Of a stretch of DNA of 64,000 nt, positions 1 through 64,000 are shown in pieces (the first letter of the stretch is position 1; the number at the start of each line of letters is the position of its first letter). The DNA is taken from positions 128,001 through 192,000 of the forward strand of contig CAVRGP010000011.1 in NCBI GenBank assembly GCA_963720755.1, in the 5' to 3' direction. The notes beneath the pieces were generated by a model. That model did no database searches. It was not told the origin of the DNA and worked only from the letters and a program-made list of their open reading frames with translations. Position numbers and translations under genes: made by a program. Origin of the DNA: an uncultured Chloroflexia bacterium. Lineage in GTDB: Bacteria; Chloroflexota; Limnocylindria; Limnocylindrales; CSP1-4.

Positions 1-1481
1 GAGGAGGCGACCGCGGACGCCAGGGATAGTGCGACCGTTTCGCTGACCATCCTGGTTCGCCGCCACCAGGCGAATGCGCAGACGGCCATTGCCGCAGCGA
101 GGCCCATCGCCAGGTCGAGCGGCGGCTGGAGTTCGATCGTCGCGAAGGGCAAATTCGCGGCCAGTTCGACGATGGTCACGAGGATCCTCAGGATCACCCA
201 CCCGGGTGCCGCCGCGATCGCACCGACGATGGCCGGAGCGCCGCCGAGCACCGTGAGACCGCCACCGAGCGCCACGAGCCCGACCGCCATTGCCGGAGCC
301 ACGAGCGGGACGACGACGAGGTTCACGATCGGCGACAGGACGGCCAGGCGCCCGAACGAGACGAGGATGATCGGGAGCGTCGCCGCCTGGGCCGCCAAGG
401 ACACCCCGAGGTTCTCGGTGAGCCAGGCCGGCAGCCGGCCACCCCCGGCACATTCCAGCCAGGTGGTGATCGGGGATGCCCAGAGGATGAGTCCCGCGGT
501 GGCCAGGGAGGAGAGCTGGAAGCCGGCATCGCCGATCAGACCCGGATCGACCAGCAGGAGCAGGAAGACGGCCCAACCCAGCGCGGCAGCCGCTCGCCCC
601 GCCCGGCCGGACTCGCGGGCCAGGAGGACGACGCCCGCCATCAGTCCGGCCCGGACGACCGACGCCGATCCGCCGGCGAACGCGACATAGGCGACGATCG
701 CTGCGAGGGTCACCACGGAGCGGCGCCTACGTCCGAGCCGGCCGGTCATTGCCGCGACCGCCGCCGCGACGATCGCGATGTTCCAGCCGGAGATGGCCAC
801 GACGTGACTGACGCCGGCCGTGGTGAACGCGGCCGCGAGGTCTCGATCCACCCGGTCGCGCAGGCCGATGAGGATCCCGGCCGCGAGACCGGCCTCCGGT
901 TCCGGGAGGACTTCGGCGAGGGCCTCGGCCGCGTCGCGCCGGAGACTCTCCAGCCGGCGGCCCGGGTCAATCTCGCTCGGGAGGATCGTCAAGGTCCGCG
1001 ACGACAAGGTGCCGACGGCCCCGATCCGGAGGAGATACGCGCCGTACGGCGAATCCGGTCTGGCCCGGATCGATCCATCGACCGAGACGTGGTCGCCGGG
1101 AACGACGATCGGATAGCGGGGCAGCGTCGCCGCCACGCCGAACACCCGTCCGTCATCGACCCGGGCGACCAGGGTCGCGGTCTGGTTCCCGTCCCGGGGT
1201 GAGCCGGTCGATTCGACGACGAACTGCCACGGACCGTCGCCGGCGGGTGGGTCGTCGAGCGAGGCGGCGCTGACCGGGAGCAGCGTCACCCGGAGGACGA
1301 TGAGGCCGGCCCCGACGACGATCGGGAGGAGGCTCCGAGCTTGGCGGGGACGGAGCTCGCGGATGACCAGCACGACTGCAAGGCAGAGCGCTGCCCCGGC
1401 CCCAAGTTGATTCGGGGCGATCTGCCCGGCGAGGAGTGCTGCGAGGACGGCACCGAGCGACAGGCGGCCGCTGCGACCCAC
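1..1481 (-). CDS. comEC: ComEC/Rec2 competence DNA-uptake channel (runs off left edge)
   Basis: Minus-strand translation gives AFTTAGVSHVVAISGWNIAIV (~770-830), the ComEC hallmark, in frame with a GTG at 1481 just downstream of comEA. Not in the ORF track because there is no stop in the window. Confidence 0.9.
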   Translation of the reverse strand, partial: MGRSGRLSLGAVLAALLAGQIAPNQLGAGAALCLAVVLVIRELRPRQARSLLPIVVGAGLIVLRVTLLPVSAASLDDPPAGDGPWQFVVESTGSPRDGNQTATLVARVDDGRVFGVAATLPRYPIVVPGDHVSVDGSIRARPDSPYGAYLLRIGAVGTLSSRTLTILPSEIDPGRRLESLRRDAAEALAEVLPEPEAGLAAGILIGLRDRVDRDLAAAFTTAGVSHVVAISGWNIAIVAAAVAAMTGRLGRRRRSVVTLAAIVAYVAFAGGSASVVRAGLMAGVVLLARESGRAGRAAAALGWAVFLLLLVDPGLIGDAGFQLSSLATAGLILWASPITTWLECAGGGRLPAWLTENLGVSLAAQAATLPIILVSFGRLAVLSPIVNLVVVPLVAPAMAVGLVALGGGLTVLGGAPAIVGAIAAAPGWVILRILVTIVELAANLPFATIELQPPLDLAMGLAAAMAVCAFAWWRRTRMVSETVALSLASAVAS

Positions 1482-1482
1482 G

Positions 1483-2211
1483 TCAGCGGACCGCCACGAG
1501 GTCCTTCAAACCGTCGAATGTCTTCTGCCCGACCAGCCCGCGGGTCCGGAGGTCGTCGACGGCGATGAACGACTGCGCGTTCCGCGAGGCCAGGATCTTC
1601 GCGGCTGTCACGGGGCCGATCCCGGGGAGCGTGTCGAGCTCCGCCTCGGTCGCATGATTCAGGTCGATCGGCCCAGTCGTCGACGGATCGCCGGCGGTGC
1701 CGGGCCCGCTTGCCGGGAGGGTGCCGGTATCCGGCGGATCGTCGCGGGATGGCACCCGGATCTGGTCGCCATCGTGGAGCGGTGCGGCCAGATTGAGTTG
1801 GCGCGTCGCCCGATCCGTATCGACCCTCGGACCGTATCCTCCGGCGGCCGCCACCAGGTCACCGATCCGCGCGTCCGTCGCGACGCGGTAGACGCCCGGG
1901 TGGTCCACCGCACCGACGATCTCGACGATCAAGACCGAGACATCGCCGGCCGCGGGCAACCCACCTGCCACAGGTCCGGATCCAGACGTCACCGGTCCCA
2001 GCGGCGCCGCGCCATCCACGACCACGTCGCCCGAGGTGCCGGCACCGAGCGCCACCACGATGGCCGCGATCGCCAGGATCGCGGCCAACCCGGCCGTCAG
2101 GACGGCCGAGCGAGGAACCGCGCCGATCCCGCCCGGGGCCGGGGCCGGTTCGGATGCCTTGGGTCCGGGCGCATCCTCAAGGACGCGCCACGGTGTCGCG
2201 CTCGGGTCCAC
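1483..2211 (-). CDS. comEA: ComEA DNA receptor (TM + SLBB + HhH)
   Basis: VEIVGAVDHPGVY...LNLAAPLHDGDQIRVP and IDLNHATEAELDTLPGIGPVTAAKI motifs; immediately upstream of comEC. Confidence 0.93.
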   Translation of the reverse strand: MDPSATPWRVLEDAPGPKASEPAPAPGGIGAVPRSAVLTAGLAAILAIAAIVVALGAGTSGDVVVDGAAPLGPVTSGSGPVAGGLPAAGDVSVLIVEIVGAVDHPGVYRVATDARIGDLVAAAGGYGPRVDTDRATRQLNLAAPLHDGDQIRVPSRDDPPDTGTLPASGPGTAGDPSTTGPIDLNHATEAELDTLPGIGPVTAAKILASRNAQSFIAVDDLRTRGLVGQKTFDGLKDLVAVR

Positions 2212-2265
2212 GCATCGATCTCCCTCGGCGGGATGGTCGTGCGATCAAGTGTCCGAATCGATGGA

Positions 2266-2354
2266 CGTCTCGCCGCGATGGGGGCACTTCCGACGCGGCG
2301 AGACGTCTGACCTGACTCTAGCCAGTGCCCGTTAGCTGCGACTTATCGACACCG
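2266..2354. repeat. Island-border element copy 1: palindromic hairpin + GTTAGCTGCGACTTA box
   Basis: The 42 bp CGTCTCGCCGCG-ATGGGGGCACTTCCGA-CGCGGCGAGACGTC is identical to 6953-6994; 23 bp later GTTAGCTGCGACTTATCGACACCG. Confidence 0.9.
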
Positions 2355-2443
2355 ACCGACGCGACTTGGGAGCCGTCGACAGGGGTATCATCGCGACCGC
2401 GCGCACCTCCCTAATTGCCCGGAGATATCGAGAGGATCTCAGT

Positions 2444-2487
2444 AATGCCGGTGGCTACCCGATTGAATGCCGGTGGCTACCCGATTG
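2444..2487. repeat. 22 bp tandem duplication x2
   Basis: AATGCCGGTGGCTACCCGATTG at 2444-2465 and 2466-2487, spanning the stop codon of the 2477-2803 ORF. Confidence 0.9.
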
Positions 2488-2803
2488 GCTGCCACACCAC
2501 CCAAAACAAAACGACGGCCACATATGTGGCAAGCACCCCGACGCCGCACAAGACGACGCCAACAACGACTCCTTCGATCACCTCGCTAGGCGTCGCGGCT
2601 CGAATTCGTATCAACCCGATGCTTAGGGCGACCGTCACTAGCACGCCAAGCCATAGGGCCGGGGACGTGAGCCACGGGATGTAGTCCCAGGCCCCGGCAA
2701 CGATCGCGACGATTCCGCCTATAGCCACCGGCAGGCTGAGCAGAATGTCCCGTGCGATCCTACGTGAGGTAGGTTTGTCGACGCCGCGGTCGATGGTCGT
2801 CAT
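2477..2803 (-). CDS. Small hypothetical membrane protein (3 TM)
   Basis: 108 aa with three hydrophobic stretches; last gene of a tightly packed minus-strand operon. Confidence 0.7.
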   Translation of the reverse strand: MTTIDRGVDKPTSRRIARDILLSLPVAIGGIVAIVAGAWDYIPWLTSPALWLGVLVTVALSIGLIRIRAATPSEVIEGVVVGVVLCGVGVLATYVAVVLFWVVWQPIG

Positions 2804-2818
2804 CGCAACCCCAAATAC

Positions 2819-3214
2819 TCATGACGGTGGGTCTCCGGTCTCCTGACCTCGCACGGTCCCGTCGCATGCTGGGAGAGGTTCGGCAGGCGGCTTGCTGTCA
2901 GAGTAGATAGCACCCTCGTTGGTCACCATTTCATAGGCCGGATCGACGCGAGACGGATCGGAACCCCCACCTCCGTGGCGGGCAATGAACCGACCTAAAT
3001 CGTCAACGATGTCGTAACGATTGAGGACGAATTTGGTCGCCTCGGCGTGTCCACACGCAGGCACGTCCAAATTCTCATTTCTACCAACAACCGCTATTGC
3101 GGTTTCCGTTCGATTCCAAACTTCCAGTTTGCCGACATAGGTCGGTTCGATCGAGCATGCCCCAACGACGCCCAGCAGCACACTAAGGACGCCGAGCGCC
3201 ATTGAGGGTTTCAT
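2819..3214 (-). CDS. Hypothetical lipoprotein
   Basis: MKPSMALGVLSVLLGVVGAC lipobox; ATG overlaps the upstream stop (ATGA). Confidence 0.7.
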   Translation of the reverse strand: MKPSMALGVLSVLLGVVGACSIEPTYVGKLEVWNRTETAIAVVGRNENLDVPACGHAEATKFVLNRYDIVDDLGRFIARHGGGGSDPSRVDPAYEMVTNEGAIYSDSKPPAEPLPACDGTVRGQETGDPPS

Positions 3215-3588
3215 GGCCGTGTGTCCATGCCACTTAGGTCGACATCGGGATAGATATTCGGGTATCCATCCTGGTACACGCAGACAACGTGTTGAAATGT
3301 TGCTCCCGTTCGAAACCAAGTGTAGTCGCCGCGAAAGACGACTACCAATGCTGGCTGATCGTTCTGGAGCTCAGGGGCACCAAATGCGGCTGGAAAATGT
3401 CTCCAGAAGTTCTTAGCTCGATCCAAGTCGAACGTAGCCAGGACCTGGTTCCCGCGCGTGCTGGCGCCGCATTCGGCAACGCGCGGGTCATCCGATAGAT
3501 CCGTCCCAGCCTGGGATACGCCAATCGCTACGAAGAGACCAGCACAAGCGAGGCCCACTGCGGCACTCGCGATTCCTTTGGCTTTCAT
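3211..3588 (-). CDS. Hypothetical secreted protein
   Basis: Signal-peptide-like MKAKGIASAAVGLACAGLFVAIGVSQA; start overlaps the upstream stop (TGATG). Confidence 0.7.
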   Translation of the reverse strand: MKAKGIASAAVGLACAGLFVAIGVSQAGTDLSDDPRVAECGASTRGNQVLATFDLDRAKNFWRHFPAAFGAPELQNDQPALVVVFRGDYTWFRTGATFQHVVCVYQDGYPNIYPDVDLSGMDTRP

Positions 3589-4298
3589 CACTGCACCGTC
3601 CACGTTTCCACGGAATCACCGGTTCCATTGCACTTGTATTTCGACGCGTTGCCGCCATCGTTGATGTTGCAGCTGTTGTTGCTCACGGACGTCCAGCCTC
3701 CGCCGTTGGAGTTCTGGTACTGCATGTGGCGGATCAGATAGTGAGAGCCTGCGTTTCCGCCATTGGAATCCCCGTCGTTCCAGGTTTCCGTGAACCACGT
3801 AGCACTCGCGGGTGTCCAAGAACAGCTCGTGTACGAATACGGGATGGAGATCTTGGCATTCCCCTTCCAGGAAAGAATCCAGTTCGCGCCGACCCTGGAC
3901 ACTTTGGCATCACCGGATGATCCATCCCACGTGGAAATCTCCTGCGGAAACGGAAGGTGTGCCAAACATGTGACGCCGTTGGCCTCCCTGCCCCAGGCGA
4001 AGAGAAGCTTCTTGTTGCCATCGCACTCGCCACTGAGTGGCTTCCGACAGCGCCCGAGACCAATCTGAACGATGCTGCTTGCGCCATTACCACCTTGGAT
4101 ATTCGACCAGGCGAATGAGCCGGCTACGGTGGTCGGAGTCGGATTGGTACAGATCGTGAGCGATCCGGATGCAAACCTGAGGGGACCCGTTGGGCGGGCG
4201 ATGTCAATCGCACGATTTCTCGCAATGGACCCGATCGGAATTCGAACGCTCGCCAGCAGGCGATTCGCCGCTGCAGCTGAATCACGAAGACACTCCAA
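3588..4298 (-). CDS. Putative G1 (eqolisin)-like glutamic peptidase; start uncertain
   Basis: SFAWSNIQGG...SIVQIG and SATWFTETW resemble the G1 motifs SAWVGIDG...LQTG and AEWIVE (catalytic Q/E). Cys-rich, lower GC than the backbone. Confidence 0.45.
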   Translation of the reverse strand: MECLRDSAAAANRLLASVRIPIGSIARNRAIDIARPTGPLRFASGSLTICTNPTPTTVAGSFAWSNIQGGNGASSIVQIGLGRCRKPLSGECDGNKKLLFAWGREANGVTCLAHLPFPQEISTWDGSSGDAKVSRVGANWILSWKGNAKISIPYSYTSCSWTPASATWFTETWNDGDSNGGNAGSHYLIRHMQYQNSNGGGWTSVSNNSCNINDGGNASKYKCNGTGDSVETWTVQ

Positions 4299-4343
4299 GA
4301 CCTAAGGGCTTTGATCTCAACCCAACCGAGGAGCATCGGACGC

Positions 4344-4493
4344 TAAGCGAATGGCTCACCTTCCTCTCGACGTTTCCGGCGATGGACGGCTGAAACACTA
4401 GGCTGGCGCACTTATCTGTCACTTACCTCCGCCGGATCGTTGGTGAGTGTGCAGCGATCGCCGGACTCACCGACGCGTGGGTTATGCGGCGAG
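4344..4493. other. Intergenic structured element: TAAG...TTA-N8-TTA followed by a hairpin
   Basis: TTATCTGTCACTTA at 4412-4425; 11 bp stem CGTTGGTGAGT/ACTCACCGACG with a 16 nt loop at 4438-4475. Confidence 0.45.
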
Positions 4494-4669
4494 TGGTTGC
4501 GGTGTCCGTTGGCAGCCCTTGATCCTTGTGGCGGACATGCCCCGGGGCCCGCCCAGGGTCGCGTTTCGGACGTAGCGCGGAGGATGGCGCTGATCTACGA
4601 GCCGAGCGCCACAGCGGCTGCCGTACGACCGTCTTCCGCATGGAGAATCGATCCTAGCCAGGGGCAACT

Positions 4670-5683
4670 GTGAAGATCACCGGCCTTATGTCGATCGCGT
4701 TGCTGGTAGGCGCATGCGCGGCACCGACGTTGACAACAGAGCCATCGTCACCCGCGATTGCGCCCTCAGCTTCTCCGATGCCCACGGAGTCGCCACAAGC
4801 CTCGGAGCCAGCATCGGCGAACCCGGAGCTCGCGTCCGGGTCGCCGAGTCCGTTGACGTCGAGCCCGGCCCCAAGCCCGACAATGGATGCCTCTCCATCA
4901 CCGACATCGTCACCCACCGTCACGCCGACGCCGTCGTCCGACGCCCGTTTCGTGGAGATTGCACTCGCGTACGCGTCGCGCGCCGGGTTCGAGCTGGCCG
5001 CCGATTCGCGGCCGAGGGTCCGCGAAGAGCAACCCTCCTATGAGCGGGTGACGCTGCACCGGGTGTCGCTGCGTCTCGCTCGCGCCGACGGCGCCAAACT
5101 CTGGGTCTACCTCGACGACGACGGCGCGATCAAGGTCGTCGAGGACGGCCTCTATGACCGACCGACGGGTGCGACCGCGTCGCGGACGGAGGTCCTCCGA
5201 GCGGCCCGTCGCGATCTGCGACAGATCGGCGTCGACCCGGCGAGCGGCACGCTGCACGTCGCCTTGCACGGCGCTGGTCACTGGTACCTGACGTTCGATC
5301 GTGAGCTCGCTGGCTACCCCGTGGCCAACGCACCGATGGCGTGGTGGATCACCGGCGACAAGGCGTATCTCGAACTGCGGTCCGATGCCTCGCTCGTCAA
5401 CCTGTACGCGATCCGGCCCAGGCACCTGCCGGTCCCAGCGATCCTCGACCAGGACACGCTCACCAGTCGGCTGGCCAAGGTAGCCAAGGTCTCGCGCGCC
5501 ACGCTCGCGACCTACGAACCGGTCCTGCTTTGGGCCCTCGTGCCATCAGGAACCCTCACGCCGACGGAGCTCGCGCTGACTCTCAACTACTGCGCCACGA
5601 TGCGGACCGACTACAGCTGGCAGGTCTGGTGCATCGACGCGGGTACTGGTGAGCGGACCATCGCCGGTGGTGCGGCCGACTAA
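4670..5683 (+). CDS. Hypothetical lipoprotein with Ser/Pro/Thr linker
   Basis: MKITGLMSIALLVGAC lipobox, S/P/T-rich linker, then a globular domain. Confidence 0.8.
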   Translation: MKITGLMSIALLVGACAAPTLTTEPSSPAIAPSASPMPTESPQASEPASANPELASGSPSPLTSSPAPSPTMDASPSPTSSPTVTPTPSSDARFVEIALAYASRAGFELAADSRPRVREEQPSYERVTLHRVSLRLARADGAKLWVYLDDDGAIKVVEDGLYDRPTGATASRTEVLRAARRDLRQIGVDPASGTLHVALHGAGHWYLTFDRELAGYPVANAPMAWWITGDKAYLELRSDASLVNLYAIRPRHLPVPAILDQDTLTSRLAKVAKVSRATLATYEPVLLWALVPSGTLTPTELALTLNYCATMRTDYSWQVWCIDAGTGERTIAGGAAD

Positions 5684-5794
5684 CCGCAACGTTTGCCGGG
5701 GAGCACCCTGGGTGGTCGACCTGAGATCGTCCCTCCGGGCGCGGAGCGCGACCCGATGACCCGAGGGTAGGAACCTCTGCTTACGCGGCGCTTA
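5681..5794. other. 114 bp imperfect palindrome (attC-like) bounded by the TAA stops of two convergent genes
   Basis: Left arm TAACCGCAACGTTTGCCGGGGAGCACCCTGGGTGGTCG versus reverse complement of right arm TAAGCGCCGCGTAAGCAGAGGTTCCTACCCTCGGGTCATCG; right end is TTA-N8-TTA (5781-5794). Confidence 0.55.
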
Positions 5795-6673
5795 CTTGTG
5801 CCGCTCCTCGCCCGAGGTGAGGCGCACGATCAACGCGCCGACGACATGCACGATGAGCCAGGCGTCTTCGCGCTTGGCCTCCGTCGCGTGGTGGGCATCG
5901 CCCATCTCACTTCGGTCAGCGGCCACCCACTGCATCGTCTTCTCGATGGCATCAACGAGCGGGGTGTCGTGGGCGCCCAATAGGCCCTTCTTCTTTGCCG
6001 ATCGCGTGAGATCGCCGAGTTGGTTGCCGTCGCATCCGAGCGCTTCGAGAACCTCTTGAAGGGTGGAGCCTGCGTCCGTGATCGCGTCGGCGGCCTTGCC
6101 TTGCGCGAGTTCATCGAGCGCCTCGCGGTACTGCTTGTCCGCCTTGGCAAACTCCGGACGGTGGAGGAGGCGAAGCGCCGGTTCGATCGCCGCGACGTGC
6201 AACTCCTTGGAGTGGATCTCGACCATGCGCCCGTCGATCACCTCCCACCCGACACGCTCCTGCGCGAGGATGTCGTTGATCTCCTTCGACAGCGCCTCTG
6301 CCCAGCGGAACGGATACGAGCGGTATGACTGCTGGGCTTCGGTGTTGTCACCTGCCTCGACCGCCCCAAGGAGCGCCTCGATGACGGTCGGAAACATGTC
6401 GTCCGGACATTGCTGGAAGTAACGGAAGAAGTCGTCAGCGGGCTTCGTGGCGCCGGGAACCAGCGCGAACTTTCCCTCCTGCTCAACGATCCGCCGCCGC
6501 GCCTCCGCGAAGATGGCGGTCGGCGTGACGTACATGGCGCCACCGACGATCCGCTGGTAGACGTGCAGGATGCGGGTACGGGCACGCTCCGAGAACGCCG
6601 GGGTCCAGAGCGACTCGCCAGCAGCCTCGCGTTCGGCGAACTCTTGAAGTCGTTTCCTGAGGGAGTGCAGCAC
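5792..6673 (-). CDS. Abortive-infection (AbiJ-N / Abi_C HEPN-like) defence protein
   Basis: C-terminal DAITDAGSTLQEVL...ADRSEMGDAHH...EDAWLIVHVVGALIVRL fits the Abi_C pattern (R-x-H); N-terminal INDILAQERVGWEV is AbiJ-NTD-like. Confidence 0.6.
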   Translation of the reverse strand: MLHSLRKRLQEFAEREAAGESLWTPAFSERARTRILHVYQRIVGGAMYVTPTAIFAEARRRIVEQEGKFALVPGATKPADDFFRYFQQCPDDMFPTVIEALLGAVEAGDNTEAQQSYRSYPFRWAEALSKEINDILAQERVGWEVIDGRMVEIHSKELHVAAIEPALRLLHRPEFAKADKQYREALDELAQGKAADAITDAGSTLQEVLEALGCDGNQLGDLTRSAKKKGLLGAHDTPLVDAIEKTMQWVAADRSEMGDAHHATEAKREDAWLIVHVVGALIVRLTSGEERHK

Positions 6674-6952
6674 CCAATGAGTCTACCGATCCGTCATCAC
6701 CATCAGCGTTGTCGCTGACCCGTCCAGCGCGGTCGCTGCGCGTCGCTGACGATCGATCCGACCACAGACAGGGGAACGTCAGAGCAACCGCCTTGTGACC
6801 GATCGTCTGGGTCGATGAAACGGAGAGGACGCGGGCAGGAGGCAACCCGCCGTCAGCGTCGTCTGGTTGTCGCCGGTCTTCACCAGCGCCAGTTCCTTCC
6901 ACAGGGGGTAACGCTGGCCCGTAAACGCGCGAGCGCGCGGACCGAGATCCAC

Positions 6953-7042
6953 CGTCTCGCCGCGATGGGGGCACTTCCGACGCGGCGAGACGTCACCGGA
7001 CGACTATGGAGGGAGCCTGTTAGCTGCGACTTAACGACGCCG
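6953..7042. repeat. Island-border element copy 2
   Basis: Same 42 bp hairpin as 2266-2307; 24 bp later GTTAGCTGCGACTTAACGACGCCG. Confidence 0.9.
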
Positions 7043-7068
7043 GACGTCGATGACGTGAACCTGCCCCG

Positions 7069-7875
7069 TCAGGGTGCCTGATCGATCGCATTCGCCGCGT
7101 CGAACCTGACCGTCTTGAGGACGGCTTCGAACAGGGCGCGGTCGACGTGGCCATCCATGATGAAGATGTAGCCGCGGCCGCCGGTCGCGACGGCTGCGTC
7201 GAAGATCACGCCTCCGGTCGCGACCGTCCCACCCTCAGCCGACAGGCCATCCTCATCGACATTGCCGGTCTGGTCGCCGATAGCGATCACGCGACCGCAC
7301 GCCGTCTTCGTCGTCCCCGACCGGCAGTACGGTGCCAGCCAGTCTGACGGGCTCTGGCCGCTGAGGGGTTGTGAGGCGATCGCCAGTGTGACCTCGGCAT
7401 TGCCGATCCTGTCGAGGCCCGGGTCGTCGGCCAGGATGTCGATGCCCGTCGTCCACGGCGCGGTCGCGGGGGTGAACGTCCAGTCGGACGGCACGGTCAC
7501 GCTGTAGCCGTGCCTCGATGACGTGATGACCTGGGTCAGCGCAGGGATCGGGATCGTCGTCGCCGCCGCAGATGGCGCGGTCGTCGGAGCGACAGATGCC
7601 GACGGTGTTGCCGCGGCCCCGCCAACGGCCGGCTGGCCGGGTCTGCCGAAGAAGAGCAGGGTGCCGCCGAACACCAGCACGCCGATGACGGCCGCTGTGG
7701 CGATGCGCGCGGGAGTGGTCATGGTGGGCAACCTCCACGGCACGCCAAAGGTGCGCCGTTGTCGAGTCAGGTGGACCTGGTCGACGGCCGCGTCGATGAC
7801 CCGATCCGATAGCTCCTCGGGGCCGTCGGCCAGCCAGGCCCGTACGATCCGGTCGAGATCTCGATCCGTGGTCAT
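7069..7875 (-). CDS. Putative anti-sigma factor (single TM, extracellular domain)
   Basis: MTTDRDLDRIVRAWLADGPEELSDRV N-terminus, a TM helix and a S/T/A linker; ATGA-coupled to the ECF sigma. Confidence 0.75.
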   Translation of the reverse strand: MTTDRDLDRIVRAWLADGPEELSDRVIDAAVDQVHLTRQRRTFGVPWRLPTMTTPARIATAAVIGVLVFGGTLLFFGRPGQPAVGGAAATPSASVAPTTAPSAAATTIPIPALTQVITSSRHGYSVTVPSDWTFTPATAPWTTGIDILADDPGLDRIGNAEVTLAIASQPLSGQSPSDWLAPYCRSGTTKTACGRVIAIGDQTGNVDEDGLSAEGGTVATGGVIFDAAVATGGRGYIFIMDGHVDRALFEAVLKTVRFDAANAIDQAP

Positions 7876-8423
7876 GCCAGACGCTCCATCGTGGTCACGA
7901 TCCGGGCATCGGCGTCGAGCGCCGCCCGGAGCGTTTTGGTGGTGTAGTGCATGCGAGACTTGACCGTGCCCAGGGGAACGCCGAGCTCGTCGGCGATCTC
8001 GGCCAGGGTCAGGCCCACGTAGTGGTGCAGCACAAAGATCGCGCTCTGCTCCGGCGACAGGCGTCGGAACGCCCGCTCGAGGCGGTCGCGATCGATGACG
8101 GTCGCGATGTCGTCGCGCCCTTCCGGCCCCTCGGTCGGCAGGATGCGGACATTGGCCGCCCAGGCACGACGTCGCCTCGCCTCCGCGTAGCACGCGTGGA
8201 CCAGGATGCGCCGCAGCCAGGCCTCGAACCGGTCGTCATCGCGCAGCATCGGCAGCTCACGCCAGGCCGTGACGAGGGTCTGCTGGACGGCGTCCTCGGC
8301 TCGGTCGACGTCGCGCAGGATCCTGTACGCGATCGCCATCAGCCGGTCGCCGACCGCGCGTGCGAGGTCGGCGAACGCTTCCTCATCCCCTCGTCGGGCC
8401 AGGTCCACGAGTGCTCGCTGCAC
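7872..8423 (-). CDS. ECF RNA polymerase sigma factor
   Basis: Region 2 AEDAVQQTLVTAWR...FEAWLRRI; region 4 EIADELGVPLGTVKSRMHY. Confidence 0.93.
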   Translation of the reverse strand: MQRALVDLARRGDEEAFADLARAVGDRLMAIAYRILRDVDRAEDAVQQTLVTAWRELPMLRDDDRFEAWLRRILVHACYAEARRRRAWAANVRILPTEGPEGRDDIATVIDRDRLERAFRRLSPEQSAIFVLHHYVGLTLAEIADELGVPLGTVKSRMHYTTKTLRAALDADARIVTTMERLA

Positions 8424-8642
8424 CCGGCCCTCCCTTCTACAAGCGTCCGACCTGGACGCATCAACCCTAATGAGTCATCGCGCCCGCCGATGGTTCGATC
8501 TTCGCTCGCTGCGGTCGTCGAACGAGAACCGGGCATCCGACCAGCGGCCCCGACTGGTTTCCGCGCCGTTGACCGTGAGATGGTGCAACTGCGAGCGCGC
8601 TCGGGATATCTTCAGGTCCACAGGGTCCAAAAGGGGAATGAA

Positions 8643-9263
8643 ATGCGCTCGTCGACTGCACGCCTCGCCGCCGCGATCACCGTCGCCATCTTCGTCGTGT
8701 TCGGATGCGCGTCAGCCAGGAACCCGACCCCGGTCGTGACGTCGACCCTGCCAACGACCCCGACCCCGACCCCGCCGCCGCCCACCAGCGCGCCCCCGGC
8801 TCCCGTCGCGACACCGACCCCAACGCCTGCGACGACCGTCATCCCGACCGCGTCGGCGGACGCCACGCCCCGCGTGGTCGAGCTGACTGCGATCCTCGCT
8901 GTTGCCGAGGCCGATCGGTTCGAGACCTTCGGCGGAGAGGCCATCCGCCTCGAACACGTCTGGTCTCCAACGATGGATCTCGGTCTTGGGGGTACGTGCG
9001 GTCCCAGCTCCGTGCCATGGCTCGAATGTCTCGGTGTCCCGGACTGGTTGATCCAACCCGCCTCGGACGACGCCGGCTACGACGGCGCGCGACTCGGCAT
9101 CCTGTACGAGCCGGGTCTGGGCGAGCGGCTCGCCCTGGGCGAGGGCCCCGTGGACGTGATCGGCCACTTCGGCGACCCCGCCTCGAAGCAATGCCGTCCG
9201 AAAGATCGTGCTGCGTGTCGTGATCGGTTCGTCGTCACCAGCATCGAGAAGGCCGGGTCCTAG
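8643..9263 (+). CDS. Hypothetical lipoprotein with Pro/Thr linker
   Basis: MRSSTARLAAAITVAIFVVFGC lipobox; C-terminal GHFGDPASKQC...CRDRFVVTSI. Confidence 0.75.
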   Translation: MRSSTARLAAAITVAIFVVFGCASARNPTPVVTSTLPTTPTPTPPPPTSAPPAPVATPTPTPATTVIPTASADATPRVVELTAILAVAEADRFETFGGEAIRLEHVWSPTMDLGLGGTCGPSSVPWLECLGVPDWLIQPASDDAGYDGARLGILYEPGLGERLALGEGPVDVIGHFGDPASKQCRPKDRAACRDRFVVTSIEKAGS

Positions 9264-9279
9264 CCAGGTATCTGTCGCC

Positions 9280-9717
9280 TCAAGCGCGGCGGTAGTCGAT
9301 CTCCCAGGCCACGATCCAGGTGGCCCGGTCATCGGCCGAGCGCTGCCATTGCCAGCGGAACGAGTCCTCGGTGACATCGAGCCAGACCATCCGCTGGACG
9401 ATCCTGGCTCCGTCGATCCTGGCCTCGCGTTCGAAGGCGATGCGTCCATCGACGTCGACGCCGACGAGATCGAGATAGGCGCCGGTCGAATCGACCCAGG
9501 TTTGGCGCCAGCGGCCGTCCCTGGCGTCCAGTACAGACAGGCTGCGTCCCTTGAGTGTGTCGTCGTCGTCGCGGCCATCGAACGTTTCCTCGATGACACG
9601 CTCGTCCAGGATCCGACGGATCGTGTTCGTACCGTGACCGCCGCCGGCCCAGGTCACGATCCATCGCCCGAGCCAGAAATCGAGCGCCGTCGCGCCGAGC
9701 GGATCGACGGGGGTCAT
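9280..9717 (-). CDS. DUF1579-like beta-barrel protein
   Basis: LDFWLGRW...GRWRQTWVDS...WQRSADD...WEIDYRR pattern. Confidence 0.65.
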   Translation of the reverse strand: MTPVDPLGATALDFWLGRWIVTWAGGGHGTNTIRRILDERVIEETFDGRDDDDTLKGRSLSVLDARDGRWRQTWVDSTGAYLDLVGVDVDGRIAFEREARIDGARIVQRMVWLDVTEDSFRWQWQRSADDRATWIVAWEIDYRRA

Positions 9718-9796
9718 GCGATCGAGTGGGGGCTGGCGCCATCGTGCCACGATACACGCACTCGCCCTGCGCGAACCTCCTGGCCATGTGACGATC

Positions 9797-10258
9797 ATGG
9801 CCATGACCTTCGTCCCTGACGACTTCACACCGCCCGACGGGCTCGATCACGAGCGGTTCCGGTTGCGTCCGCTCGGCCCGGAACACAACGGTTCGGACTA
9901 CGCGGCGTGGACCTCATCCATCGACCACATCCTGGCGACGCCAGGGTTCGAAGGGGCATCCTGGCCGCGGCCGATGACCCTCGCGGAGAACCTCGGCGAC
10001 CTCGAGCGCCATGCGGCCGATTTCGAGGCGCGCACGGGCTTCACCTACACGGTTCTGGCGACCTCGGGGTCAACGGTCATCGGCTGTGTATACATCTACC
10101 CGAGTGAGGCGGTCGGGATCGACGCTCGGGTTCGATCATGGGTACGGGCGGCCGATGCCGATCTGGATACCGCCCTGTATCTGGCGGTGAAGGAATGGCT
10201 GCGGATCGACTGGCCATTCGAGCGGATCGATTACGCGGAACGACCCTCAGGCGGGTAG
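9797..10258 (+). CDS. GNAT-like N-acetyltransferase
   Basis: FRLRPLGPEHNGSDYAAW...FTYTVL...IGCVYIYP conserved pattern. Confidence 0.7.
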   Translation: MAMTFVPDDFTPPDGLDHERFRLRPLGPEHNGSDYAAWTSSIDHILATPGFEGASWPRPMTLAENLGDLERHAADFEARTGFTYTVLATSGSTVIGCVYIYPSEAVGIDARVRSWVRAADADLDTALYLAVKEWLRIDWPFERIDYAERPSGG

Positions 10259-10658
10259 CCGCTCCCAGTCGACCCAGGCGATGCCGTCCCAGAAGCGATG
10301 CCACGATCGATCCGTCCCGGCCGGGTGCCCAGACATCGATCCGGTCCGCGCTCCATGAAGACGCGGAGGGCGAGCCGGAGGCGTCCAGGACGCCGCCGAG
10401 CGACTCCCACGGATGCCAGGCGCTACCGTCCCAGTATCGGTTCCAGAGTTCGCCGTCGGCGAAGACGGCGAAGACTTGCAGCCGATCGGGTGCCCAGGCT
10501 GTCGCGGCCGGGGGCGAGGCCAGGGTCCCGCCGAGAGATTCCGTCTCGGCCCAACGACCACCGTCGAAGGCCCGATGCCGCAGACCATCGTCGTCGCCGG
10601 ACCAGAACAGGTCGATCCGGTCCGGACCCCACGAGACTGCCGACACGCCATTGGTCAC
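10247..10658 (-). pseudogene. Trp-rich lectin-like beta-propeller repeat protein, frameshifted near 10310
   Basis: Repeats SAVSWGPDRIDLF / AATAWAPDRLQVF / SASSWSADRIDVW; the C-terminus WHRFWDGIAWVDWERL is in another frame. Confidence 0.6.
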
Positions 10659-10683
10659 GAGGCTTCCTCCATATGGAGGAAGC

Positions 10684-10917
10684 CTACTCGGACGCCGCGA
10701 GGGAGTGTCGGAGGTCGTCCGCGACCCCGCAGTCAAGTCGGTCGACGGCGGCCGCAGTGCCGCGGGTCATCTTGGCGAGAGCGACGGCAGTCGGCCGGCG
10801 GAAGCGCGATGGCCGGCTCGGCCGGGAGGCGCGCAGGTCGGCGGCCAGGCGGGACCGCTCGGCCTCGCGCTGCCGGTCGCGCGCGACTTCGAATGCGTAG
10901 AACGTCCAGGGATGCAT
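10684..10917 (-). CDS. Small hypothetical protein
   Basis: 77 aa, AAGGAA RBS, follows the 38 aa TM peptide. Confidence 0.6.
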   Translation of the reverse strand: MHPWTFYAFEVARDRQREAERSRLAADLRASRPSRPSRFRRPTAVALAKMTRGTAAAVDRLDCGVADDLRHSLAASE

Positions 10918-10937
10918 GTTGTTTCCGTTCCTTTGGG

Positions 10938-11054
10938 TCAGCGGCGGTGGTCGTCGGGAAGTTGGTCGCGCGAGTCGGCGCCAAAGGCGACCGATGCCGC
11001 ATCGAAGGCAGCCAGCGCGATGATCAGGAGGGCGATGATGACGAGGATTCCCAT
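10938..11054 (-). CDS. 38 aa single-TM peptide (MGILVIIALLIIALAAFDAASVAFGADSRDQLPDDHRR)
   Basis: Read by hand; AAAGGAG RBS; below the ORF-track cutoff. Confidence 0.65.
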   Translation of the reverse strand: MGILVIIALLIIALAAFDAASVAFGADSRDQLPDDHRR

Positions 11055-11074
11055 GGCAGTTGCTCCTTTCGAGA

Positions 11075-11157
11075 TAACCTGTTTTTAATGCCTGTTAATG
11101 GTTACTTACGGAATCTACAGGCTTGCCTGTAACCTGTCAAGCGCTCTATAGTGGTTA
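11075..11157. promoter_or_regulatory. Two TAACC-N18/20-GGTTA inverted repeats in an AT-rich divergent promoter
   Basis: TAACC 11075 / GGTTA 11100 and TAACC 11130 / GGTTA 11153; both start TAACCTGT. Confidence 0.55.
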
Positions 11158-11162
11158 GTGTC

Positions 11163-11813
11163 ATGGAACTCAACGCCACCGCCCTGCCCATCACGGACCA
11201 CGCTCACGACGTCGCCCTCGACGACACCTTCGACTTCCTGAACACGGACGACACGGAGAACGGTTTCCCAGTCGATCGGCTGCCGACCCTGGATGACGCC
11301 CTCGCCTGGTTCGTCGCTCGCGGGGTCATCCATCGCGAAGGTGCCGACCGCGTCAGGGCCCAGGATCTCGGGCACCCGGTCGTCACCTCGCGTGACCTCG
11401 CCCGCATCCACCGGGTCCGGACGGCCCTCCGCGAAGTCGCCGTCGCGATCGTCGACCATCGCGCGCCGGCGCCGAGCGCCCTGGACACCGTGAACCGCGC
11501 TCTGCACGAACGCCAGGTGATCGAGTTGGTCCCGTCGCCCGACGGTGTCCACGTCGACCATCGACATGTCGGCGATCCGATCGACGACGCGCTGGCGCGA
11601 CTGGCGGATCCGCTCGTGGCCGAACTCACCTCCGGCCACCCGGACCGGATCAAGGTGTGCGACAGCGATACCTGTGAGTGGATCTTCTATGACGGATCAC
11701 GGACGAGCCGACGGCGCTGGTGCGACATGTCCACCTGCGGCAATCGAGCCAAGGCGGCCAGGCACCGAGCCCGTGAGCGGGCGGCGAACGCCGACCCCGC
11801 TCGTTCGAACTAG
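11163..11813 (+). CDS. ABATE/CGNR zinc-finger regulator
   Basis: DFLNT N-terminal motif; C-terminal CDSDTCEWIFYD...RRWCDMSTCGNRAKA. Confidence 0.92.
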   Translation: MELNATALPITDHAHDVALDDTFDFLNTDDTENGFPVDRLPTLDDALAWFVARGVIHREGADRVRAQDLGHPVVTSRDLARIHRVRTALREVAVAIVDHRAPAPSALDTVNRALHERQVIELVPSPDGVHVDHRHVGDPIDDALARLADPLVAELTSGHPDRIKVCDSDTCEWIFYDGSRTSRRRWCDMSTCGNRAKAARHRARERAANADPARSN

Positions 11814-12727
11814 GCGCGCTCGAGGATCGGCCGGACCTCGGTCGCGAACCGGGTCATCAATTCCTCGTCATGCGGCGATGGGAACCCGGCGATGAGGTGT
11901 CGGTAGCCGATCTCGAGGAACGGCAGGAGTCGCTCGGCGACGTCCTCCGGTGTCCCCACCGGCTGGTCGGTCCACTCGGCCGCGTGCCCGTTGCGCTCGA
12001 ACATCGCCTTCTTGATCCGCTCCGCCTCACCGCGTGAGTCGCGGATGACCACGGCACCCAGGCCCGTCGTCCGTTCGATCTCGGCAGGGTCGCGACCGAC
12101 CGTCTCGCAGTGCTGGAGCAGGATGGCCTCCTTGCGCCGCACATTCTCGATCCCGCCACCCACGTTGTTGGCGTCGGCATAGCGGGCGACGAGCTTGAGC
12201 GTGACCTTCTCGCCGCCGCCGCCGATGAGCAGGGGCAGGCGTTCCTGGATCGGCAGCGGATCGTTGCGAACGGCGGTGGCGGAGTAGCGTGGGCCCGCTC
12301 GCGGTCGGGGCCTCGCCGTGGAGCATGCCCCGCATCACCGGGAGCGCCTCACCGAGCCAACGCAGGCGTTCGGGAAAGCCGCTCCCGAAGTCGAGTCCAT
12401 AGGCGCGGTGTTCTGTTTCGAACCATGCCCCACCGATGCCGAGGATCGCCCGGCCGTTCGAGATGTGGTCGAGGGTCGTGGCCATCTTGGCGGTGAGGGC
12501 AGGTTCACGGAACGTGTTCGCCCCGACCATCAAGCCGATCCGGATCCGCTCGGTCGCCTGGGCCCACGCCGCCAGCGTCAGCCAGCCCTCGTAGATCGGA
12601 CCCTCGTGGCTCCCGACGATCGGGTAGAGGTGGTCCCAGGTCCAGAGCGTGTCGTACCCGAGCCGATCTGCGCGCTCGCCGGCCTCGAGCAGGGCTGCCA
12701 GTTCGTGTACTGGTTCCAGCACAGGGC
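11810..12727 (-). pseudogene. LLM-class (luciferase-like) flavin/F420 oxidoreductase, frameshifted and lacking its own start
   Basis: GYDTLWTWDHLYP, FREPALTAKMATTLDHISNGRAILGIG, IGGGGEK; frame breaks near 12290 and 12700. Confidence 0.8.
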
Positions 12728-13318
12728 CCGACTGACGTCACCAACTGCTGCTCCCGACGGGCGGATGGGGCTGAAACAAGCAGAGCGGTCACTCATCCAC
12801 CGGCCGGTAAGTGGTGACCGTACAGGGACCAGCGGGATAGCTCGCGTGCAACGGTCGCGGTCCGGAAAGCCGAGGCCCAGGACGAGATCGCCGTGTCGCC
12901 CGGGATCGGTCGAGAAGCCACCATCCCGATGTAGCCATCGTCGGTCGGCGTCCAGCCGTCGGATCAGTTCTGCTTGTACCAGCGACACCCCGGCCTCGTC
13001 GCCGTCCGAGACGAGCATTCGGTAGGCGAACGCGTTGGTCGCGCCCTCGATACCCGACCTTGGACGCGCCCGTCGCGACCTCCTGCGCGCCCGGCATCGA
13101 GGTCGCGAAGGCCTCGTCCCCGCGAGGTCGCTCCGAGACGGTCCCGATGGCGCGCAGCCCGCCAGGATAAGCAGCATGATGCCAACCAAGGGCTTCAACG
13201 ACGGTACGTCACCGTTGTGGGGGTCCCAGGTCCAGAGCGTGTCGTACCCGAGCCGATCTGCGCGCTGGCCGGCCTCGAGCAGGTCGGGCCAGGTCGTGTA
13301 CTGGTTCCAGCACAGGGC
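12632..13318. repeat. ~97 bp imperfect direct repeat of the LLM 5' region (12632-12727 and 13222-13318)
   Basis: Both copies encode ALCWNQYT..W...LLEAG.RADRLGYDTLWTWD; only the upstream copy has a start (TTG 13339, GAGGAG RBS). Confidence 0.85.
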
Positions 13319-13437
13319 GCCAAGTCGTGTCGCGGGCAAGTGCGTCTCCTCGGTCGTGGATGGACGGTGGTGACCCAAGGGTAGCCGCCGGCCGGAAACC
13401 TGGCCCGTGCGGGCGGCTCTGCGAACCGCGCCTCGGA

Positions 13438-13783
13438 TCACTCCTGGCTGACGATGTCGACCGAGATCTCGACCGCAGGGATCGCGCCCCGGTTCTCGAG
13501 CCAGTGGGACGTGTTCCGATCCTCGGGCCAGCCCACCCCCGGTCCGTAGTCCGTCGCGACGCCGTCTCGATGGTCGGTGATCGTGCCCTGCAGGACGTAC
13601 ACGGTGCCCGGCCTGCCGATGTGGTCGTGGATCGGTCCGAAGACGCCTCCAGGCTCGATGGTCACCATCCGCATTCGAAGTTGGCGCCGTTCCATGCCCT
13701 CGATCTCGAGGCCCGAGATCGACCGCCGCGAGCAACTTCGTGGCAACACCCTTCGTCTCGGGCGCCACCGGTTCGTCACGCAT
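13438..13783 (-). pseudogene. Cupin-domain protein, frameshift near 13712
   Basis: VTIEPGGVFGPIHDHIGRPGTVYVLQG...HWLENRG cupin motifs; the N-terminus MRDEPVAPETKGV is in another frame. Confidence 0.75.
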
Positions 13784-13969
13784 CGAGATCTCCTCTCTGT
13801 ACGTCCAGGGTCACCGGCCGATCGGCCGTGGCATCAAGGGTATCCAGGGATGCCGATCGAGCCTCGTGGATCGCCTCGGCGGCCCTTGCTGCCAACCGAG
13901 GACCGTCCCGCGGCATCTCCCATGCGACGAGGTCCGATCAACCCACGGACCCGTGCCGCGAGGTGGACG

Positions 13970-15196
13970 ATGAGACCCCGAACGATCCTGAGCACGATGC
14001 TGACCGTCCTTCTGGCGGGATGTGCCGCGTCGACCGCGGATCCATCGACCGCGAATCCATCGACAAGCCCGGCCTCGTCGCCCAGCGCCGCAAGCGCGGC
14101 GGCCCCCGGGCCGAGCGACATGCCGGAACCACGAGCGGTGGACGTCGTCGCCTACCGAGGCGACGCGGCCCGTTCGGGGAACATGCCAGGCCCTGGCCCG
14201 GAAGGCACGCCCCGGATCCTCTGGACGTTCAAGGCCGGTGCCCCGATCGGATCCCAGGCCGTGGTCGTCGGGACCACGGTGTACGTCGTCTCGACCGACG
14301 GCACACTCCACGCGGTCGGCCTCGACACCGGGACCGAACGGTGGAGCGTCGATGTCGGGACCGATGCACTCGGCTCGCCGGAGATCGCCGACGGTCTCCT
14401 GATCGTGGGTGCCGACGACGGAGCCCATGCCTTCGCACTCGACGATGGGGCAGAGCGGTGGGCCGCGACGGAGACCGGCACCGTCCGGGGCGCGCCGGCG
14501 ATCGTCGCTCACACGGCCATCTTCGCCTCGAACGATGGACTCGCGACGGCGCTCGACACCAGGACCGGGACCGTTCTGTGGACCCGGACCCTGGACGCGC
14601 CGGACGACACCTCGGTTGCGGCATCGGACGACCTGGCGATCCTCGGACTCCAAGATGGGACGGTCGTGGCGCTTGCCGTCTCGGATGGGAGCGAGCGCTG
14701 GCGGACCGACACCGGCGACGGCGCTCGTATCGGGACACCGACGATCGCGGGCGGCCGCGTGTACATCGCGACGCTCGACGGGGGCGGACCCGGGACGCGT
14801 CACATCGCCGCCCTCGACCTGGCGACCGGGGGCGTCCTATGGCGCTTCGCCAGCCCCGGCGACAAGCCGTCGTACACACCGGCTGTCGCCGACGGACGGG
14901 CGATCACAGAAGGGGAGGACGGCAGCGTCACCGCCCTAGATGAGGCGAGCGGCGCGGTGCTCTGGCAGGTGAAGCGCGCCGGGCCTCGTGGAGGTCGTCC
15001 CTGCGGTCGCGGGCGGCGTGTTGTACGGGGCGAGCAATGGAGGTGTCGCGTTCGCCCTGGACGCTGCGACCGGGGCGGAGCGCTGGCAGGTCCCGATCAA
15101 GGGCACGCCCTACGGCGTCGCCGTGACCTCCGGTCTGGTCATCGTCGGCACGAATGTCGGCAACACTGTACGCGATCGGCATGGGCGACGCCATGA
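13970..15196 (+). pseudogene. PQQ/BamB-like beta-propeller lipoprotein, frameshifted near 14980 and 15165
   Basis: LLAGC lipobox, YRGDAARSGNMPGPGP, repeated ALDxxTGxxxW blades. Confidence 0.8.
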
Positions 15197-15287
15197 CCAG
15201 GACACAGAATTCCGCCAACCTCGGCCGATCCGTGGAGCATCCAACAAGGGAACCGGCCACACTGGCCGACGAACGGAGACCGAACCG

Positions 15288-16360
15288 ATGCGCATCGCGA
15301 CACCGTTGCCCACGACCCATCGACCGGGTCGTGCCTTTGCCGTCGCCGCCGTGCTCACCCTGATCGTCGCGGCGTGCGGAGGCGGAACGGCATCGATCGC
15401 GCCAAGCGGAACCACTACGGCGATCCCGACCTCGACACCGGTGGCCGTGGTCGCCACGGCCACACCGACCCCGGCATCGACGCCGACGGCGACGCCGTCG
15501 CCGACCGAGGCGCCCGCCGCGAGCCTGGTCTGCTCTGAGCAAGCGGGGCCAGCAGAGGGGCAAAGACCGAAAGACCTGACTCGGCCGGCCATCGATCCGA
15601 TCACGGGCAACGTCTGGGTCTCCTCAGCCTTCGAGATCCGTGTTCTGGATCTTCAGTCCTGACGGGAAGTACATCGAGTCGTGGGGCGAGGCCGGAACCG
15701 GACCCGGGCAGTTCGATCTGACCACCCATGACGCCAGCCCGGACGCCGGCGGGGCGATCGCGTTCGCGCCCGACGGAAGTTTCTACGTCACGGATGTGGG
15801 CAACTACCGAGTTGAGAAGTTCGACCAGAAGCGCAACTTCGTTACGGCGTGGGGCAGACTTTGGCACGGACGCCGGCCAGTTCACGGGCCCCAAGGGAAT
15901 CGCGACAGACGGCAAGACGGTCTACGTAGCCGACGATACGGGAGCCATGCAGGCATTCGACACGAGCGGCACGTTCCTGCGCTCCTTCACCTTCCCGTTC
16001 GTCCTGTTCTCGCTCGCGCCATCGGGCCACCTGTTCTCGGCAGCTCCAGTCGGGATCCTGGAAGTCGACGGTAACGGCAACACGATCTCGCACATCGATC
16101 TCGATTGGGCGAGTCTCGGTGCTGGTGCGTCGCGGGTGGTCGTCGACCAGTCGGGCGACCTGTTCCTTGGTTTGCAAGCGGACGCGGGACCGGTGGGCCT
16201 TCTCCAGCTGGCTCCTGATGGGACGATCGTGAACCGCTGGTCGACCGGAGGCGAAACGATGGCTCTGTCGCCCCAGGGCGACGGGATCTATGTCGCCTAC
16301 TCCGGCCCCGGAAACAGCGGCTGGCCGTACCTGCGCAAGTACGCGCTCCCGAAGTCGTGA
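15288..16360 (+). pseudogene. NHL-repeat beta-propeller lipoprotein 1, several frameshifts
   Basis: IVAAC lipobox; WGEAGTGPGQF, IAFAPDGSFYVTDVGNYRVEKFD and GQFTGPKGIATDG fall in different frames. Confidence 0.75.
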
Positions 16361-16371
16361 AGTCGCACGCA

Positions 16372-17474
16372 ATGCGCATCCCGTCGCTTCGTCCAATCAA
16401 CCGTTCGCTTGGCGCCTATCCTGCCGCCGGCCTTGTCCTTGGCCTGGTCGTCGCCGCCTGCGGAGGATCCTCGGGCTCGACACCGGCGGCGGCCACGCAA
16501 CCCGCAGCCAGCCAGCCTGACGTCACGCAACCCACACCGACCCCGGCATCGACGCCGACGGCCACGCCGTCGCCGACCGAGGCGCCCGCCGCGAGCCTGG
16601 TCGCCCTGACCCCGCTGTGGCAGCAGAGCGGGCCGGTGACCGACAAGACATCGACGGTCGGGATCCGCCATCGATCCGGTCACGGGCAACCTCTGGGTCG
16701 CGGTCCCGTTCGAGAACCGCTACTGGATCATCTCGCCCAAGGGGAAGTATCTGGAGTCATGGGGTCAGGCTGGCACCGGGCCGGGGCAGTTCGACTTCAG
16801 CGATCACTTGCCAGAACCCGGATGGCTGGGGCGCGATCGCCTTCGCGCCCGATGGTAGCTTCTACGTCGGCGACACCGGCAACCATCGGGTCCAGGCGTT
16901 CGACGCGAAGCGTCGGTTCCTCCGACAGTGGGGAGCCTTCGGGACCGATGACGGCCAGTTCGTCCAGATCGACAGCCTAGCGACGGATGGCCAGACGGTC
17001 TACGTGGGAGACGGGGATCGCCATGACATCCAGGCGTTCGACGCCTCCGGGGCGTTCGTCCGAGCGTTCGGCAGCGACGACGGGTTCGACTTCCTGGCGC
17101 TCGATTCGACCGGTGCGATCCACGCGACCAACCCGCAGAACCCCGCCGGGGCGGCGTTCGCGATGACCGTATTCGGCCCGGACGGTGCGGTGCGGTCGAC
17201 GACCGATCTCTCGAGCGCTGGTGGCTGGCCCCAGGCCGTCGCTGTCGATAGCGCCGGAAACTCGTACGTCAGCATCGAGGTGGGTCACTATCCGTGGACT
17301 AGCCGTGGGATCGTGGAGATCGACCCGACAGGGCAGGTCGTCCGGACCCTCGGTGGTGGCGGTGACCATGCGACCGTCACGCCTGCTGGGGACAGGATCT
17401 ACGTGACCCGCGGCGTGCAACTCGACAGCACCCAGTGGACCGACGTGCGCGCGTTCGAGATCCCGAAGTCGTGA
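16372..17474 (+). pseudogene. NHL-repeat beta-propeller lipoprotein 2 (tandem paralogue), frameshifts
   Basis: VVAAC lipobox; IAFAPDGSFYVGDTGNHRVQAFD; shares a 71 bp linker and the C-terminal PKS with paralogue 1. Confidence 0.75.
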
Positions 17475-17561
17475 TCGCAAACCGGACGACCGCCCGCCAC
17501 CTGGCGCGCTAGGCTTCGGTCGACTCGATCCACGGTCGCGCAGATGTTGGTTGGAGGGTCG

Positions 17562-18144
17562 GTGGCAGAACGGACCGATGGGATGGTCCGTCCGCTGGAG
17601 GGCGAGTTGCTGGAACTCGCCGTTTCCGGCGACCGCGACGCCTTCGATCGGCTCCTCGGACCGCGGCTCGACCGCCTCTACCGGATGGCCGTCGCGATCA
17701 CCCGGAGCGAAACGGACGCTCGCGATGCCACCCAGGACGCCTGCGTGCTGGCTTGGCGGGAGTTGCCGCGATTGCGCGACCGCTCGAAGTTCGACGCCTG
17801 GTTGTCCCAGATCGTCGTGAACGCCGCGCGGGGCGTCGTCCGACGGACCGGACGGGCGCGCGTTCGGGAGATGTCGATCGACGCCGAACCCGCTGCGGGT
17901 GGCTCGCACGTGGAGCCGTCCGTCGCCGCCGAAACGGACACGTTCGCCGACGCGGATGCGATCCAGCGGGCCTTCGGCCGCCTCGACGGCGCCACCCGGG
18001 CGCTCGCTCGTCCTCCACTACGTCGAAGGAACGCCGCTGGCGGAGATCGGGCGCATGACCGGGTCCCCGGTCGGAACGGTCAAATGGCGACTGTCGAACG
18101 CCCGACGGGCCCTGGAGCGGGCGCTGGAGGCCGAGCGGCGATGA
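17562..18144 (+). pseudogene. ECF sigma factor, frameshift near 18005
   Basis: ARDATQDACVLAWRELPRLRDRSKFDAWL, then LAEIGRMTGSPVGTVKWRL in a second frame; GGAGG RBS. Confidence 0.85.
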
Positions 18145-19529
18145 GCGAGATGATGCGACTCACCGACGACGCGATCCGCGCGGCGCTGACCCCGGCGGCC
18201 GAGGTCCGCGCCCCTGCCGGCCTCGCCGCCGGCATCCGGGCGGTCATCGATACCACGCCACAGCGTCGTGCGCGTCGGATCGGTTGGGCGCCGTCGCGCC
18301 GGACGCGCCTCGTGCTCCAGTTCGCGGTCGTCGGCCTCCTCCTGCTCGCGATGCTCGGGGCGATCCTCCTTGTCGGGTCGCACCGGTCCGACCCGACGAG
18401 CCTGCCGACCGTGACGACCTACCGCGGCGGCCCGGCGCGCACCGCGGTCATGCCCGGGCCGGGGCCTATCGTCCCGCTGCGCGTCGAATGGCAGGCCGGG
18501 GTGAAGGGTCCGATCGCCGGCGGATCGCCCGGTCATCGAAGACGGGGTCGTCTATGTCGGGGATGAAAGCGGGTTCGTCTCGGCGATCGATCTGGCAACT
18601 GGTGGCATCCTCTGGCAACACGACGTCGGGGCGCCGATCAACGCCGGCCTGTCGATCGCGGATGGCCTGGTCATCGTCGGCGACGACAACGGCCTGGTCC
18701 ACGCGCTGGACGCCGCCGCCGATGGCACCGAGCGGTGGTCGTACCTCACGGGCGCGCCGGTCCATTCCGCATCGATCGTGTTGGACGGGGTCGCCTATGT
18801 CGGCTCCCTCGACGGCAACCTGTACGCGATCGACATGGCGACCGGGAGACCTTCGCTTGGCCGGCGCCCGTCGTCACCGCCGGGCCGATCAGTCGAGCGA
18901 TCGCGGCCTCGAATGGCGTCATCTACACAGGTTCAGGTGGCGCGGCGGCAACCGATCCGGGGACGATCGCCGCCTACGATGCGACGCTCCGGCGAGCTTC
19001 TCTGGGCCGACCCACTCGAGCCGGGCAACACGGCCACGCCGATGGTCGCGGACGGGAGCGTCTTCGTCGCCGGCGGACTCGACACGGACGGGAGCCCGAC
19101 CCACGAGCTGTCCGCGTTCGATGCCGCCAACGGGGCGACCAGGTGGCCGACCCCGTTCAGCGTCCCGACCGGGGCCATCCTGCTCCCGGGCGCCGTCGCC
19201 GATGGCCAGGTCTTCGCGGAAAGCACCGATGGGTCGCTGCACGTCGTGGACGCCGCGACCGGGGCCTTCATCTGGTCGATCCCGATCGGAGCCACCTTGT
19301 CGCCAAGCGGCGGTCTCGTCGACGGCGTCTTCTACGCGACGAGCGATGACCAGGCGATCCATGTCATCGATATCGCCAGTCGGTCCGAAACTGGGGCCAT
19401 CACGGTCAAGGGCACCCCGACTGCCCGGCCATCCTCGACGGCAGGATCATCGTCGGGACGAGCCTCGGCAAGGTGGTCAGCATCGTGGGCGTGGCGACCG
19501 CCGAATCAAGGCCCGGCGCGACGCCCTGA
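18141..19529 (+). pseudogene. Anti-sigma factor with extracellular PQQ-like beta-propeller, several frameshifts
   Basis: ATGA-coupled to the sigma; TM helix, then YRGGPARTAVMPGPGP and PQQ blades. Confidence 0.7.
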
Positions 19530-19555
19530 GCTCGCGGCGCGGAACGCGCTAAGCC

Positions 19556-22105
19556 TCAGCGAACGACGAGGTTCACCAGCTTGCCGCCGCCGGCGACCAC
19601 GATCCGGTCCGGGGTCTTGCCGCCGAGGATCTCCTGGATCCGTTCCCGGGCGAGGACGGCGGCCTCGATCTCCTCGGCTGAGGCATCGGTCGGGACGGTG
19701 ACCTTGTCGCGCAGCTTGCCGTTTACCTGGATGGGGATCTCACGAGTCGACTCCACGACCGCCGAGGCATCCACCTCTGGCCATGGCTGTTCGTGGATGG
19801 AACCCCAGGCCTCGCCCGCGGCAACCGACCGGCGGCTCCACAGTTCCTCGCTGATATGCGGCGCGGCCGGGGCGAGCATCAGCAACAGCAGGCGGATCGC
19901 CTCGTCCCACTCCGGCGAGCCGGCCACGACCGTGCCCCGGTAGCGGAAGAGCGTGTTCGACAGCTCCATCAGCTTCGCGATCATCGTGTTGAAGCGGAAG
20001 CCTTCGTAGTCCGCGGTCACGTCCCGGAGCGTCTTGTGGGCAGCGGCGCGGAGGCCGGTTCGAGCGGCCGCCTCCGTCTCACCGGCCGGCAGCGAGCCCG
20101 CCTCGGGATCACCGGGCTCCTGTCCGGTGGCGTCGAGGACCAGGGTCCAGACCCGGTTCAGGAAGCGATGCACGCCCCCGATCCCGGTCGGGCTCCACGG
20201 CCCGCCCTGGTCCCACGGGCCCATGAACATCAGGAACAGCCGGACGGTGTCGGCGCCGTAGCGCGCGACCAGCTCGTCGGGGTCCTGGACGTTGCCGCGC
20301 GATTTCGACATCCGCTCGCCGTCGGCCCCCAGGATCTGGCCCTGGTTGAACATCCGGATGAACGGTTCGCGGTCGCGGACGAGGCCGGAGTCGGCCATCG
20401 CCTTGGTGAAGAACCGGCTGTACAGGAGGTGCATGACCGCGTGTTCGGCGCCACCGGTGTACTGGTCCACCGGCGTCCACTTGTCGGTCATCTCGCGGTC
20501 CACCGGTCCACCGGGCTCGTCCGACGACAGGTAGCGGAACCAATACCACGAAGAGTCCATGAAGGTGTCCATCGTGTCGGTCTCGCGACGCGCCGGCCCG
20601 CCGCACCGGGGACACTCCACCCGCAGGAATGCCTCGTCATGGTTGAGCGGGTTGTCGCCGCTCCCCGCGTAGTCGACCGTCTCCGGCAGCCGGACGGGCA
20701 GATCTTCGTAGGGGACCGGGACGACGCCATCGTCCGGGCAATAGATGATCGGGATCGGCGTGCCCCAGTAGCGCTGGCGGCTGATCAGCCAGTCGCGCAA
20801 TCGATAGGTGACCTTGGGCTCGGCCCGCCCGCTCTCGGCCAGCCAGTCGACGATCGCCTTGCCGCCTTCGTCCGCCCCCAGGCCATCGAATCGTCCGCTG
20901 TTGACGAGCCGCTCGTCCGCCGCATGCGATATGAAGGCGTCGTCCATCGGGGCATCGGCGGCAACGCCCGGCTCGGCGACGACGCGCCGGATCTCCAGGC
21001 CGAACCGCCGGGCGAACTCGAAGTCGCGTTCGTCGTGGGCGGGGACGGCCATGATCGCGCCCGTGCCGTAGCCGGCCAGCACGTAGTCGGCGACGAAGAT
21101 CGGGATCCGCTCGCCGTTGACCGGGTTCACGGCCTCGGCCCCGATGGCGATGCCGGTCTTCTCGCGATCGGCCGACAGGCGATCGATCTCGGTCCGGCGG
21201 CGGGCCTGGCCGACGTACGCCTCGACCTCCGCCAGTCGGGTCGGATGGGTCAGCTTCGGGACGAGCGGGTGTTCGGGCGCGAGGACCATGAACGTCGCCC
21301 CGAACAGTGTGTCCGGTCGGGTGGTGAAGACGCGCAGGCGGTCACCGCCAGGCTGGTAGTCGTCGGGTGCGACCTCGAAGTCGATCTCGGCACCCTCCGA
21401 CCGGCCGATCCAATTCGTCTGCATGATCCTGACCGGCTCGGGCCAGTCCAACCCGGTGAAGTCCAGGAGCTCGTCGGCGTACGTGGTCGTGCGCAGGAAC
21501 CACTGCTCGAGGTCGCGCTTCTCGACCAGCGCTCCGCAGCGCCAGCAGTGCCGATCCGTGCCCTCGACCTGCTCGCGGGCGAGCGTGCCGTCATTGGGGC
21601 ACCAGTCGACGGCCGACAGCGCGCGGTAGGCGAGGCCGGCTTCCATCAGCTTCAGGAACAGCCACTGGTTCCACTGGTAGTACGAAGGATCCGCGGTGAC
21701 GACTTCGGTCTTCCAGGCGAAGGTGGCGCCCATCGTCTTGAACTGGCGGCGCATGTTCTCGATGTTCTGCATCGTCCACGTGAACGGATGGCCACCGTTC
21801 CTGATCGCGGCGTTCTCGGCCGGCAGTCCGAAGGCATCGAACCCGATCGGGAAGAAGACGTTGTAGCCGTGCATCCGCCGGAAGCGAGCGAGCGCATCGC
21901 TCGGCGTGACGATGTACCAGTGGCCGATGTGGAGGTCCCCCGACGGATACGGATACATCGTCAGCAGGTAGTACTTCGGCCGCGAGTCGTCGGTCAGGTC
22001 CGTCTCGTACAGTTCGAGCTCGGCCCAGCGCGCCTGCCAGCGCGGTTCGATGGCGGTCGGGTCATAGCGCTCGATCCGGGTGCGGTCTTTGGCGGTGTCG
22101 GTCAC
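19556..22105 (-). CDS. leuS: Leucine--tRNA ligase
   Basis: MYPYPSGDLHIGH (HIGH) and RMSKS (KMSKS) motifs, CP1 editing domain; start probably GTG 22105. Confidence 0.97.
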   Translation of the reverse strand: MTDTAKDRTRIERYDPTAIEPRWQARWAELELYETDLTDDSRPKYYLLTMYPYPSGDLHIGHWYIVTPSDALARFRRMHGYNVFFPIGFDAFGLPAENAAIRNGGHPFTWTMQNIENMRRQFKTMGATFAWKTEVVTADPSYYQWNQWLFLKLMEAGLAYRALSAVDWCPNDGTLAREQVEGTDRHCWRCGALVEKRDLEQWFLRTTTYADELLDFTGLDWPEPVRIMQTNWIGRSEGAEIDFEVAPDDYQPGGDRLRVFTTRPDTLFGATFMVLAPEHPLVPKLTHPTRLAEVEAYVGQARRRTEIDRLSADREKTGIAIGAEAVNPVNGERIPIFVADYVLAGYGTGAIMAVPAHDERDFEFARRFGLEIRRVVAEPGVAADAPMDDAFISHAADERLVNSGRFDGLGADEGGKAIVDWLAESGRAEPKVTYRLRDWLISRQRYWGTPIPIIYCPDDGVVPVPYEDLPVRLPETVDYAGSGDNPLNHDEAFLRVECPRCGGPARRETDTMDTFMDSSWYWFRYLSSDEPGGPVDREMTDKWTPVDQYTGGAEHAVMHLLYSRFFTKAMADSGLVRDREPFIRMFNQGQILGADGERMSKSRGNVQDPDELVARYGADTVRLFLMFMGPWDQGGPWSPTGIGGVHRFLNRVWTLVLDATGQEPGDPEAGSLPAGETEAAARTGLRAAAHKTLRDVTADYEGFRFNTMIAKLMELSNTLFRYRGTVVAGSPEWDEAIRLLLLMLAPAAPHISEELWSRRSVAAGEAWGSIHEQPWPEVDASAVVESTREIPIQVNGKLRDKVTVPTDASAEEIEAAVLARERIQEILGGKTPDRIVVAGGGKLVNLVVR

Positions 22106-22172
22106 GATCGTCCTCGGATACCAACGCACCCCCCGCCGGCCGGGCGAGGGGTGGGAGGTCGGCTGTCTCTCA

Positions 22173-22248
22173 TGGTGGAGCTACGGGGACTCGAACCCCG
22201 GACCCCCTGCATGCCATGCAGGTGCTCTTCCAGCTGAGCTATAGCCCC
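22173..22248 (-). tRNA. tRNA-Ala(GGC)
   Basis: 76 nt GGGGCTA...TAGCTCCACCA, G3:U70 pair, anticodon GGC, T-loop TTCGAG. Confidence 0.97.
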
Positions 22249-22295
22249 ACGGGATGGGGAGTTTACCAGAGGTCGAACGTGGCACCATCTGTCCC

Positions 22296-23912
22296 ATGAC
22301 CACGTTCGATCTGCTATTGCGTGGTGGGATCGTCATCGACGGCACGGGCGCTCCGGGGAAGCGCGCGGACGTCGGCGTCCTCGGCGATCGGATCCTGGCG
22401 ATCGATGACCTGTCCGCGGTGGACCCCGCCGGCGTCGAGACCGTCATCGACGTCGATGGGCTCATGGTGGTGCCCGGTTTCATCGACCCGCATGGCCACT
22501 CGGACGGGTCGCTCTTCCTCGACGGCGCCCTCGCCAGCCATCTCCACCAGGGTTTCACCACCCAGTTGTCGGGGAACTGCGGCGATTCGCTGGCACCGAT
22601 CACCACAGCCGGGCGCGAGATCGTGGACCTGTCGTTGCGGGCGAATTCCCTCGTTGCCCGCTGGCTGACGTTCGCCGAGTACCTCGACCGGGTCGACGAG
22701 CAACCGCTCGGGCCGAATGTCGCCTTCCTCGTCGGCCACGGCACGATCCGCGCCTCCGTGCTCGGCGCCGACGATCGCCCGCCGACCGAGGACGAGCTCG
22801 GGGCGATGGTGACCGAGGTCGCCGCGGCCATGGAGGCCGGCGCGCTGGGTCTCTCGAGCGGCCTGATCTACGCGCCGGGGATCCATGCGTCGGCCCCCGA
22901 GGTCGAAGCGCTCGTGCTGGCCACAGCGGAACGCGGCGGACTGTACGCAACCCATATGCGCAATGAGTCCGATGAGCTGTTCACCTCGCTCGATGAGTCG
23001 ATCGCAGCGGTGCGTGCCGCGGGCTCCGGTGGCCGGCTGCAGGTCTCGCACCTCAAGGCGGCCTCGGCGAAGGTGTGGGGCCGGGCTGCCGAGGCAGTCG
23101 GGGTGCTCGATCGCGCGCGTGCCGAGGGCCTCGATGTCGCGGCAGATCAGTATCCGTATACGGCGGCGGCGACCACGCTGGCCACGATCCTCCCGCCGGC
23201 CCTCCAGGCGCTCGGGATCGATGAATGCGTCACGGCGTTGGACGATCCCCATATCCGCGACCTGATCCGATCGGAGATCGCGCGCGGTATCTCGGGATGG
23301 GAGAACGTCGCCGCGGACCCCGGCTGGGGCGGGATCCGCATCTCGCATGCCGCGAGTCGTCCGGAGTGGGCCGGCCGATCCCTGGCCGAGCTTGCCGACG
23401 ACCTGCAGAGCGATCCGGCCGAGCTTGCGTTCGACGTGCTCGCCGCCGACCGACTCGACGTGTCGGTCGTCATCGAGTGCATGACCGAACCGGACGTCGA
23501 GACGATCATGGCCATCCCCTGGATCGCCGTATGCACCGATGCCGAAGGCCGTCGTCCGGACCACCCAGTCCTCGACGCCGGGCGGCCGCATCCGCGAACG
23601 TACGGAAGCGCGCCACGCGTCCTGGGGCACTACGTTCGGGAACGTGGCCTGCTGTCGCTGGAAGCGGCGATCGCCAAGCTCACCTCCGTGCCCGCCGGTC
23701 GACTCGGTCTGCGCGATCGCGGCGTGGTCCGCGAGGGAGCCATGGCCGACCTGGTCGTCTTCGACCCGGCCACGGTGATCGATGAGGCCACCTACGCGGA
23801 GCCCGCCCGGTACCCGATCGGCATCGACCACGTGATCGTGAATGGCCGGCCGGCGATCATCTCGGGAGCGGAGACCGGCGAACGCCCCGGCCGGCTGCTG
23901 CGCGGCGGCTGA
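22296..23912 (+). CDS. N-acyl-D-amino-acid deacylase (amidohydrolase family)
   Basis: PGFIDPHGHSD, GNCG, HMRNE, QVSHLK, PHPRTYG motifs. Confidence 0.9.
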   Translation: MTTFDLLLRGGIVIDGTGAPGKRADVGVLGDRILAIDDLSAVDPAGVETVIDVDGLMVVPGFIDPHGHSDGSLFLDGALASHLHQGFTTQLSGNCGDSLAPITTAGREIVDLSLRANSLVARWLTFAEYLDRVDEQPLGPNVAFLVGHGTIRASVLGADDRPPTEDELGAMVTEVAAAMEAGALGLSSGLIYAPGIHASAPEVEALVLATAERGGLYATHMRNESDELFTSLDESIAAVRAAGSGGRLQVSHLKAASAKVWGRAAEAVGVLDRARAEGLDVAADQYPYTAAATTLATILPPALQALGIDECVTALDDPHIRDLIRSEIARGISGWENVAADPGWGGIRISHAASRPEWAGRSLAELADDLQSDPAELAFDVLAADRLDVSVVIECMTEPDVETIMAIPWIAVCTDAEGRRPDHPVLDAGRPHPRTYGSAPRVLGHYVRERGLLSLEAAIAKLTSVPAGRLGLRDRGVVREGAMADLVVFDPATVIDEATYAEPARYPIGIDHVIVNGRPAIISGAETGERPGRLLRGG

Positions 23913-23919
23913 CCGACAC

Positions 23920-24702
23920 GTGCCGGTCACCGAGTCCGCCGCGGTCGCCCACCTCCGGGGCGGGCCGATCGGCTACACGCTACGCCGCTCACCTCGGTCG
24001 CGCGGGATCCGGGTCGTCATCCATCCTGAACGCGGCGTCGTCGTCACGGTCCCGTCAGCCTCGCGCCGACCCTGGAGTGCCCCCGAATCCGAGATCGACC
24101 GGTTTCTCGCCGAGCGTGAGCCGTGGCTTCGGCGCCACATGGACCGGCACGAACGAGAGCGCACCGAGCTGGCCGCCAGGGGCGGCATCGCGGACGGCGC
24201 CCAGATCCGGTTCCTCGGCGACCTCCACCGGTTGCGGATCGGTGCGGCGCAACCGGGGATCCGCCGCTCGACCATCGAACGGATCGGCGGACCCGTCGAA
24301 GACGAATTGATCGTGTCCCTGGCCCCTGCCGATCGACGGTCGCCGAGCGCCGTCCTCGAAGCCTGGTTCAGGCACCGAGCGAGCGATGCGATCCACGAGG
24401 ACATCGGTCGTCATGCTGCGGGGCTTGGCGTGAGCCCGACGGCCGTGAGCATCCGCGATCAGCGCACGCGCTGGGGCAGTGCCTCGCGCCAGGGCCGGCT
24501 TGCGTTCTCATGGCGACTCATCCTCGCGCCGGCGGAGGCGCGCGAGACGGTCGTCATCCACGAGTTGGCCCACCTGCGGGTCTTCGGCCACGGCCCGCGA
24601 TTCTGGGAGGTCGTCGCCTCCCGCCGCCCGGATCACCGGACCTGGCGGAGATGGCTGCACGACCACTCGACCGAACTCCACGGCGCGCTTCTGGAGCGAT
24701 GA
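23920..24702 (+). CDS. YgjP/DUF45-like zinc metallopeptidase
   Basis: IRDQRTRWGS...WRLI...VVIHELAHL...HGPRFW. Confidence 0.88.
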   Translation: MPVTESAAVAHLRGGPIGYTLRRSPRSRGIRVVIHPERGVVVTVPSASRRPWSAPESEIDRFLAEREPWLRRHMDRHERERTELAARGGIADGAQIRFLGDLHRLRIGAAQPGIRRSTIERIGGPVEDELIVSLAPADRRSPSAVLEAWFRHRASDAIHEDIGRHAAGLGVSPTAVSIRDQRTRWGSASRQGRLAFSWRLILAPAEARETVVIHELAHLRVFGHGPRFWEVVASRRPDHRTWRRWLHDHSTELHGALLER

Positions 24703-24708
24703 AGGGCG

Positions 24709-25431
24709 CTAGCTGGAGGGAGCGTTCTCGTCGGGACGGAGGCGCATCCCGAGGAGCGCGACCCAGATCGGCAGCGCGATCCCCGTGGCCAGGGCCGTCA
24801 CCAGTTGGCCGAACTGCGAGTCGACGACCTCGGTCATCACGACTCCGGCGATCAACAGGATCGCGGAGGTCCAGGCCAGCCCGCGAAACGTCGGTGCAGA
24901 TCGGGCGAACGGGATCTGGATCGATGCTGCCAAGACAGCCAGCGCACCGACCACGATCGCGCCGTACTCGAGCCAGGTCGCCCCGCCCTCGAAGATGTTG
25001 AGGGCCCACAGCTGGGCGATGGTCTCCTCCACCTTGAAGCCACAGTCGCAATAACCGGTGTTCGCTGCGCCGTTGGCACCGACGTAGAGCAGGCCGGCAG
25101 CGACGCCGAGGATGCCGCTCGTCAGCACGGCAACGCGAAGGACGCCGGTGCCCTGGCCGGGTCGCCCCAGTGCCGCGATCGAGTCGGAAGCGAGGGCGAG
25201 CGCGCCGAATGCCAGGACGAACGCCAGATGGGACGCGAAGTCGTACGGCCAGATCGCATCGCGATACGGTTGGCTCGCCGCGATCCGGCCGGGGAGGTCC
25301 AGCGTGTCCGCGAGGTTGGGCGGCGCGACGAACCAATCGAGACCGACACCAAGAGCCAGGACGGTTCCCACGATTAGTCCGGCGGCGACGATGCCGAGCA
25401 GTACCTGACCGACCGAAAACCGACGGTTCAT
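24709..25431 (-). CDS. Hypothetical multi-TM protein
   Basis: About six hydrophobic helices; CDC motif. Confidence 0.7.
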   Translation of the reverse strand: MNRRFSVGQVLLGIVAAGLIVGTVLALGVGLDWFVAPPNLADTLDLPGRIAASQPYRDAIWPYDFASHLAFVLAFGALALASDSIAALGRPGQGTGVLRVAVLTSGILGVAAGLLYVGANGAANTGYCDCGFKVEETIAQLWALNIFEGGATWLEYGAIVVGALAVLAASIQIPFARSAPTFRGLAWTSAILLIAGVVMTEVVDSQFGQLVTALATGIALPIWVALLGMRLRPDENAPSS

Positions 25432-25563
25432 CGCGTCGACCCTCCCAGATCACGTTCACCCGGATTTGGAGCGTATGGTCGCATGGATTCGCATCGCCAC
25501 GTCGGGATTCAGGGCATCGCCGCCGCCGGTCCGAAGGACGGTGCTACGAGCGCGCTCCGGATA

Positions 25564-26052
25564 TCAGTAGATCCATGGGATCAGCCGTTTGGTGCGTCGC
25601 TGGTACGCCTCGTAGCCCGGATGCGTGCTGGCCAGCCAGGCTTCCTCGCGCCGGGATTTCCCGGCGAACAGCAGGAACAGCAGGCCCGATGCGATCAGGA
25701 CCCAGACGGAGCCCGTGAACAATCCCCAGCCGATCGCCGCCAGGACGATCCCGCTGTAGATCGGATGACGGATCAGGCGGTAGGCACCGGACTCGATCAG
25801 CGGCGCGCCATCGATCGGCCGCGGGAACGGCGTGATCGCGGCCCGCAACTCCCACAACCCAAGCGTGGCAATGAGCCCGCCGCCGGCGATCGCCGCCAGT
25901 CCGACGGCCATGGCGACCGGCCCCCATGGATCGTCCAGGCCGTGTGCCCGCAGTTCGTTCAGTCCGGCCGCCGCGATGACCACGAAGAGGACGACCTGGA
26001 TCGCAACCCAGCCCTCGCCGCGGGGTCCCAGGGACGGCATGCGGGACGTCAT
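25564..26052 (-). CDS. Isoprenylcysteine carboxylmethyltransferase/PEMT family membrane protein
   Basis: GAYRLIRHPIYSG...REEAWL...YEAYQRRTKRLIPWIY. Confidence 0.88.
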   Translation of the reverse strand: MTSRMPSLGPRGEGWVAIQVVLFVVIAAAGLNELRAHGLDDPWGPVAMAVGLAAIAGGGLIATLGLWELRAAITPFPRPIDGAPLIESGAYRLIRHPIYSGIVLAAIGWGLFTGSVWVLIASGLLFLLFAGKSRREEAWLASTHPGYEAYQRRTKRLIPWIY

Positions 26053-26071
26053 CGCCCTGGCTCGCGTTCGA

Positions 26072-26410
26072 TCAAGCCGATGGCTGGACGACGGGAAGCG
26101 CTCGCATCGGCATGGGTCCGCTGACCGCCCCGACCTCGCCGGCGATGGCCTGGAACCGTCGTGCCGCCTCGGGAACCATGAAGTAGTGGATGAACGACGC
26201 GCGACGTTCCGTCCTGACCCAGCCGGAGTCTCGAAGGACCTTGAGGTGATGGCTGACCGTCGGCTGGGCGACCTCGCAGCAGGCGGTGAAATCGCAGGCG
26301 CACACGCCGTCGCCGGCTGACAATTGGCGCAGGATCGCCAACCGTGTCGGATCGGCCGCGGCCTGGAGGAGAAGGACGTCAGGGTCGGTCGTGCGCTTCA
26401 TGGGCGCCAT
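26072..26410 (-). CDS. arsR: ArsR/SmtB transcriptional repressor
   Basis: AAADPTRLAIL...VCACDFTACC...QPTVSHHLKVLR; divergent from arsM. Confidence 0.9.
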   Translation of the reverse strand: MAPMKRTTDPDVLLLQAAADPTRLAILRQLSAGDGVCACDFTACCEVAQPTVSHHLKVLRDSGWVRTERRASFIHYFMVPEAARRFQAIAGEVGAVSGPMPMRALPVVQPSA

Positions 26411-26412
26411 GG

Positions 26413-26446
26413 TATTGACAAGTATCTATATTTGCAAGTATCAATA
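26413..26446. promoter_or_regulatory. Probable ArsR operator/promoter
   Basis: TATTGACAAGTATCTATATTTGCAAGTATCAATA: TATTGA/TCAATA inverted repeat, internal CAAGTATC direct repeat, TTGACA hexamer. Confidence 0.7.
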
Positions 26447-26510
26447 TGCGGTACGCCCCAGAACGCAGCGCAGGCAGGCCCGCGGCCCGGCCCGCCCAGG
26501 AGGAACCAGG

Positions 26511-27320
26511 ATGACGACCGAGACGATCCACGAAGAAGTCCGGGCACGCTACGCGGCCGCTGCCAACCATTCGCACGACGGGAGCTGTTGCGACGGGGTA
26601 TCGGATGTGATCGGCTCGTCGCTCTATTCCGCGCTCGAGCGTGACGAATTGCCCGAGGCGGCCGTCCTCGCCTCGCTCGGCTGCGGCAATCCGATCGCGG
26701 TCGCCGAGTTGCACGAGGGCGAGCGAGTCCTCGACCTTGGATCCGGTGGCGGGATCGATGTCCTGCTGTCCGCCCGACGGGTCGGGCCGACCGGACGGGC
26801 GATCGGCCTCGACATGACCGATGAGATGCTCGCGCTCGCGCAACGCAACGTCGCCGAATCGGGCCTCACGAACATCGAGTTCGTGCGCGGCCACATCGAG
26901 GACATCCCGTTGCCGGCCGCGTCCGTCGATGTCGTGATCAGCAACTGCGTCATCAATCTGGCCGCCGACAAGTCGGCCGTGTTCCGCGAGATCGCCCGCG
27001 TGCTCCGTCCGGGCGGCCGGATGGGCGTGACCGACATCGTCGCCGAGGACCGACTGATGCCGGCCGAGCGGGCTGAACGTGGGTCCTACGTCGGCTGCAT
27101 CGCCGGAGCCCTGTCGTTCAGCGAGTTCCGCGCCGGGCTGGAAGCGGTCGGCCTGACCGATGTGTCGCTGACACCCATCCGGGATGTCGCCGAGGGCATG
27201 GTCAGCGCGATCGTCAAGGCCACCAAGCCGCTCGATGCGGGGATCAAGGTCGACCAGGCGGCACGGTCCCTGCCGGTCGCCGACGCCGGCTGCGGCTGCG
27301 GTTCTGACGGCTGCTGCTGA
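26511..27320 (+). CDS. arsM: Arsenite S-adenosylmethionine methyltransferase
   Basis: [38 protein letters not shown]; AGGAGG RBS. Confidence 0.92.
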
Positions 27321-27323
27321 GGG

Positions 27324-27399
27324 TGGTGGAGATGAGGGGACTCGAACCCCTGACCCCTGCGATGCGAACGCAGTGCTCTTCCAGCTGAGCTACATCCCC
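27324..27399 (-). tRNA. tRNA-Ala(CGC)
   Basis: 76 nt GGGGATG...CATCTCCACCA, G3:U70 pair, anticodon loop TTCGCAT. Confidence 0.96.
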
Positions 27400-27485
27400 A
27401 CGAGGCGGTCGCGCCTCGTCCGTGGACGGGGGACCGGTTCGGAATGGTAGCACGGGGTCACATCCACTCCGGATAGGCTGCGCAG

Positions 27486-28382
27486 ATGCCTTTCGGACTC
27501 CTCGCCGGACTCGGTGCTGCCCTCGCCTGGGGTACGACCGATCTCGTGAGCGCGCTCACGAGCCGTCGGATCGGCAGTCTGCTCGTGGCGACCGGGGTCA
27601 CGGTCGTCAGCGCCGCGTGGTTCGTCGTGATCGCGATCGTCGTTCGGCCGGATCGGGCCATCGACATCGCCGCATACGGGCCGTCGGTCCTCGTCGGCCT
27701 GCTCGGGGCCGGCGGCTACATGTCGTTCTACTCCGGATTGCGGGTAGGGCCGATCGCAGTCGTGAGTGGCATGGTCGCGGCGTACGGCGGCCTGACCGTC
27801 GTGCTTTCGGTCCTCCTCCGGGGCGAGACACTGACCGTGCTCCAGGCGGCCGGGGCCACGATCGCCACGATCGGCGTGATCCTCACCGGGATCGCCTTCA
27901 GCGGCGGTCCGCGCGGGACCCGCTTCGCGGGGCCGGGAGTGGTCTTCGCAGTCATCGCCTTGGTGCTCTTTGCGGTGATGGCCATCGCCACGGACATCGC
28001 GCTCTACTCTGCCGACGCCCTGCAGGTGCTCCTCATCTCACGCCTCGTGACGGCCACCACGACGGTCACGATCGTGTCGATCGTGCTGCTTCGCCGCAGG
28101 TCGATGGCCGGCCCGACCCCGGCTGGCACCGCAGCGCGTCGACCGGATCCGCGGGCACTTGCCGCGATCGGCCTCGCCGGCACGCTTGATGTGCTGGGGC
28201 TGACCGCGTTCACGGTCGGCCTGGAAACGGCGCCCACGTGGATGGTCGGGCTGGCATCGTCGTTCGGACCCGCGGTGACCATCGTCGCGGCCGTCGTCTT
28301 CCTGGGCGAACGGCTCAAGCCGATCCAATGGGTCGGGCTGCTCGGCGTCGCGATCGGGATGGTTGCGATCGCCCTGCCCTGA
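27486..28382 (+). CDS. EamA/DMT family transporter
   Basis: About 10 TM; AALAWG...FLGERLKPIQWVG. Confidence 0.88.
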   Translation: MPFGLLAGLGAALAWGTTDLVSALTSRRIGSLLVATGVTVVSAAWFVVIAIVVRPDRAIDIAAYGPSVLVGLLGAGGYMSFYSGLRVGPIAVVSGMVAAYGGLTVVLSVLLRGETLTVLQAAGATIATIGVILTGIAFSGGPRGTRFAGPGVVFAVIALVLFAVMAIATDIALYSADALQVLLISRLVTATTTVTIVSIVLLRRRSMAGPTPAGTAARRPDPRALAAIGLAGTLDVLGLTAFTVGLETAPTWMVGLASSFGPAVTIVAAVVFLGERLKPIQWVGLLGVAIGMVAIALP

Positions 28383-28420
28383 GGTCAGTCGGCGACGGAC
28401 GACCGGGTCATCGGGTCCGT

Positions 28421-29485
28421 TCAAGCCGGGAGGCTGAACCAGAAGCGGGTCTGACCTTCGCTGGAATCGGCCCCGACCTGTCCGCCCTCCGCCTCGATCA
28501 GCTGCTTGACGATTGCCAGGCCGATGCCGGCACCGCCCCGTGCCCGGTCACGGGATTTCTCGACCCGGTAGAAGCGCTCGAACACGCGGTCGAGGTCATC
28601 GGCTGGGATGCCCTCGCCGGTGTTGCTGATCGAGACCAGGAGGTCGGATGCGCGCTGCTCGGCCCGAACGGTGACCGTGCCGCCGGCCGGCGTGTAGCGC
28701 GCGGCATTCGACAACAGATTGCCGAGCACCTGGGCAAGGTGGTCCGGATTGGCTCGGGCGGGAAGCCGTTCCGGGATCTCGACAACGACTTTCAGCCCGG
28801 CCCGCTCGAGGGTGGGCTGGGCGAGGTCGAGCGCGACCCGGATGGCCGTGCTGAGGTCCAGCTCCTCCACGGGCGGCGGCACGGTCGCTGCGTCCCCTTC
28901 CGCGAGCGCATCGAGCGAATGCGACAGGCGGACGAGCCGGTCCGCCTCGTCCCAGAGTGAATCGTAGGTCGCGCGGTCCGGGGTGATGACGCCGTCGCGC
29001 AGCGCTTCGAGATAACCCTGCAGGTTGGTCAGAGGCGTCCGCAGCTCGTGGGCGGCGTTCGCGATGAAGTCGCGGCGCAGGGCTTCCTGGCGCTCGAGGC
29101 TGGTGGCCATCTGGTTGAACGAGTCGGCAAGGCTTGCGATCTCCTCGGGTCCGTCCCTCGGGACCCGGGCGGCGTAGTCGCCGGCGGCGACCCGTCGCGC
29201 GGCAGCACCGACCTCGGCCAGCGGGTGGGCGAGCATCCGGCCCAGGACGATGGCCAGCACGATGCTGGCGATCGCCGCCACGACGACCGCCGCGATGACC
29301 ACGGTCATGACCAATTCGTCGTACATCGCCTGGGCATGATCGGCCGAATCACCGGCCTCGACCATCAATGCCCGGAAGATGTCGGCCCCGACCACGGACA
29401 CGCCGATCGTCACGATCGCGACACCGACCGCCGCGGAGATCAGGGCCGCCAGGGCGATCCGGGCAGCGATCCCACGTCCGATCAT
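28421..29485 (-). CDS. HAMP-domain sensor histidine kinase (BaeS-like)
   Basis: AHELRTPL H-box, NLLSNA N-box, FERFYR, GAGIGLAI. Confidence 0.93.
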   Translation of the reverse strand: MIGRGIAARIALAALISAAVGVAIVTIGVSVVGADIFRALMVEAGDSADHAQAMYDELVMTVVIAAVVVAAIASIVLAIVLGRMLAHPLAEVGAAARRVAAGDYAARVPRDGPEEIASLADSFNQMATSLERQEALRRDFIANAAHELRTPLTNLQGYLEALRDGVITPDRATYDSLWDEADRLVRLSHSLDALAEGDAATVPPPVEELDLSTAIRVALDLAQPTLERAGLKVVVEIPERLPARANPDHLAQVLGNLLSNAARYTPAGGTVTVRAEQRASDLLVSISNTGEGIPADDLDRVFERFYRVEKSRDRARGGAGIGLAIVKQLIEAEGGQVGADSSEGQTRFWFSLPA

Positions 29486-30216
29486 CGCCGAGCGGCCCGA
29501 TACCCGACGCCACGGACGGTCGCCACGTAGCGCGGATCCTCAGCGTCGTCCCCGAGCTTGTCGCGCAGGCGCCCGATGTGCACGTCGACGGTCCGATCGA
29601 GCACGTCCGCCTGATCGTGGCCGTAGACCGCGTCGAGCAGCTGATCGCGGGTGAGCACGCGTCCATCGGCCTCGAGGATCGTCTGGAGGAGCCGGAACTC
29701 GACCCGGGTCAACGGGATCTCCCGTCCATCGCGGGTCACCTCGTGACGGTCGAGATCGACGATGAGGTCGCCATGGGACAGCGGCGGGCGGGCGGCGCCA
29801 CCGTCGGTCAGGGCGGCCATCGAGCGTCGCAGGATCGACTTGACCCGCAGGACCAGTTCGGCCGGTGAGAACGGCTTGGGCAGGTAGTCATCGGCGCCGT
29901 CCTCGAGACCCGCGATCCGGTCGATCGTGGACCCACGTGCCGAGAGGATGAGGATCGGGGTGGCTCTCGCCTCGTCATCGCGACGGACCGCTCGGATGAC
30001 GGCGCGTCCGTCGAGCTCCGGGAGCATGAGGTCGAGCACGACGAGGGCCGGTCGGTGGCGCTCGATGGCATCGAGGGCCGATGGACCATCCGCGGCGGTC
30101 ACGACGCTGTAGCCGTCTCGCTCGAGGTAGGTCCGCACCAGCCGGACGATCTTGGCATCGTCGTCGACGACGAGGATCGGGCGGTCGGGGAGTGGCTGGG
30201 CGGTCGGATCGGTCAT
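29482..30216 (-). CDS. OmpR-family response regulator
   Basis: ILVVDDD, LDLMLP, GADDYLPKPF, TVRGVGYR. Confidence 0.94.
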   Translation of the reverse strand: MTDPTAQPLPDRPILVVDDDAKIVRLVRTYLERDGYSVVTAADGPSALDAIERHRPALVVLDLMLPELDGRAVIRAVRRDDEARATPILILSARGSTIDRIAGLEDGADDYLPKPFSPAELVLRVKSILRRSMAALTDGGAARPPLSHGDLIVDLDRHEVTRDGREIPLTRVEFRLLQTILEADGRVLTRDQLLDAVYGHDQADVLDRTVDVHIGRLRDKLGDDAEDPRYVATVRGVGYRAARR

Positions 30217-30342
30217 CGCATGCATGGTAGGGGAGTGAGGCTACGGTCCTTCCGTGACGGGCCGGTGACGTGGCCGGCCGGCTGCTGCCCGCGGGGCTAC
30301 CCGGCGCTCGCTGCCCGCTGCCACCACCCTGGCGCCCGCTGC

Positions 30343-30560
30343 CCGGCCCGCGCCCCGCTGCCTACCCCGGCCCGCGCCCCGCTGCCTACCCCGGCCCGCG
30401 CCCCGCTGCCTACCCCGGCCCGCGCCCCGCTGCCTACCCCGGCCCGCGCCCCGCTGCCCGGCCCCCGGCCCGCTGCCTACCCCGGCCCGCGCCCCGCTGC
30501 CTACCCCGGCCCGCGCCCCGCTGCCTACCCCGGCCCGCGCCCCGCTGCCTACCCCGGCCC
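30343..30560. repeat. 24 bp tandem repeat, about 9 units
   Basis: Unit CCGGCCCGCGCCCCGCTGCCTACC, with one degenerate unit in the middle. Confidence 0.92.
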
Positions 30561-30754
30561 GGATGTGGCGTAACGGTCATCCACGGACTGTTATGGCAAG
30601 CGGTGGCGTCCTCGCGGCGATCGAACGCGTGTTTTCGGGTCGTTGGCGCCCGGTGCTGAGCGTGAAGCGAGGGCCACGGCCAGCCCCAGACCCTAGTCCG
30701 ACCGTGGGAAGTGGCCGTAACGGTCCAGTAGTGAATATTCGGCCAGGTTTGCGG

Positions 30755-30887
30755 CGCGGCGCCGGCCAAGTTGCGGCGCCGGCCAAGTTGCGGCGGTGGC
30801 CAAGGTAAGCGGCGCCGGCCAAGTTGCGGCGTCGGCCAAGTTGCGGCGCCGGCCAAGTTGCGGCGCCGGCCAAGTTGCGGCGCCGGC
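30755..30887. repeat. 17 bp tandem repeat, about 7 units
   Basis: Unit GCGGCGCCGGCCAAGTT, ending just before the imuA -35. Confidence 0.9.
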
Positions 30888-30891
30888 TCCC

Positions 30892-30920
30892 TTGATTTCA
30901 TCGAACAGATGTTCTATCTT
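30892..30920 (+). promoter_or_regulatory. imuA promoter with LexA (SOS) box
   Basis: TTGATT-N17-TATCTT, with CGAACAGATGTTC (GAAC-N4-GTTC) at 30902-30914. Confidence 0.85.
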
Positions 30921-30929
30921 GACCATCCG

Positions 30930-32072
30930 ATGGCGACCCCTTCCCAGGACGTGACGGCAGCCGTGGCGAGCCTCCAGGCTCGCTGGGGAGCGGCAGCTCC
31001 GAGGGTCGCGAGTGGTACGAGGGTCGCAGGAGGTGCGGGGATCACGGACGGGGCACTGGCTCTGGCGCCCACGATGGACCCGGCCCCTGGGCCTGCCACG
31101 ATCCCCACGCCACTCCTCCCGTTCCCGACGGCTGGCGATCGCGTCATCCATACCGGGTTCGCGGCACTCGACGCGATCCTCGGGTCCGGCGGTCTCCCCA
31201 GATCGGCAAGTGTCGCCATCCGCGGCGACGGGTCGAGTGGCCGGACGACCCTCGTCATGCGAGTGGCCGCTGAAGCCCAGGCGCAGGGGTCGATCGTGGC
31301 CTGGCTGGACCTCTCGCGCAGCTTCGATCCGGTCGAAGCGGTCGCCCGGGGTATCCGTCTCGAGTGGCTCGTCGTCGTCACGCCGGTGACGCTGGACGAG
31401 GGTCTGGCCATCGGTGGCGCGCTGCTGGCCGGTCGTTCGGTGGACCTGCTGGTCCTCGATCTGCCGGGCGGTCGACTCGCCCCCACGGACCGGCCGGCTC
31501 GCATCGCGGATCGACTCGGCCGACTGGCCGCACTGGCCCGTCGATCGGAGACGCTCCTCGTCATCCTGGAGCCGCCCGGTCCGACCGGCAGATCCGTCGG
31601 TGGTGCCGCCGGTGGTCTGGCCACCGCGGTCGCCGAGTCGACCGGCGTCCGGCTCGAGCTGGCCCGGCGGTCGTGGATCCGGCTCGGTCGGGACATCGTC
31701 GGCCAGCGGACGGAGGCCCTGGTCGCCCGTAACCGCTATGGGCCGCCCGGGAGACGGGCGATCCTCCGGATCCTGTACGCGGAGGGCGGGGAGCGCGATG
31801 CCTGCCTCGCCCGCGACGACCTCCTCATCGATCAAGCCCCCGCGATCCAGCTCGAACGGACCCACCGCGATGCGACTCCTCCATCTCTATCGACCTCATC
31901 TCCCCCTCGAGCTCGCTCGGGCGCGGGCCTCCGAGCCCTTCCCGTCCGGTCCGCTCATCCTGGGCGGCCGGCCATGGGACTCGGGTCCGGTCATCGACGC
32001 GAGTCCGGAGGCTCGGGTGCTGGGCGTCCGGCGGGGGTTGCCGCTCGGGAGCGCGCACCGGCTCGTCCCTGA
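30930..32072 (+). CDS. imuA: ImuA'-like RecA-fold mutasome accessory protein
   Basis: HTGFAALDAILGSGGLP, degenerate Walker A GDGSSGRTT, AWLD, LLVLD; upstream of imuB. Confidence 0.78.
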   Translation: MATPSQDVTAAVASLQARWGAAAPRVASGTRVAGGAGITDGALALAPTMDPAPGPATIPTPLLPFPTAGDRVIHTGFAALDAILGSGGLPRSASVAIRGDGSSGRTTLVMRVAAEAQAQGSIVAWLDLSRSFDPVEAVARGIRLEWLVVVTPVTLDEGLAIGGALLAGRSVDLLVLDLPGGRLAPTDRPARIADRLGRLAALARRSETLLVILEPPGPTGRSVGGAAGGLATAVAESTGVRLELARRSWIRLGRDIVGQRTEALVARNRYGPPGRRAILRILYAEGGERDACLARDDLLIDQAPAIQLERTHRDATPPSLSTSSPPRARSGAGLRALPVRSAHPGRPAMGLGSGHRRESGGSGAGRPAGVAARERAPARP

Positions 32073-33132
32073 GGCCACCTTCATCGACCCCGACGTCGAC
32101 GCGGACCGGATGACGGTCGAGGCGGCGTTCGAGGCACTCTCTGCGTTCAGCCCGGGGATCGCCGGCAGCGCTGAGCCACTCGACCCCGCGTTCGGCCTGT
32201 TCGAGGTCCAGGCCGATGGCCTGGAAGCCTTGTGGGGGCCGGAGCCGGCCCTCATCGAACGCCTGGTGGAGGTCCTCGGTCGGGCCCTCGCGACCGACGG
32301 CATCCGGGCCGGCATCGCCGGTACCCGGTTCACCGCGACCGTGGCCGCCGTCCTGGCACGGCCGGGTACGCCCATCCTCGTGCCACCCGGCACCGAGGCG
32401 GCGTTCCTCGCTCCGCATCCGTCCGGCCTGCTCACCCAGGATCCGGACATCCGGGCCCGGCTCACCCGCTTCGGCCTGCGCCGGATCGGGCCGGTCGCCG
32501 AACTCGCCCGGACCGCGCTGGTCGCCCGCTTCGGCGAGGAAGGAGCCCGGATCCATGCCCGTGCCCGCGGCGAGGCGCTGGAGCCGTTCCGCCCCCGGCG
32601 GGCACCGGAGCATCTTCGGCTCAGCCTGCCGATCGAACCCCCGGTGGAGGACCTGGAGCCGCTCCGCTTCGTTCTCCATCGATTGGTCGGCGCCTTGACC
32701 GGGCAACTCGTCGCGCGCGGCCTTGCGGCGTCGCGGACCCGCTTGCACCTCGACCTGGATCTTGCCTTCGCGAGCCGGGGTACGTCCGCCGAGGTGGACG
32801 TCGAGCAGGACTTCCCCGAACCGACGGCCGACGGAGAAGCGATCGAGCGTCTGCTGTTCGCCCGGCTCGAGCGCATGCCGCCACCGGCCGCCGTGAGCCG
32901 GGTGACCCTGGAACTGGATGGCACGACCCCGGCGGCCGGTCAGCAGCTCCCGTTGTTCACGCCACAGGCCGCTCGAGCGGCGCGGCTCGATTGGCAACTC
33001 GCTCGGCTTGCCCTGACCTACGGGGAGGACCGGGTCAGGCGAGTGGACATCACGGATCCAGAGGCGCCGCTCCCGGAGACGAGGTGGGCGTGGCGTCCGG
33101 TCACCTCGGGCGAACGGGGCGGGGTGTCATGA
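31870..33132 (+). CDS. imuB: ImuB inactive Y-family polymerase homologue
   Basis: ARVLGVRRGLPL, LTRFGLRRIG, beta-clamp motif QLPLF (32944-32958), LALTYGEDRV. Confidence 0.85.
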   Translation: MRLLHLYRPHLPLELARARASEPFPSGPLILGGRPWDSGPVIDASPEARVLGVRRGLPLGSAHRLVPEATFIDPDVDADRMTVEAAFEALSAFSPGIAGSAEPLDPAFGLFEVQADGLEALWGPEPALIERLVEVLGRALATDGIRAGIAGTRFTATVAAVLARPGTPILVPPGTEAAFLAPHPSGLLTQDPDIRARLTRFGLRRIGPVAELARTALVARFGEEGARIHARARGEALEPFRPRRAPEHLRLSLPIEPPVEDLEPLRFVLHRLVGALTGQLVARGLAASRTRLHLDLDLAFASRGTSAEVDVEQDFPEPTADGEAIERLLFARLERMPPPAAVSRVTLELDGTTPAAGQQLPLFTPQAARAARLDWQLARLALTYGEDRVRRVDITDPEAPLPETRWAWRPVTSGERGGVS

Positions 33133-33377
33133 CTCGTCTCCTGCGCGAACACCCGGAGATCGAGGTCGAACTCGATGCCACGGGAGCGATCGGGGCCATC
33201 CACTGGAACGGGCGCCGTGAGACCGTCGAGGTCTGCAACCGCTGGCGCGTCGAGGAAGCCTGGTGGCGCGGCCCCATCGCTCGGGACTACTTCAAGGTGG
33301 TCGGTGGTCGCTGGCTCGCGCTCGTGTACCTCGACCGTGTCGACGGCACCTGGCACCTCGAGCGACTCTACGACTGA
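33129..33377 (+). CDS. DUF6504-like small protein (ImuB C-terminal-like)
   Basis: WRVEEAWWRGPIARDYFKV...WHLERLYD; ATGA-coupled to imuB. Confidence 0.78.
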   Translation: MTRLLREHPEIEVELDATGAIGAIHWNGRRETVEVCNRWRVEEAWWRGPIARDYFKVVGGRWLALVYLDRVDGTWHLERLYD

Positions 33378-33790
33378 TCGCGTACCTTCCCGATCCGACC
33401 CAGATGGGTGTCCTGGAACGAGGTCGAAAGCTTGAGCCCGTAGCCGAGCGCACGATCCATCCCGACGTGGGCGATCAAGATCGCCCCGAGGACCGACACG
33501 GCTGTCACGTCCGACGCGAGACCGATGCCCAGCACGGCCAGACCGACCGCCCAGTTGTGCGCGATGTTGTAGGTCATCGCCCCGAGCCGCGCGTCGCGCA
33601 GGTAGCCGACCATCGAGATGTCCGGCACCAACAGGAGCGGGAGCACCAACAGCCACGGGGCACCGAGCCAGCCATACAGCCCGAGACCCGCGATGAAGGC
33701 CGCGACCCCCTCGATCCGCAGCCAACCCGTCACGGTGACCAGCGGGGCCCTCGTCGCTCGTCCGTCCATCAGTCCGTCCATCGTCGTCAT
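33368..33790 (-). CDS. DUF4260 family membrane protein
   Basis: LRIEG...LLVPDISMVGYL...YNIAH...HVGMDRALGYGLK...FQDTHLG. Confidence 0.85.
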   Translation of the reverse strand: MTTMDGLMDGRATRAPLVTVTGWLRIEGVAAFIAGLGLYGWLGAPWLLVLPLLLVPDISMVGYLRDARLGAMTYNIAHNWAVGLAVLGIGLASDVTAVSVLGAILIAHVGMDRALGYGLKLSTSFQDTHLGRIGKVRDQS

Positions 33791-33850
33791 CCCGCCTTCC
33801 CCTTCTGCTCGTTCCGCTTTCTGCTCGTTCCGCTCGGCCGCGTCCATGAT

Positions 33851-33889
33851 GGCTACACTGTATAGCCTTGACGGCTAATGTCAATAGCC
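33851..33889. promoter_or_regulatory. Tandem TetR operators GGCTA-N7-TAGCC x2
   Basis: 33851-33867 and 33873-33889, between the divergent DUF4260 and TetR genes. Confidence 0.75.
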
Positions 33890-33890
33890 T

Positions 33891-34484
33891 ATGATGCTCG
33901 ACATGAGTCCAGCTCCGGCGCGAACATCAGTCCCGGCCATCGTGGCCGCCGCGCGACAGATCCTCGAAGCCGATGGGCTATCGGCCGTGACGATGCGAAG
34001 CGTCGCCGAGGCCGTCGGTGTCCGCGGGCCTTCCCTGTACAAGCACGTCCCGGATCGAGCCGCGCTGGTTCGGCTCGTGGCGGCCGGCGTCGTCGACGAT
34101 CTCTCGGAGGTGCTGGCAATCGCGCCCTCCACGGACGACCCGCGTGGTGACCTCCGTGCCCTGGCGATCCGCTACCGCGACTTCGTCATCGCCAACCCGA
34201 ACGGGTACCGGCTCCTGTTCATGGATCTGCCCGCAGGCGAGGCGCCGGATCCAGCCGCCGTCGCGGCCGTGGGCGTCCCCCTCGTCAGGGCGATGGCGAG
34301 GCTAGTCGGTGAGGACGACGCGCTGGAGGCGGCACGGACGATGACGGCGTGGGCGCACGGGTTCGTGTCGATGGAACTGGCCGGAGCGTTCCGCCTTGGA
34401 GGCGAGATCGAAACCGCCTATGCGTTCGGTATCGAGGCGGTCATGGCCGGCATCAGCGCGCCGGCGACCCGATCATCACGCTGA
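33891..34484 (+). CDS. TetR family regulator (WHG-type C-terminal domain)
   Basis: HTH TMRSVAEAVGVRGPSLYKHV; AWAHGFVSME. Confidence 0.9.
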   Translation: MMLDMSPAPARTSVPAIVAAARQILEADGLSAVTMRSVAEAVGVRGPSLYKHVPDRAALVRLVAAGVVDDLSEVLAIAPSTDDPRGDLRALAIRYRDFVIANPNGYRLLFMDLPAGEAPDPAAVAAVGVPLVRAMARLVGEDDALEAARTMTAWAHGFVSMELAGAFRLGGEIETAYAFGIEAVMAGISAPATRSSR

Positions 34485-34557
34485 GGACGAAGAGCACGAG
34501 AAACATCGCGACGACGAGGGCCAGAAGCCCGATATCTCGTGGATGTGCCGATTGCAC
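34453..34557 (-). CDS. 34 aa single-TM peptide (MQSAHPRDIGLLALVVAMFLVLFVLSVMIGSPAR)
   Basis: Read by hand; GGGAGG RBS, GTG start. Confidence 0.45.
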   Translation of the reverse strand: MQSAHPRDIGLLALVVAMFLVLFVLSVMIGSPAR

Positions 34558-34659
34558 GAGCGCGCCTCCCCCAGGCTTGGTCGCTCCCCGGATCCGGGGT
34601 CCGGTCAGCTGCAGGATAGACGCCTCGGCAGGATCCTGCGTTGCGGGCGCGCGCCGGCG

Positions 34660-35178
34660 TCATTCGAACGGGCAGGCGGCTCCGTACATGATGCGGATGG
34701 CGATCAGGCTACCCATCGGCGATGCCGTGACCTGGACCATGCACCCAACCCCGCTGCCGGTCATGTCAAGGACGTAGCTGCCGTCCTCGAGCGGACCGGA
34801 CGATCCGACCGTCGCGTAGCCGAGGCCATTGAGCTGCGTTTCGAGCAGGTTCTCGATCGCCTGCGGGTCGCCGCCCTCGACGACCAGATCGGCCGACGCG
34901 GCGCCCGTACCGGTCGCATCGCCCGGTGTCGCCCCTGGCACGGTCGGGAAATCGCCCGGCAGACCGTCCCAGATCCGACCCCAGTCGGTATCGGTCTGGG
35001 CCATCGGTGACCCGATGGCGCCGGTGGGCGTTCCGTCGGCTGGCGAGGCGGCGGTCGCCGGGGCCGAGTCCGTCGGCGATGGTGCGGGGCTGGTCGCACT
35101 CGAACTGCAGGCCGCGAGGACCACCGCCAGTCCGATGGCGACGCCGAGGAATCGTCGGTTGATCATCACGTTCGGCAT
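34660..35178 (-). CDS. Hypothetical lipoprotein
   Basis: VLAAC lipobox, S/P/T linker, WGRIWDGLPGDFP. Confidence 0.8.
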   Translation of the reverse strand: MPNVMINRRFLGVAIGLAVVLAACSSSATSPAPSPTDSAPATAASPADGTPTGAIGSPMAQTDTDWGRIWDGLPGDFPTVPGATPGDATGTGAASADLVVEGGDPQAIENLLETQLNGLGYATVGSSGPLEDGSYVLDMTGSGVGCMVQVTASPMGSLIAIRIMYGAACPFE

Positions 35179-35361
35179 CGTACCCCGTGCTCCGAGTCCG
35201 TGGGTCCAGATGACCAGGACCCCGCCGCCCCCAAAGCGACGGGGTCCTGTGGCCAGAAGCGATGCTCACCAACGCATCTGGCGGGCCGGCCCCCCGACCA
35301 TCGCGGTCGAGCGCCGTCCAGTCGTCCCGAGCCCCCAAGCGCCGAGACGTCGTGTATTCGC

Positions 35362-35487
35362 TTACCGGATGGCTACCTGGGCGTCGAGCGTCGCCGGCAG
35401 GAGGCCGAGGATCAGGAACATGGCGACCGCGACCGACAGGCCGATGCGAACGGCTGAGAAGGCGATCGGGCGTATCTGTCCGTGCAT
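35362..35487 (-). CDS. 41 aa single-TM peptide divergent from dnaE2
   Basis: MHGQIRPIAFSAVRIGLSVAVAMFLILGLLPATLDAQVAIR. Confidence 0.45.
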   Translation of the reverse strand: MHGQIRPIAFSAVRIGLSVAVAMFLILGLLPATLDAQVAIR

Positions 35488-35587
35488 GTTCGTGAGACGC
35501 GGATCGGCGCGTGGTTGTTTCGTGCGAATCACGCGATTCTCGATGGGAAACTGGTCATGCCGCGACCCGGGACCGATGGTCCAGATG

Positions 35588-35606
35588 CGAACAGATGTTC
35601 TATACT
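35588..35606 (+). promoter_or_regulatory. LexA (SOS) box abutting the dnaE2 -10
   Basis: CGAACAGATGTTC followed by TATACT; 16 bp identical to the imuA box. Confidence 0.87.
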
Positions 35607-35646
35607 TTGGCGCCCCCACCGACCGACTCACCGACCGGAGTGATCC

Positions 35647-38600
35647 GTGGCGCCGATCCCGTACGCTGAACTGCACTGCCACACGAACTTCTCGTTCCTG
35701 GACGGGGCATCCGCACCGGATGATCTGGTCGACCAGGCCGTCAGCCTCGGGCTGACCGGGCTGGCCATCACCGACCACAACGGCCTGTACGGCGCGGTCC
35801 GCTTCGTGCAGGCGGCCGAATCGGCCGGTCTGCATCCCGTGATCGGGATCGAGGTCGAACTGCTTGATCCTGTGGTACCGGACCCATTCGGTGTGGTCAT
35901 GCCGGCTCGGCGGGCGCGTCGTCGCGCCCCCGGCCGGGATCGCGTCGGCAACTCGGTGGCGGGGGTGTCGACGGATGTCACCGATGGGTCGCCCATCCGT
36001 CCACGGCCATCGCCGACCCGCCTGCCCGGTCATCGCGACCCGGTCAAGGAGGATCTGCGAGGGATCGGTGAGCGTGTCCGTGGACCCCACCTCGTCCTGC
36101 TGGCACGCTCACAGGTCGGGTGGCGGAGCCTGTGCCGATTGGTGTCACGGGCCAACATGGCTGGGACGAAGGGTGTCCCGCGGTTCAGCCAGGCGCTCCT
36201 GGCCGAACACACCGACGGTCTCGTCGCGCTGTCCGGTTGTCGGGAAGGGGAGCTGGTCCGTCGTCTCCGGATCGGTGACCTCAGTGGGGCACGATCCGTG
36301 GCCGAGCGGTATGCCACGCTTTTCGGGCGGGGCGATGGCCCTGCTGCGAGTGGTTTCTTCATCGAGCTGTCGCACCACCTCCTGGCCGATGACGATTGGC
36401 TCGTTGCCGGATCGGTGGCGGTGGCCGAGACCTGCGGTCTGCCGGCGGTCGTGACCAACGACGTCCACTACGCTCGTCCGGACGATCGCGAACTGGCCGA
36501 TGTCCTGACCGCGATCCGACACGGCCGGTCGCTCGAGACCCTCGGCGCCCTGCGCCGGCCCGATGGCGAGTCGTACCTGAAGTCGGGCCCGGAGTTGGCG
36601 ATGGTCGGGTCGTCGCTGGGTGACGCCGTGGGCCGAACCTGGACCGCGGCGATCTCGACGGCCTCAGAACTCGCGGCGTCATGCTCGGTCGATCTCGGGT
36701 TCGAGCAGTACCGGTTCCCCGGCTTCGCGGTCCCGAACGGGGAGACGCCATTCAGTTATCTCGTGGAGCTCTGCCAGGCGGGTGCCCGCCGGCGCTACCA
36801 CCCGCTCACGCCGCCCGTCGTCAAACAGCTTGCCCATGAACTCGGGGTCATCGAGCAGACCGGACTCGCCGAGTTCTTTCTCATCTGCTGGGACCTGATG
36901 CGCTTCGCGAAGGAGCGTGGCATCCCGGCCCAGGGGCGGGGGAGTGCAGCGAGTTCGATCGTGGCCTACGTGCTGGGCATCACCAGGGTCGAGCCCATCC
37001 GCCACAACCTGCTGTTCGAGCGGTTCATCAACGAGGGCCGGACCACCTATCCGGACGTCGACATCGACTTCAGCTCGGAGCGCCGCGAGGAGGTCATCCA
37101 GTATGTCTACCGTCGCTACGGTCCCGAGCACACGGGGATGGTCTGCAATCTGGTGACCTATCGAGCGCGCTCGGCGGTGCGTGAGGTGGGCCACGCCCTC
37201 GGGTTCCCGCGGCCGCTCGTCGATCGGGTGGCCAAGGCGCTCGAAACCTACGACTCGGTCATGGTCCGACGGGATCTCGAGGCGGACGGCGGTTTCGCGG
37301 AGTTCTTCCGGCGGTCGGGCGACGATCCGGATCCCGCGACGGCCGGTGCGGTCGCCGCGGCCGCTGGGTACAGGGCCGGCGGGCATGGCGTGGCAGCCGC
37401 AGCCGCACTGGCCGGGAAGCGTGGCCTGACCGACGCGATGGGTCAGCTGAACCACGCTCGCGGTGGGAGGATCGTGCCGGGCGCCGCAACCGCGCCCGAG
37501 CCACCGACCGCGCCCGAGATACGGGCCGCGCCACCGACCGCGGCCGAGCCACCGACCGCAACCGCGCCCGAGCCACCGGCCGCGCCGGGCGCCGAAACCG
37601 CGCCCGAGATACGGGCCGAGCCACCGACCGCGCCCGCGCCACCGACCGCGGCCGCAGCCGAGCCACCGGCCGCGCCGGGCGCCGAAACCGCGCCCGAGCC
37701 ACCGACCGCGCCCGCGCTACGGATCGCGGCCGAGATACGGGCCGAGCCACCGACCGCGGCCGCGCTACGAACCGCGCCACCGACCGCGGCCGCAGCCGAG
37801 CCACCGACCGCGGCCGCGCTACGGATCGCGCCCGCGCTACAGGGTCTTCGCCAGACAACATCTGGATTCGTATCGGGCGAGTCCAGTGACCCAAAACAGC
37901 CAGATTCGGCCGGCAAGCTTCGGTCCACAAGTGGATCTCACGCTCAGAGGCCCGTGCCGATGGCGACAGGTGGCCGGGTCGGTGCGCCTAACACGAATGA
38001 CGCCGATATCCGGCAGGGACGCGGGCCAGCACATGCCGATATCCGGCAGGGACGCGGGCCAGCACATGCCGATATCCGGCAGGGACGCGGGCCAGCACAT
38101 GCCGATATCCGGCAGGGACGCGGGCCAGCACATGCCGATATCCGGCAGGGACGCGGGCCGGGCCCTTACCCGCTCGCGCCGGTCGCCGATGTGCGTCCGG
38201 GTGCCCGGACCGATGACGAGGGTGGGCCGGGCGATACTCCGGCCAGTGTCGCCTGGCTGCGGGACGGGCGCGGCACGGGTTACCAGGCGGACCGCGACCG
38301 ATTGGTCGGTCCGCAGCTGGTCGAGGGTCGGCGGGTCGATCCTGAAAGCGGTCAGCTCGAGCCGCCGCCGCGAGCCGCGGACAAGCTCGGTCGACCGACC
38401 CGCTGGGATCCGCCGGCCGCTGGCAGCTCGGTCGCCAGGGTCGAGCCGGCATCGCCGCCGCAGCCTCGGGGCGGTTCGACGGTCGGCCTGAGCGACTGGG
38501 AGCGCTGGCTCGAGTTCTGCGCCCGGATCGACGGCTTCCCGCGCCACCTGTCGATCCATTCGGGCGGGATGCTGGTGACCGCGGCACCGCTCATCGATAT

Positions 38601-40431
38601 CGCCCCGATCGAACGGGCCACCATGGCCGATCGGGTCGTCGTCCAGTTCGACAAGCGCGATGTCGAGACGCTGAAACTGATCAAGCTGGACCTGCTGGGT
38701 CTCGGGATGCTGGCGGCGATGGACGAGACGCTCCAGCTCATCGAGCACGATTGCGCCGTCTGCCTCGACCTGGATCGATTGCCGGAGGACGTGCCGGAGG
38801 TCTTCGCGATGCTCCAGGCCGCCGACACCGTCGGGGTCTTCCAGGTCGAGAGTCGAGCCCAGATGCAGACCCTTCCCAAGTCGCGGCCGAAGAACCTCGA
38901 CGACCTCGTCGTGGAGGTCGCGATCATCCGGCCGGGCCCGATCCAGGGGAATGCGGTCCACCCGTACCTGCGCCGCAAGCAGGGCCTCGAGCCGGTGACC
39001 TATCTCCACCCCAGCCTGGAGCCTGTGCTCAAGGACTCCCTGGGCGTGATCCTGTACCAGGAGCAGGTCATGCGGATCGCCATCGACGTCGGTGGATTCT
39101 CGGCGGCGGAGTCGGACGGGTTCCGGCGGGCGATGGGCACCTGGCGTTCGAGCCGGGAGATGGAGAAGCTCCACCAGCGCTTTGTCGACGGCTGCCGGCG
39201 CCAGCCGGGCATGACCGATGAGATGGCCGAGGAGCTGTTCCGTCAGGTCGCCGCCTTCGCCAGCTTCGGGTTCGCCAAGTCGCACGCGGCGGCGTTCGCC
39301 CGGACGGCCTACGAATCGGCGTTCCTCAAGCTGTTCTACCCAGCCCAGTTCCTGGTCGGACTCGTCAACGCGCAACCGATGGGCTTCTATCCCGTCGAGG
39401 TCCTGGTCAATGACACCAAGCGCCATGGGGTCGCCGTCCTGCCAGTCGACATCAACGCCTCGTCGTATCGGACGACGACCGAATGGGTAGGTCGCCCCGA
39501 TGAACCACTGCCCGACGGTGCCGGTATCGAGGTTCGTCCGGAGCCGGTCCGCTCACCCGCCTGCATCGTGCCGTCCGCCGAGGCGCGTGCCCGCTGGACG
39601 CCGGAGGTGACCGACGGCTGGGGCGTTCGTCTCGGCCTCCACCTCGTCAAGGGTGTCGGGGAGCAGCACGCCGCGGTGCTGGATGCGGAGCTGGCACATG
39701 GCCCGTATACGAGCCTGGCGGATGTCGTGGAGCGGACCGGGTTGCCGGAAGAGGTCGTGGAACGGCTCATCCGGACCGGGGCTCTGGATTCGCTGGGCCG
39801 GCCACGGCGCGAACTCCTGTGGCAACTCCGTGAGGTGGCTGGGGCAGCGCGTGGCCGGGTGGACGGGCGAGCACTGCGCGGGTCCGGGAGGGCAGCCGGC
39901 AAGCGGTCCGCGGCGGCCGGGCGTCCGATGGACCTGCGGCTGCCGGCGACGGAGGCGCCGGACCTGCCAGCCATCACCGAATCGGAGCGGATCGGCGACG
40001 CCTATGCGGTCATCGGGCTCGATGCCCGGCGCCAGGTGGTGACGCTCTTCAGGCCCGTGCTCGAACGGATCGGTGCCGTGTCCAACGCGACCCTGTCCGA
40101 GATGGCGTCTGGCCGGGTTCGGATCGGTGGGCTGGTGGTCACCCGGCAACACCCGATGACGGCCAAGGGCACGGTCTTCCTCGCCCTGGAGGACGAGACG
40201 GGGATGGTCAACGTCACGCTCTGGCCGGACACCTGGGCTCGACTACGCGGTGTGGTCAGGCGGCACGCGCTGCTGCTGGTGGATGGGGATCTCCAGCGCG
40301 AAGGCGAGGTCGTCAACGTCGTCGCCAGATCGATCAGGCCACTCCCCGAGGTCGCAGCAGAGGCCGGTGGACCCGACCGACCAGCCGGTGTCCGTCAGCT
40401 CGGTCACGCCGGCATGCGCCGGCTCGGATGA
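35647..40431 (+). CDS. dnaE2: Error-prone DNA polymerase DnaE2/ImuC with large insertions
   Basis: PHP ELHCHTNFSFLDG, GRGSAA, PDVDIDF, PRHLSIHSGG, KLDLLGL, FQVESRAQ, NAQPMGFY, OB-fold RQHPMTAKG; 1594 aa. Confidence 0.95.
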   Translation: MAPIPYAELHCHTNFSFLDGASAPDDLVDQAVSLGLTGLAITDHNGLYGAVRFVQAAESAGLHPVIGIEVELLDPVVPDPFGVVMPARRARRRAPGRDRVGNSVAGVSTDVTDGSPIRPRPSPTRLPGHRDPVKEDLRGIGERVRGPHLVLLARSQVGWRSLCRLVSRANMAGTKGVPRFSQALLAEHTDGLVALSGCREGELVRRLRIGDLSGARSVAERYATLFGRGDGPAASGFFIELSHHLLADDDWLVAGSVAVAETCGLPAVVTNDVHYARPDDRELADVLTAIRHGRSLETLGALRRPDGESYLKSGPELAMVGSSLGDAVGRTWTAAISTASELAASCSVDLGFEQYRFPGFAVPNGETPFSYLVELCQAGARRRYHPLTPPVVKQLAHELGVIEQTGLAEFFLICWDLMRFAKERGIPAQGRGSAASSIVAYVLGITRVEPIRHNLLFERFINEGRTTYPDVDIDFSSERREEVIQYVYRRYGPEHTGMVCNLVTYRARSAVREVGHALGFPRPLVDRVAKALETYDSVMVRRDLEADGGFAEFFRRSGDDPDPATAGAVAAAAGYRAGGHGVAAAAALAGKRGLTDAMGQLNHARGGRIVPGAATAPEPPTAPEIRAAPPTAAEPPTATAPEPPAAPGAETAPEIRAEPPTAPAPPTAAAAEPPAAPGAETAPEPPTAPALRIAAEIRAEPPTAAALRTAPPTAAAAEPPTAAALRIAPALQGLRQTTSGFVSGESSDPKQPDSAGKLRSTSGSHAQRPVPMATGGRVGAPNTNDADIRQGRGPAHADIRQGRGPAHADIRQGRGPAHADIRQGRGPAHADIRQGRGPGPYPLAPVADVRPGARTDDEGGPGDTPASVAWLRDGRGTGYQADRDRLVGPQLVEGRRVDPESGQLEPPPRAADKLGRPTRWDPPAAGSSVARVEPASPPQPRGGSTVGLSDWERWLEFCARIDGFPRHLSIHSGGMLVTAAPLIDIAPIERATMADRVVVQFDKRDVETLKLIKLDLLGLGMLAAMDETLQLIEHDCAVCLDLDRLPEDVPEVFAMLQAADTVGVFQVESRAQMQTLPKSRPKNLDDLVVEVAIIRPGPIQGNAVHPYLRRKQGLEPVTYLHPSLEPVLKDSLGVILYQEQVMRIAIDVGGFSAAESDGFRRAMGTWRSSREMEKLHQRFVDGCRRQPGMTDEMAEELFRQVAAFASFGFAKSHAAAFARTAYESAFLKLFYPAQFLVGLVNAQPMGFYPVEVLVNDTKRHGVAVLPVDINASSYRTTTEWVGRPDEPLPDGAGIEVRPEPVRSPACIVPSAEARARWTPEVTDGWGVRLGLHLVKGVGEQHAAVLDAELAHGPYTSLADVVERTGLPEEVVERLIRTGALDSLGRPRRELLWQLREVAGAARGRVDGRALRGSGRAAGKRSAAAGRPMDLRLPATEAPDLPAITESERIGDAYAVIGLDARRQVVTLFRPVLERIGAVSNATLSEMASGRVRIGGLVVTRQHPMTAKGTVFLALEDETGMVNVTLWPDTWARLRGVVRRHALLLVDGDLQREGEVVNVVARSIRPLPEVAAEAGGPDRPAGVRQLGHAGMRRLG
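37487..37842 (+). repeat. Degenerate in-frame modular repeats (AEPPTA / APEIRA / AAALR) inside dnaE2
   Basis: Recurring CCACCGACCGCG(C/G)CCG and GAGATACGGGCCG modules. Confidence 0.85.
38002..38159 (+). repeat. 33 bp tandem repeat x5 inside dnaE2 (ADIRQGRGPAH)
   Basis: GCCGATATCCGGCAGGGACGCGGGCCAGCACAT at 38002, 38035, 38068, 38101 and 38134 (last copy partial). Confidence 0.95.
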
Positions 40432-40632
40432 AGCGGAATGGATGCCTCCGACGGACTCACGTCAGGCTGCCTTCACGGCCCGAGCTTCCGTTGCCGGCCC
40501 CCCAACCATCAAAAGCCGTCGGAGCGCATCCACCCATCCATTCGCACCAACTGCGCGATCGGATTGCCGACACGCCGAATCTCTCGAAACCAGGTCGCGT
40601 CCGTCCCGGGGGCGCCGTCAGGGCGCCCGCCC

Positions 40633-41391
40633 TCAGCGCTTGGCGCCGGCTTTCTGCGATGCGCTTGTCCGTGTCCGGCCGTCGCCGGCTTTCGGCTTGG
40701 CCGTCTGCGACTGGCGGTTGCGGTTGGGACTCGACAGCGCCAGGAAGCGCCGATACCACGCCGCCGCGGCGGCGAAGAAGGATCCGATGATCGGCGACAG
40801 GATGAGAGCGGAGAATGCGACGTCACGCGCCTGCGCGGCAGTCGGCAAGGTGCCGACGTAGATGGTCGACGGGAAGCCCATCACGAGGACCGAGTAGCAC
40901 AGGGCCGAGAACAAGCCGACCACGACGCCCAGGAGCCAGCTCGACCGCGGTGCCAGGAACCCGGCGATGAAGACGCCGCCGATCGCCGGCGTCTGGATGA
41001 AGTACTGGAACGCGAATTCGGACAGGACGTTCTGTCCGCCCGACGCGACGATATAGATGGTCGAACCGATCGTGATCGCAAGTGGGATCCAGAGCGCCTT
41101 CGTGTGCAGGGCGATCCACGGCAGGGACGCGACATCTTCGCGGACGTTCATCGGCCGGAACGACAGCCGGAACGCAGCGGCGAACCCGACCCGCCCGGGT
41201 GGGGTCGCAGAGGATCCCTTCGTTCCGGACGAGGATCGGCCCGATGACGCGGACGTGGTTCGGCGCCGCGTCGTGCTCGGGGCGCCCTCGTCGTCGGTGG
41301 CCTCAGCCGCCTCGATCTCGGTGCTGGCCGCGTTCGCGGCTCGATGGCGGCGTCGCGCTTCGGCGCGTTCGGTCCTCTTGGCGCGTGCCAC
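40633..41391 (-). CDS. Hypothetical membrane protein with basic termini
   Basis: ARAKRTERAEARRR N-terminus, four TM helices, GGAG RBS. Confidence 0.72.
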   Translation of the reverse strand: MARAKRTERAEARRRHRAANAASTEIEAAEATDDEGAPSTTRRRTTSASSGRSSSGTKGSSATPPGRVGFAAAFRLSFRPMNVREDVASLPWIALHTKALWIPLAITIGSTIYIVASGGQNVLSEFAFQYFIQTPAIGGVFIAGFLAPRSSWLLGVVVGLFSALCYSVLVMGFPSTIYVGTLPTAAQARDVAFSALILSPIIGSFFAAAAAWYRRFLALSSPNRNRQSQTAKPKAGDGRTRTSASQKAGAKR

Positions 41392-41541
41392 GGTGTCTCC
41401 TGCGGTCGGGTCCGGGGGTGTGCTGCGCATCGTAGTCGAACGCGCGTGGGCGCGGGATAAGCCGCGGTGCAGCGTCGCCCTGTACAACGATCCCACCCCG
41501 CCGCCGCCCGCCCATCCTGCTTTCCCGCCGGGAGGTCATCG

Positions 41542-44500
41542 ATGGATCGTTCCCGGCGCGCGGGGTTCACCGCGCTCATCCTGATCGGCCTGGTCGTCGC
41601 ATCCGGAGCGTGGATCAGCCCCGGTGCGCGCGCGGCCTCCGTCGCCTGGCCACCGTCGACGCTCCTCATCTCCGAGATCCAGACGGGCGGGACGTCGGCG
41701 TCGGACGAGTTCGTGGAGATCGCCAACCAGGGGAACGCCCCGATCGACCTGATCGGACTCGAGGTCGTCTATGTCACGTCGTCCGGATCCACGGTCACGC
41801 GCAAGGCGACCTGGGCGACATCGATCAGCCTTGACCCGGGGCGCCGAACCCTGCTGGCGAACGCCGCGGGGCTCTACGGTCCGATCGCGGACGCGACCTA
41901 CTCGGGTGGGTTCGCGGCGACCGGCGGCGCACTTGCCCTTCGGGTGGTCGGAGGCGCCGTGCTCGATGCGGTCGGCTGGGGCGACGCCTCGAACGGGTTC
42001 GTCGAGGGGGCGCCGGCCCTCGCGCCCGCCGCCGGATCGAGCCTCGAACGGGCGCCCGGGGGATCCCTGGGAAACGGGTCCGATACGAACGACAACAGCG
42101 CCGACTGGTTCGTCCAGGGCGCCCCATCCCCGCAGGGTCTCGATGCACCGGCCGTTCCCGGTGCGCTCCCGTCGCCCTCGACCACACCCATCGCGACCGC
42201 CACACCGACCGCGGCGCCGACGCCGTTGCCGACACCCATGCCCACACCGTCGCCGACGCCCGCCCCGGTTGCGACACCGACCCCTCCGTCGACACCCGCA
42301 CCAACCTCAGTGCCGGCGCTGACGCCGATCGGGACCGCGCGGGCACTGGCCGACGGCACGGTCGTCTCGATCGCGGGCGTGCTGACGACCGCGCTGGGCG
42401 CCGTCGAATCGGGTCAGGGTGGGTTCGTCCAGGATGGGACGGGTGGCATCGCCGTGTACCTCGACGCGACGGTCGTCGGGGCCTGGCCGGCCGGGACGTC
42501 GGTCACGTTGACCGGAGCCGTCTCGAGCCGGTACGGCCAGCGGACGGTCAAGACCGCGGAGGCCTCCGTCACGGCGGGTATGCAGGAAGCGTTGCCCGAC
42601 GCTGCCGATCTCGCGACCGGCGACATCGACGAGTCGCACGAGGGGACCCGGATCCAGACTCGGGGCAAGGTCATCGGTGGCGCCGACTCGCTCGCGGATG
42701 GACTGGCGGTCGACGTGGACGACGGGTCCGGCCCGGTCCGTGTCGTCGTCGGCCCTGACGCCCTGCAGGACATGGTGCTCGGGTCCGGGCTCTCGGTGGT
42801 CGTCGCCGGGCCACTCGGGCAGCGTGACAGTTCCGGGACGGGAACAGCCGGATACCGGATCCACGCGACGCTGCCGGGCGATCTCACGATCATCGCCCCG
42901 GATCCGACGCCCGTCCCGACGCCGCCGGTCCCGACGCCCGTCCCGACGCCGCCGGTCCCGACGCCCGTCCCGACGCCGCCGGTCCCGACGCCATCGCCGA
43001 CCGTCTCGCCGTCGCCCGGGCCTCTGACCGTGATCGATGCTCGGTCGTACCCGGTCGGTTCGATCGTCCACACGATGGGTGTCGTCGTCGCCGAGGCCGG
43101 ACGGATGGGCGCTCCCACGTTGCTGGCCATCGGATCGGACGATGCCGGGTTGGTCGTCCACCTACCGGCTGGCCTGGCCGGCTATCCACGCGGCACCGTC
43201 CTCGATCTGACCGGCAGACTCGCCGCGCCGTATGGACAACTGGAGATCCGTCCGGCCAACGCCGATGTTCGCTCGGTCGGTTCCGATCGTCTGCCGACCG
43301 CTCTGTCGCTCCCCGGCGGCGGCCTGGACGAGTCGCTGGAAGGTCGGTACCTGACCGCGACCGGCCGACTCACCGGCCGACCGAAGTCCTCCTCCGGCGG
43401 TGACCTGACACTCCTGTTCGAGCGCGACGGGACGCCCACGTTCAAGGTGATGGCCGACGTCTCCAGCCGGGTCGACGCCGCCTCGCTCCAGGTCGGAGCG
43501 ACGTATCGGATCCTTGGCGTGGCGGGCCAGCGGGCCAGCCGATCCGGCGCACTCGACGGCTATCGGATCTGGATCCGCGACGCGTCAGATCTCGTTCTGG
43601 TGAGCGGACCGGATCCATCGGCCACACCATCCGCATCGCCGGGTTCGCCAGGCTCGTCCTCGAGCGCCCGCGCTCCCATCACGATCGCTCGAGCCCTCAA
43701 GATCGACGACCGCGAGGTGACCGTCGTGGGCGTCGTCACCGCGCCCGCGACGCTCCTCGACAGCACCGGCCGGCGAATCGTGATCCAGGACGCCTCGGCC
43801 GCGGTCGAGGTCCTCGTCCCGACCGGGGTGAAGGCACCGGCCGTCGGTGCCAGGGTCAGGGCCGACGGCAAGATCGGGGTCGCCTATGGCGCACCGCGGT
43901 TCCGGGCAGACCAGATCGTCGTCGTCGGTTCCGCGCCAGCACCGAAGGCGGTCGTCCTGCACGCCGGACCACGGGAGGTCGATGAGTGGCGGCTGGTGAC
44001 GGTGACCGGCCGCGTGACCAGCATGAGCAAGCTCGGTGATCGCTGGCGCGCGGAACTGCGCGTCGGCACGGCCGCGGTGGTCGTGGTCGGTCAACCGGGC
44101 GCTGGCATCGCCAGTGGCAGCCTGACCGAAGGTCGTACCGCCTCGATCACCGGCATCGTCCGGCGACCCTATCCGACCGCGACGGACCGTCGCTTCGCGG
44201 TCACTCCGCGCTTCCCCGCGGACGTCCACCTCGGTGCCGCCCCTGCTGGGCAAGGCGGCTCGAATACGGTCGCGGGTACCGGCACGGGGGCTGGACCATC
44301 GGCGTCGGCCGATCCAACGGTGCCCGAACCGATGGACGCCGACCTGATCGACCTCGACGCGGCCACCGGGACACTCGTGCGGGTCGGGGGATTGGTCGAC
44401 GCCCTCTTCTCGGATGGTTTCAGCCTGGACGACGGGACAGCGATCGGGCGGGTCGTGCTTCGCGGCGCCGTCCTCGAGCGGCTGATGCTCGTCGAGCCAG

Positions 44501-44946
44501 GCGATGCCCTCAATGCCACCGGTCGTGTGGAGCTGACCGCCAGCGGGCCGGTCGTGGTCGTCGCTGATGCCGGCGGGCTCGCCCAGGCGGGCGATCCGGT
44601 CGCGGCGCTACCGACTCCGGTTCCGAGCGCACGGGCGTTCGAGCTCGCAGGGATTGCCTGGAGCTCGGCCCCGACTGCGGCACAGCCGCCACGAGCGACA
44701 CCGTCGCCGAGACGCGACGGCCCGTTCCCGCCCGGGGCCGGGATCGCGGGTGCCATCGCGCTCCTCGCCATCGCCGGGGTCTCCCTGGTCGGCTCGACCG
44801 TCCGACAGCGGCAGGTCCGGCGCCGATCGTCAGCCCGGATCGAGGCCAGGCTGGCCACCTTCGCGGGTCGCCCGGCCGTCCCATCGGCCGCCTCGCTCGA
44901 CCCACGCACGGCTGAGCGTGGGTCGAGCACGATCCACTCGGCTTGA
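41542..44946 (+). CDS. Secreted, C-terminally anchored lamin-tail-domain protein with OB-fold-like repeats
   Basis: Signal peptide; LTD LLISEIQTGG...DEFVEIAN; repeated modules (FVQDGTGGIAV, DDGSGPVRV, IQDASAAVEV, DDGTAIGRV); P/T linkers; C-terminal TM plus Arg-rich tail. Confidence 0.8.
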   Translation: MDRSRRAGFTALILIGLVVASGAWISPGARAASVAWPPSTLLISEIQTGGTSASDEFVEIANQGNAPIDLIGLEVVYVTSSGSTVTRKATWATSISLDPGRRTLLANAAGLYGPIADATYSGGFAATGGALALRVVGGAVLDAVGWGDASNGFVEGAPALAPAAGSSLERAPGGSLGNGSDTNDNSADWFVQGAPSPQGLDAPAVPGALPSPSTTPIATATPTAAPTPLPTPMPTPSPTPAPVATPTPPSTPAPTSVPALTPIGTARALADGTVVSIAGVLTTALGAVESGQGGFVQDGTGGIAVYLDATVVGAWPAGTSVTLTGAVSSRYGQRTVKTAEASVTAGMQEALPDAADLATGDIDESHEGTRIQTRGKVIGGADSLADGLAVDVDDGSGPVRVVVGPDALQDMVLGSGLSVVVAGPLGQRDSSGTGTAGYRIHATLPGDLTIIAPDPTPVPTPPVPTPVPTPPVPTPVPTPPVPTPSPTVSPSPGPLTVIDARSYPVGSIVHTMGVVVAEAGRMGAPTLLAIGSDDAGLVVHLPAGLAGYPRGTVLDLTGRLAAPYGQLEIRPANADVRSVGSDRLPTALSLPGGGLDESLEGRYLTATGRLTGRPKSSSGGDLTLLFERDGTPTFKVMADVSSRVDAASLQVGATYRILGVAGQRASRSGALDGYRIWIRDASDLVLVSGPDPSATPSASPGSPGSSSSARAPITIARALKIDDREVTVVGVVTAPATLLDSTGRRIVIQDASAAVEVLVPTGVKAPAVGARVRADGKIGVAYGAPRFRADQIVVVGSAPAPKAVVLHAGPREVDEWRLVTVTGRVTSMSKLGDRWRAELRVGTAAVVVVGQPGAGIASGSLTEGRTASITGIVRRPYPTATDRRFAVTPRFPADVHLGAAPAGQGGSNTVAGTGTGAGPSASADPTVPEPMDADLIDLDAATGTLVRVGGLVDALFSDGFSLDDGTAIGRVVLRGAVLERLMLVEPGDALNATGRVELTASGPVVVVADAGGLAQAGDPVAALPTPVPSARAFELAGIAWSSAPTAAQPPRATPSPRRDGPFPPGAGIAGAIALLAIAGVSLVGSTVRQRQVRRRSSARIEARLATFAGRPAVPSAASLDPRTAERGSSTIHSA
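42904..42992 (+). repeat. 27 bp in-frame tandem repeat x3 (PTPVPTPPV linker)
   Basis: CCGACGCCCGTCCCGACGCCGCCGGTC repeated. Confidence 0.85.
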
Positions 44947-45003
44947 CGCTCGTGAGAAGGCGGGGCTATCCTCGCCCGAGTTTCGCGCCAGCGAAGCGGC
45001 CAC

Positions 45004-45891
45004 GTGAGCGAGGGAGCGGTCTTGCCGAACGCGGATACCCGCGTCATACATCCGGATCGCCGGATCGCGATCCGAGCCGGAGAACGGCAGTACCACATCG
45101 AACTCGGTCCAGGCGAAGTGGCCGAGTACATCCTCCTCCCCGGCGACCCCGATCGCGCGGCTGACATCGGCTCGCGCCTGGAGTCCATCGAGGTCGAACG
45201 TCGAAATCGCGAGTTCGTCTCAGTCACGGGGGTGTACAAGGGCCAGCGGGTCTCGGTCATCTCGACCGGGATCGGCACGGACAACGTCGAGATCGTGGTC
45301 GCGGAGATCCTGGCGATCACGGAGCGGCCGACCCTCATCCGGATCGGGTCGTGTGGGGCGCTCCAGCCGGAGATGACCCTTGGGGACCTGACCATCACCA
45401 CCGGGGCGGTCCGCCTCGAGTCGACCACGAACTACTTCGTCCACGATGGGTACCCGGCCGTCGCCGATTACGAGACCGTTCTGGCACTCATCGAGGCGGC
45501 GGAGCGGCTCGGCCATCGGTATCACGTCGGGATCACGGCCACCGCTCCCGGGTTCTATGGTGCGCAGGGGCGCCCGATCCCGCAGTTGCCCATCCGCTAC
45601 CCTGACCTCGCGAAGGAAATGACGAGTCAGCGCGTCATGAACTTCGAGATGGAGGCATCTGCTCTCCTCGTCCTCGCGACCCTCGCCCGCTGTCGAGCCG
45701 GCGTCGTCTGTGCGGTGTATGCCAATCGGTCGACCGGTGAGTTCGTCAGTGCCGAACAAAAGGTCGCGGCCGAGGCGGCGTGCGTCGAGACCGGGCTGGA
45801 AAGCCTCCTCGTCCTCGCCGATATGGATCGACAGAAGCGTCAAGCCGGGACGGACCGCTGGCGGCCGTCACTCTGGAAGCACACCATCTGA
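45004..45891 (+). CDS. udp: Uridine/nucleoside phosphorylase
   Basis: QYHI, LLPGDPDRA, STGIG, RIGSCGAL, FYGAQGR, NFEMEAS. Confidence 0.88.
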   Translation: MSEGAVLPNADTRVIHPDRRIAIRAGERQYHIELGPGEVAEYILLPGDPDRAADIGSRLESIEVERRNREFVSVTGVYKGQRVSVISTGIGTDNVEIVVAEILAITERPTLIRIGSCGALQPEMTLGDLTITTGAVRLESTTNYFVHDGYPAVADYETVLALIEAAERLGHRYHVGITATAPGFYGAQGRPIPQLPIRYPDLAKEMTSQRVMNFEMEASALLVLATLARCRAGVVCAVYANRSTGEFVSAEQKVAAEAACVETGLESLLVLADMDRQKRQAGTDRWRPSLWKHTI

Positions 45892-45960
45892 GCAACCACG
45901 GTTGACTGGATGCGGGACAAGGGATCTCGCACCAGGTGGCACGGAAGAGGAGAAGCCCAC

Positions 45961-46101
45961 ATGGCCGAAGCCTATTGCGTCAAGGACAAGAAGAAGGTCG
46001 AAGTCCAGAACGCCCAGAAGATCACGATGAAGAACGGCAAGCCGGCGATCCAGGGCACCTGCCCGGTCTGCGGCGGAAAGGTCTTCCGCATCGGCGGCTG
46101 A
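45961..46101 (+). CDS. DUF5679 small zinc-ribbon-like basic protein
   Basis: MAEAYCVKDKKK...MKNGKPAIQGTCPVCGGKVFRIGG; GAGGAG RBS. Confidence 0.85.
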   Translation: MAEAYCVKDKKKVEVQNAQKITMKNGKPAIQGTCPVCGGKVFRIGG

Positions 46102-46129
46102 CGCCGCGATCGAGATCTGAAACAGGACA

Positions 46130-46158
46130 CAGGACCCCCGCCGATGGCGGGGGTCCTG
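46130..46158 (+). terminator. GC-rich hairpin terminator
   Basis: CAGGACCCCCGCC-GAT-GGCGGGGGTCCTG; weak U-tract. Confidence 0.6.
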
Positions 46159-46342
46159 CCCGTTTCGGGCATTTCGGACCTCGAGCGTTCGGCCGCCCCT
46201 TTGGTACGATGGTGTCGACGCCCCGAGCCAGGTGGATCCGCGATGTTCACGCGGCCTTCGGCACGAGCCACGCGTCTGATCGTTCCGTCACCCAAACGTC
46301 GAGCGGGTTCGCCCGACGCTCATCTCGCCAGGAGGTCCCACC

Positions 46343-47362
46343 ATGGCCACGAGAGTCGGTATCAATGGCTTCGGCCGCATCGGTCGGCAATCGCTCAAGG
46401 CGCTCATCGAACGAGCCCCCGACATCGAGGTCGTCGCGGTCAACGATCTGGTCGATGCCAAGATGAACGCGCTGCTGTTCAAGCGCGATTCGACGTACGG
46501 CACCTACCCGGGTGAAGTGAGTGCCGGCGAGTCGTCGATCATCGTCGACGGGCGCGAGATCAAGATCCTGGCCGAGCGGGACCCGGCCAATCTGCCGTGG
46601 GCCGATCTCGGTGTCGACATCGTCCTCGAGAGCACCGGACTGTTCACCGACGCCACGAAGGCGAAGGCGCACATCGACGCGGGCGCCAGCAAGGTCATCA
46701 TCAGTGCGCCGGCCAAGAACGAGGACATCACGATCGTCCTGGGCGTGAACGAGGACAAGTACGACCCGAGCGTCCATCACGTCATCAGCAATGCCAGCTG
46801 CACCACGAACTGCCTGGCGCCGGCGGCCAAGGTGGTCCATGACCTGGTGACCATCGAACGCGGCCTGATGAACACCATCCACAGCTACACGAACGACCAG
46901 CGCATCCTCGATGTCGCCCACAAGGATCCCCGACGGGCCCGAAGCGCCGGACAGAACATCATCCCGACGACGACCGGGGCGGCCAAGGCGCTTGCGCTGG
47001 TCATCCCGGATCTCAAGGGCAAGTTCGACGGTTTCAGCCTTCGGGTGCCGACGCCGACGGTCAGCGTGGTCGACTTCACCGCCACGGTCAGCCGCCCGAC
47101 TTCGGTCGAGGAGCTCAACGAGGCGTTCCGTGTCGCGGCCGCGGGTCCGATGAAGGGGATCCTCGGCGTCTCCGATGAGCCGCTCGTGTCGATGGACTTC
47201 AAGGGCGACAGCCGGAGCTCGATCATCGATTCCGCCTCGACGATGGTCCTCGGGGGGACCATGGTCAAGGTCATCGCCTGGTACGACAACGAGTGGGGCT
47301 ACAGCTGCCGCGTGGCGGACCTCATCTCGTTCGTGGCCGCCCGCCTGCCCGTCACTGCCTGA
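46343..47362 (+). CDS. gap: Type I glyceraldehyde-3-phosphate dehydrogenase
   Basis: [28 protein letters not shown]. Confidence 0.98.
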
Positions 47363-47368
47363 CGATCG

Positions 47369-49923
<2,555 letters not shown>

Positions 49924-49936
49924 GTACCGCCAGACC

Positions 49937-50515
49937 GTGAGCCGGATCGTCGATCGCGGGGCGATCTCGGCTGCCTATGTCGGCATCGGCATGGCGGTCA
50001 CGATCGTCGCCAGCTTCACCCTGATCATCCCGATCGAGTGGATCATCTGGGTGCTCGCCCTGCCGTCCGGGCTGCTCATCGGCTACTACGCCAACCAGCG
50101 CTCCGATCGACGCCGCGGCCCGTGGGCGCGGATCCTGGCCAACGGCCTGTTCGCGTCAGTCGTCACGGGCTTGACGATCGCCGTGTTCCTGCTGTCGATC
50201 AAGGCGCTCTTCTTCTTCGCGGACAGCGGCTTCCGGGACCCGGGACTCGGCGGACCGATCGCGTGCCAGACCGGTGCCGACTGCGTCTACCAGCGGTACC
50301 TCGAAGCGGGCCGCGGTCCGGATCTCGAGGCAGCCGGCGTGACGGACCCGGACTCGTTCACGGCTTTCTACTGGGCTGAACAGGCCAGCAGCGCGGTCAC
50401 CATCGTGGTCCTCACGACGCTTGGCGGTCTCGGCGGTGCCGCCCTGTACGGGGTCTTTCGCCCCAAGCCGGGCGTGACCGAGTCGATCGCGACGACCGAG
50501 GCGCCAACGACCTGA
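49937..50515 (+). CDS. Hypothetical membrane protein
   Basis: Four TM helices, starts 13 bp after eno. Confidence 0.72.
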   Translation: MSRIVDRGAISAAYVGIGMAVTIVASFTLIIPIEWIIWVLALPSGLLIGYYANQRSDRRRGPWARILANGLFASVVTGLTIAVFLLSIKALFFFADSGFRDPGLGGPIACQTGADCVYQRYLEAGRGPDLEAAGVTDPDSFTAFYWAEQASSAVTIVVLTTLGGLGGAALYGVFRPKPGVTESIATTEAPTT

Positions 50516-50536
50516 TCCTCGCGGATCCCCGAATCG

Positions 50537-50562
50537 AAACGCCCCGGCGGACCGGGGCGTTC
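50537..50562. terminator. Hairpin between convergent genes
   Basis: AACGCCCCGG-CGGA-CCGGGGCGTT. Confidence 0.6.
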
Positions 50563-50585
50563 GTGGGCTGGGGTCGCTGCGATCC

Positions 50586-51251
50586 CTATTCCTTGGTCGC
50601 GGCCTTCTTCGCCTTCGGCGCGGCCTTGGCGGTTGACTTGGGAGCGGTCGCCTTGGCCGTGGCCGGCTTCTTGGTCGCGGTCGCCTTGGCCGTGGCCGGC
50701 TTCCTGGTGGTCGCCTTGGCCGGAGCGGCCTTGGCGGCCGGGGCCTCGACAGCGGATGCGTCTGCGGCAGCCTTGGCTGCGGCAGCCTCGGCGCGGGCCG
50801 TCTTGCTCAGGGCGGCGCGGGCCTTTCCGGCCGCGGTCTGGGCGCCCTTGGCCTTGCCGGCCTTGCCGGCCGCGATGCGGGCCTTGGCGGCCTTGGCGGC
50901 CGCGGCCTTGCCCGTCGTCTTGACGACACGTCCGCTGGTCTGCACCTGCTCCCCGCCGAGGGCGGCGTTGACCTTGCGAGTCAGGCGCGACTTGCGCCGG
51001 GCGGCAGCGTTCGGATGGATGGCGCCGACCTTGGCCGCCCGGTCGAGCGCGCTCAGGGCCTCGATGAGCGCGGCCGCGGGATCGATCGTCGACGTGGACG
51101 GATCGGCGGCGACGGTCAGGGCCTTTGCGACGTACGTCTTCGCGGCGGTGCGTCGGGGCTGAAGGACCTCGTGGCGGCTCTGGGCCTGACGGACCCTCTT
51201 GAGTCCGGACGGCGTGCGAGCGCCCGTCCAGGTGCGGGGCGTCTTGGCCAA
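50586..51251 (-). CDS. rpsT: 30S ribosomal protein S20 with long Lys/Ala-rich C-terminal tail
   Basis: SGLKRVRQAQSRH...SALDRAAKVGAIHPNAAARRKSRLTRK S20 core; TTG start with GAGG RBS; 221 aa. Confidence 0.88.
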   Translation of the reverse strand: MAKTPRTWTGARTPSGLKRVRQAQSRHEVLQPRRTAAKTYVAKALTVAADPSTSTIDPAAALIEALSALDRAAKVGAIHPNAAARRKSRLTRKVNAALGGEQVQTSGRVVKTTGKAAAAKAAKARIAAGKAGKAKGAQTAAGKARAALSKTARAEAAAAKAAADASAVEAPAAKAAPAKATTRKPATAKATATKKPATAKATAPKSTAKAAPKAKKAATKE

Positions 51252-51393
51252 GGGTCGAACCTCGTCTTGCGATCGGGAATGGTCGTTGGCGCGCGGCGCG
51301 GATCGAGCGCCGGGCGCGAATGCGGATGGTAGCACAGGTCCAGGCTCGTACCACGCCCCGCATCCGGCCGACCAAGCCGCCAGACTTGGTCCC

Positions 51394-52344
51394 ATGATCG
51401 CGATCGTCGGCGGGCTCGGTGCCGCCATCCTGTGGGCGGCGGCGACGCTGTGTTCGTCACGCTCGAGCCGGATGCTCGGTTCCCGGGTGGTGCTGGCGTG
51501 GGTGATGGTCGTCGGCGCCGTGGTCGGGCTTCCCGTCGCCGTCCTCAGCCCTGCCCCCGAGACGCTCGAACCGTCGACGCTGGCGCTCCTGGGGCTGGCC
51601 GGGATCTGCTACGTCGTCGGCCTGCAACTGACCTATGCCGCGCTCAAGATCGGCAAGGTCTCGATCGTCGCCCCGATCGTCGCGACCGAGGGGGCCGTCG
51701 CCGCGCTCATCGCGGTGGCGCTCGGCGATCCGATCGGGGTCGTGGCCGCGATCATGCTCGCGGTGATCGTCACGGGCGTGGTCCTGTCCACGCTCGATCC
51801 CGGTCGGTCCGATGTCGCGGCCGGGGACTTCGACGTCGTCGCCGATTCGATCGAGGGACCGAGCGAGTCGGAAGCAGCGGGCATCGCGGTCCCGGCGGTC
51901 ACGCTCGCCGATGACGCCGCGGCCCGCGACACGCGTCTGGCAGCCATCCTTGCCGTCGGTGCCGCCCTCGTCTTCGGGGTCGGACTCGTCGCGGCGGGTC
52001 GGTCGGCGTCGCTGGTGCCGGTCGCCTGGGTGGCCTTGTCCACGCGGCTCGTCGGGATCGTCGTCGCGGTCGTGCCGCTCGTCCTCCAGGGTCGACTACG
52101 GATCACGCGGGCGGCGTTGCCGCTGGTCGTCATCGCCGGTGTCGGTGAGGTGATCGGCTCGATGCTTTCGGCCTGGGGATCCCGCGAAAGCATCCCGATC
52201 GCGGCGGTCATGGGCAGCCAGTTCGCGGCGTTCGCGGCCGTGGCTGCCTTCTTCCTGTTCGGCGAGCGACTCGGTCGCGTTCAGGTCGTCGGTGTCGTCC
52301 TGATCGTCGCCGCTGTCACGATACTCGCGGTGGCGACGACGTGA
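51394..52344 (+). CDS. EamA/DMT family transporter
   Basis: About 10 TM; FLFGERLGRVQVVG. Confidence 0.85.
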   Translation: MIAIVGGLGAAILWAAATLCSSRSSRMLGSRVVLAWVMVVGAVVGLPVAVLSPAPETLEPSTLALLGLAGICYVVGLQLTYAALKIGKVSIVAPIVATEGAVAALIAVALGDPIGVVAAIMLAVIVTGVVLSTLDPGRSDVAAGDFDVVADSIEGPSESEAAGIAVPAVTLADDAAARDTRLAAILAVGAALVFGVGLVAAGRSASLVPVAWVALSTRLVGIVVAVVPLVLQGRLRITRAALPLVVIAGVGEVIGSMLSAWGSRESIPIAAVMGSQFAAFAAVAAFFLFGERLGRVQVVGVVLIVAAVTILAVATT

Positions 52345-52345
52345 C

Positions 52346-53395
52346 CTAGCTGCCGGTCAGGATGGCGTCGATCTCGGCTCGATCGCTGCCCGGCACTCTC
52401 GTGATCCTGAAGGTCACGGTGTGCGTCCCCGACGTCGCCCACGTCTTCACCCAGACGACGCGCCGGTACGCGCTGGGTGCCCGCAGTGAGATGTAGGAGA
52501 CTTTGACGCCATCGAGGTAGACCGCCAGGTTCCCACGCTTCGGGCCGAACCGGGACACGAGCGCGACCATCCGGGCGTTGAACGTGATCTTCACCGTGGA
52601 TCCCGCGGTCGCATTCGTCTTTGCGTGCCCGCCCCAGTACGAGGCACTCGTGACCCGGCTCCACCGGCCCTTCCATCGCAACTGCTTGTTCGACTCCTGG
52701 AGCGCGGAAACCTTGAACGCCGGCCCCACGTACCAGGCCCCGACGTTGGTCGCGTAGTCGATGCCCTGGACACGCAGCTGGTAGGTGTGACCCGGAGAGA
52801 CCGCGTAGAAGATGCCCGGCAGGGCCGGGTGACTCGAGACGTGCGTCCAGGCTCCGCCGTCGACCCGGGATTCGATGTTGTAGGTGTGCGTGCCGCTCTG
52901 CGCGTGGTCGTCGTTGAACCAGGTGATCCGCATGGTGACCTGGCCGCCATTCACCTGGCGCCCGGGCTCGATCGAGGCGCGCATCGATGACTCGACCGGA
53001 GCCTCGGTGTCGTACAGGACAGAGGCGAACCCACCCGACCAGGCGGGGTCCCAGGTGTTCGTCCCATCGTCGAAGTCGACGAAGACATACCTGACGCCGG
53101 GGACGCTCGTGCCGCCATAGGCCGAATCAGTCAAGTCCCATGACGTGCTTGCCGCCCAGGCCATCGTCTTCCAGTCTGTCCCGTTCATCGATAGCCGCAT
53201 CGAGACCGCATTCGACGCCGGGGTCGAGACGGTCACGATCGCCTGGTTCGTCCACGGGGTGCCGCCGTTGACCTGGATGTCGCCGGGGACCGGCGGGGCC
53301 GCGGCCACGACGACAGCGGCCGACGAGGCCGCAAGCATCAGGGCGAGGAGGGGCACGATGGTGCCGCGCGGCACAAGACGCAGGCGACCCGGCAT
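52346..53395 (-). CDS. Secreted beta-sandwich protein (Fn3-like plus C-terminal jelly-roll-like domain)
   Basis: Signal peptide; [17 protein letters not shown]; GNLAVYLDG...GTHTVTF...IDAI. Confidence 0.65.
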
Positions 53396-53415
53396 GTGAT
53401 CGGGCTCCCTTCGGT

Positions 53416-55260
53416 ATGCTCCGGCGCGTGAATGACGACCGGCGCGATCGTAGCATCCCCCAGTCCCGCCTCCGTAACTTCTCGATCATCGCCCACATCG
53501 ACCACGGCAAGTCGACGCTGGCGGACCGGCTGCTCGAGCTGACCCACACCATCGACGCCCGGCAGATGACCAGCCAGGTCCTCGATTCGATGGATCTCGA
53601 ACGCGAGAAGGGCATCACCATCAAGGCCCGGGCAGTCCGTCTCGAGTACGTGGCCGGCGACGGCCTGACCTATGGGCTGAACCTCATCGACACGCCCGGC
53701 CACGTCGATTTCGCGTATGAGGTCAGCCACAGCCTGCAGGCCTGCGAGGGCGCGATCCTCGTCGTCGATGCGACCCAGGGGATCGAGGCCCAGACGCTCG
53801 CCAACGTCCACCTGGCCATGCGCGAGAACCTCACGCTCATCCCGGTCCTCAACAAGATCGACCTGCCGTCAGCCGACCCGGATACGATCATGGACGAGCT
53901 CGAGAACGTGCTGGCCATCCCGCGCGAGGAGGTCATCCTCGCGTCGGCCAAGGACGGGACGGGGGTGCCCGAGATCCTCGAGGCGATCGTCGCGCGGGTC
54001 CCGCCGCCGAAGGGCGACCCGAAGGCCCCGCTCCAGGGGCTCATCTTCGACAGCCATTACGACGCGTACAAGGGCGTCATCGTCTATGTCCGGCTTGCCG
54101 CGGGGACCATCCGGCACGGGGAACGGATCGCCCTGATGGGCAGCGGGGTGACCGCCGAACCGCTCGAACTCGGCGTGTTCCGGCCGCAGCTCGTGCCCGT
54201 CCGCCAGCTCGTGGCCGGCGAGGTCGGGTACGTCGCGACCGGGCTCAAGAGCGTCCGGGACGCCCAGGTGGGCGACACGCTGACGAGCGCCACGCATCCG
54301 GCCACGACGCCGTTGCCCGGCTATCAGCCCGCCAAAAGCCTGGTCTTCGCCGGCATCTACCCGGTCTCCGGAGAGGACTACCCGCTGCTCCGCGAAGCGC
54401 TCGAGAAGCTCCATCTCAACGACGCGAGCTTCACCTACGCACCGGAAAGCTCCGTCGCCCTCGGCTTCGGGTTCCGCTGCGGGTTCCTCGGCTTGCTCCA
54501 CATGGAGATCGTCCAGGAGCGCCTCGAGCGTGAATTCGATCTCGACCTCATCGCTTCGGCGCCTTCGGTGGAGTACCACGTCCAGCTCCTGCACGGTCGC
54601 GGCGAAGTCGTCGTCGACAACCCATCGTTGCTCCCGGATCCATCGGCGATCGAGGTCATCGAGGAGCCCTGGGTCACCCTCAGCCTCGTGTCACCCAGCC
54701 AGTACATCGGCTCGTTGATGGAGCTCACGACCAACCGCCGCGGCGAATTCATGACGATGGAATACCTCGATCCGACGCGGGTCGTCCTCCATTTCGAGAT
54801 GCCACTGGCAGAACTGATCGTCGACTTCTTCGACCAGATGAAGAGCCGGACGCAGGGCTATGCGTCGATGGACTACGAGGAGCTCGGCTACCGGCCCGCG
54901 AACCTGGCCAAGGTCGACATCCTGGTCAATGGCGAGCCGGTCGACGCGCTGTCCCTGATCGTCCACCGGGACCGCGCCCAATCCACGGGCCGGGCGTTGG
55001 CCGAACGACTCAAGGAGCTGATCCCGCGGCAGATGTTCGAGATCCCGATCCAGGCCGCCATCGGTTCGAACGTCGTCGCTCGCGAGACGGTCCGGGCGAT
55101 GCGCAAGAACGTCCTGGCCAAGTGTTACGGTGGCGACATCACGCGCAAGCGCAAACTGCTGGAGAAGCAGAAGGAAGGCAAGCAGCGGATGAAGCGCGTG
55201 GGTTCGGTCGAGATCCCGCAGGAGGCGTTCCTGGCGATGCTACGGATGGACGAGGGCTAG
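53416..55260 (+). CDS. lepA: Translation elongation factor 4
   Basis: [40 protein letters not shown]. Confidence 0.98.
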
Positions 55261-55269
55261 GCTGGCCGC

Positions 55270-56025
55270 GTGGACGACTTCCTGATCCTGGCCCGGTCGC
55301 TCATCACGATCGGCCTCGTCCTGCTCCTGGTGATGCTCAGGCTTGACGCGGAGAAGTTCGGGACCGCCGAGTACTACGAAGCCACCCAGGATGGCGAGCG
55401 GCCGCGGATACGCCGACGCCTGGCCTGGTATGGCCTGGGCTTCGCGCTCTCGATCGCGATCCTGTACATCCATCCCGACCCGCAGCGTGACCTCTACCTC
55501 GGCTCGGGAGACCGGTTCGACGCGGTGATCGGCGGGATCATCTACGGCTTGCTCGGCATCGCGGTCGCGGTCAGCTTCGCGACCTTGCGGTATCACCGGA
55601 TCCGGTTTCCCGCCGCCTGGTCGTACCCGGGGGCGCTGGTCAATTCGACCGCGACGGCGTTCATCGATGAAGTCACCTTTCGCGGAGCGCTCCTGGGCCT
55701 GCTCCTGATCCTCGGCGTCAGCCCGACCATGGCCAACCTGACCCAGGCGGTCGCCTACGCACTCGCGACCCGCCTCGGCGCGCCCGGGCGTGACCGGTAC
55801 CTGCTCCTCCTGGCGCTCGGGATCGGCCTGATCGGCGGCTGGTTGACCGTCGCCACCGGCGGCATCGCCGCGGCCTTCCTCGGCCACGCCATCACCCGCT
55901 TCGCGTTCTTCCTGTGTACCGGCCACGCGGGCCAGACGCAGCCACGAGCTCAAGAGCCGGAGGAGATCGAACGGCGGCGCCGACCACCGGAGGGCTGGCG
56001 GATCATCCGATCGCGGGACCGTTGA
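55270..56025 (+). CDS. CPBP/CAAX-like intramembrane protease homologue
   Basis: FIDEVTFRG and AAFLGH motifs; multi-TM. Confidence 0.65.
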   Translation: MDDFLILARSLITIGLVLLLVMLRLDAEKFGTAEYYEATQDGERPRIRRRLAWYGLGFALSIAILYIHPDPQRDLYLGSGDRFDAVIGGIIYGLLGIAVAVSFATLRYHRIRFPAAWSYPGALVNSTATAFIDEVTFRGALLGLLLILGVSPTMANLTQAVAYALATRLGAPGRDRYLLLLALGIGLIGGWLTVATGGIAAAFLGHAITRFAFFLCTGHAGQTQPRAQEPEEIERRRRPPEGWRIIRSRDR

Positions 56026-57242
56026 CCCGCCAGCCCGCGCCACCGGTGGCGCTGTACGTCCACATCCCGTTCTGCGTGTCGCTGTGCCCCTACTGTGACT
56101 TCGTCGTCTACGCCGGGGCGGCCACCCGCGGACCGAGATCGAAGGTCGATCTGTTCCTGGCGGCGCTGCAGACCGAGCTCGACCTCCGTGCGGACGCGCT
56201 CGACCAGGTATTCCCGGATCGCCCACCTCTCGAGACCGTCTACCTCGGCGGCGGGACGCCCTCCTTGCTTCCGGCTGCGGCGATCGCGGCGATCCTCGAT
56301 CAGGTCCGCACCCGCTTCCGGTTGACCGACGAGGCCGAGGTGACCCTCGAGGCCAACCCGGGGCGCGATGAACGCGGGGATGCTCGAAGCATCAGCGAGG
56401 CCGGGGTGACCCGCCTGTCGCTCGGCGCCCAATCGATGTCAGCCGTCGGACTCCACCGTCTGGGTCGGCGACATCGGGTCGCCGATATCGGAGCCGCGGT
56501 CGCGGCCGCCAGGGCCGGTGGGATCGGATCCATCAGCCTCGACCTCCTCTACGACGCGCCGGACGCGTCATTGGCGGACTGGATCGACACGTTGGACGCG
56601 GCACTCGCCCTGCGCCCAGATCATCTATCGCTCTACGCGCTGACCCTGGACGACCCCGACGCCGAAGGACTGACCGGGCCCGGCGGCGATCATCTGCCGA
56701 CGACGCCCGGGGCGAGGCGCTGGCGGGCGACCGCCCGGCTCGCCCAGGACGAGGATCGCGCGGCTGCCCAATACCATCACGCCGTGCACCGACTGGCCGA
56801 TGACGGCTGGCATGGCTACGAGATCAGCAACTGGGCCAAGCCCGGTCATGAAAGTCGGCACAATCAGGTGTATTGGGAGCGCCGGCCGTACGAAGCCCTG
56901 GGGCCGGGAGCGCATGCGTTCGATGGCGTCACTCGCCGGTGGAACGCGGCTCCACTTGACCGCTACCTGGCCGCTCTGACCCCGGCCGATGGCGGATCCG
57001 CCAACCTTCCGCCCGGGGGTTCGGAGACGATCGATCCGGCCGCCGCCAGGGCCGAGGCGGTCATCCTCGGATTGCGGACCGACCGCGGCGTGCCGGTCGA
57101 GTCGACCCATGAGCCGCCCCTCGCGGATGTCTTCGGGTGGGCCCTCGCGGCCGAGCTGGTGGTCGTCACCGGCGACGACCGGGTGGTCCTGACGACCCGC
57201 GGCCGGCTCCTCTCGAACGAGCTGTTCAGCCGGCTGGTCTGA
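56022..57242 (+). CDS. hemW: Radical SAM heme chaperone HemW
   Basis: LYVHIPFCVSLCPYCDF, GGGTPS, YEISNW, HNQVYW; lepA-hemW-hrcA synteny. Confidence 0.9.
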   Translation: MTRQPAPPVALYVHIPFCVSLCPYCDFVVYAGAATRGPRSKVDLFLAALQTELDLRADALDQVFPDRPPLETVYLGGGTPSLLPAAAIAAILDQVRTRFRLTDEAEVTLEANPGRDERGDARSISEAGVTRLSLGAQSMSAVGLHRLGRRHRVADIGAAVAAARAGGIGSISLDLLYDAPDASLADWIDTLDAALALRPDHLSLYALTLDDPDAEGLTGPGGDHLPTTPGARRWRATARLAQDEDRAAAQYHHAVHRLADDGWHGYEISNWAKPGHESRHNQVYWERRPYEALGPGAHAFDGVTRRWNAAPLDRYLAALTPADGGSANLPPGGSETIDPAAARAEAVILGLRTDRGVPVESTHEPPLADVFGWALAAELVVVTGDDRVVLTTRGRLLSNELFSRLV

Positions 57243-57266
57243 CCCCGGTTCGATCGGGCAACCTCG

Positions 57267-57296
57267 TTGACACCCGAACCCCGTGGCTGCTACGAT
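57267..57296 (+). promoter_or_regulatory. Sigma-A promoter of the hrcA operon
   Basis: TTGACA-N18-TACGAT. Confidence 0.7.
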
Positions 57297-57308
57297 GCCG
57301 TCAACTCG

Positions 57309-57335
57309 TTAGCACTCTCTCGCATAGAGTGCTAA
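57309..57335. promoter_or_regulatory. CIRCE element
   Basis: Perfect TTAGCACTC-N9-GAGTGCTAA upstream of hrcA. Confidence 0.97.
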
Positions 57336-57354
57336 CCATTTCAGGAGAACGGCC

Positions 57355-58425
57355 TTGGCGCGACGGACCCGCCGCCCTTTCGGCCCTCTGGACAACCGCA
57401 CGCAAGCGATCCTTCGGGCTGTCATCGAGGAATATGTCACCACCGCAGCGCCGGTCGGCAGCCGGGCGCTGGTCGACCACTATGGCCTCGGCGTGTCCAG
57501 CGCGACGGTTCGCAGCATCCTCGCCGAGCTCGAGGTCGATGGCCTGCTGACCCATCCCCATACCTCGGCCGGACGTATCCCGACCGATGCCGGCTACCGC
57601 TTCTACGTCGAATCCATCGCTGAAGCGGTCCCCCTCCCGGCGGTCGAGCAACTGATGATCCGCCACCAGTTCGGTCAGGTCGAGTTCGCCAGCGAGCACT
57701 GGTTCCGGCTCGCCGCCACGACGCTCGCCTCGGTCACCCGCTCCGCCGGCATCGCGACGCCGGCCAAGCCTCGCGATGCCCATGTCCGCAGGATCGACCT
57801 GGTCGCGATCAGTGAGCGGATGGCCAGTCTCATCCTGGTCCTGCGTGAGGGCGCCATCAAGCAGGCCCTGATCACCGTCGACAGCGATGACGCGATCGAC
57901 CAGCCGACCCTCAACGCCGTGGCTGCCGTTCTGAACGAGCAGCTCGTGGACCTGACCGCGGCGCGAGCGCGGGCCAGGATCGAGGCCATGCGCGGCGACG
58001 ACCGGGTCCAGGCACTTGCCAGGCGCGTCGGCGAGCGGGTGGTGAAGGTCGTCAGCGACTACGACGCGGAGATGATCGAGGAGGTCTTCAGCGACGGGCT
58101 GCTCAACGTGATGGAAGAGCCTGAGTTCGCCCAGAGCGACAAGCTCCGGCGCGTCTTCAGCGCCCTGGAGAACCGGGCCTACCTGGGCGAGCTTGTCGGG
58201 GCGGTCGCCGGCACCCACGGCGTCCGGGTCTTCATCGGACACGAGAACCAGCCGCTCGACATGCGTGACGTCTCGCTCATCCTGGCGCCATACGGCCGGC
58301 CCGGTCAGGCGATCGGCGTCGTCGGGGTGCTCGGCCCGACCCGGATGTCCTACTCGCAGGCGATCGGCACGGTTCGGTTCGTGTCGAGCCTGATGGATGA
58401 ACTGGTGGATCATCTGTATGCCTGA
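57355..58425 (+). CDS. hrcA: Heat-inducible repressor HrcA
   Basis: PVGSRAL, SSATVR, PHTSAGRIPTDAGYRFYV, LGPTRMSY. Confidence 0.96.
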   Translation: MARRTRRPFGPLDNRTQAILRAVIEEYVTTAAPVGSRALVDHYGLGVSSATVRSILAELEVDGLLTHPHTSAGRIPTDAGYRFYVESIAEAVPLPAVEQLMIRHQFGQVEFASEHWFRLAATTLASVTRSAGIATPAKPRDAHVRRIDLVAISERMASLILVLREGAIKQALITVDSDDAIDQPTLNAVAAVLNEQLVDLTAARARARIEAMRGDDRVQALARRVGERVVKVVSDYDAEMIEEVFSDGLLNVMEEPEFAQSDKLRRVFSALENRAYLGELVGAVAGTHGVRVFIGHENQPLDMRDVSLILAPYGRPGQAIGVVGVLGPTRMSYSQAIGTVRFVSSLMDELVDHLYA

Positions 58426-58978
58426 TCGTCGACGAACCAGAGCCCAGGAGCGGGAGGCGGAACTCGATATCTCACCGACCGCGTTGATCGCCCAGATCGA
58501 GACGCTGACGACCGAACGCGACGAAGCGATCCGGTCGGCGGACGACTACCTGGGTGCCCTCCAGCGGGAACGGGCCGAGTTCCAGAACTTCAAACGCCGG
58601 ACGTCCGAGGAACGGATGCGCGACCTTGGCCTGGCCGGCGAAGACCTCATCCGCAAGGTCCTCACCCTCGCCGACGACTTCGACCGGGCCATCGAGACCC
58701 GGCCGGCGTCGATCGCCGAGGACGCCTGGTTCGACGGGATCGCGGCGATCGACCGGAAGCTGCGCCAGCTGCTCGACAGCGAAGGCGTGACGACCATCGA
58801 CGCATCCGCCGGCCGACCGTTCGACCCGCGCGAGCACGAGGCGATCGCCAATGTTCCCGGCAGCGGTCGGGCCGACGGCGAGATCGTCGAGGAGATCCGT
58901 CGAGGCTACCGGCTCCGCGACCGCGTGATCCGCCCGGCCCTCGTCGCCGTGGCGACCAACGCAGACACCAACGACTGA
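58418..58978 (+). CDS. grpE: Nucleotide exchange factor GrpE
   Basis: RAEFQNFKRR, FDPREHEAI, RGYRLRDRVIRPALVAV. Confidence 0.96.
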   Translation: MPDRRRTRAQEREAELDISPTALIAQIETLTTERDEAIRSADDYLGALQRERAEFQNFKRRTSEERMRDLGLAGEDLIRKVLTLADDFDRAIETRPASIAEDAWFDGIAAIDRKLRQLLDSEGVTTIDASAGRPFDPREHEAIANVPGSGRADGEIVEEIRRGYRLRDRVIRPALVAVATNADTND

Positions 58979-59009
58979 CCAACCACACTGCTAAGGAGCA
59001 TCCATCGAT

Positions 59010-60953
59010 ATGGGCAAGATCATCGGCATCGACCTTGGAACGACCAACTCGGTCGTCGCGGTCATGGAGGGCGGCGAGCCGACCGTCATCGCCTCTGCGG
59101 AGGGCGGCCGGACCGTCCCGTCGGTCGTCGCGTTCACCAAGGCCGGTGAGCGTCTCGTCGGCCAGTTGGCCAAGCGCCAGGCGGTGACGAATCCCGCCAA
59201 CACCGTCTATTCCATCAAGCGGTTCATGGGCCGGCGCTGGGACGATCCGGAGGTCAAGCGCAGCAAAGGCCTCGTCCCGTACACCGTCGAGAAGGACGCC
59301 AAGAGCGACGGCGTCGCGGTGAAGCTCGCCGACGGCAAGTCGTACACGCCGCCGGAACTGAGCGCGATGATCCTGCAGAAGCTCAAGACCGACGCCGAGG
59401 CCTACCTGGGCGAGAAGATCACGGACGCGGTCATCACCGTGCCGGCGTACTTCGACGACACCCAGCGCCAGGCGACGAAGGACGCGGGTCGCATCGCGGG
59501 ACTCGACGTCAAGCGGATCATCAATGAGCCGACCGCATCGGCGCTCGCCTACGGGCTCGACAAGAAGGGCGACGAGAAGATCGCCGTCTACGACCTGGGT
59601 GGCGGAACGTTCGACATCTCGATCCTCGAACTCGGCGAGGGTGTCTTCGAGGTCAAGGCCACGAACGGGGATACGCACCTCGGTGGCGACGATTTCGACC
59701 AGCGAGTCATCGACTGGCTGCTGGCCGAGTTCAAGAAGGACCAGGGCATCGACCTCGCCAAGGACCAGCAGGCCCTCCAGCGCCTGAAGGAGGCGGCCGA
59801 GAAGGCCAAGATCGAGCTGAGCTCGACGGCCAGCACGGAGATCAACCTGCCCTACATCACCGCCGACGCGACCGGTCCGAAACACCTGGTCGTGTCGCTC
59901 ACCCGGGCGAAGCTTGAGGACCTCGTCGCCGACCTGGTCCAGAAGACGGCCGGTCCGGTCAAGGCCGCACTCAAAGACGCCGGCCTCAAGCCGGGGGAGA
60001 TCGACGAGGTCATCCTGGTCGGCGGCATGACCCGGATGCCTGCCGTCGTCGAAGCGGTCAAGGCAATGTTCGGGGGCAAGGAGCCCCACAAGGGAGTCAA
60101 CCCGGACGAGGTCGTCGCCATCGGCGCCGCCATCCAGGCCGGCGTCCTGGCCGGCGATGTCAAGGATGTCCTGCTGCTCGACGTGACGCCGTTGTCGCTG
60201 GGCATCGAGACGCTCGGCGGGGTCATGACCAAGCTGATCGAGCGCAACACGACCATCCCGACCTCGAAGTCGCAGACCTTCTCGACCGCGTCGGACTCGC
60301 AATCGCAGGTGGAGATCCATGTCCTCCAGGGCGAGCGTGATTTCGCGGCGGACAACAAGACGCTCGGCCGGTTCATCCTCGATGGGATCCCCCCGGCCCC
60401 GCGCGGGATCCCGCAGATCGAGGTCACCTTCGACATCGACGCCAACGGGATCCTCGATGTGAAGGCCAAGGACCGGGCGACCGGCAAGGAGCAGCAGGTT
60501 CGGATCACCGCGTCGTCGATGCTCGACAAGAGTGCCGTCGACCAGATGGTCCGCGACGCCCAGGAGCATGCCGACGAGGATCGGCAGCGACGCGAGGAGG
60601 TCGAGACCCGCAACCAGGCCGAGGCCCTCACGTTCCAGGCAGAGCGCGCCCTCAAGGATCTCGGTGACCAGGTCTCGTCCGAGGACAAGGTCGAGGTCGA
60701 GAACAGCGTCAGTTCCTTGCGCGAAGCCCTCAAGGGCTCCGACATGGACATCGTCAAGACCGGGATGACTGCCCTGGCGGAGGTCCTCCAGCGGGTTTCG
60801 ACGGCGGCCTACCAGGCAGCCGCGGCGTCGCCAGCAGAGTCCGGCAACGGCACCGCCGAGTCCGATGGGACCGGCGCCGACGAGGGCGCGGCGGGGGACA
60901 CTGACGCCGCCGCCGAGGAAGAAACGGTCGAGGGAGAGTTCAAGGAGGTCTAG
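59010..60953 (+). CDS. dnaK: Chaperone DnaK
   Basis: [29 protein letters not shown]. Confidence 0.98.
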
Positions 60954-61096
60954 GCCTTCGCGAACGACCGGCGCAGACGGCCCGTGGGTGACCGCGGGCC
61001 GTTTCGATTCCGGTCGAGCTTCCGGATCGCCGACACTTCGTGTCATCGCCGCCACGTGCACGCGTGCGGCCGGCCGACGCGCTAGGATGGCCACAT

Positions 61097-61114
61097 ACCG
61101 ACTGGTCGGTCGGT
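61097..61114. promoter_or_regulatory. Palindromic TetR-type operator
   Basis: ACCGAC-TG-GTCGGT(CGGT), just upstream of the TetR start. Confidence 0.6.
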
Positions 61115-61132
61115 TTGTGATCAGGAGCGTAG

Positions 61133-61783
61133 ATGCGCCGAAGCGAGGGGCGGTCAGCGACCCAGGCGGAACGAAGTCGAGCGAGACGGGAGCAGATCCT
61201 CGACGCAGCTTTCCACACGTTCAGTCGGCGCGGCTACCGCGACACCGCGGTCGATGAGATCGCGGCAGCCGCCGAGACGAGCAAAGGCGGCGTCTACTTC
61301 CACTTCCCGACGAAGGAAGCGATCTTCCGCGAGCTTGTCCGCACGACCGCGGACCGTCTCGCCGACAAGGTGGAACGAGCGGTGGCCGAGCAGACCGATC
61401 CCATCGCCCGGGCGGATGCAGCGCTCCGGACCGTCCTCCTGACCTTCGCCGGCCACCGGACCATGGCCCGCTTGCTGTTCGTCGACGCGATGGCCGCCGG
61501 GCGTGTCTTCAATGCCGAGACGAATGCCCTCCACGACCGCTTCGCCGGGATGATCGCCGGGTACCTCGACGAGGCCGTCGAGGCCGGGGCCATCCCGCCC
61601 ATCGATACCGCGCTTACCAGCGTCGCCTGGTTCGGCGCCCTCAACGAGGTCGTCGCCCGGTGGCTGCTCGCCGAGGAGTCCGAGCCCCTCGAGGGCGTCT
61701 ATCCGGCCCTGCGAGCGCTGCTGCTTCGGAGCGTCGGCGTCGATGAGGCCAGCATCGCCGCTGGCCCGAGCCTGCCCGCATGA
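61133..61783 (+). CDS. TetR/AcrR family regulator heading the men operon
   Basis: HTH VDEIAAAAETSKGGVYFHFPTKE; ATGA-coupled to menF. Confidence 0.9.
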   Translation: MRRSEGRSATQAERSRARREQILDAAFHTFSRRGYRDTAVDEIAAAAETSKGGVYFHFPTKEAIFRELVRTTADRLADKVERAVAEQTDPIARADAALRTVLLTFAGHRTMARLLFVDAMAAGRVFNAETNALHDRFAGMIAGYLDEAVEAGAIPPIDTALTSVAWFGALNEVVARWLLAEESEPLEGVYPALRALLLRSVGVDEASIAAGPSLPA

Positions 61784-63246
61784 CCGTCACCCAGCGCGGC
61801 GCCGTGTCCGACCTGCCGACGCCGACCGCGGCACGTCTCCGGGAGGCGCTGGCATCGGCCCAGCGCCTCGATGGACGAGCGCCGCTCGTGAGCGTTTCCA
61901 GCCCGATCCCCGAGGTCGATCCGATCGCGCTGTTCGCAGCAGCCCGGGCGCTCGGCCTCGAGGCGGCACTGTGGCTCCAGCCGTCGAACGACCGCTCCAT
62001 CGTCGGGATCGGCCGGGCATGGGCCGTCGAGTCGGCCGGGGCGGAACGGTTCAGCGACGCCACGACGGCCTGGCGCGCCGTGCTCGCCGACGCCAGCGTG
62101 TCGGGGGCTCCATCGGGTACGGAAGGTGGCCCGACGTTGCTCGGAGCGCTCGGCTTCACAGGCATGGCGCCCGCGGCGGAGGATGCCTGGGGATCCTTCG
62201 GGCCATCGTCGCTCGTCCTGCCGACCTTCACCGTATCCCGATCCGACTCGTCCACGATCCTGACCGTGGCGGCCGGTCCGGATCGGCCCGAAGACCCGGA
62301 TCCGGCCGCCGTCGAGCGAGTCTGGGCGGGGATCGTCCGCGATGCGCGATCCTGGGAGGCCGACGGCGACGTCGCCGGCGAGCCATCGAAGGACGTTGCG
62401 GCGCCGTTGCAGGTCATCGATGAACGGCCGGACCGGGCCGCCTGGGATCGGACGGTCGGACTGTTCGCCGGAGCGGTCGGTCGCGGTCGGATCGACAAGG
62501 TGGTGCTGGCTCGGCGGGTCGTGGCCCGGGCCGCGGCCGACCTCGATATCGCGGCGGCCCTGCGCCACCTTGCCCGGACCGCTCCCGAAAGTACGACCTT
62601 CGCCTTCGTTCGAGGTGGCACGACGTTTCTCGGGGCCACACCAGAGCGCCTCGTTCGGACCACCGGGCGATCGTTCGAGACGGTGGCGATCGCCGGTTCC
62701 ACGGCCCGCGGCGCGGATGCCGACGAGGATCGGCGACTTGCCGCCGCCCTGGCGTCGAGCGAGAAGGACCGCGAGGAGCACGCGGTCGTCGTCGATATGC
62801 TCCGGTCGAGTCTGGCCCCGATCGTCCGCTCGATGGAGGTCGCCGACCAACCCGGGATCCTTCCGCTTCGGCACATCCAGCATCTCGTGACGCCGATCAC
62901 GGGCACGCTGCGCGACGAAGCGGGACTGCTCGCGCTCGGCCAGCGGCTCCATCCCACGCCGGCCGTCGGTGGCGCCCCGCGCGACGTCGCCCTCGGCCTC
63001 ATCCATGAGCACGAAGGATTCGATCGCGGCTGGTATGCGGGACCGATCGGCTGGCTCGGCGCGGATGGCGATGGCGAGCTCGTCGTGGCCCTCCGATGCG
63101 GGCTTGTGCGCGGTCCCGAGCTGACCCTGTTCGCGGGCTGCGGGATCGTCGCGGATTCCGACCCGGCCCGGGAGTGGCAGGAGTCCCGCCTCAAGCTCCG
63201 AACGATGACCGCGGCCTTCGGGGCGCCCCTGGATGGCGACGCGTGA
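61780..63246 (+). CDS. menF: Isochorismate synthase
   Basis: KVVLAR, FLGATPERL, KDREEH, LHPTPAVGG, RGWYAGP, FAGCGIV. Confidence 0.92.
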   Translation: MTVTQRGAVSDLPTPTAARLREALASAQRLDGRAPLVSVSSPIPEVDPIALFAAARALGLEAALWLQPSNDRSIVGIGRAWAVESAGAERFSDATTAWRAVLADASVSGAPSGTEGGPTLLGALGFTGMAPAAEDAWGSFGPSSLVLPTFTVSRSDSSTILTVAAGPDRPEDPDPAAVERVWAGIVRDARSWEADGDVAGEPSKDVAAPLQVIDERPDRAAWDRTVGLFAGAVGRGRIDKVVLARRVVARAAADLDIAAALRHLARTAPESTTFAFVRGGTTFLGATPERLVRTTGRSFETVAIAGSTARGADADEDRRLAAALASSEKDREEHAVVVDMLRSSLAPIVRSMEVADQPGILPLRHIQHLVTPITGTLRDEAGLLALGQRLHPTPAVGGAPRDVALGLIHEHEGFDRGWYAGPIGWLGADGDGELVVALRCGLVRGPELTLFAGCGIVADSDPAREWQESRLKLRTMTAAFGAPLDGDA

Positions 63247-64000
63247 CCGACACAGCCACCCTGCGTGCGATCGCCCAGGAGCTCGTCGACAGCGGTGTGG
63301 CCGATGTCATCGTCTGTCCAGGGTCACGCTCGACGCCGCTCGCGTTGACGGTCCGGGCGCATGCCGGATTGCGCGTCCGAGTTCTCCTCGACGAGCGGGC
63401 CGCGGGGTTCTTCGCCCTGGGTCTTGCGCGGGCGGCGCGGCGGCCGGTCGCCATCGTGGTGACGTCTGGTACGGCCGTCGCGAACCTCCTCCCTGCGGTC
63501 GTCGAGGCATCGCAGGCTCGGGTCCCGCTCATCCTGCTCACCGCCGATCGACCGCCTGAACTGCGCGATCGCGGTGCGCCCCAGACCATCGATCAGGTAC
63601 GGATCTTCAGCGGCCACGTCCGCTGGTTCTGCGAACTGCCGTTGTTCGACGGGGCGCCGGAGACCGAGCGACATGTCCGGTCCGTGATCGGCCGGGCCGT
63701 GGCGATCGCGCGCGGCGGACCGGCCGGACCGGTCCATCTCAATGCCGGGTTCCGCGAGCCGCTCGTCCCGGACACGCCGCTCGGACCGATCGGTCGACGT
63801 GTCGTCGGCGAGGCCCACCCGCCGTCCGACGCGATACCGGACGCGGGCGAGCGAGCCTTCACCGAGGTGGTCCAGGGTCGCCCGGTCCTCGCCCCGGCCG
63901 CGATCGCCGACCTGGCGAGCCGGCTCGCTGGCGTGGAACGCGGACTGATCGTCGCCGGACCCCAGGACGACCCGGCCCTTCCGGCGGCCCTGGCCGGTCT
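63243..64000 (+). CDS. menD: SEPHCHC synthase MenD (partial, runs off right edge)
   Basis: VCPGSRSTPL, DERAAGFFALG, TSGTAVAN, LTADRPPEL, GPVHLN. Confidence 0.95.
   Translation, partial: MTDTATLRAIAQELVDSGVADVIVCPGSRSTPLALTVRAHAGLRVRVLLDERAAGFFALGLARAARRPVAIVVTSGTAVANLLPAVVEASQARVPLILLTADRPPELRDRGAPQTIDQVRIFSGHVRWFCELPLFDGAPETERHVRSVIGRAVAIARGGPAGPVHLNAGFREPLVPDTPLGPIGRRVVGEAHPPSDAIPDAGERAFTEVVQGRPVLAPAAIADLASRLAGVERGLIVAGPQDDPALPAALAG

Follow-up and report, generated by a model that had tools for sequence, protein, structure and literature searches.

Two copies of a putative comEA-comEC promoter-leader flank an accessory island in a Limnocylindria (Chloroflexota) genome

The window, i.e. the whole 64,000-nt stretch of DNA that was analysed, opens with two genes on the minus strand. 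The gene comEC (3..1481, running off the window start) was recognised by the Pfam domain Competence (PF03772, E=3.9e-50) and keeps its synteny at every one of the 20 loci examined in relatives, and comEA (1483..2211) carries the Pfam domains HHH_3, SLBB and HHH. comEA adjoins a hairpin with a 14-bp stem, formed by an exact 42-nt repeat that occurs at 2266-2307 and again at 6953-6994. In the comEA-proximal copy (L) the hairpin spans 2264..2307 on the minus strand, and in the distal copy (R, 6953..7033, minus strand) it comprises 6953-6994 and lacks its last 2 nt. Past the hairpins, at distances of 23 and 24 nt, follows GTTAGCTGCGACTTA (2331-2345 and 7019-7033), as a preliminary description of this DNA had stated and as we confirm. 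The spacers between hairpin and box are identical between L and R at about half of their positions, and a weaker similarity continues for ~25 nt beyond the box.

The box contains the pattern TTA-N8-TTA, which lies on the plus strand at 2332, 4412, 5781 and 7020, with further matches in the window at 11095(+) and 11075(-). These 6 occurrences compare with 0.17 expected (0/100 shuffles reach 6), and the whole genome of 3.01 Mb contains 15 on both strands against ~0.8 expected. Within the interior of the island between L and R there are 2 against 0.07 expected from first-order Markov resampling (at least 2 in 7/5000 resamples), and a scan of spacings from 3 to 40 nt found two TTA occurrences there only at spacing eleven. 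The earlier argument that four such boxes are improbable by chance is thereby borne out. Because the hairpin is perfect, GC-rich and intergenic, one might suspect a dispersed REP-like repeat, an intrinsic terminator or a chance repeat. However, the full element of hairpin and box has only two copies genome-wide, no T-run follows the hairpin, comEA lies beside it in 65 of 67 genome loci (the remaining two are at contig ends), and the box counts are far above those of shuffled controls. We rejected the three candidates on these grounds and regard their probability as negligible.

The element is conserved throughout the genus as a single-copy region upstream of comEA-comEC. It was found in 104 of the 130 other genomes, mostly once in each, and comEA also adjoins the hairpin in 49 of the 51 metagenome loci with at least 400 nt on the comEA side (17 of 68 were too short for this comparison). 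Hairpin and box together are the native 5′ control region, a putative promoter and leader, of the comEA-comEC operon. Read on the minus strand, the element reads GATAAGTCGCAGCTAAG (a pair of TAAG repeats at a distance of 11 bp, covering the −35 region), followed after 9-10 nt by a TANNNT −10 hexamer at a distance from the box that is fixed and conserved across relatives, then after 6-8 nt by the 44-nt leader hairpin with a conserved loop, and after a further ~25 nt by a second hairpin over the ribosome-binding site and start codon of comEA. This 3′ part of the leader (2212..2263, minus strand) contains the conserved CCCGCC...GGAGG, for which pairing with the ribosome-binding site and start codon is predicted, and the second hairpin is predicted to sequester the ribosome-binding site. 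In an alignment of 83 sequences (A2), from which leader conservation and stem covariation were read, two stem pairs show compensatory changes from U-A to C-G (10/83 and 16/83 sequences), with U.G intermediates on the comEA (minus) strand only. The RNA fold of 2205-2312(-) reaches −52 kcal/mol (z=−3.45), which none of 200 shuffles equalled. The element would be an active promoter, and the hairpin would be transcribed.

The TTA-N8-TTA box itself reads as a promoter motif. Across 131 genomes TAAG-N7-TAAG positioned 9-10 nt upstream of TANNNT gave 172 matches, compared to 13 for the reversed control, and in relatives this class also precedes accessory genes (BrnT toxins, HNH, a methylase), which would explain the boxes inside the island. 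The preliminary description had taken the box for a punctuation mark of gene junctions in a possible integron-like system. Neither idea held: 19 of 20 relatives' loci carry a single element box and one has no exact match, with an extra, unrelated TTA-N8-TTA in two of the 20, and no integron integrase was found in the genome, which is 93.6% complete (TIGR02249 scores of 109.8, 108.3 and 27.8, the cut-off being 265). The putative promoter of L (2315..2347, minus strand), which now precedes comEA, consists of GATAAGTCGCAGCTAAC (2331-2347), 10 nt and TAGAGT (2315-2320) and scores 74.8 bits against the genus profile. In R the box at 7019-7033 is accompanied by CATAGT (7003-7008).

The island is a mosaic, accreted from at least three modules. 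Module A1 (2477..4298) comprises four co-oriented minus-strand genes (2477-2803, 2819-3214, 3211-3603 and 3588-4298) with signal-peptide or membrane features and a GC content of 0.53-0.62. They had been described as a peptidase-like operon, but have no match in Pfam, NCBIfam or PADLOC. About 100 nt upstream of gene 3588-4298, an exact match to the promoter-class pattern (TAAGTGACAGATAAG-N10-TAGTGT, 4395-4425) lies within a degenerate third copy of the element (4368..4485, minus strand). A 60-nt flank upstream of it (4422-4485) shows homology to the flank of the native comEA element in two relatives (84% in G031, 77% in G131). In a genome-wide nhmmer search the degenerate copy is the best hit (E=0.097) apart from both full copies and the matches that their palindromes give on the reverse strand. 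Module A2 is a lipoprotein-like gene on the plus strand, antisense to comEA (4670..5683), with a third-codon-position GC (GC3) of 0.80 on that strand, no family match in our searches and 69% nucleotide identity to G095:C274. A relic promoter-leader of a second type follows (5718..5794, minus strand), with TAAGCGCCGCGTAAG-N10-TACCCT at 5764-5794 and a GC-rich hairpin, termed hairpin2, at 5718-5760. The relic occurs once in this genome. It faces into the 3′ end of gene 4670-5683, and its outer TTA doubles as the stop codon of gene 5792-6673. It is 81% identical to G001:C10 and G082:C35, where box and hairpin2 have the same geometry; in G082 they precede an HNH gene, and in another relative (G079) an EcoRI-type methylase lies downstream of a hairpin2 leader. 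The cargo gene of module A3 (5792..6673, minus strand) shows weak similarity to AbiJ_NTD4 and the STM4504 family. Its former designation as an Abi gene depended on an AbiJ_NTD4 score of 31.6 bits, below the 34-bit cut-off; NF046078 scores 45 bits (cut-off 150), and PADLOC gave PDC-S32 at E=5e-7. Two of the internal modules start with putative TAAG-box promoters or their relics. The earlier view that the same box stands by a hairpin at every boundary needs correction: hairpin2 beside 5781 belongs to another family and lies between convergent gene ends, and at 4412 the first hairpin is represented by no more than a degenerate trace.

A close relative, G147, contains one copy of the element and no island. 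In its genome the counterparts of window positions 55-2354 and 6953-12727 are adjacent and share that copy, which equals the L flank toward comEA and R from the hairpin rightward, so that 2308-6952 is an insertion or deletion with its junction inside the hairpin. The empty site was also found in metagenome run X4, where a 126-nt contig joins 2265 to 6953. The island has a GC content of 0.53-0.66 versus 0.69-0.74 in the left flank, and its genes were not found in any of the 20 relatives' loci examined. The remainder of the variable region (7069..10076, with gene 7069-8193 and those next to it), which ends at a conserved gene (10077-10736, minus strand), is common to G147 and absent from the 20 other relatives' loci. 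Furthermore, R is 100% identical to the G147 copy over 88 nt, with homology continuing rightward at 91%, and the L spacer differs from both. This argues that the L copy came from elsewhere rather than from a local duplication and that its promoter was brought in with the island, and R is probably the original chromosomal promoter, now pointing into the island. Both copies share the lineage-specific hairpin variant GCGAT despite ~50% spacer divergence. This would not be expected of a simple one-step crossover between the chromosome and a foreign attP, and it suggests gene conversion or repeated recombination.

The boxes could also be nothing but promoters of one regulon or class, the outer duplication being incidental, due to replication slippage at the hairpin or to a tandem duplication later filled by insertions, and marking no recombination site. 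The wide distribution of the TAAG-box class upstream of unrelated accessory genes and partial tandem duplications within the element in G005 and L136 are in line with this. However, the divergence of the L spacer from R, the clean bounding of the island-less allele by the repeat and the foreign composition of the inserted DNA make it very improbable. We are largely confident that the native comEA promoter-leader is duplicated on the two sides of an insertion whose junction falls in the hairpin, and that this is not an integron. The proposal that the outer copies are recombination sites is supported as far as the junction is concerned, but they are the resident, putative promoter-leader and not mobile attC-like sites.

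Among related soil bacteria, unrelated cargo is repeatedly gained and lost at exactly this position, as the preliminary description had anticipated, and none of the observations it had named as contrary (a dispersed REP, a background box count, lack of gain or loss) was made. Specifically, two element copies flank unrelated cargo at nine other loci, three in relatives (G005, G017, G127) and six on metagenome contigs (L193, L206, L217, L224, L228, L248). When the distal copies of these nine, of this genome and of L200 were compared, 8 of the 11 ended right after GAGAC, GAGACG or GAGAT, i.e. ~2-3 nt before the 3′ end of the hairpin (this genome, L200, L224, L228, L248, G127, G017 and, in degenerate form, L217). 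The distal copy ends after the loop in L206 and in mid-loop in G005, and is atypical in L193. The two copies of L248 differ by 4 mismatches in 75 nt and have the native copies of close relatives as nearest neighbours; they look like the lineage's own, and local duplication or homologous recombination fits them as well.

The same anatomy might have arisen by homologous recombination and no dedicated recombinase, with promoter-leader copies of ~75-115 nt and the conserved flanking genes as arms. RecA-type events would loop cargo out as circles, re-insert them, and swap cargo following DNA uptake from close relatives. Consistent with this, all two-copy loci are without a recombinase, identical blocks are long enough (42 nt here, 76 nt at 95% in L248), the distal copies in each case look like elements from the same or a sister lineage, the left end of the repeat unit lies anywhere between 0 and 38 nt upstream of the box, as if set by the extent of homology, and DNA-uptake proteins are encoded at the locus itself. 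Identity to G147 also steps from ~86% left of the island to 91-94% right of it, so that the element may be a recombination-tract boundary. On the other hand, the right junction is precise, falling in the same 2-3 nt of the hairpin across lineages with unrelated cargo, and in four distal copies from different lineages the same 5 nt, ACAA[AG], are inserted ahead of a variant 3′ arm. Homologous recombination would moreover account for the spread of the two-copy structure and not for its origin, and the relic of an integrative element lies exactly beside R. We consider it a tentative alternative and rather unlikely.

This relic (6692..6919, minus strand) consists of 24 aa of a Terminase_6N-like protein (6848-6919) and of sequence upstream of the cargo gene of G123-type elements (6692-6793). 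The matches reach 83% over 24 aa (tblastn, E=1.2e-7) and 59% over 32 aa (E=1.7e-5), and at the nucleotide level G123:C2 is matched at 90% over 62 nt and at 79% over 89 nt (blastn). The terminase fragment lies 34 nt from R, and order and orientation fit the position expected from the intact elements in G123 and G143 (10.8 kb), in which a tyrosine integrase is followed by a primase-helicase, the terminase-like gene and cargo; ~2.1 kb and ~5 kb of such an element are missing here. The intact elements bear long target mimics as direct repeats (117+70 nt and 166 nt).

We propose that ~4.65 kb of accessory DNA (2308-6952) was inserted inside the comEA leader in a single reciprocal event of the Campbell type, in which the chromosomal element recombined with a circular DNA bearing its own promoter and hairpin, the 42 nt of 2266-2307 being the crossover interval. 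R would then be the old chromosomal promoter, facing the island, and L would have an island-derived promoter that keeps comEA expressed, much as islands that target tRNA genes restore the 3′ end of the gene they enter. The right end of the island would be a decayed G123-type element, its integrase side, expected beside R, would have been deleted, and the lost integrase would be the most likely catalyst. A precedent are the tandem ssrA islands of Dehalococcoides, which are bounded by target repeats and keep an integration module in only 16 of 31 cases (PMC3146451). Against an integrase as catalyst, the sole relic is 72 nt of coding and ~100 nt of adjacent upstream sequence, and no integrase, excisionase or transposase was found in the island or among 88 ORFs from the variable regions of 19 of 20 relatives (119 ORFs passed a coding-composition filter, and from these, frames overlapping comEA or g10 and some overlapping alternative frames were left out). 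Proteins of the G123-type and tRNA-Cys-island elements had no tblastn match at the G005, G017 and G127 loci other than a weak one (35% over 48 aa, E=0.007) beyond the limits of the G127 island. Homologues of the G123-type integrase (E<=1e-20) occur in 38 of the 130 other genomes of the genus, but not one of these homologues is near a comEA element, and no intact element was seen at the comEA site among 67 genome and 68 metagenome loci. For the proposal as a whole, including the lost integrase, we judge the case for and against to be evenly balanced; the catalyst might be this integrase, homologous recombination or a cassette mechanism not yet described.

The last of these revises the initial idea of a cassette system. 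Small circular cassettes with a copy of the promoter-hairpin, some with a bulged 3′ arm (ACAAA-GGAGAGAC), would be inserted at one fixed position in the hairpin of the comEA leader by a recombinase encoded elsewhere, e.g. one of two Xer-like enzymes. Single-gene inserts of unrelated functions do lie between the copies in L193, L206, L217, L224, L228, L248 and G017, in all seven antisense to comEA, as are the 9 candidate ORFs of G005, some of them overlapping. The junction point is fixed, a conserved motif follows it directly in four lineages, no recombinase is present in cis, and loop and stem are conserved far beyond the apparent need of a leader. However, no gene in the genome reaches the cut-off of the integron integrase model, the majority of genomes carry a single copy together with an ordinary variable region free of repeats, and the chromosomal hairpin is a perfect 14-bp stem in a repeat that holds the whole promoter, unlike integron attC or attI. 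The two-copy loci may not be independent events, selection could explain the orientation bias, and no circular form was seen among contigs, which could hardly show one. We thus consider cassette capture improbable; if true, it would mean that a strain-specific array is built beside the DNA-uptake operon.

Our analysis revealed an exact 42-nt duplicate in the window, at 2266-2307 and 6953-6994, which folds as a hairpin with a 14-bp stem. Each copy is followed by the 15-mer GTTAGCTGCGACTTA, at +23 nt on the left (2331-2345) and at +24 nt on the right (7019-7033). Overall the left (L) and right (R) copies are similar over ~97-108 nt, of which the 42 and 15 nt are the exact blocks; about half of the positions match in the spacers between hairpin and box, and a weaker likeness extends ~25 nt beyond the box. 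For the box itself, TTA-N8-TTA, there are six matches in the window where 0.17 would be expected, a count reached by none of 100 shuffles, and the whole assembly (3.01 Mb, 15 contigs, completeness 93.6%) has 15 where ~0.8 would be expected. The stretch between the copies, 2308-6952 (island A), holds two boxes against 0.07 expected, and two were reached in 7 of 5000 Markov resamples. The association of hairpin and TTA-N8-TTA in the preliminary description is therefore borne out, both by the exact duplicate and by box counts far above background. A dispersed REP-type repeat at core-gene junctions, which it had named as an alternative, was ruled out, since the complete element is present in two copies in the whole genome and in one in most relatives. 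The last two TTA-N8-TTA matches in the window sit at 10950-11150, an AT-rich (GC 0.57) divergent intergenic stretch between genes 10077-10736 (minus) and 11151-11813 (plus), and are unlike the comEA box.

The left flank of the L copy encodes comEA (1483-2211, minus strand) and comEC (3-1481, minus strand). Within the genus, the element consisting of box and hairpin was detected in 31 of 36 and then in 104 of 130 other genomes, almost invariably as a single copy; in the small-genome sister family 2 of 24 genomes gave a match, both weak and partial (E ~0.01). All genomes compared are MAGs. A search of the species-representative genome collection for the exact 28-nt core of the hairpin returned 67 loci, each in a MAG labelled Chloroflexota, mostly Limnocylindria apart from two labelled Saccharimonadales; comEA adjoins the core in 65 of them, the remaining two being contig ends. 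The metagenome collection yielded 68 loci with the core; 51 of these extend for 400 nt or more on the comEA side, and 49 of the 51 have comEA as the neighbor.

On the comEA strand the box reads GATAAGTCGCAGCTAAG, that is TAAG twice, 11 bp apart, and is followed by 9-10 nt, a TANNNT hexamer (mostly TAGAGT, TAAGGT or TACAGT), 6-8 nt, the hairpin GACGUCUCGCC-GCGUCGGAAGUGCCCCCAACGU-GGCGAGACGUC, ~25 nt, a conserved CCCGCC...GGAGG segment and the start codon. The geometry from box to hexamer is kept in 83 sequences, and a recognisable -35 hexamer is absent. Two pairs of the stem have changed from U-A to C-G, in 10 and 16 of the 83 sequences, and the U.G intermediates at these pairs are permitted on the comEA strand only. 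The 108-nt leader has a predicted fold of -52 kcal/mol (z=-3.45) in which ribosome-binding site and start codon are paired. From these sequence features we infer that the element is the promoter and the structured 5′ leader of a comEA-comEC transcript. The candidate cis-regulatory leader (2205-2312, minus strand) is kept genus-wide, with an almost invariant loop in its 5′ hairpin (UCGGAAGUGCCCCCAA) and a second hairpin predicted to pair the ribosome-binding site and start codon. A scan with Rfam 15 of window positions 1-12000 (E<=1) gave no match at the element, and a full-text literature search returned no report on the comEA element or on competence loci of Limnocylindria. A tRNA or tmRNA gene as insertion target was rejected, none being present at the site. 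ARAGORN called a tRNA-Asn at 8868-8938, within a Pro/Thr-rich coding-looking stretch, which is probably a false call because the Rfam scan found no tRNA there.

Pho-box-type class II activator sites consist of two direct repeats with 11-bp periodicity placed ~10 bp upstream of the -10 element, and they replace the -35 element. The TAAG pair, 11 bp apart and ending 9-10 nt before TANNNT, may be likened to this geometry, but it is found at comEA and at accessory and mobile genes rather than in a phosphate regulon, and to our knowledge its sequence has no kinship to any known box. The pattern TAAG-N7-TAAG-N8-11-TANNNT gave 172 matches in 105 of 131 genus genomes, compared with 13 for a backward-read control. 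Most of these are the comEA copy, and many genomes add copies with different spacer sequences. A Pfam scan of eleven ORFs downstream of such matches identified three BrnT toxins, an HNH endonuclease, an EcoRI-type methylase, an HTH_3 protein and one weak ABM match, with four ORFs lacking any match. The three BrnT genes appear to be leaderless, with start codons 3-6 nt past the hexamer, and in three genomes of the genus (G074, G012 and G061) the motif lies 6-12 kb from integrase genes of the G123-type element described below, on the same contig. We therefore propose, from motif and gene context, a candidate promoter class TAAG-N7-TAAG-N9/10-TANNNT common to comEA and to accessory or mobile genes. 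Since the class would also serve accessory genes, it could explain the two boxes inside the island. One of these (4395-4425, minus strand) precedes the four-gene module 2477-4298 by ~100 nt; the other (5764-5794, minus strand) is joined to a GC-rich hairpin and is homologous to sites in two relatives (G001 and G082), and in the window it is a relic directed into the 3′ end of a convergent gene. In a correction of the preliminary description, the hairpin next to this second box belongs to another kind.

An empty site is seen in G147, a close relative, where the sequence matching window positions 55-2354 (85% identity) runs directly into that matching 6953-12727 (91%), with a single element copy common to both. 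In a three-way alignment this copy corresponds to the L flank on the comEA side and to the R copy from the hairpin rightwards (100% identity with R over 88 nt), which places the exchange point within the 42 shared nt. In addition, one 126-nt contig (depth ~4) from a single study, soil sequencing run X4, joins position 2265 to 6953, and other contigs of that study bear the island; contigs assembled from four DNA runs of one study included no piece spanning it, and among the joints listed none ran backwards as in a circle, a form that contigs could hardly reveal. Composition also deviates: GC content is 0.53-0.62 across 2251-4500 and 0.63-0.71 across 4500-6900, whereas the sequence to the left of the island has 0.69-0.74. 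Island A thus has target-duplicating end repeats, an empty site in a relative, a break inside the repeat and foreign composition, while 2308-6952 holds no integrase or recombinase, only a 24-aa terminase-like relic. The L spacer and the part upstream of it differ from G147, and their best identity is 0.88, to genome G104, versus 0.80 to R. Because they are closest to other lineages, the putative promoter now in front of comEA seems to have arrived with the insert, and R would be the old chromosomal promoter, now facing the island.

Identity to G147 is ~86% on the comEC/comEA side, also 8 kb further left, versus 91-94% beyond the island (6953-18000), and a recombination tract may end at the element. 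Compared with G147, the window apparently also carries a ~590 bp tandem duplication at 12624-13283, where a 70-nt repeat (94% identity, 590 nt apart) lies inside genes for F420-dependent LLM-class oxidoreductases. Tandem-repeat arrays were observed at 30287-30609, 30739-30908, 37471-37870 and 38002-38166 (periods 24, 17, 18 and 33 nt), the 33-nt array with four near-identical copies.

In the 20 relatives, comEC and comEA are followed by the element and a variable stretch, after which the backbone resumes with the orthologue of 10077-10736 and the genes beyond it. The length of the variable stretch lies between 358 nt and >14.7 kb, and its cargo, which includes surface proteins, subtilases, serpins, MsrB, GNAT, DUF4386, cyclases and a TIR-STAND protein, is not shared. 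The proposed modular gain and loss is thus seen as variation of cargo at the comEA site. One element box is present in 19 of these loci and no exact match in one; two loci contain an extra, unrelated TTA-N8-TTA, and boxes at gene junctions were found in none. A second element copy bounds inserts in G005 (7 kb), G017 (3.5 kb, one subtilase gene) and G127 (4.4 kb) as well as inserts of 0.85-1.9 kb in six metagenome contigs. Proteins of the inserts have no mutual similarity, and the two-copy loci may not be independent events. Four genomes with two to three element matches (G104, G117, G021 and G072) were rejected as islands, the whole comEA locus being split over two contigs. Partial tandem duplications inside the element, with a second GAGACGTC, spacer and -10 unit, were observed at L053 (the G005 locus, ~5356-5470 in comEA-locus orientation) and at L136 (1983-2161), and look like scars of earlier exchanges.

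Distal copies retain box, -10 hexamer, 5′ arm and loop, and in 8 of 11 loci they end right past GAGAC, GAGACG or GAGAT, with the final ~2-3 nt of the hairpin missing. The same ACAA[AG] insertion precedes a variant 3′ arm in four of them, whose lineages differ in their spacers. All seven single-gene inserts (L193, L206, L217, L224, L228, L248 and G017) lie on the strand opposite to comEA. Single-gene inserts, constant orientation and a common junction motif favor an undescribed gene-capture system served by a trans-acting enzyme and docking at the comEA leader hairpin, in which small circular cassettes would carry copies of promoter and hairpin, some with a bulged 3′ arm, and would insert at a fixed phosphodiester bond close to where the hairpin ends on its 3′ side; we regard this as improbable. 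The left edge of the repeat varies by locus, 0-38 nt upstream of the box, and the copies are lineage-matched, as would be expected if homologous recombination through the element copies were at work, an explanation we hold possible but rather doubtful. It also agrees with the searches for a recombinase, which found none anywhere: none among 88 ORFs from the variable regions of 19 of the 20 relatives (out of 119 past a composition filter, with those overlapping comEA or g10 and some alternative frames excluded), none at the element in the 67 genome and 68 metagenome loci, and no homologue of the G123-type integrase near the element.

None of the island genes recurs in the loci of the 20 relatives. 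Two gene calls of the preliminary description could not be upheld, as the "peptidase-like" operon had no support in any family scan and the Abi gene scored 31.6 bits, under the Pfam cut-off of 34 bits. Just left of R, positions 6848-6919 encode 24 residues with 83% identity to a Terminase_6N-like protein (E=1.2e-7), and 6692-6793 corresponds to the stretch that precedes a cargo gene in the G123-type element. Both pieces are found 2.1 kb apart in the intact, ~10.8-kb elements of G123 (L086, contig C2, 5305-16273) and G143 (L087, contig C6, 6436-16864), which occupy the 3′ end of an AlaX-like gene, have direct repeats at their ends (117+70 nt or 166 nt, in all 166-190 nt), and encode in order a tyrosine integrase, small ORFs, a Toprim/AAA_25 primase-helicase, a 243-aa protein, a terminase-like protein and cargo. 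Virion genes other than that for the Terminase_6N-like protein were not seen in them, and the family is satellite-like. Because order and orientation of the relics match the intact element, the lost integrase side would have been next to R. When element proteins were compared by tblastn with the loci of G005, G017 and G127, the only similarity was one weak stretch (E=0.007), outside the G127 island. An internal degenerate copy at 4368-4485 has a 60-nt flank homologous to the native element flank in G031 and G131, and it is the best genome-wide profile match (E=0.097) once the two full copies, with the reverse-strand matches of their palindromes, are set aside. Terminase-type relics and internal copy indicate that the island was built up by accretion from three or more pieces, whose junctions persist as relics.

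The genome also contains a classical 10-kb element in tRNA-Cys outside the window (L159, contig C11, 831917-841875), with a 45-nt repeat of the tRNA 3′ half and genes for an integrase, HTH_17, AAA_25 and the cargo TPR, DUF4236 and GNAT. It carries TTAGCATCG[CA]GTTAGCATC repeats close to both ends and an internal GATAACCCGCAGCTAAGCGCC similar to the comEA box; compared with these repeats, the comEA box might be viewed as an arm-type integrase site, which is a resemblance only.

The junction in the hairpin is of a reciprocal type, the incoming DNA brings a copy of the predicted promoter and leader, the same point is used recurrently, and decay goes together with accretion. The relic beside R, the long target mimics of the G123-type family and the precise junction argue for a site-specific recombinase of an element since decayed as the catalyst, which we rate at about even chances. 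All one-step models have to face that L and R have one and the same lineage-specific hairpin variant, yet their spacers are saturated with differences. The shared variant points to gene conversion or repeated exchange.

The preliminary description had suggested an integron-like cassette system. Its sequences do mark recombination junctions at a gene-capture hotspot, but the supposed attC-like site is the predicted promoter of a core operon. There are similarities to integrons in the fixed capture site beside a promoter, in strain-variable cargo with unrelated genes at two-copy loci, and in a hairpin-forming sequence and short TTA-containing boxes at module borders. An integron was nevertheless ruled out, since IntI is missing, the repeat is the resident putative promoter-leader of a core operon and most relatives have no site at every gene junction. 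Whereas attC-type sites are imperfect palindromes, the repeat has a perfect 14-bp stem, a conserved loop and a whole predicted promoter; and instead of a co-oriented, promoterless array, the modules bear their own predicted TAAG-box promoters or relics thereof, and gene 4670-5683 is on the opposite strand, in agreement with the earlier remark that cassettes are not co-oriented. It was likewise correct that no recombinase is encoded in cis, as none was found among 14 long ORFs scanned in window 1-11.6 kb. An integron integrase encoded elsewhere in the genome was not found either: the three tyrosine recombinases of the genome, two Xer-like and one phage-type in the tRNA-Cys island 700 kb off, score 109.8, 108.3 and 27.8 against TIGR02249, far under its cut-off of 265.

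Cis-mobilizable elements (CIMEs) of streptococci are decayed elements reduced to att sites, with accretion at one att site. Island A is similar in its cargo between attL- and attR-like repeats, its lack of recombination genes and its tandem accretion at one site, but differs in host lineage and target, and a resident mobilising partner element is not in evidence. Like the tRNA-Cys island and the G123-type elements, it has Campbell-type insertion, attL/attR repeats, an empty site in relatives, deviant composition and an incoming copy that would keep the target functional, and it holds a G123-type relic. It differs from elements that insert at tRNA or tmRNA genes or at the 3′ ends of genes in that its mimic would restore a 5′ control region, in lacking the integrase, and in L and R forming a mosaic of two exact blocks around a diverged spacer. 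In the same phylum, Dehalococcoides has tandem islands at ssrA, each bounded by a direct target repeat, 16 of 31 of which keep integration genes, with the 3′ end of an RNA gene as target, a 20 bp repeat and the serine recombinase DsiB (PMC3146451). The accretion of island A resembles these islands in having a single-copy, conserved, structured target, tandem stacking, strain-dependent cargo and insertion inside a stem-loop of the target, there the T-loop and here the leader hairpin (PMC3146451). In contrast to the ssrA islands, the target is a predicted promoter and mRNA leader, the repeat measures 75-115 nt and would swap the promoter of the downstream operon, and a recombinase was found at no copy.

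The feature is real and well-defined, and what is new in it for island insertion and accretion is the putative promoter-leader target and promoter mimic on the incoming DNA. Whereas the search for islands usually centers on tRNA and tmRNA genes, the target used repeatedly at this locus is a predicted promoter with its mRNA leader. A putative replacement promoter comes with the incoming DNA, and the locus would show how an element may part a core operon from its control region without silencing the operon. If a capture system did operate, strains would build and exchange cargo arrays beside, and possibly co-regulated with, the DNA-uptake genes. For a lineage without genetics the analysis further provides a candidate comEA leader RNA and a defined putative promoter class. 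The comEA site is a genus-wide hotspot of gene content in abundant uncultured soil Chloroflexota, and its position directly beside the genes for DNA uptake makes it testable whether gene acquisition is linked to the control of competence.
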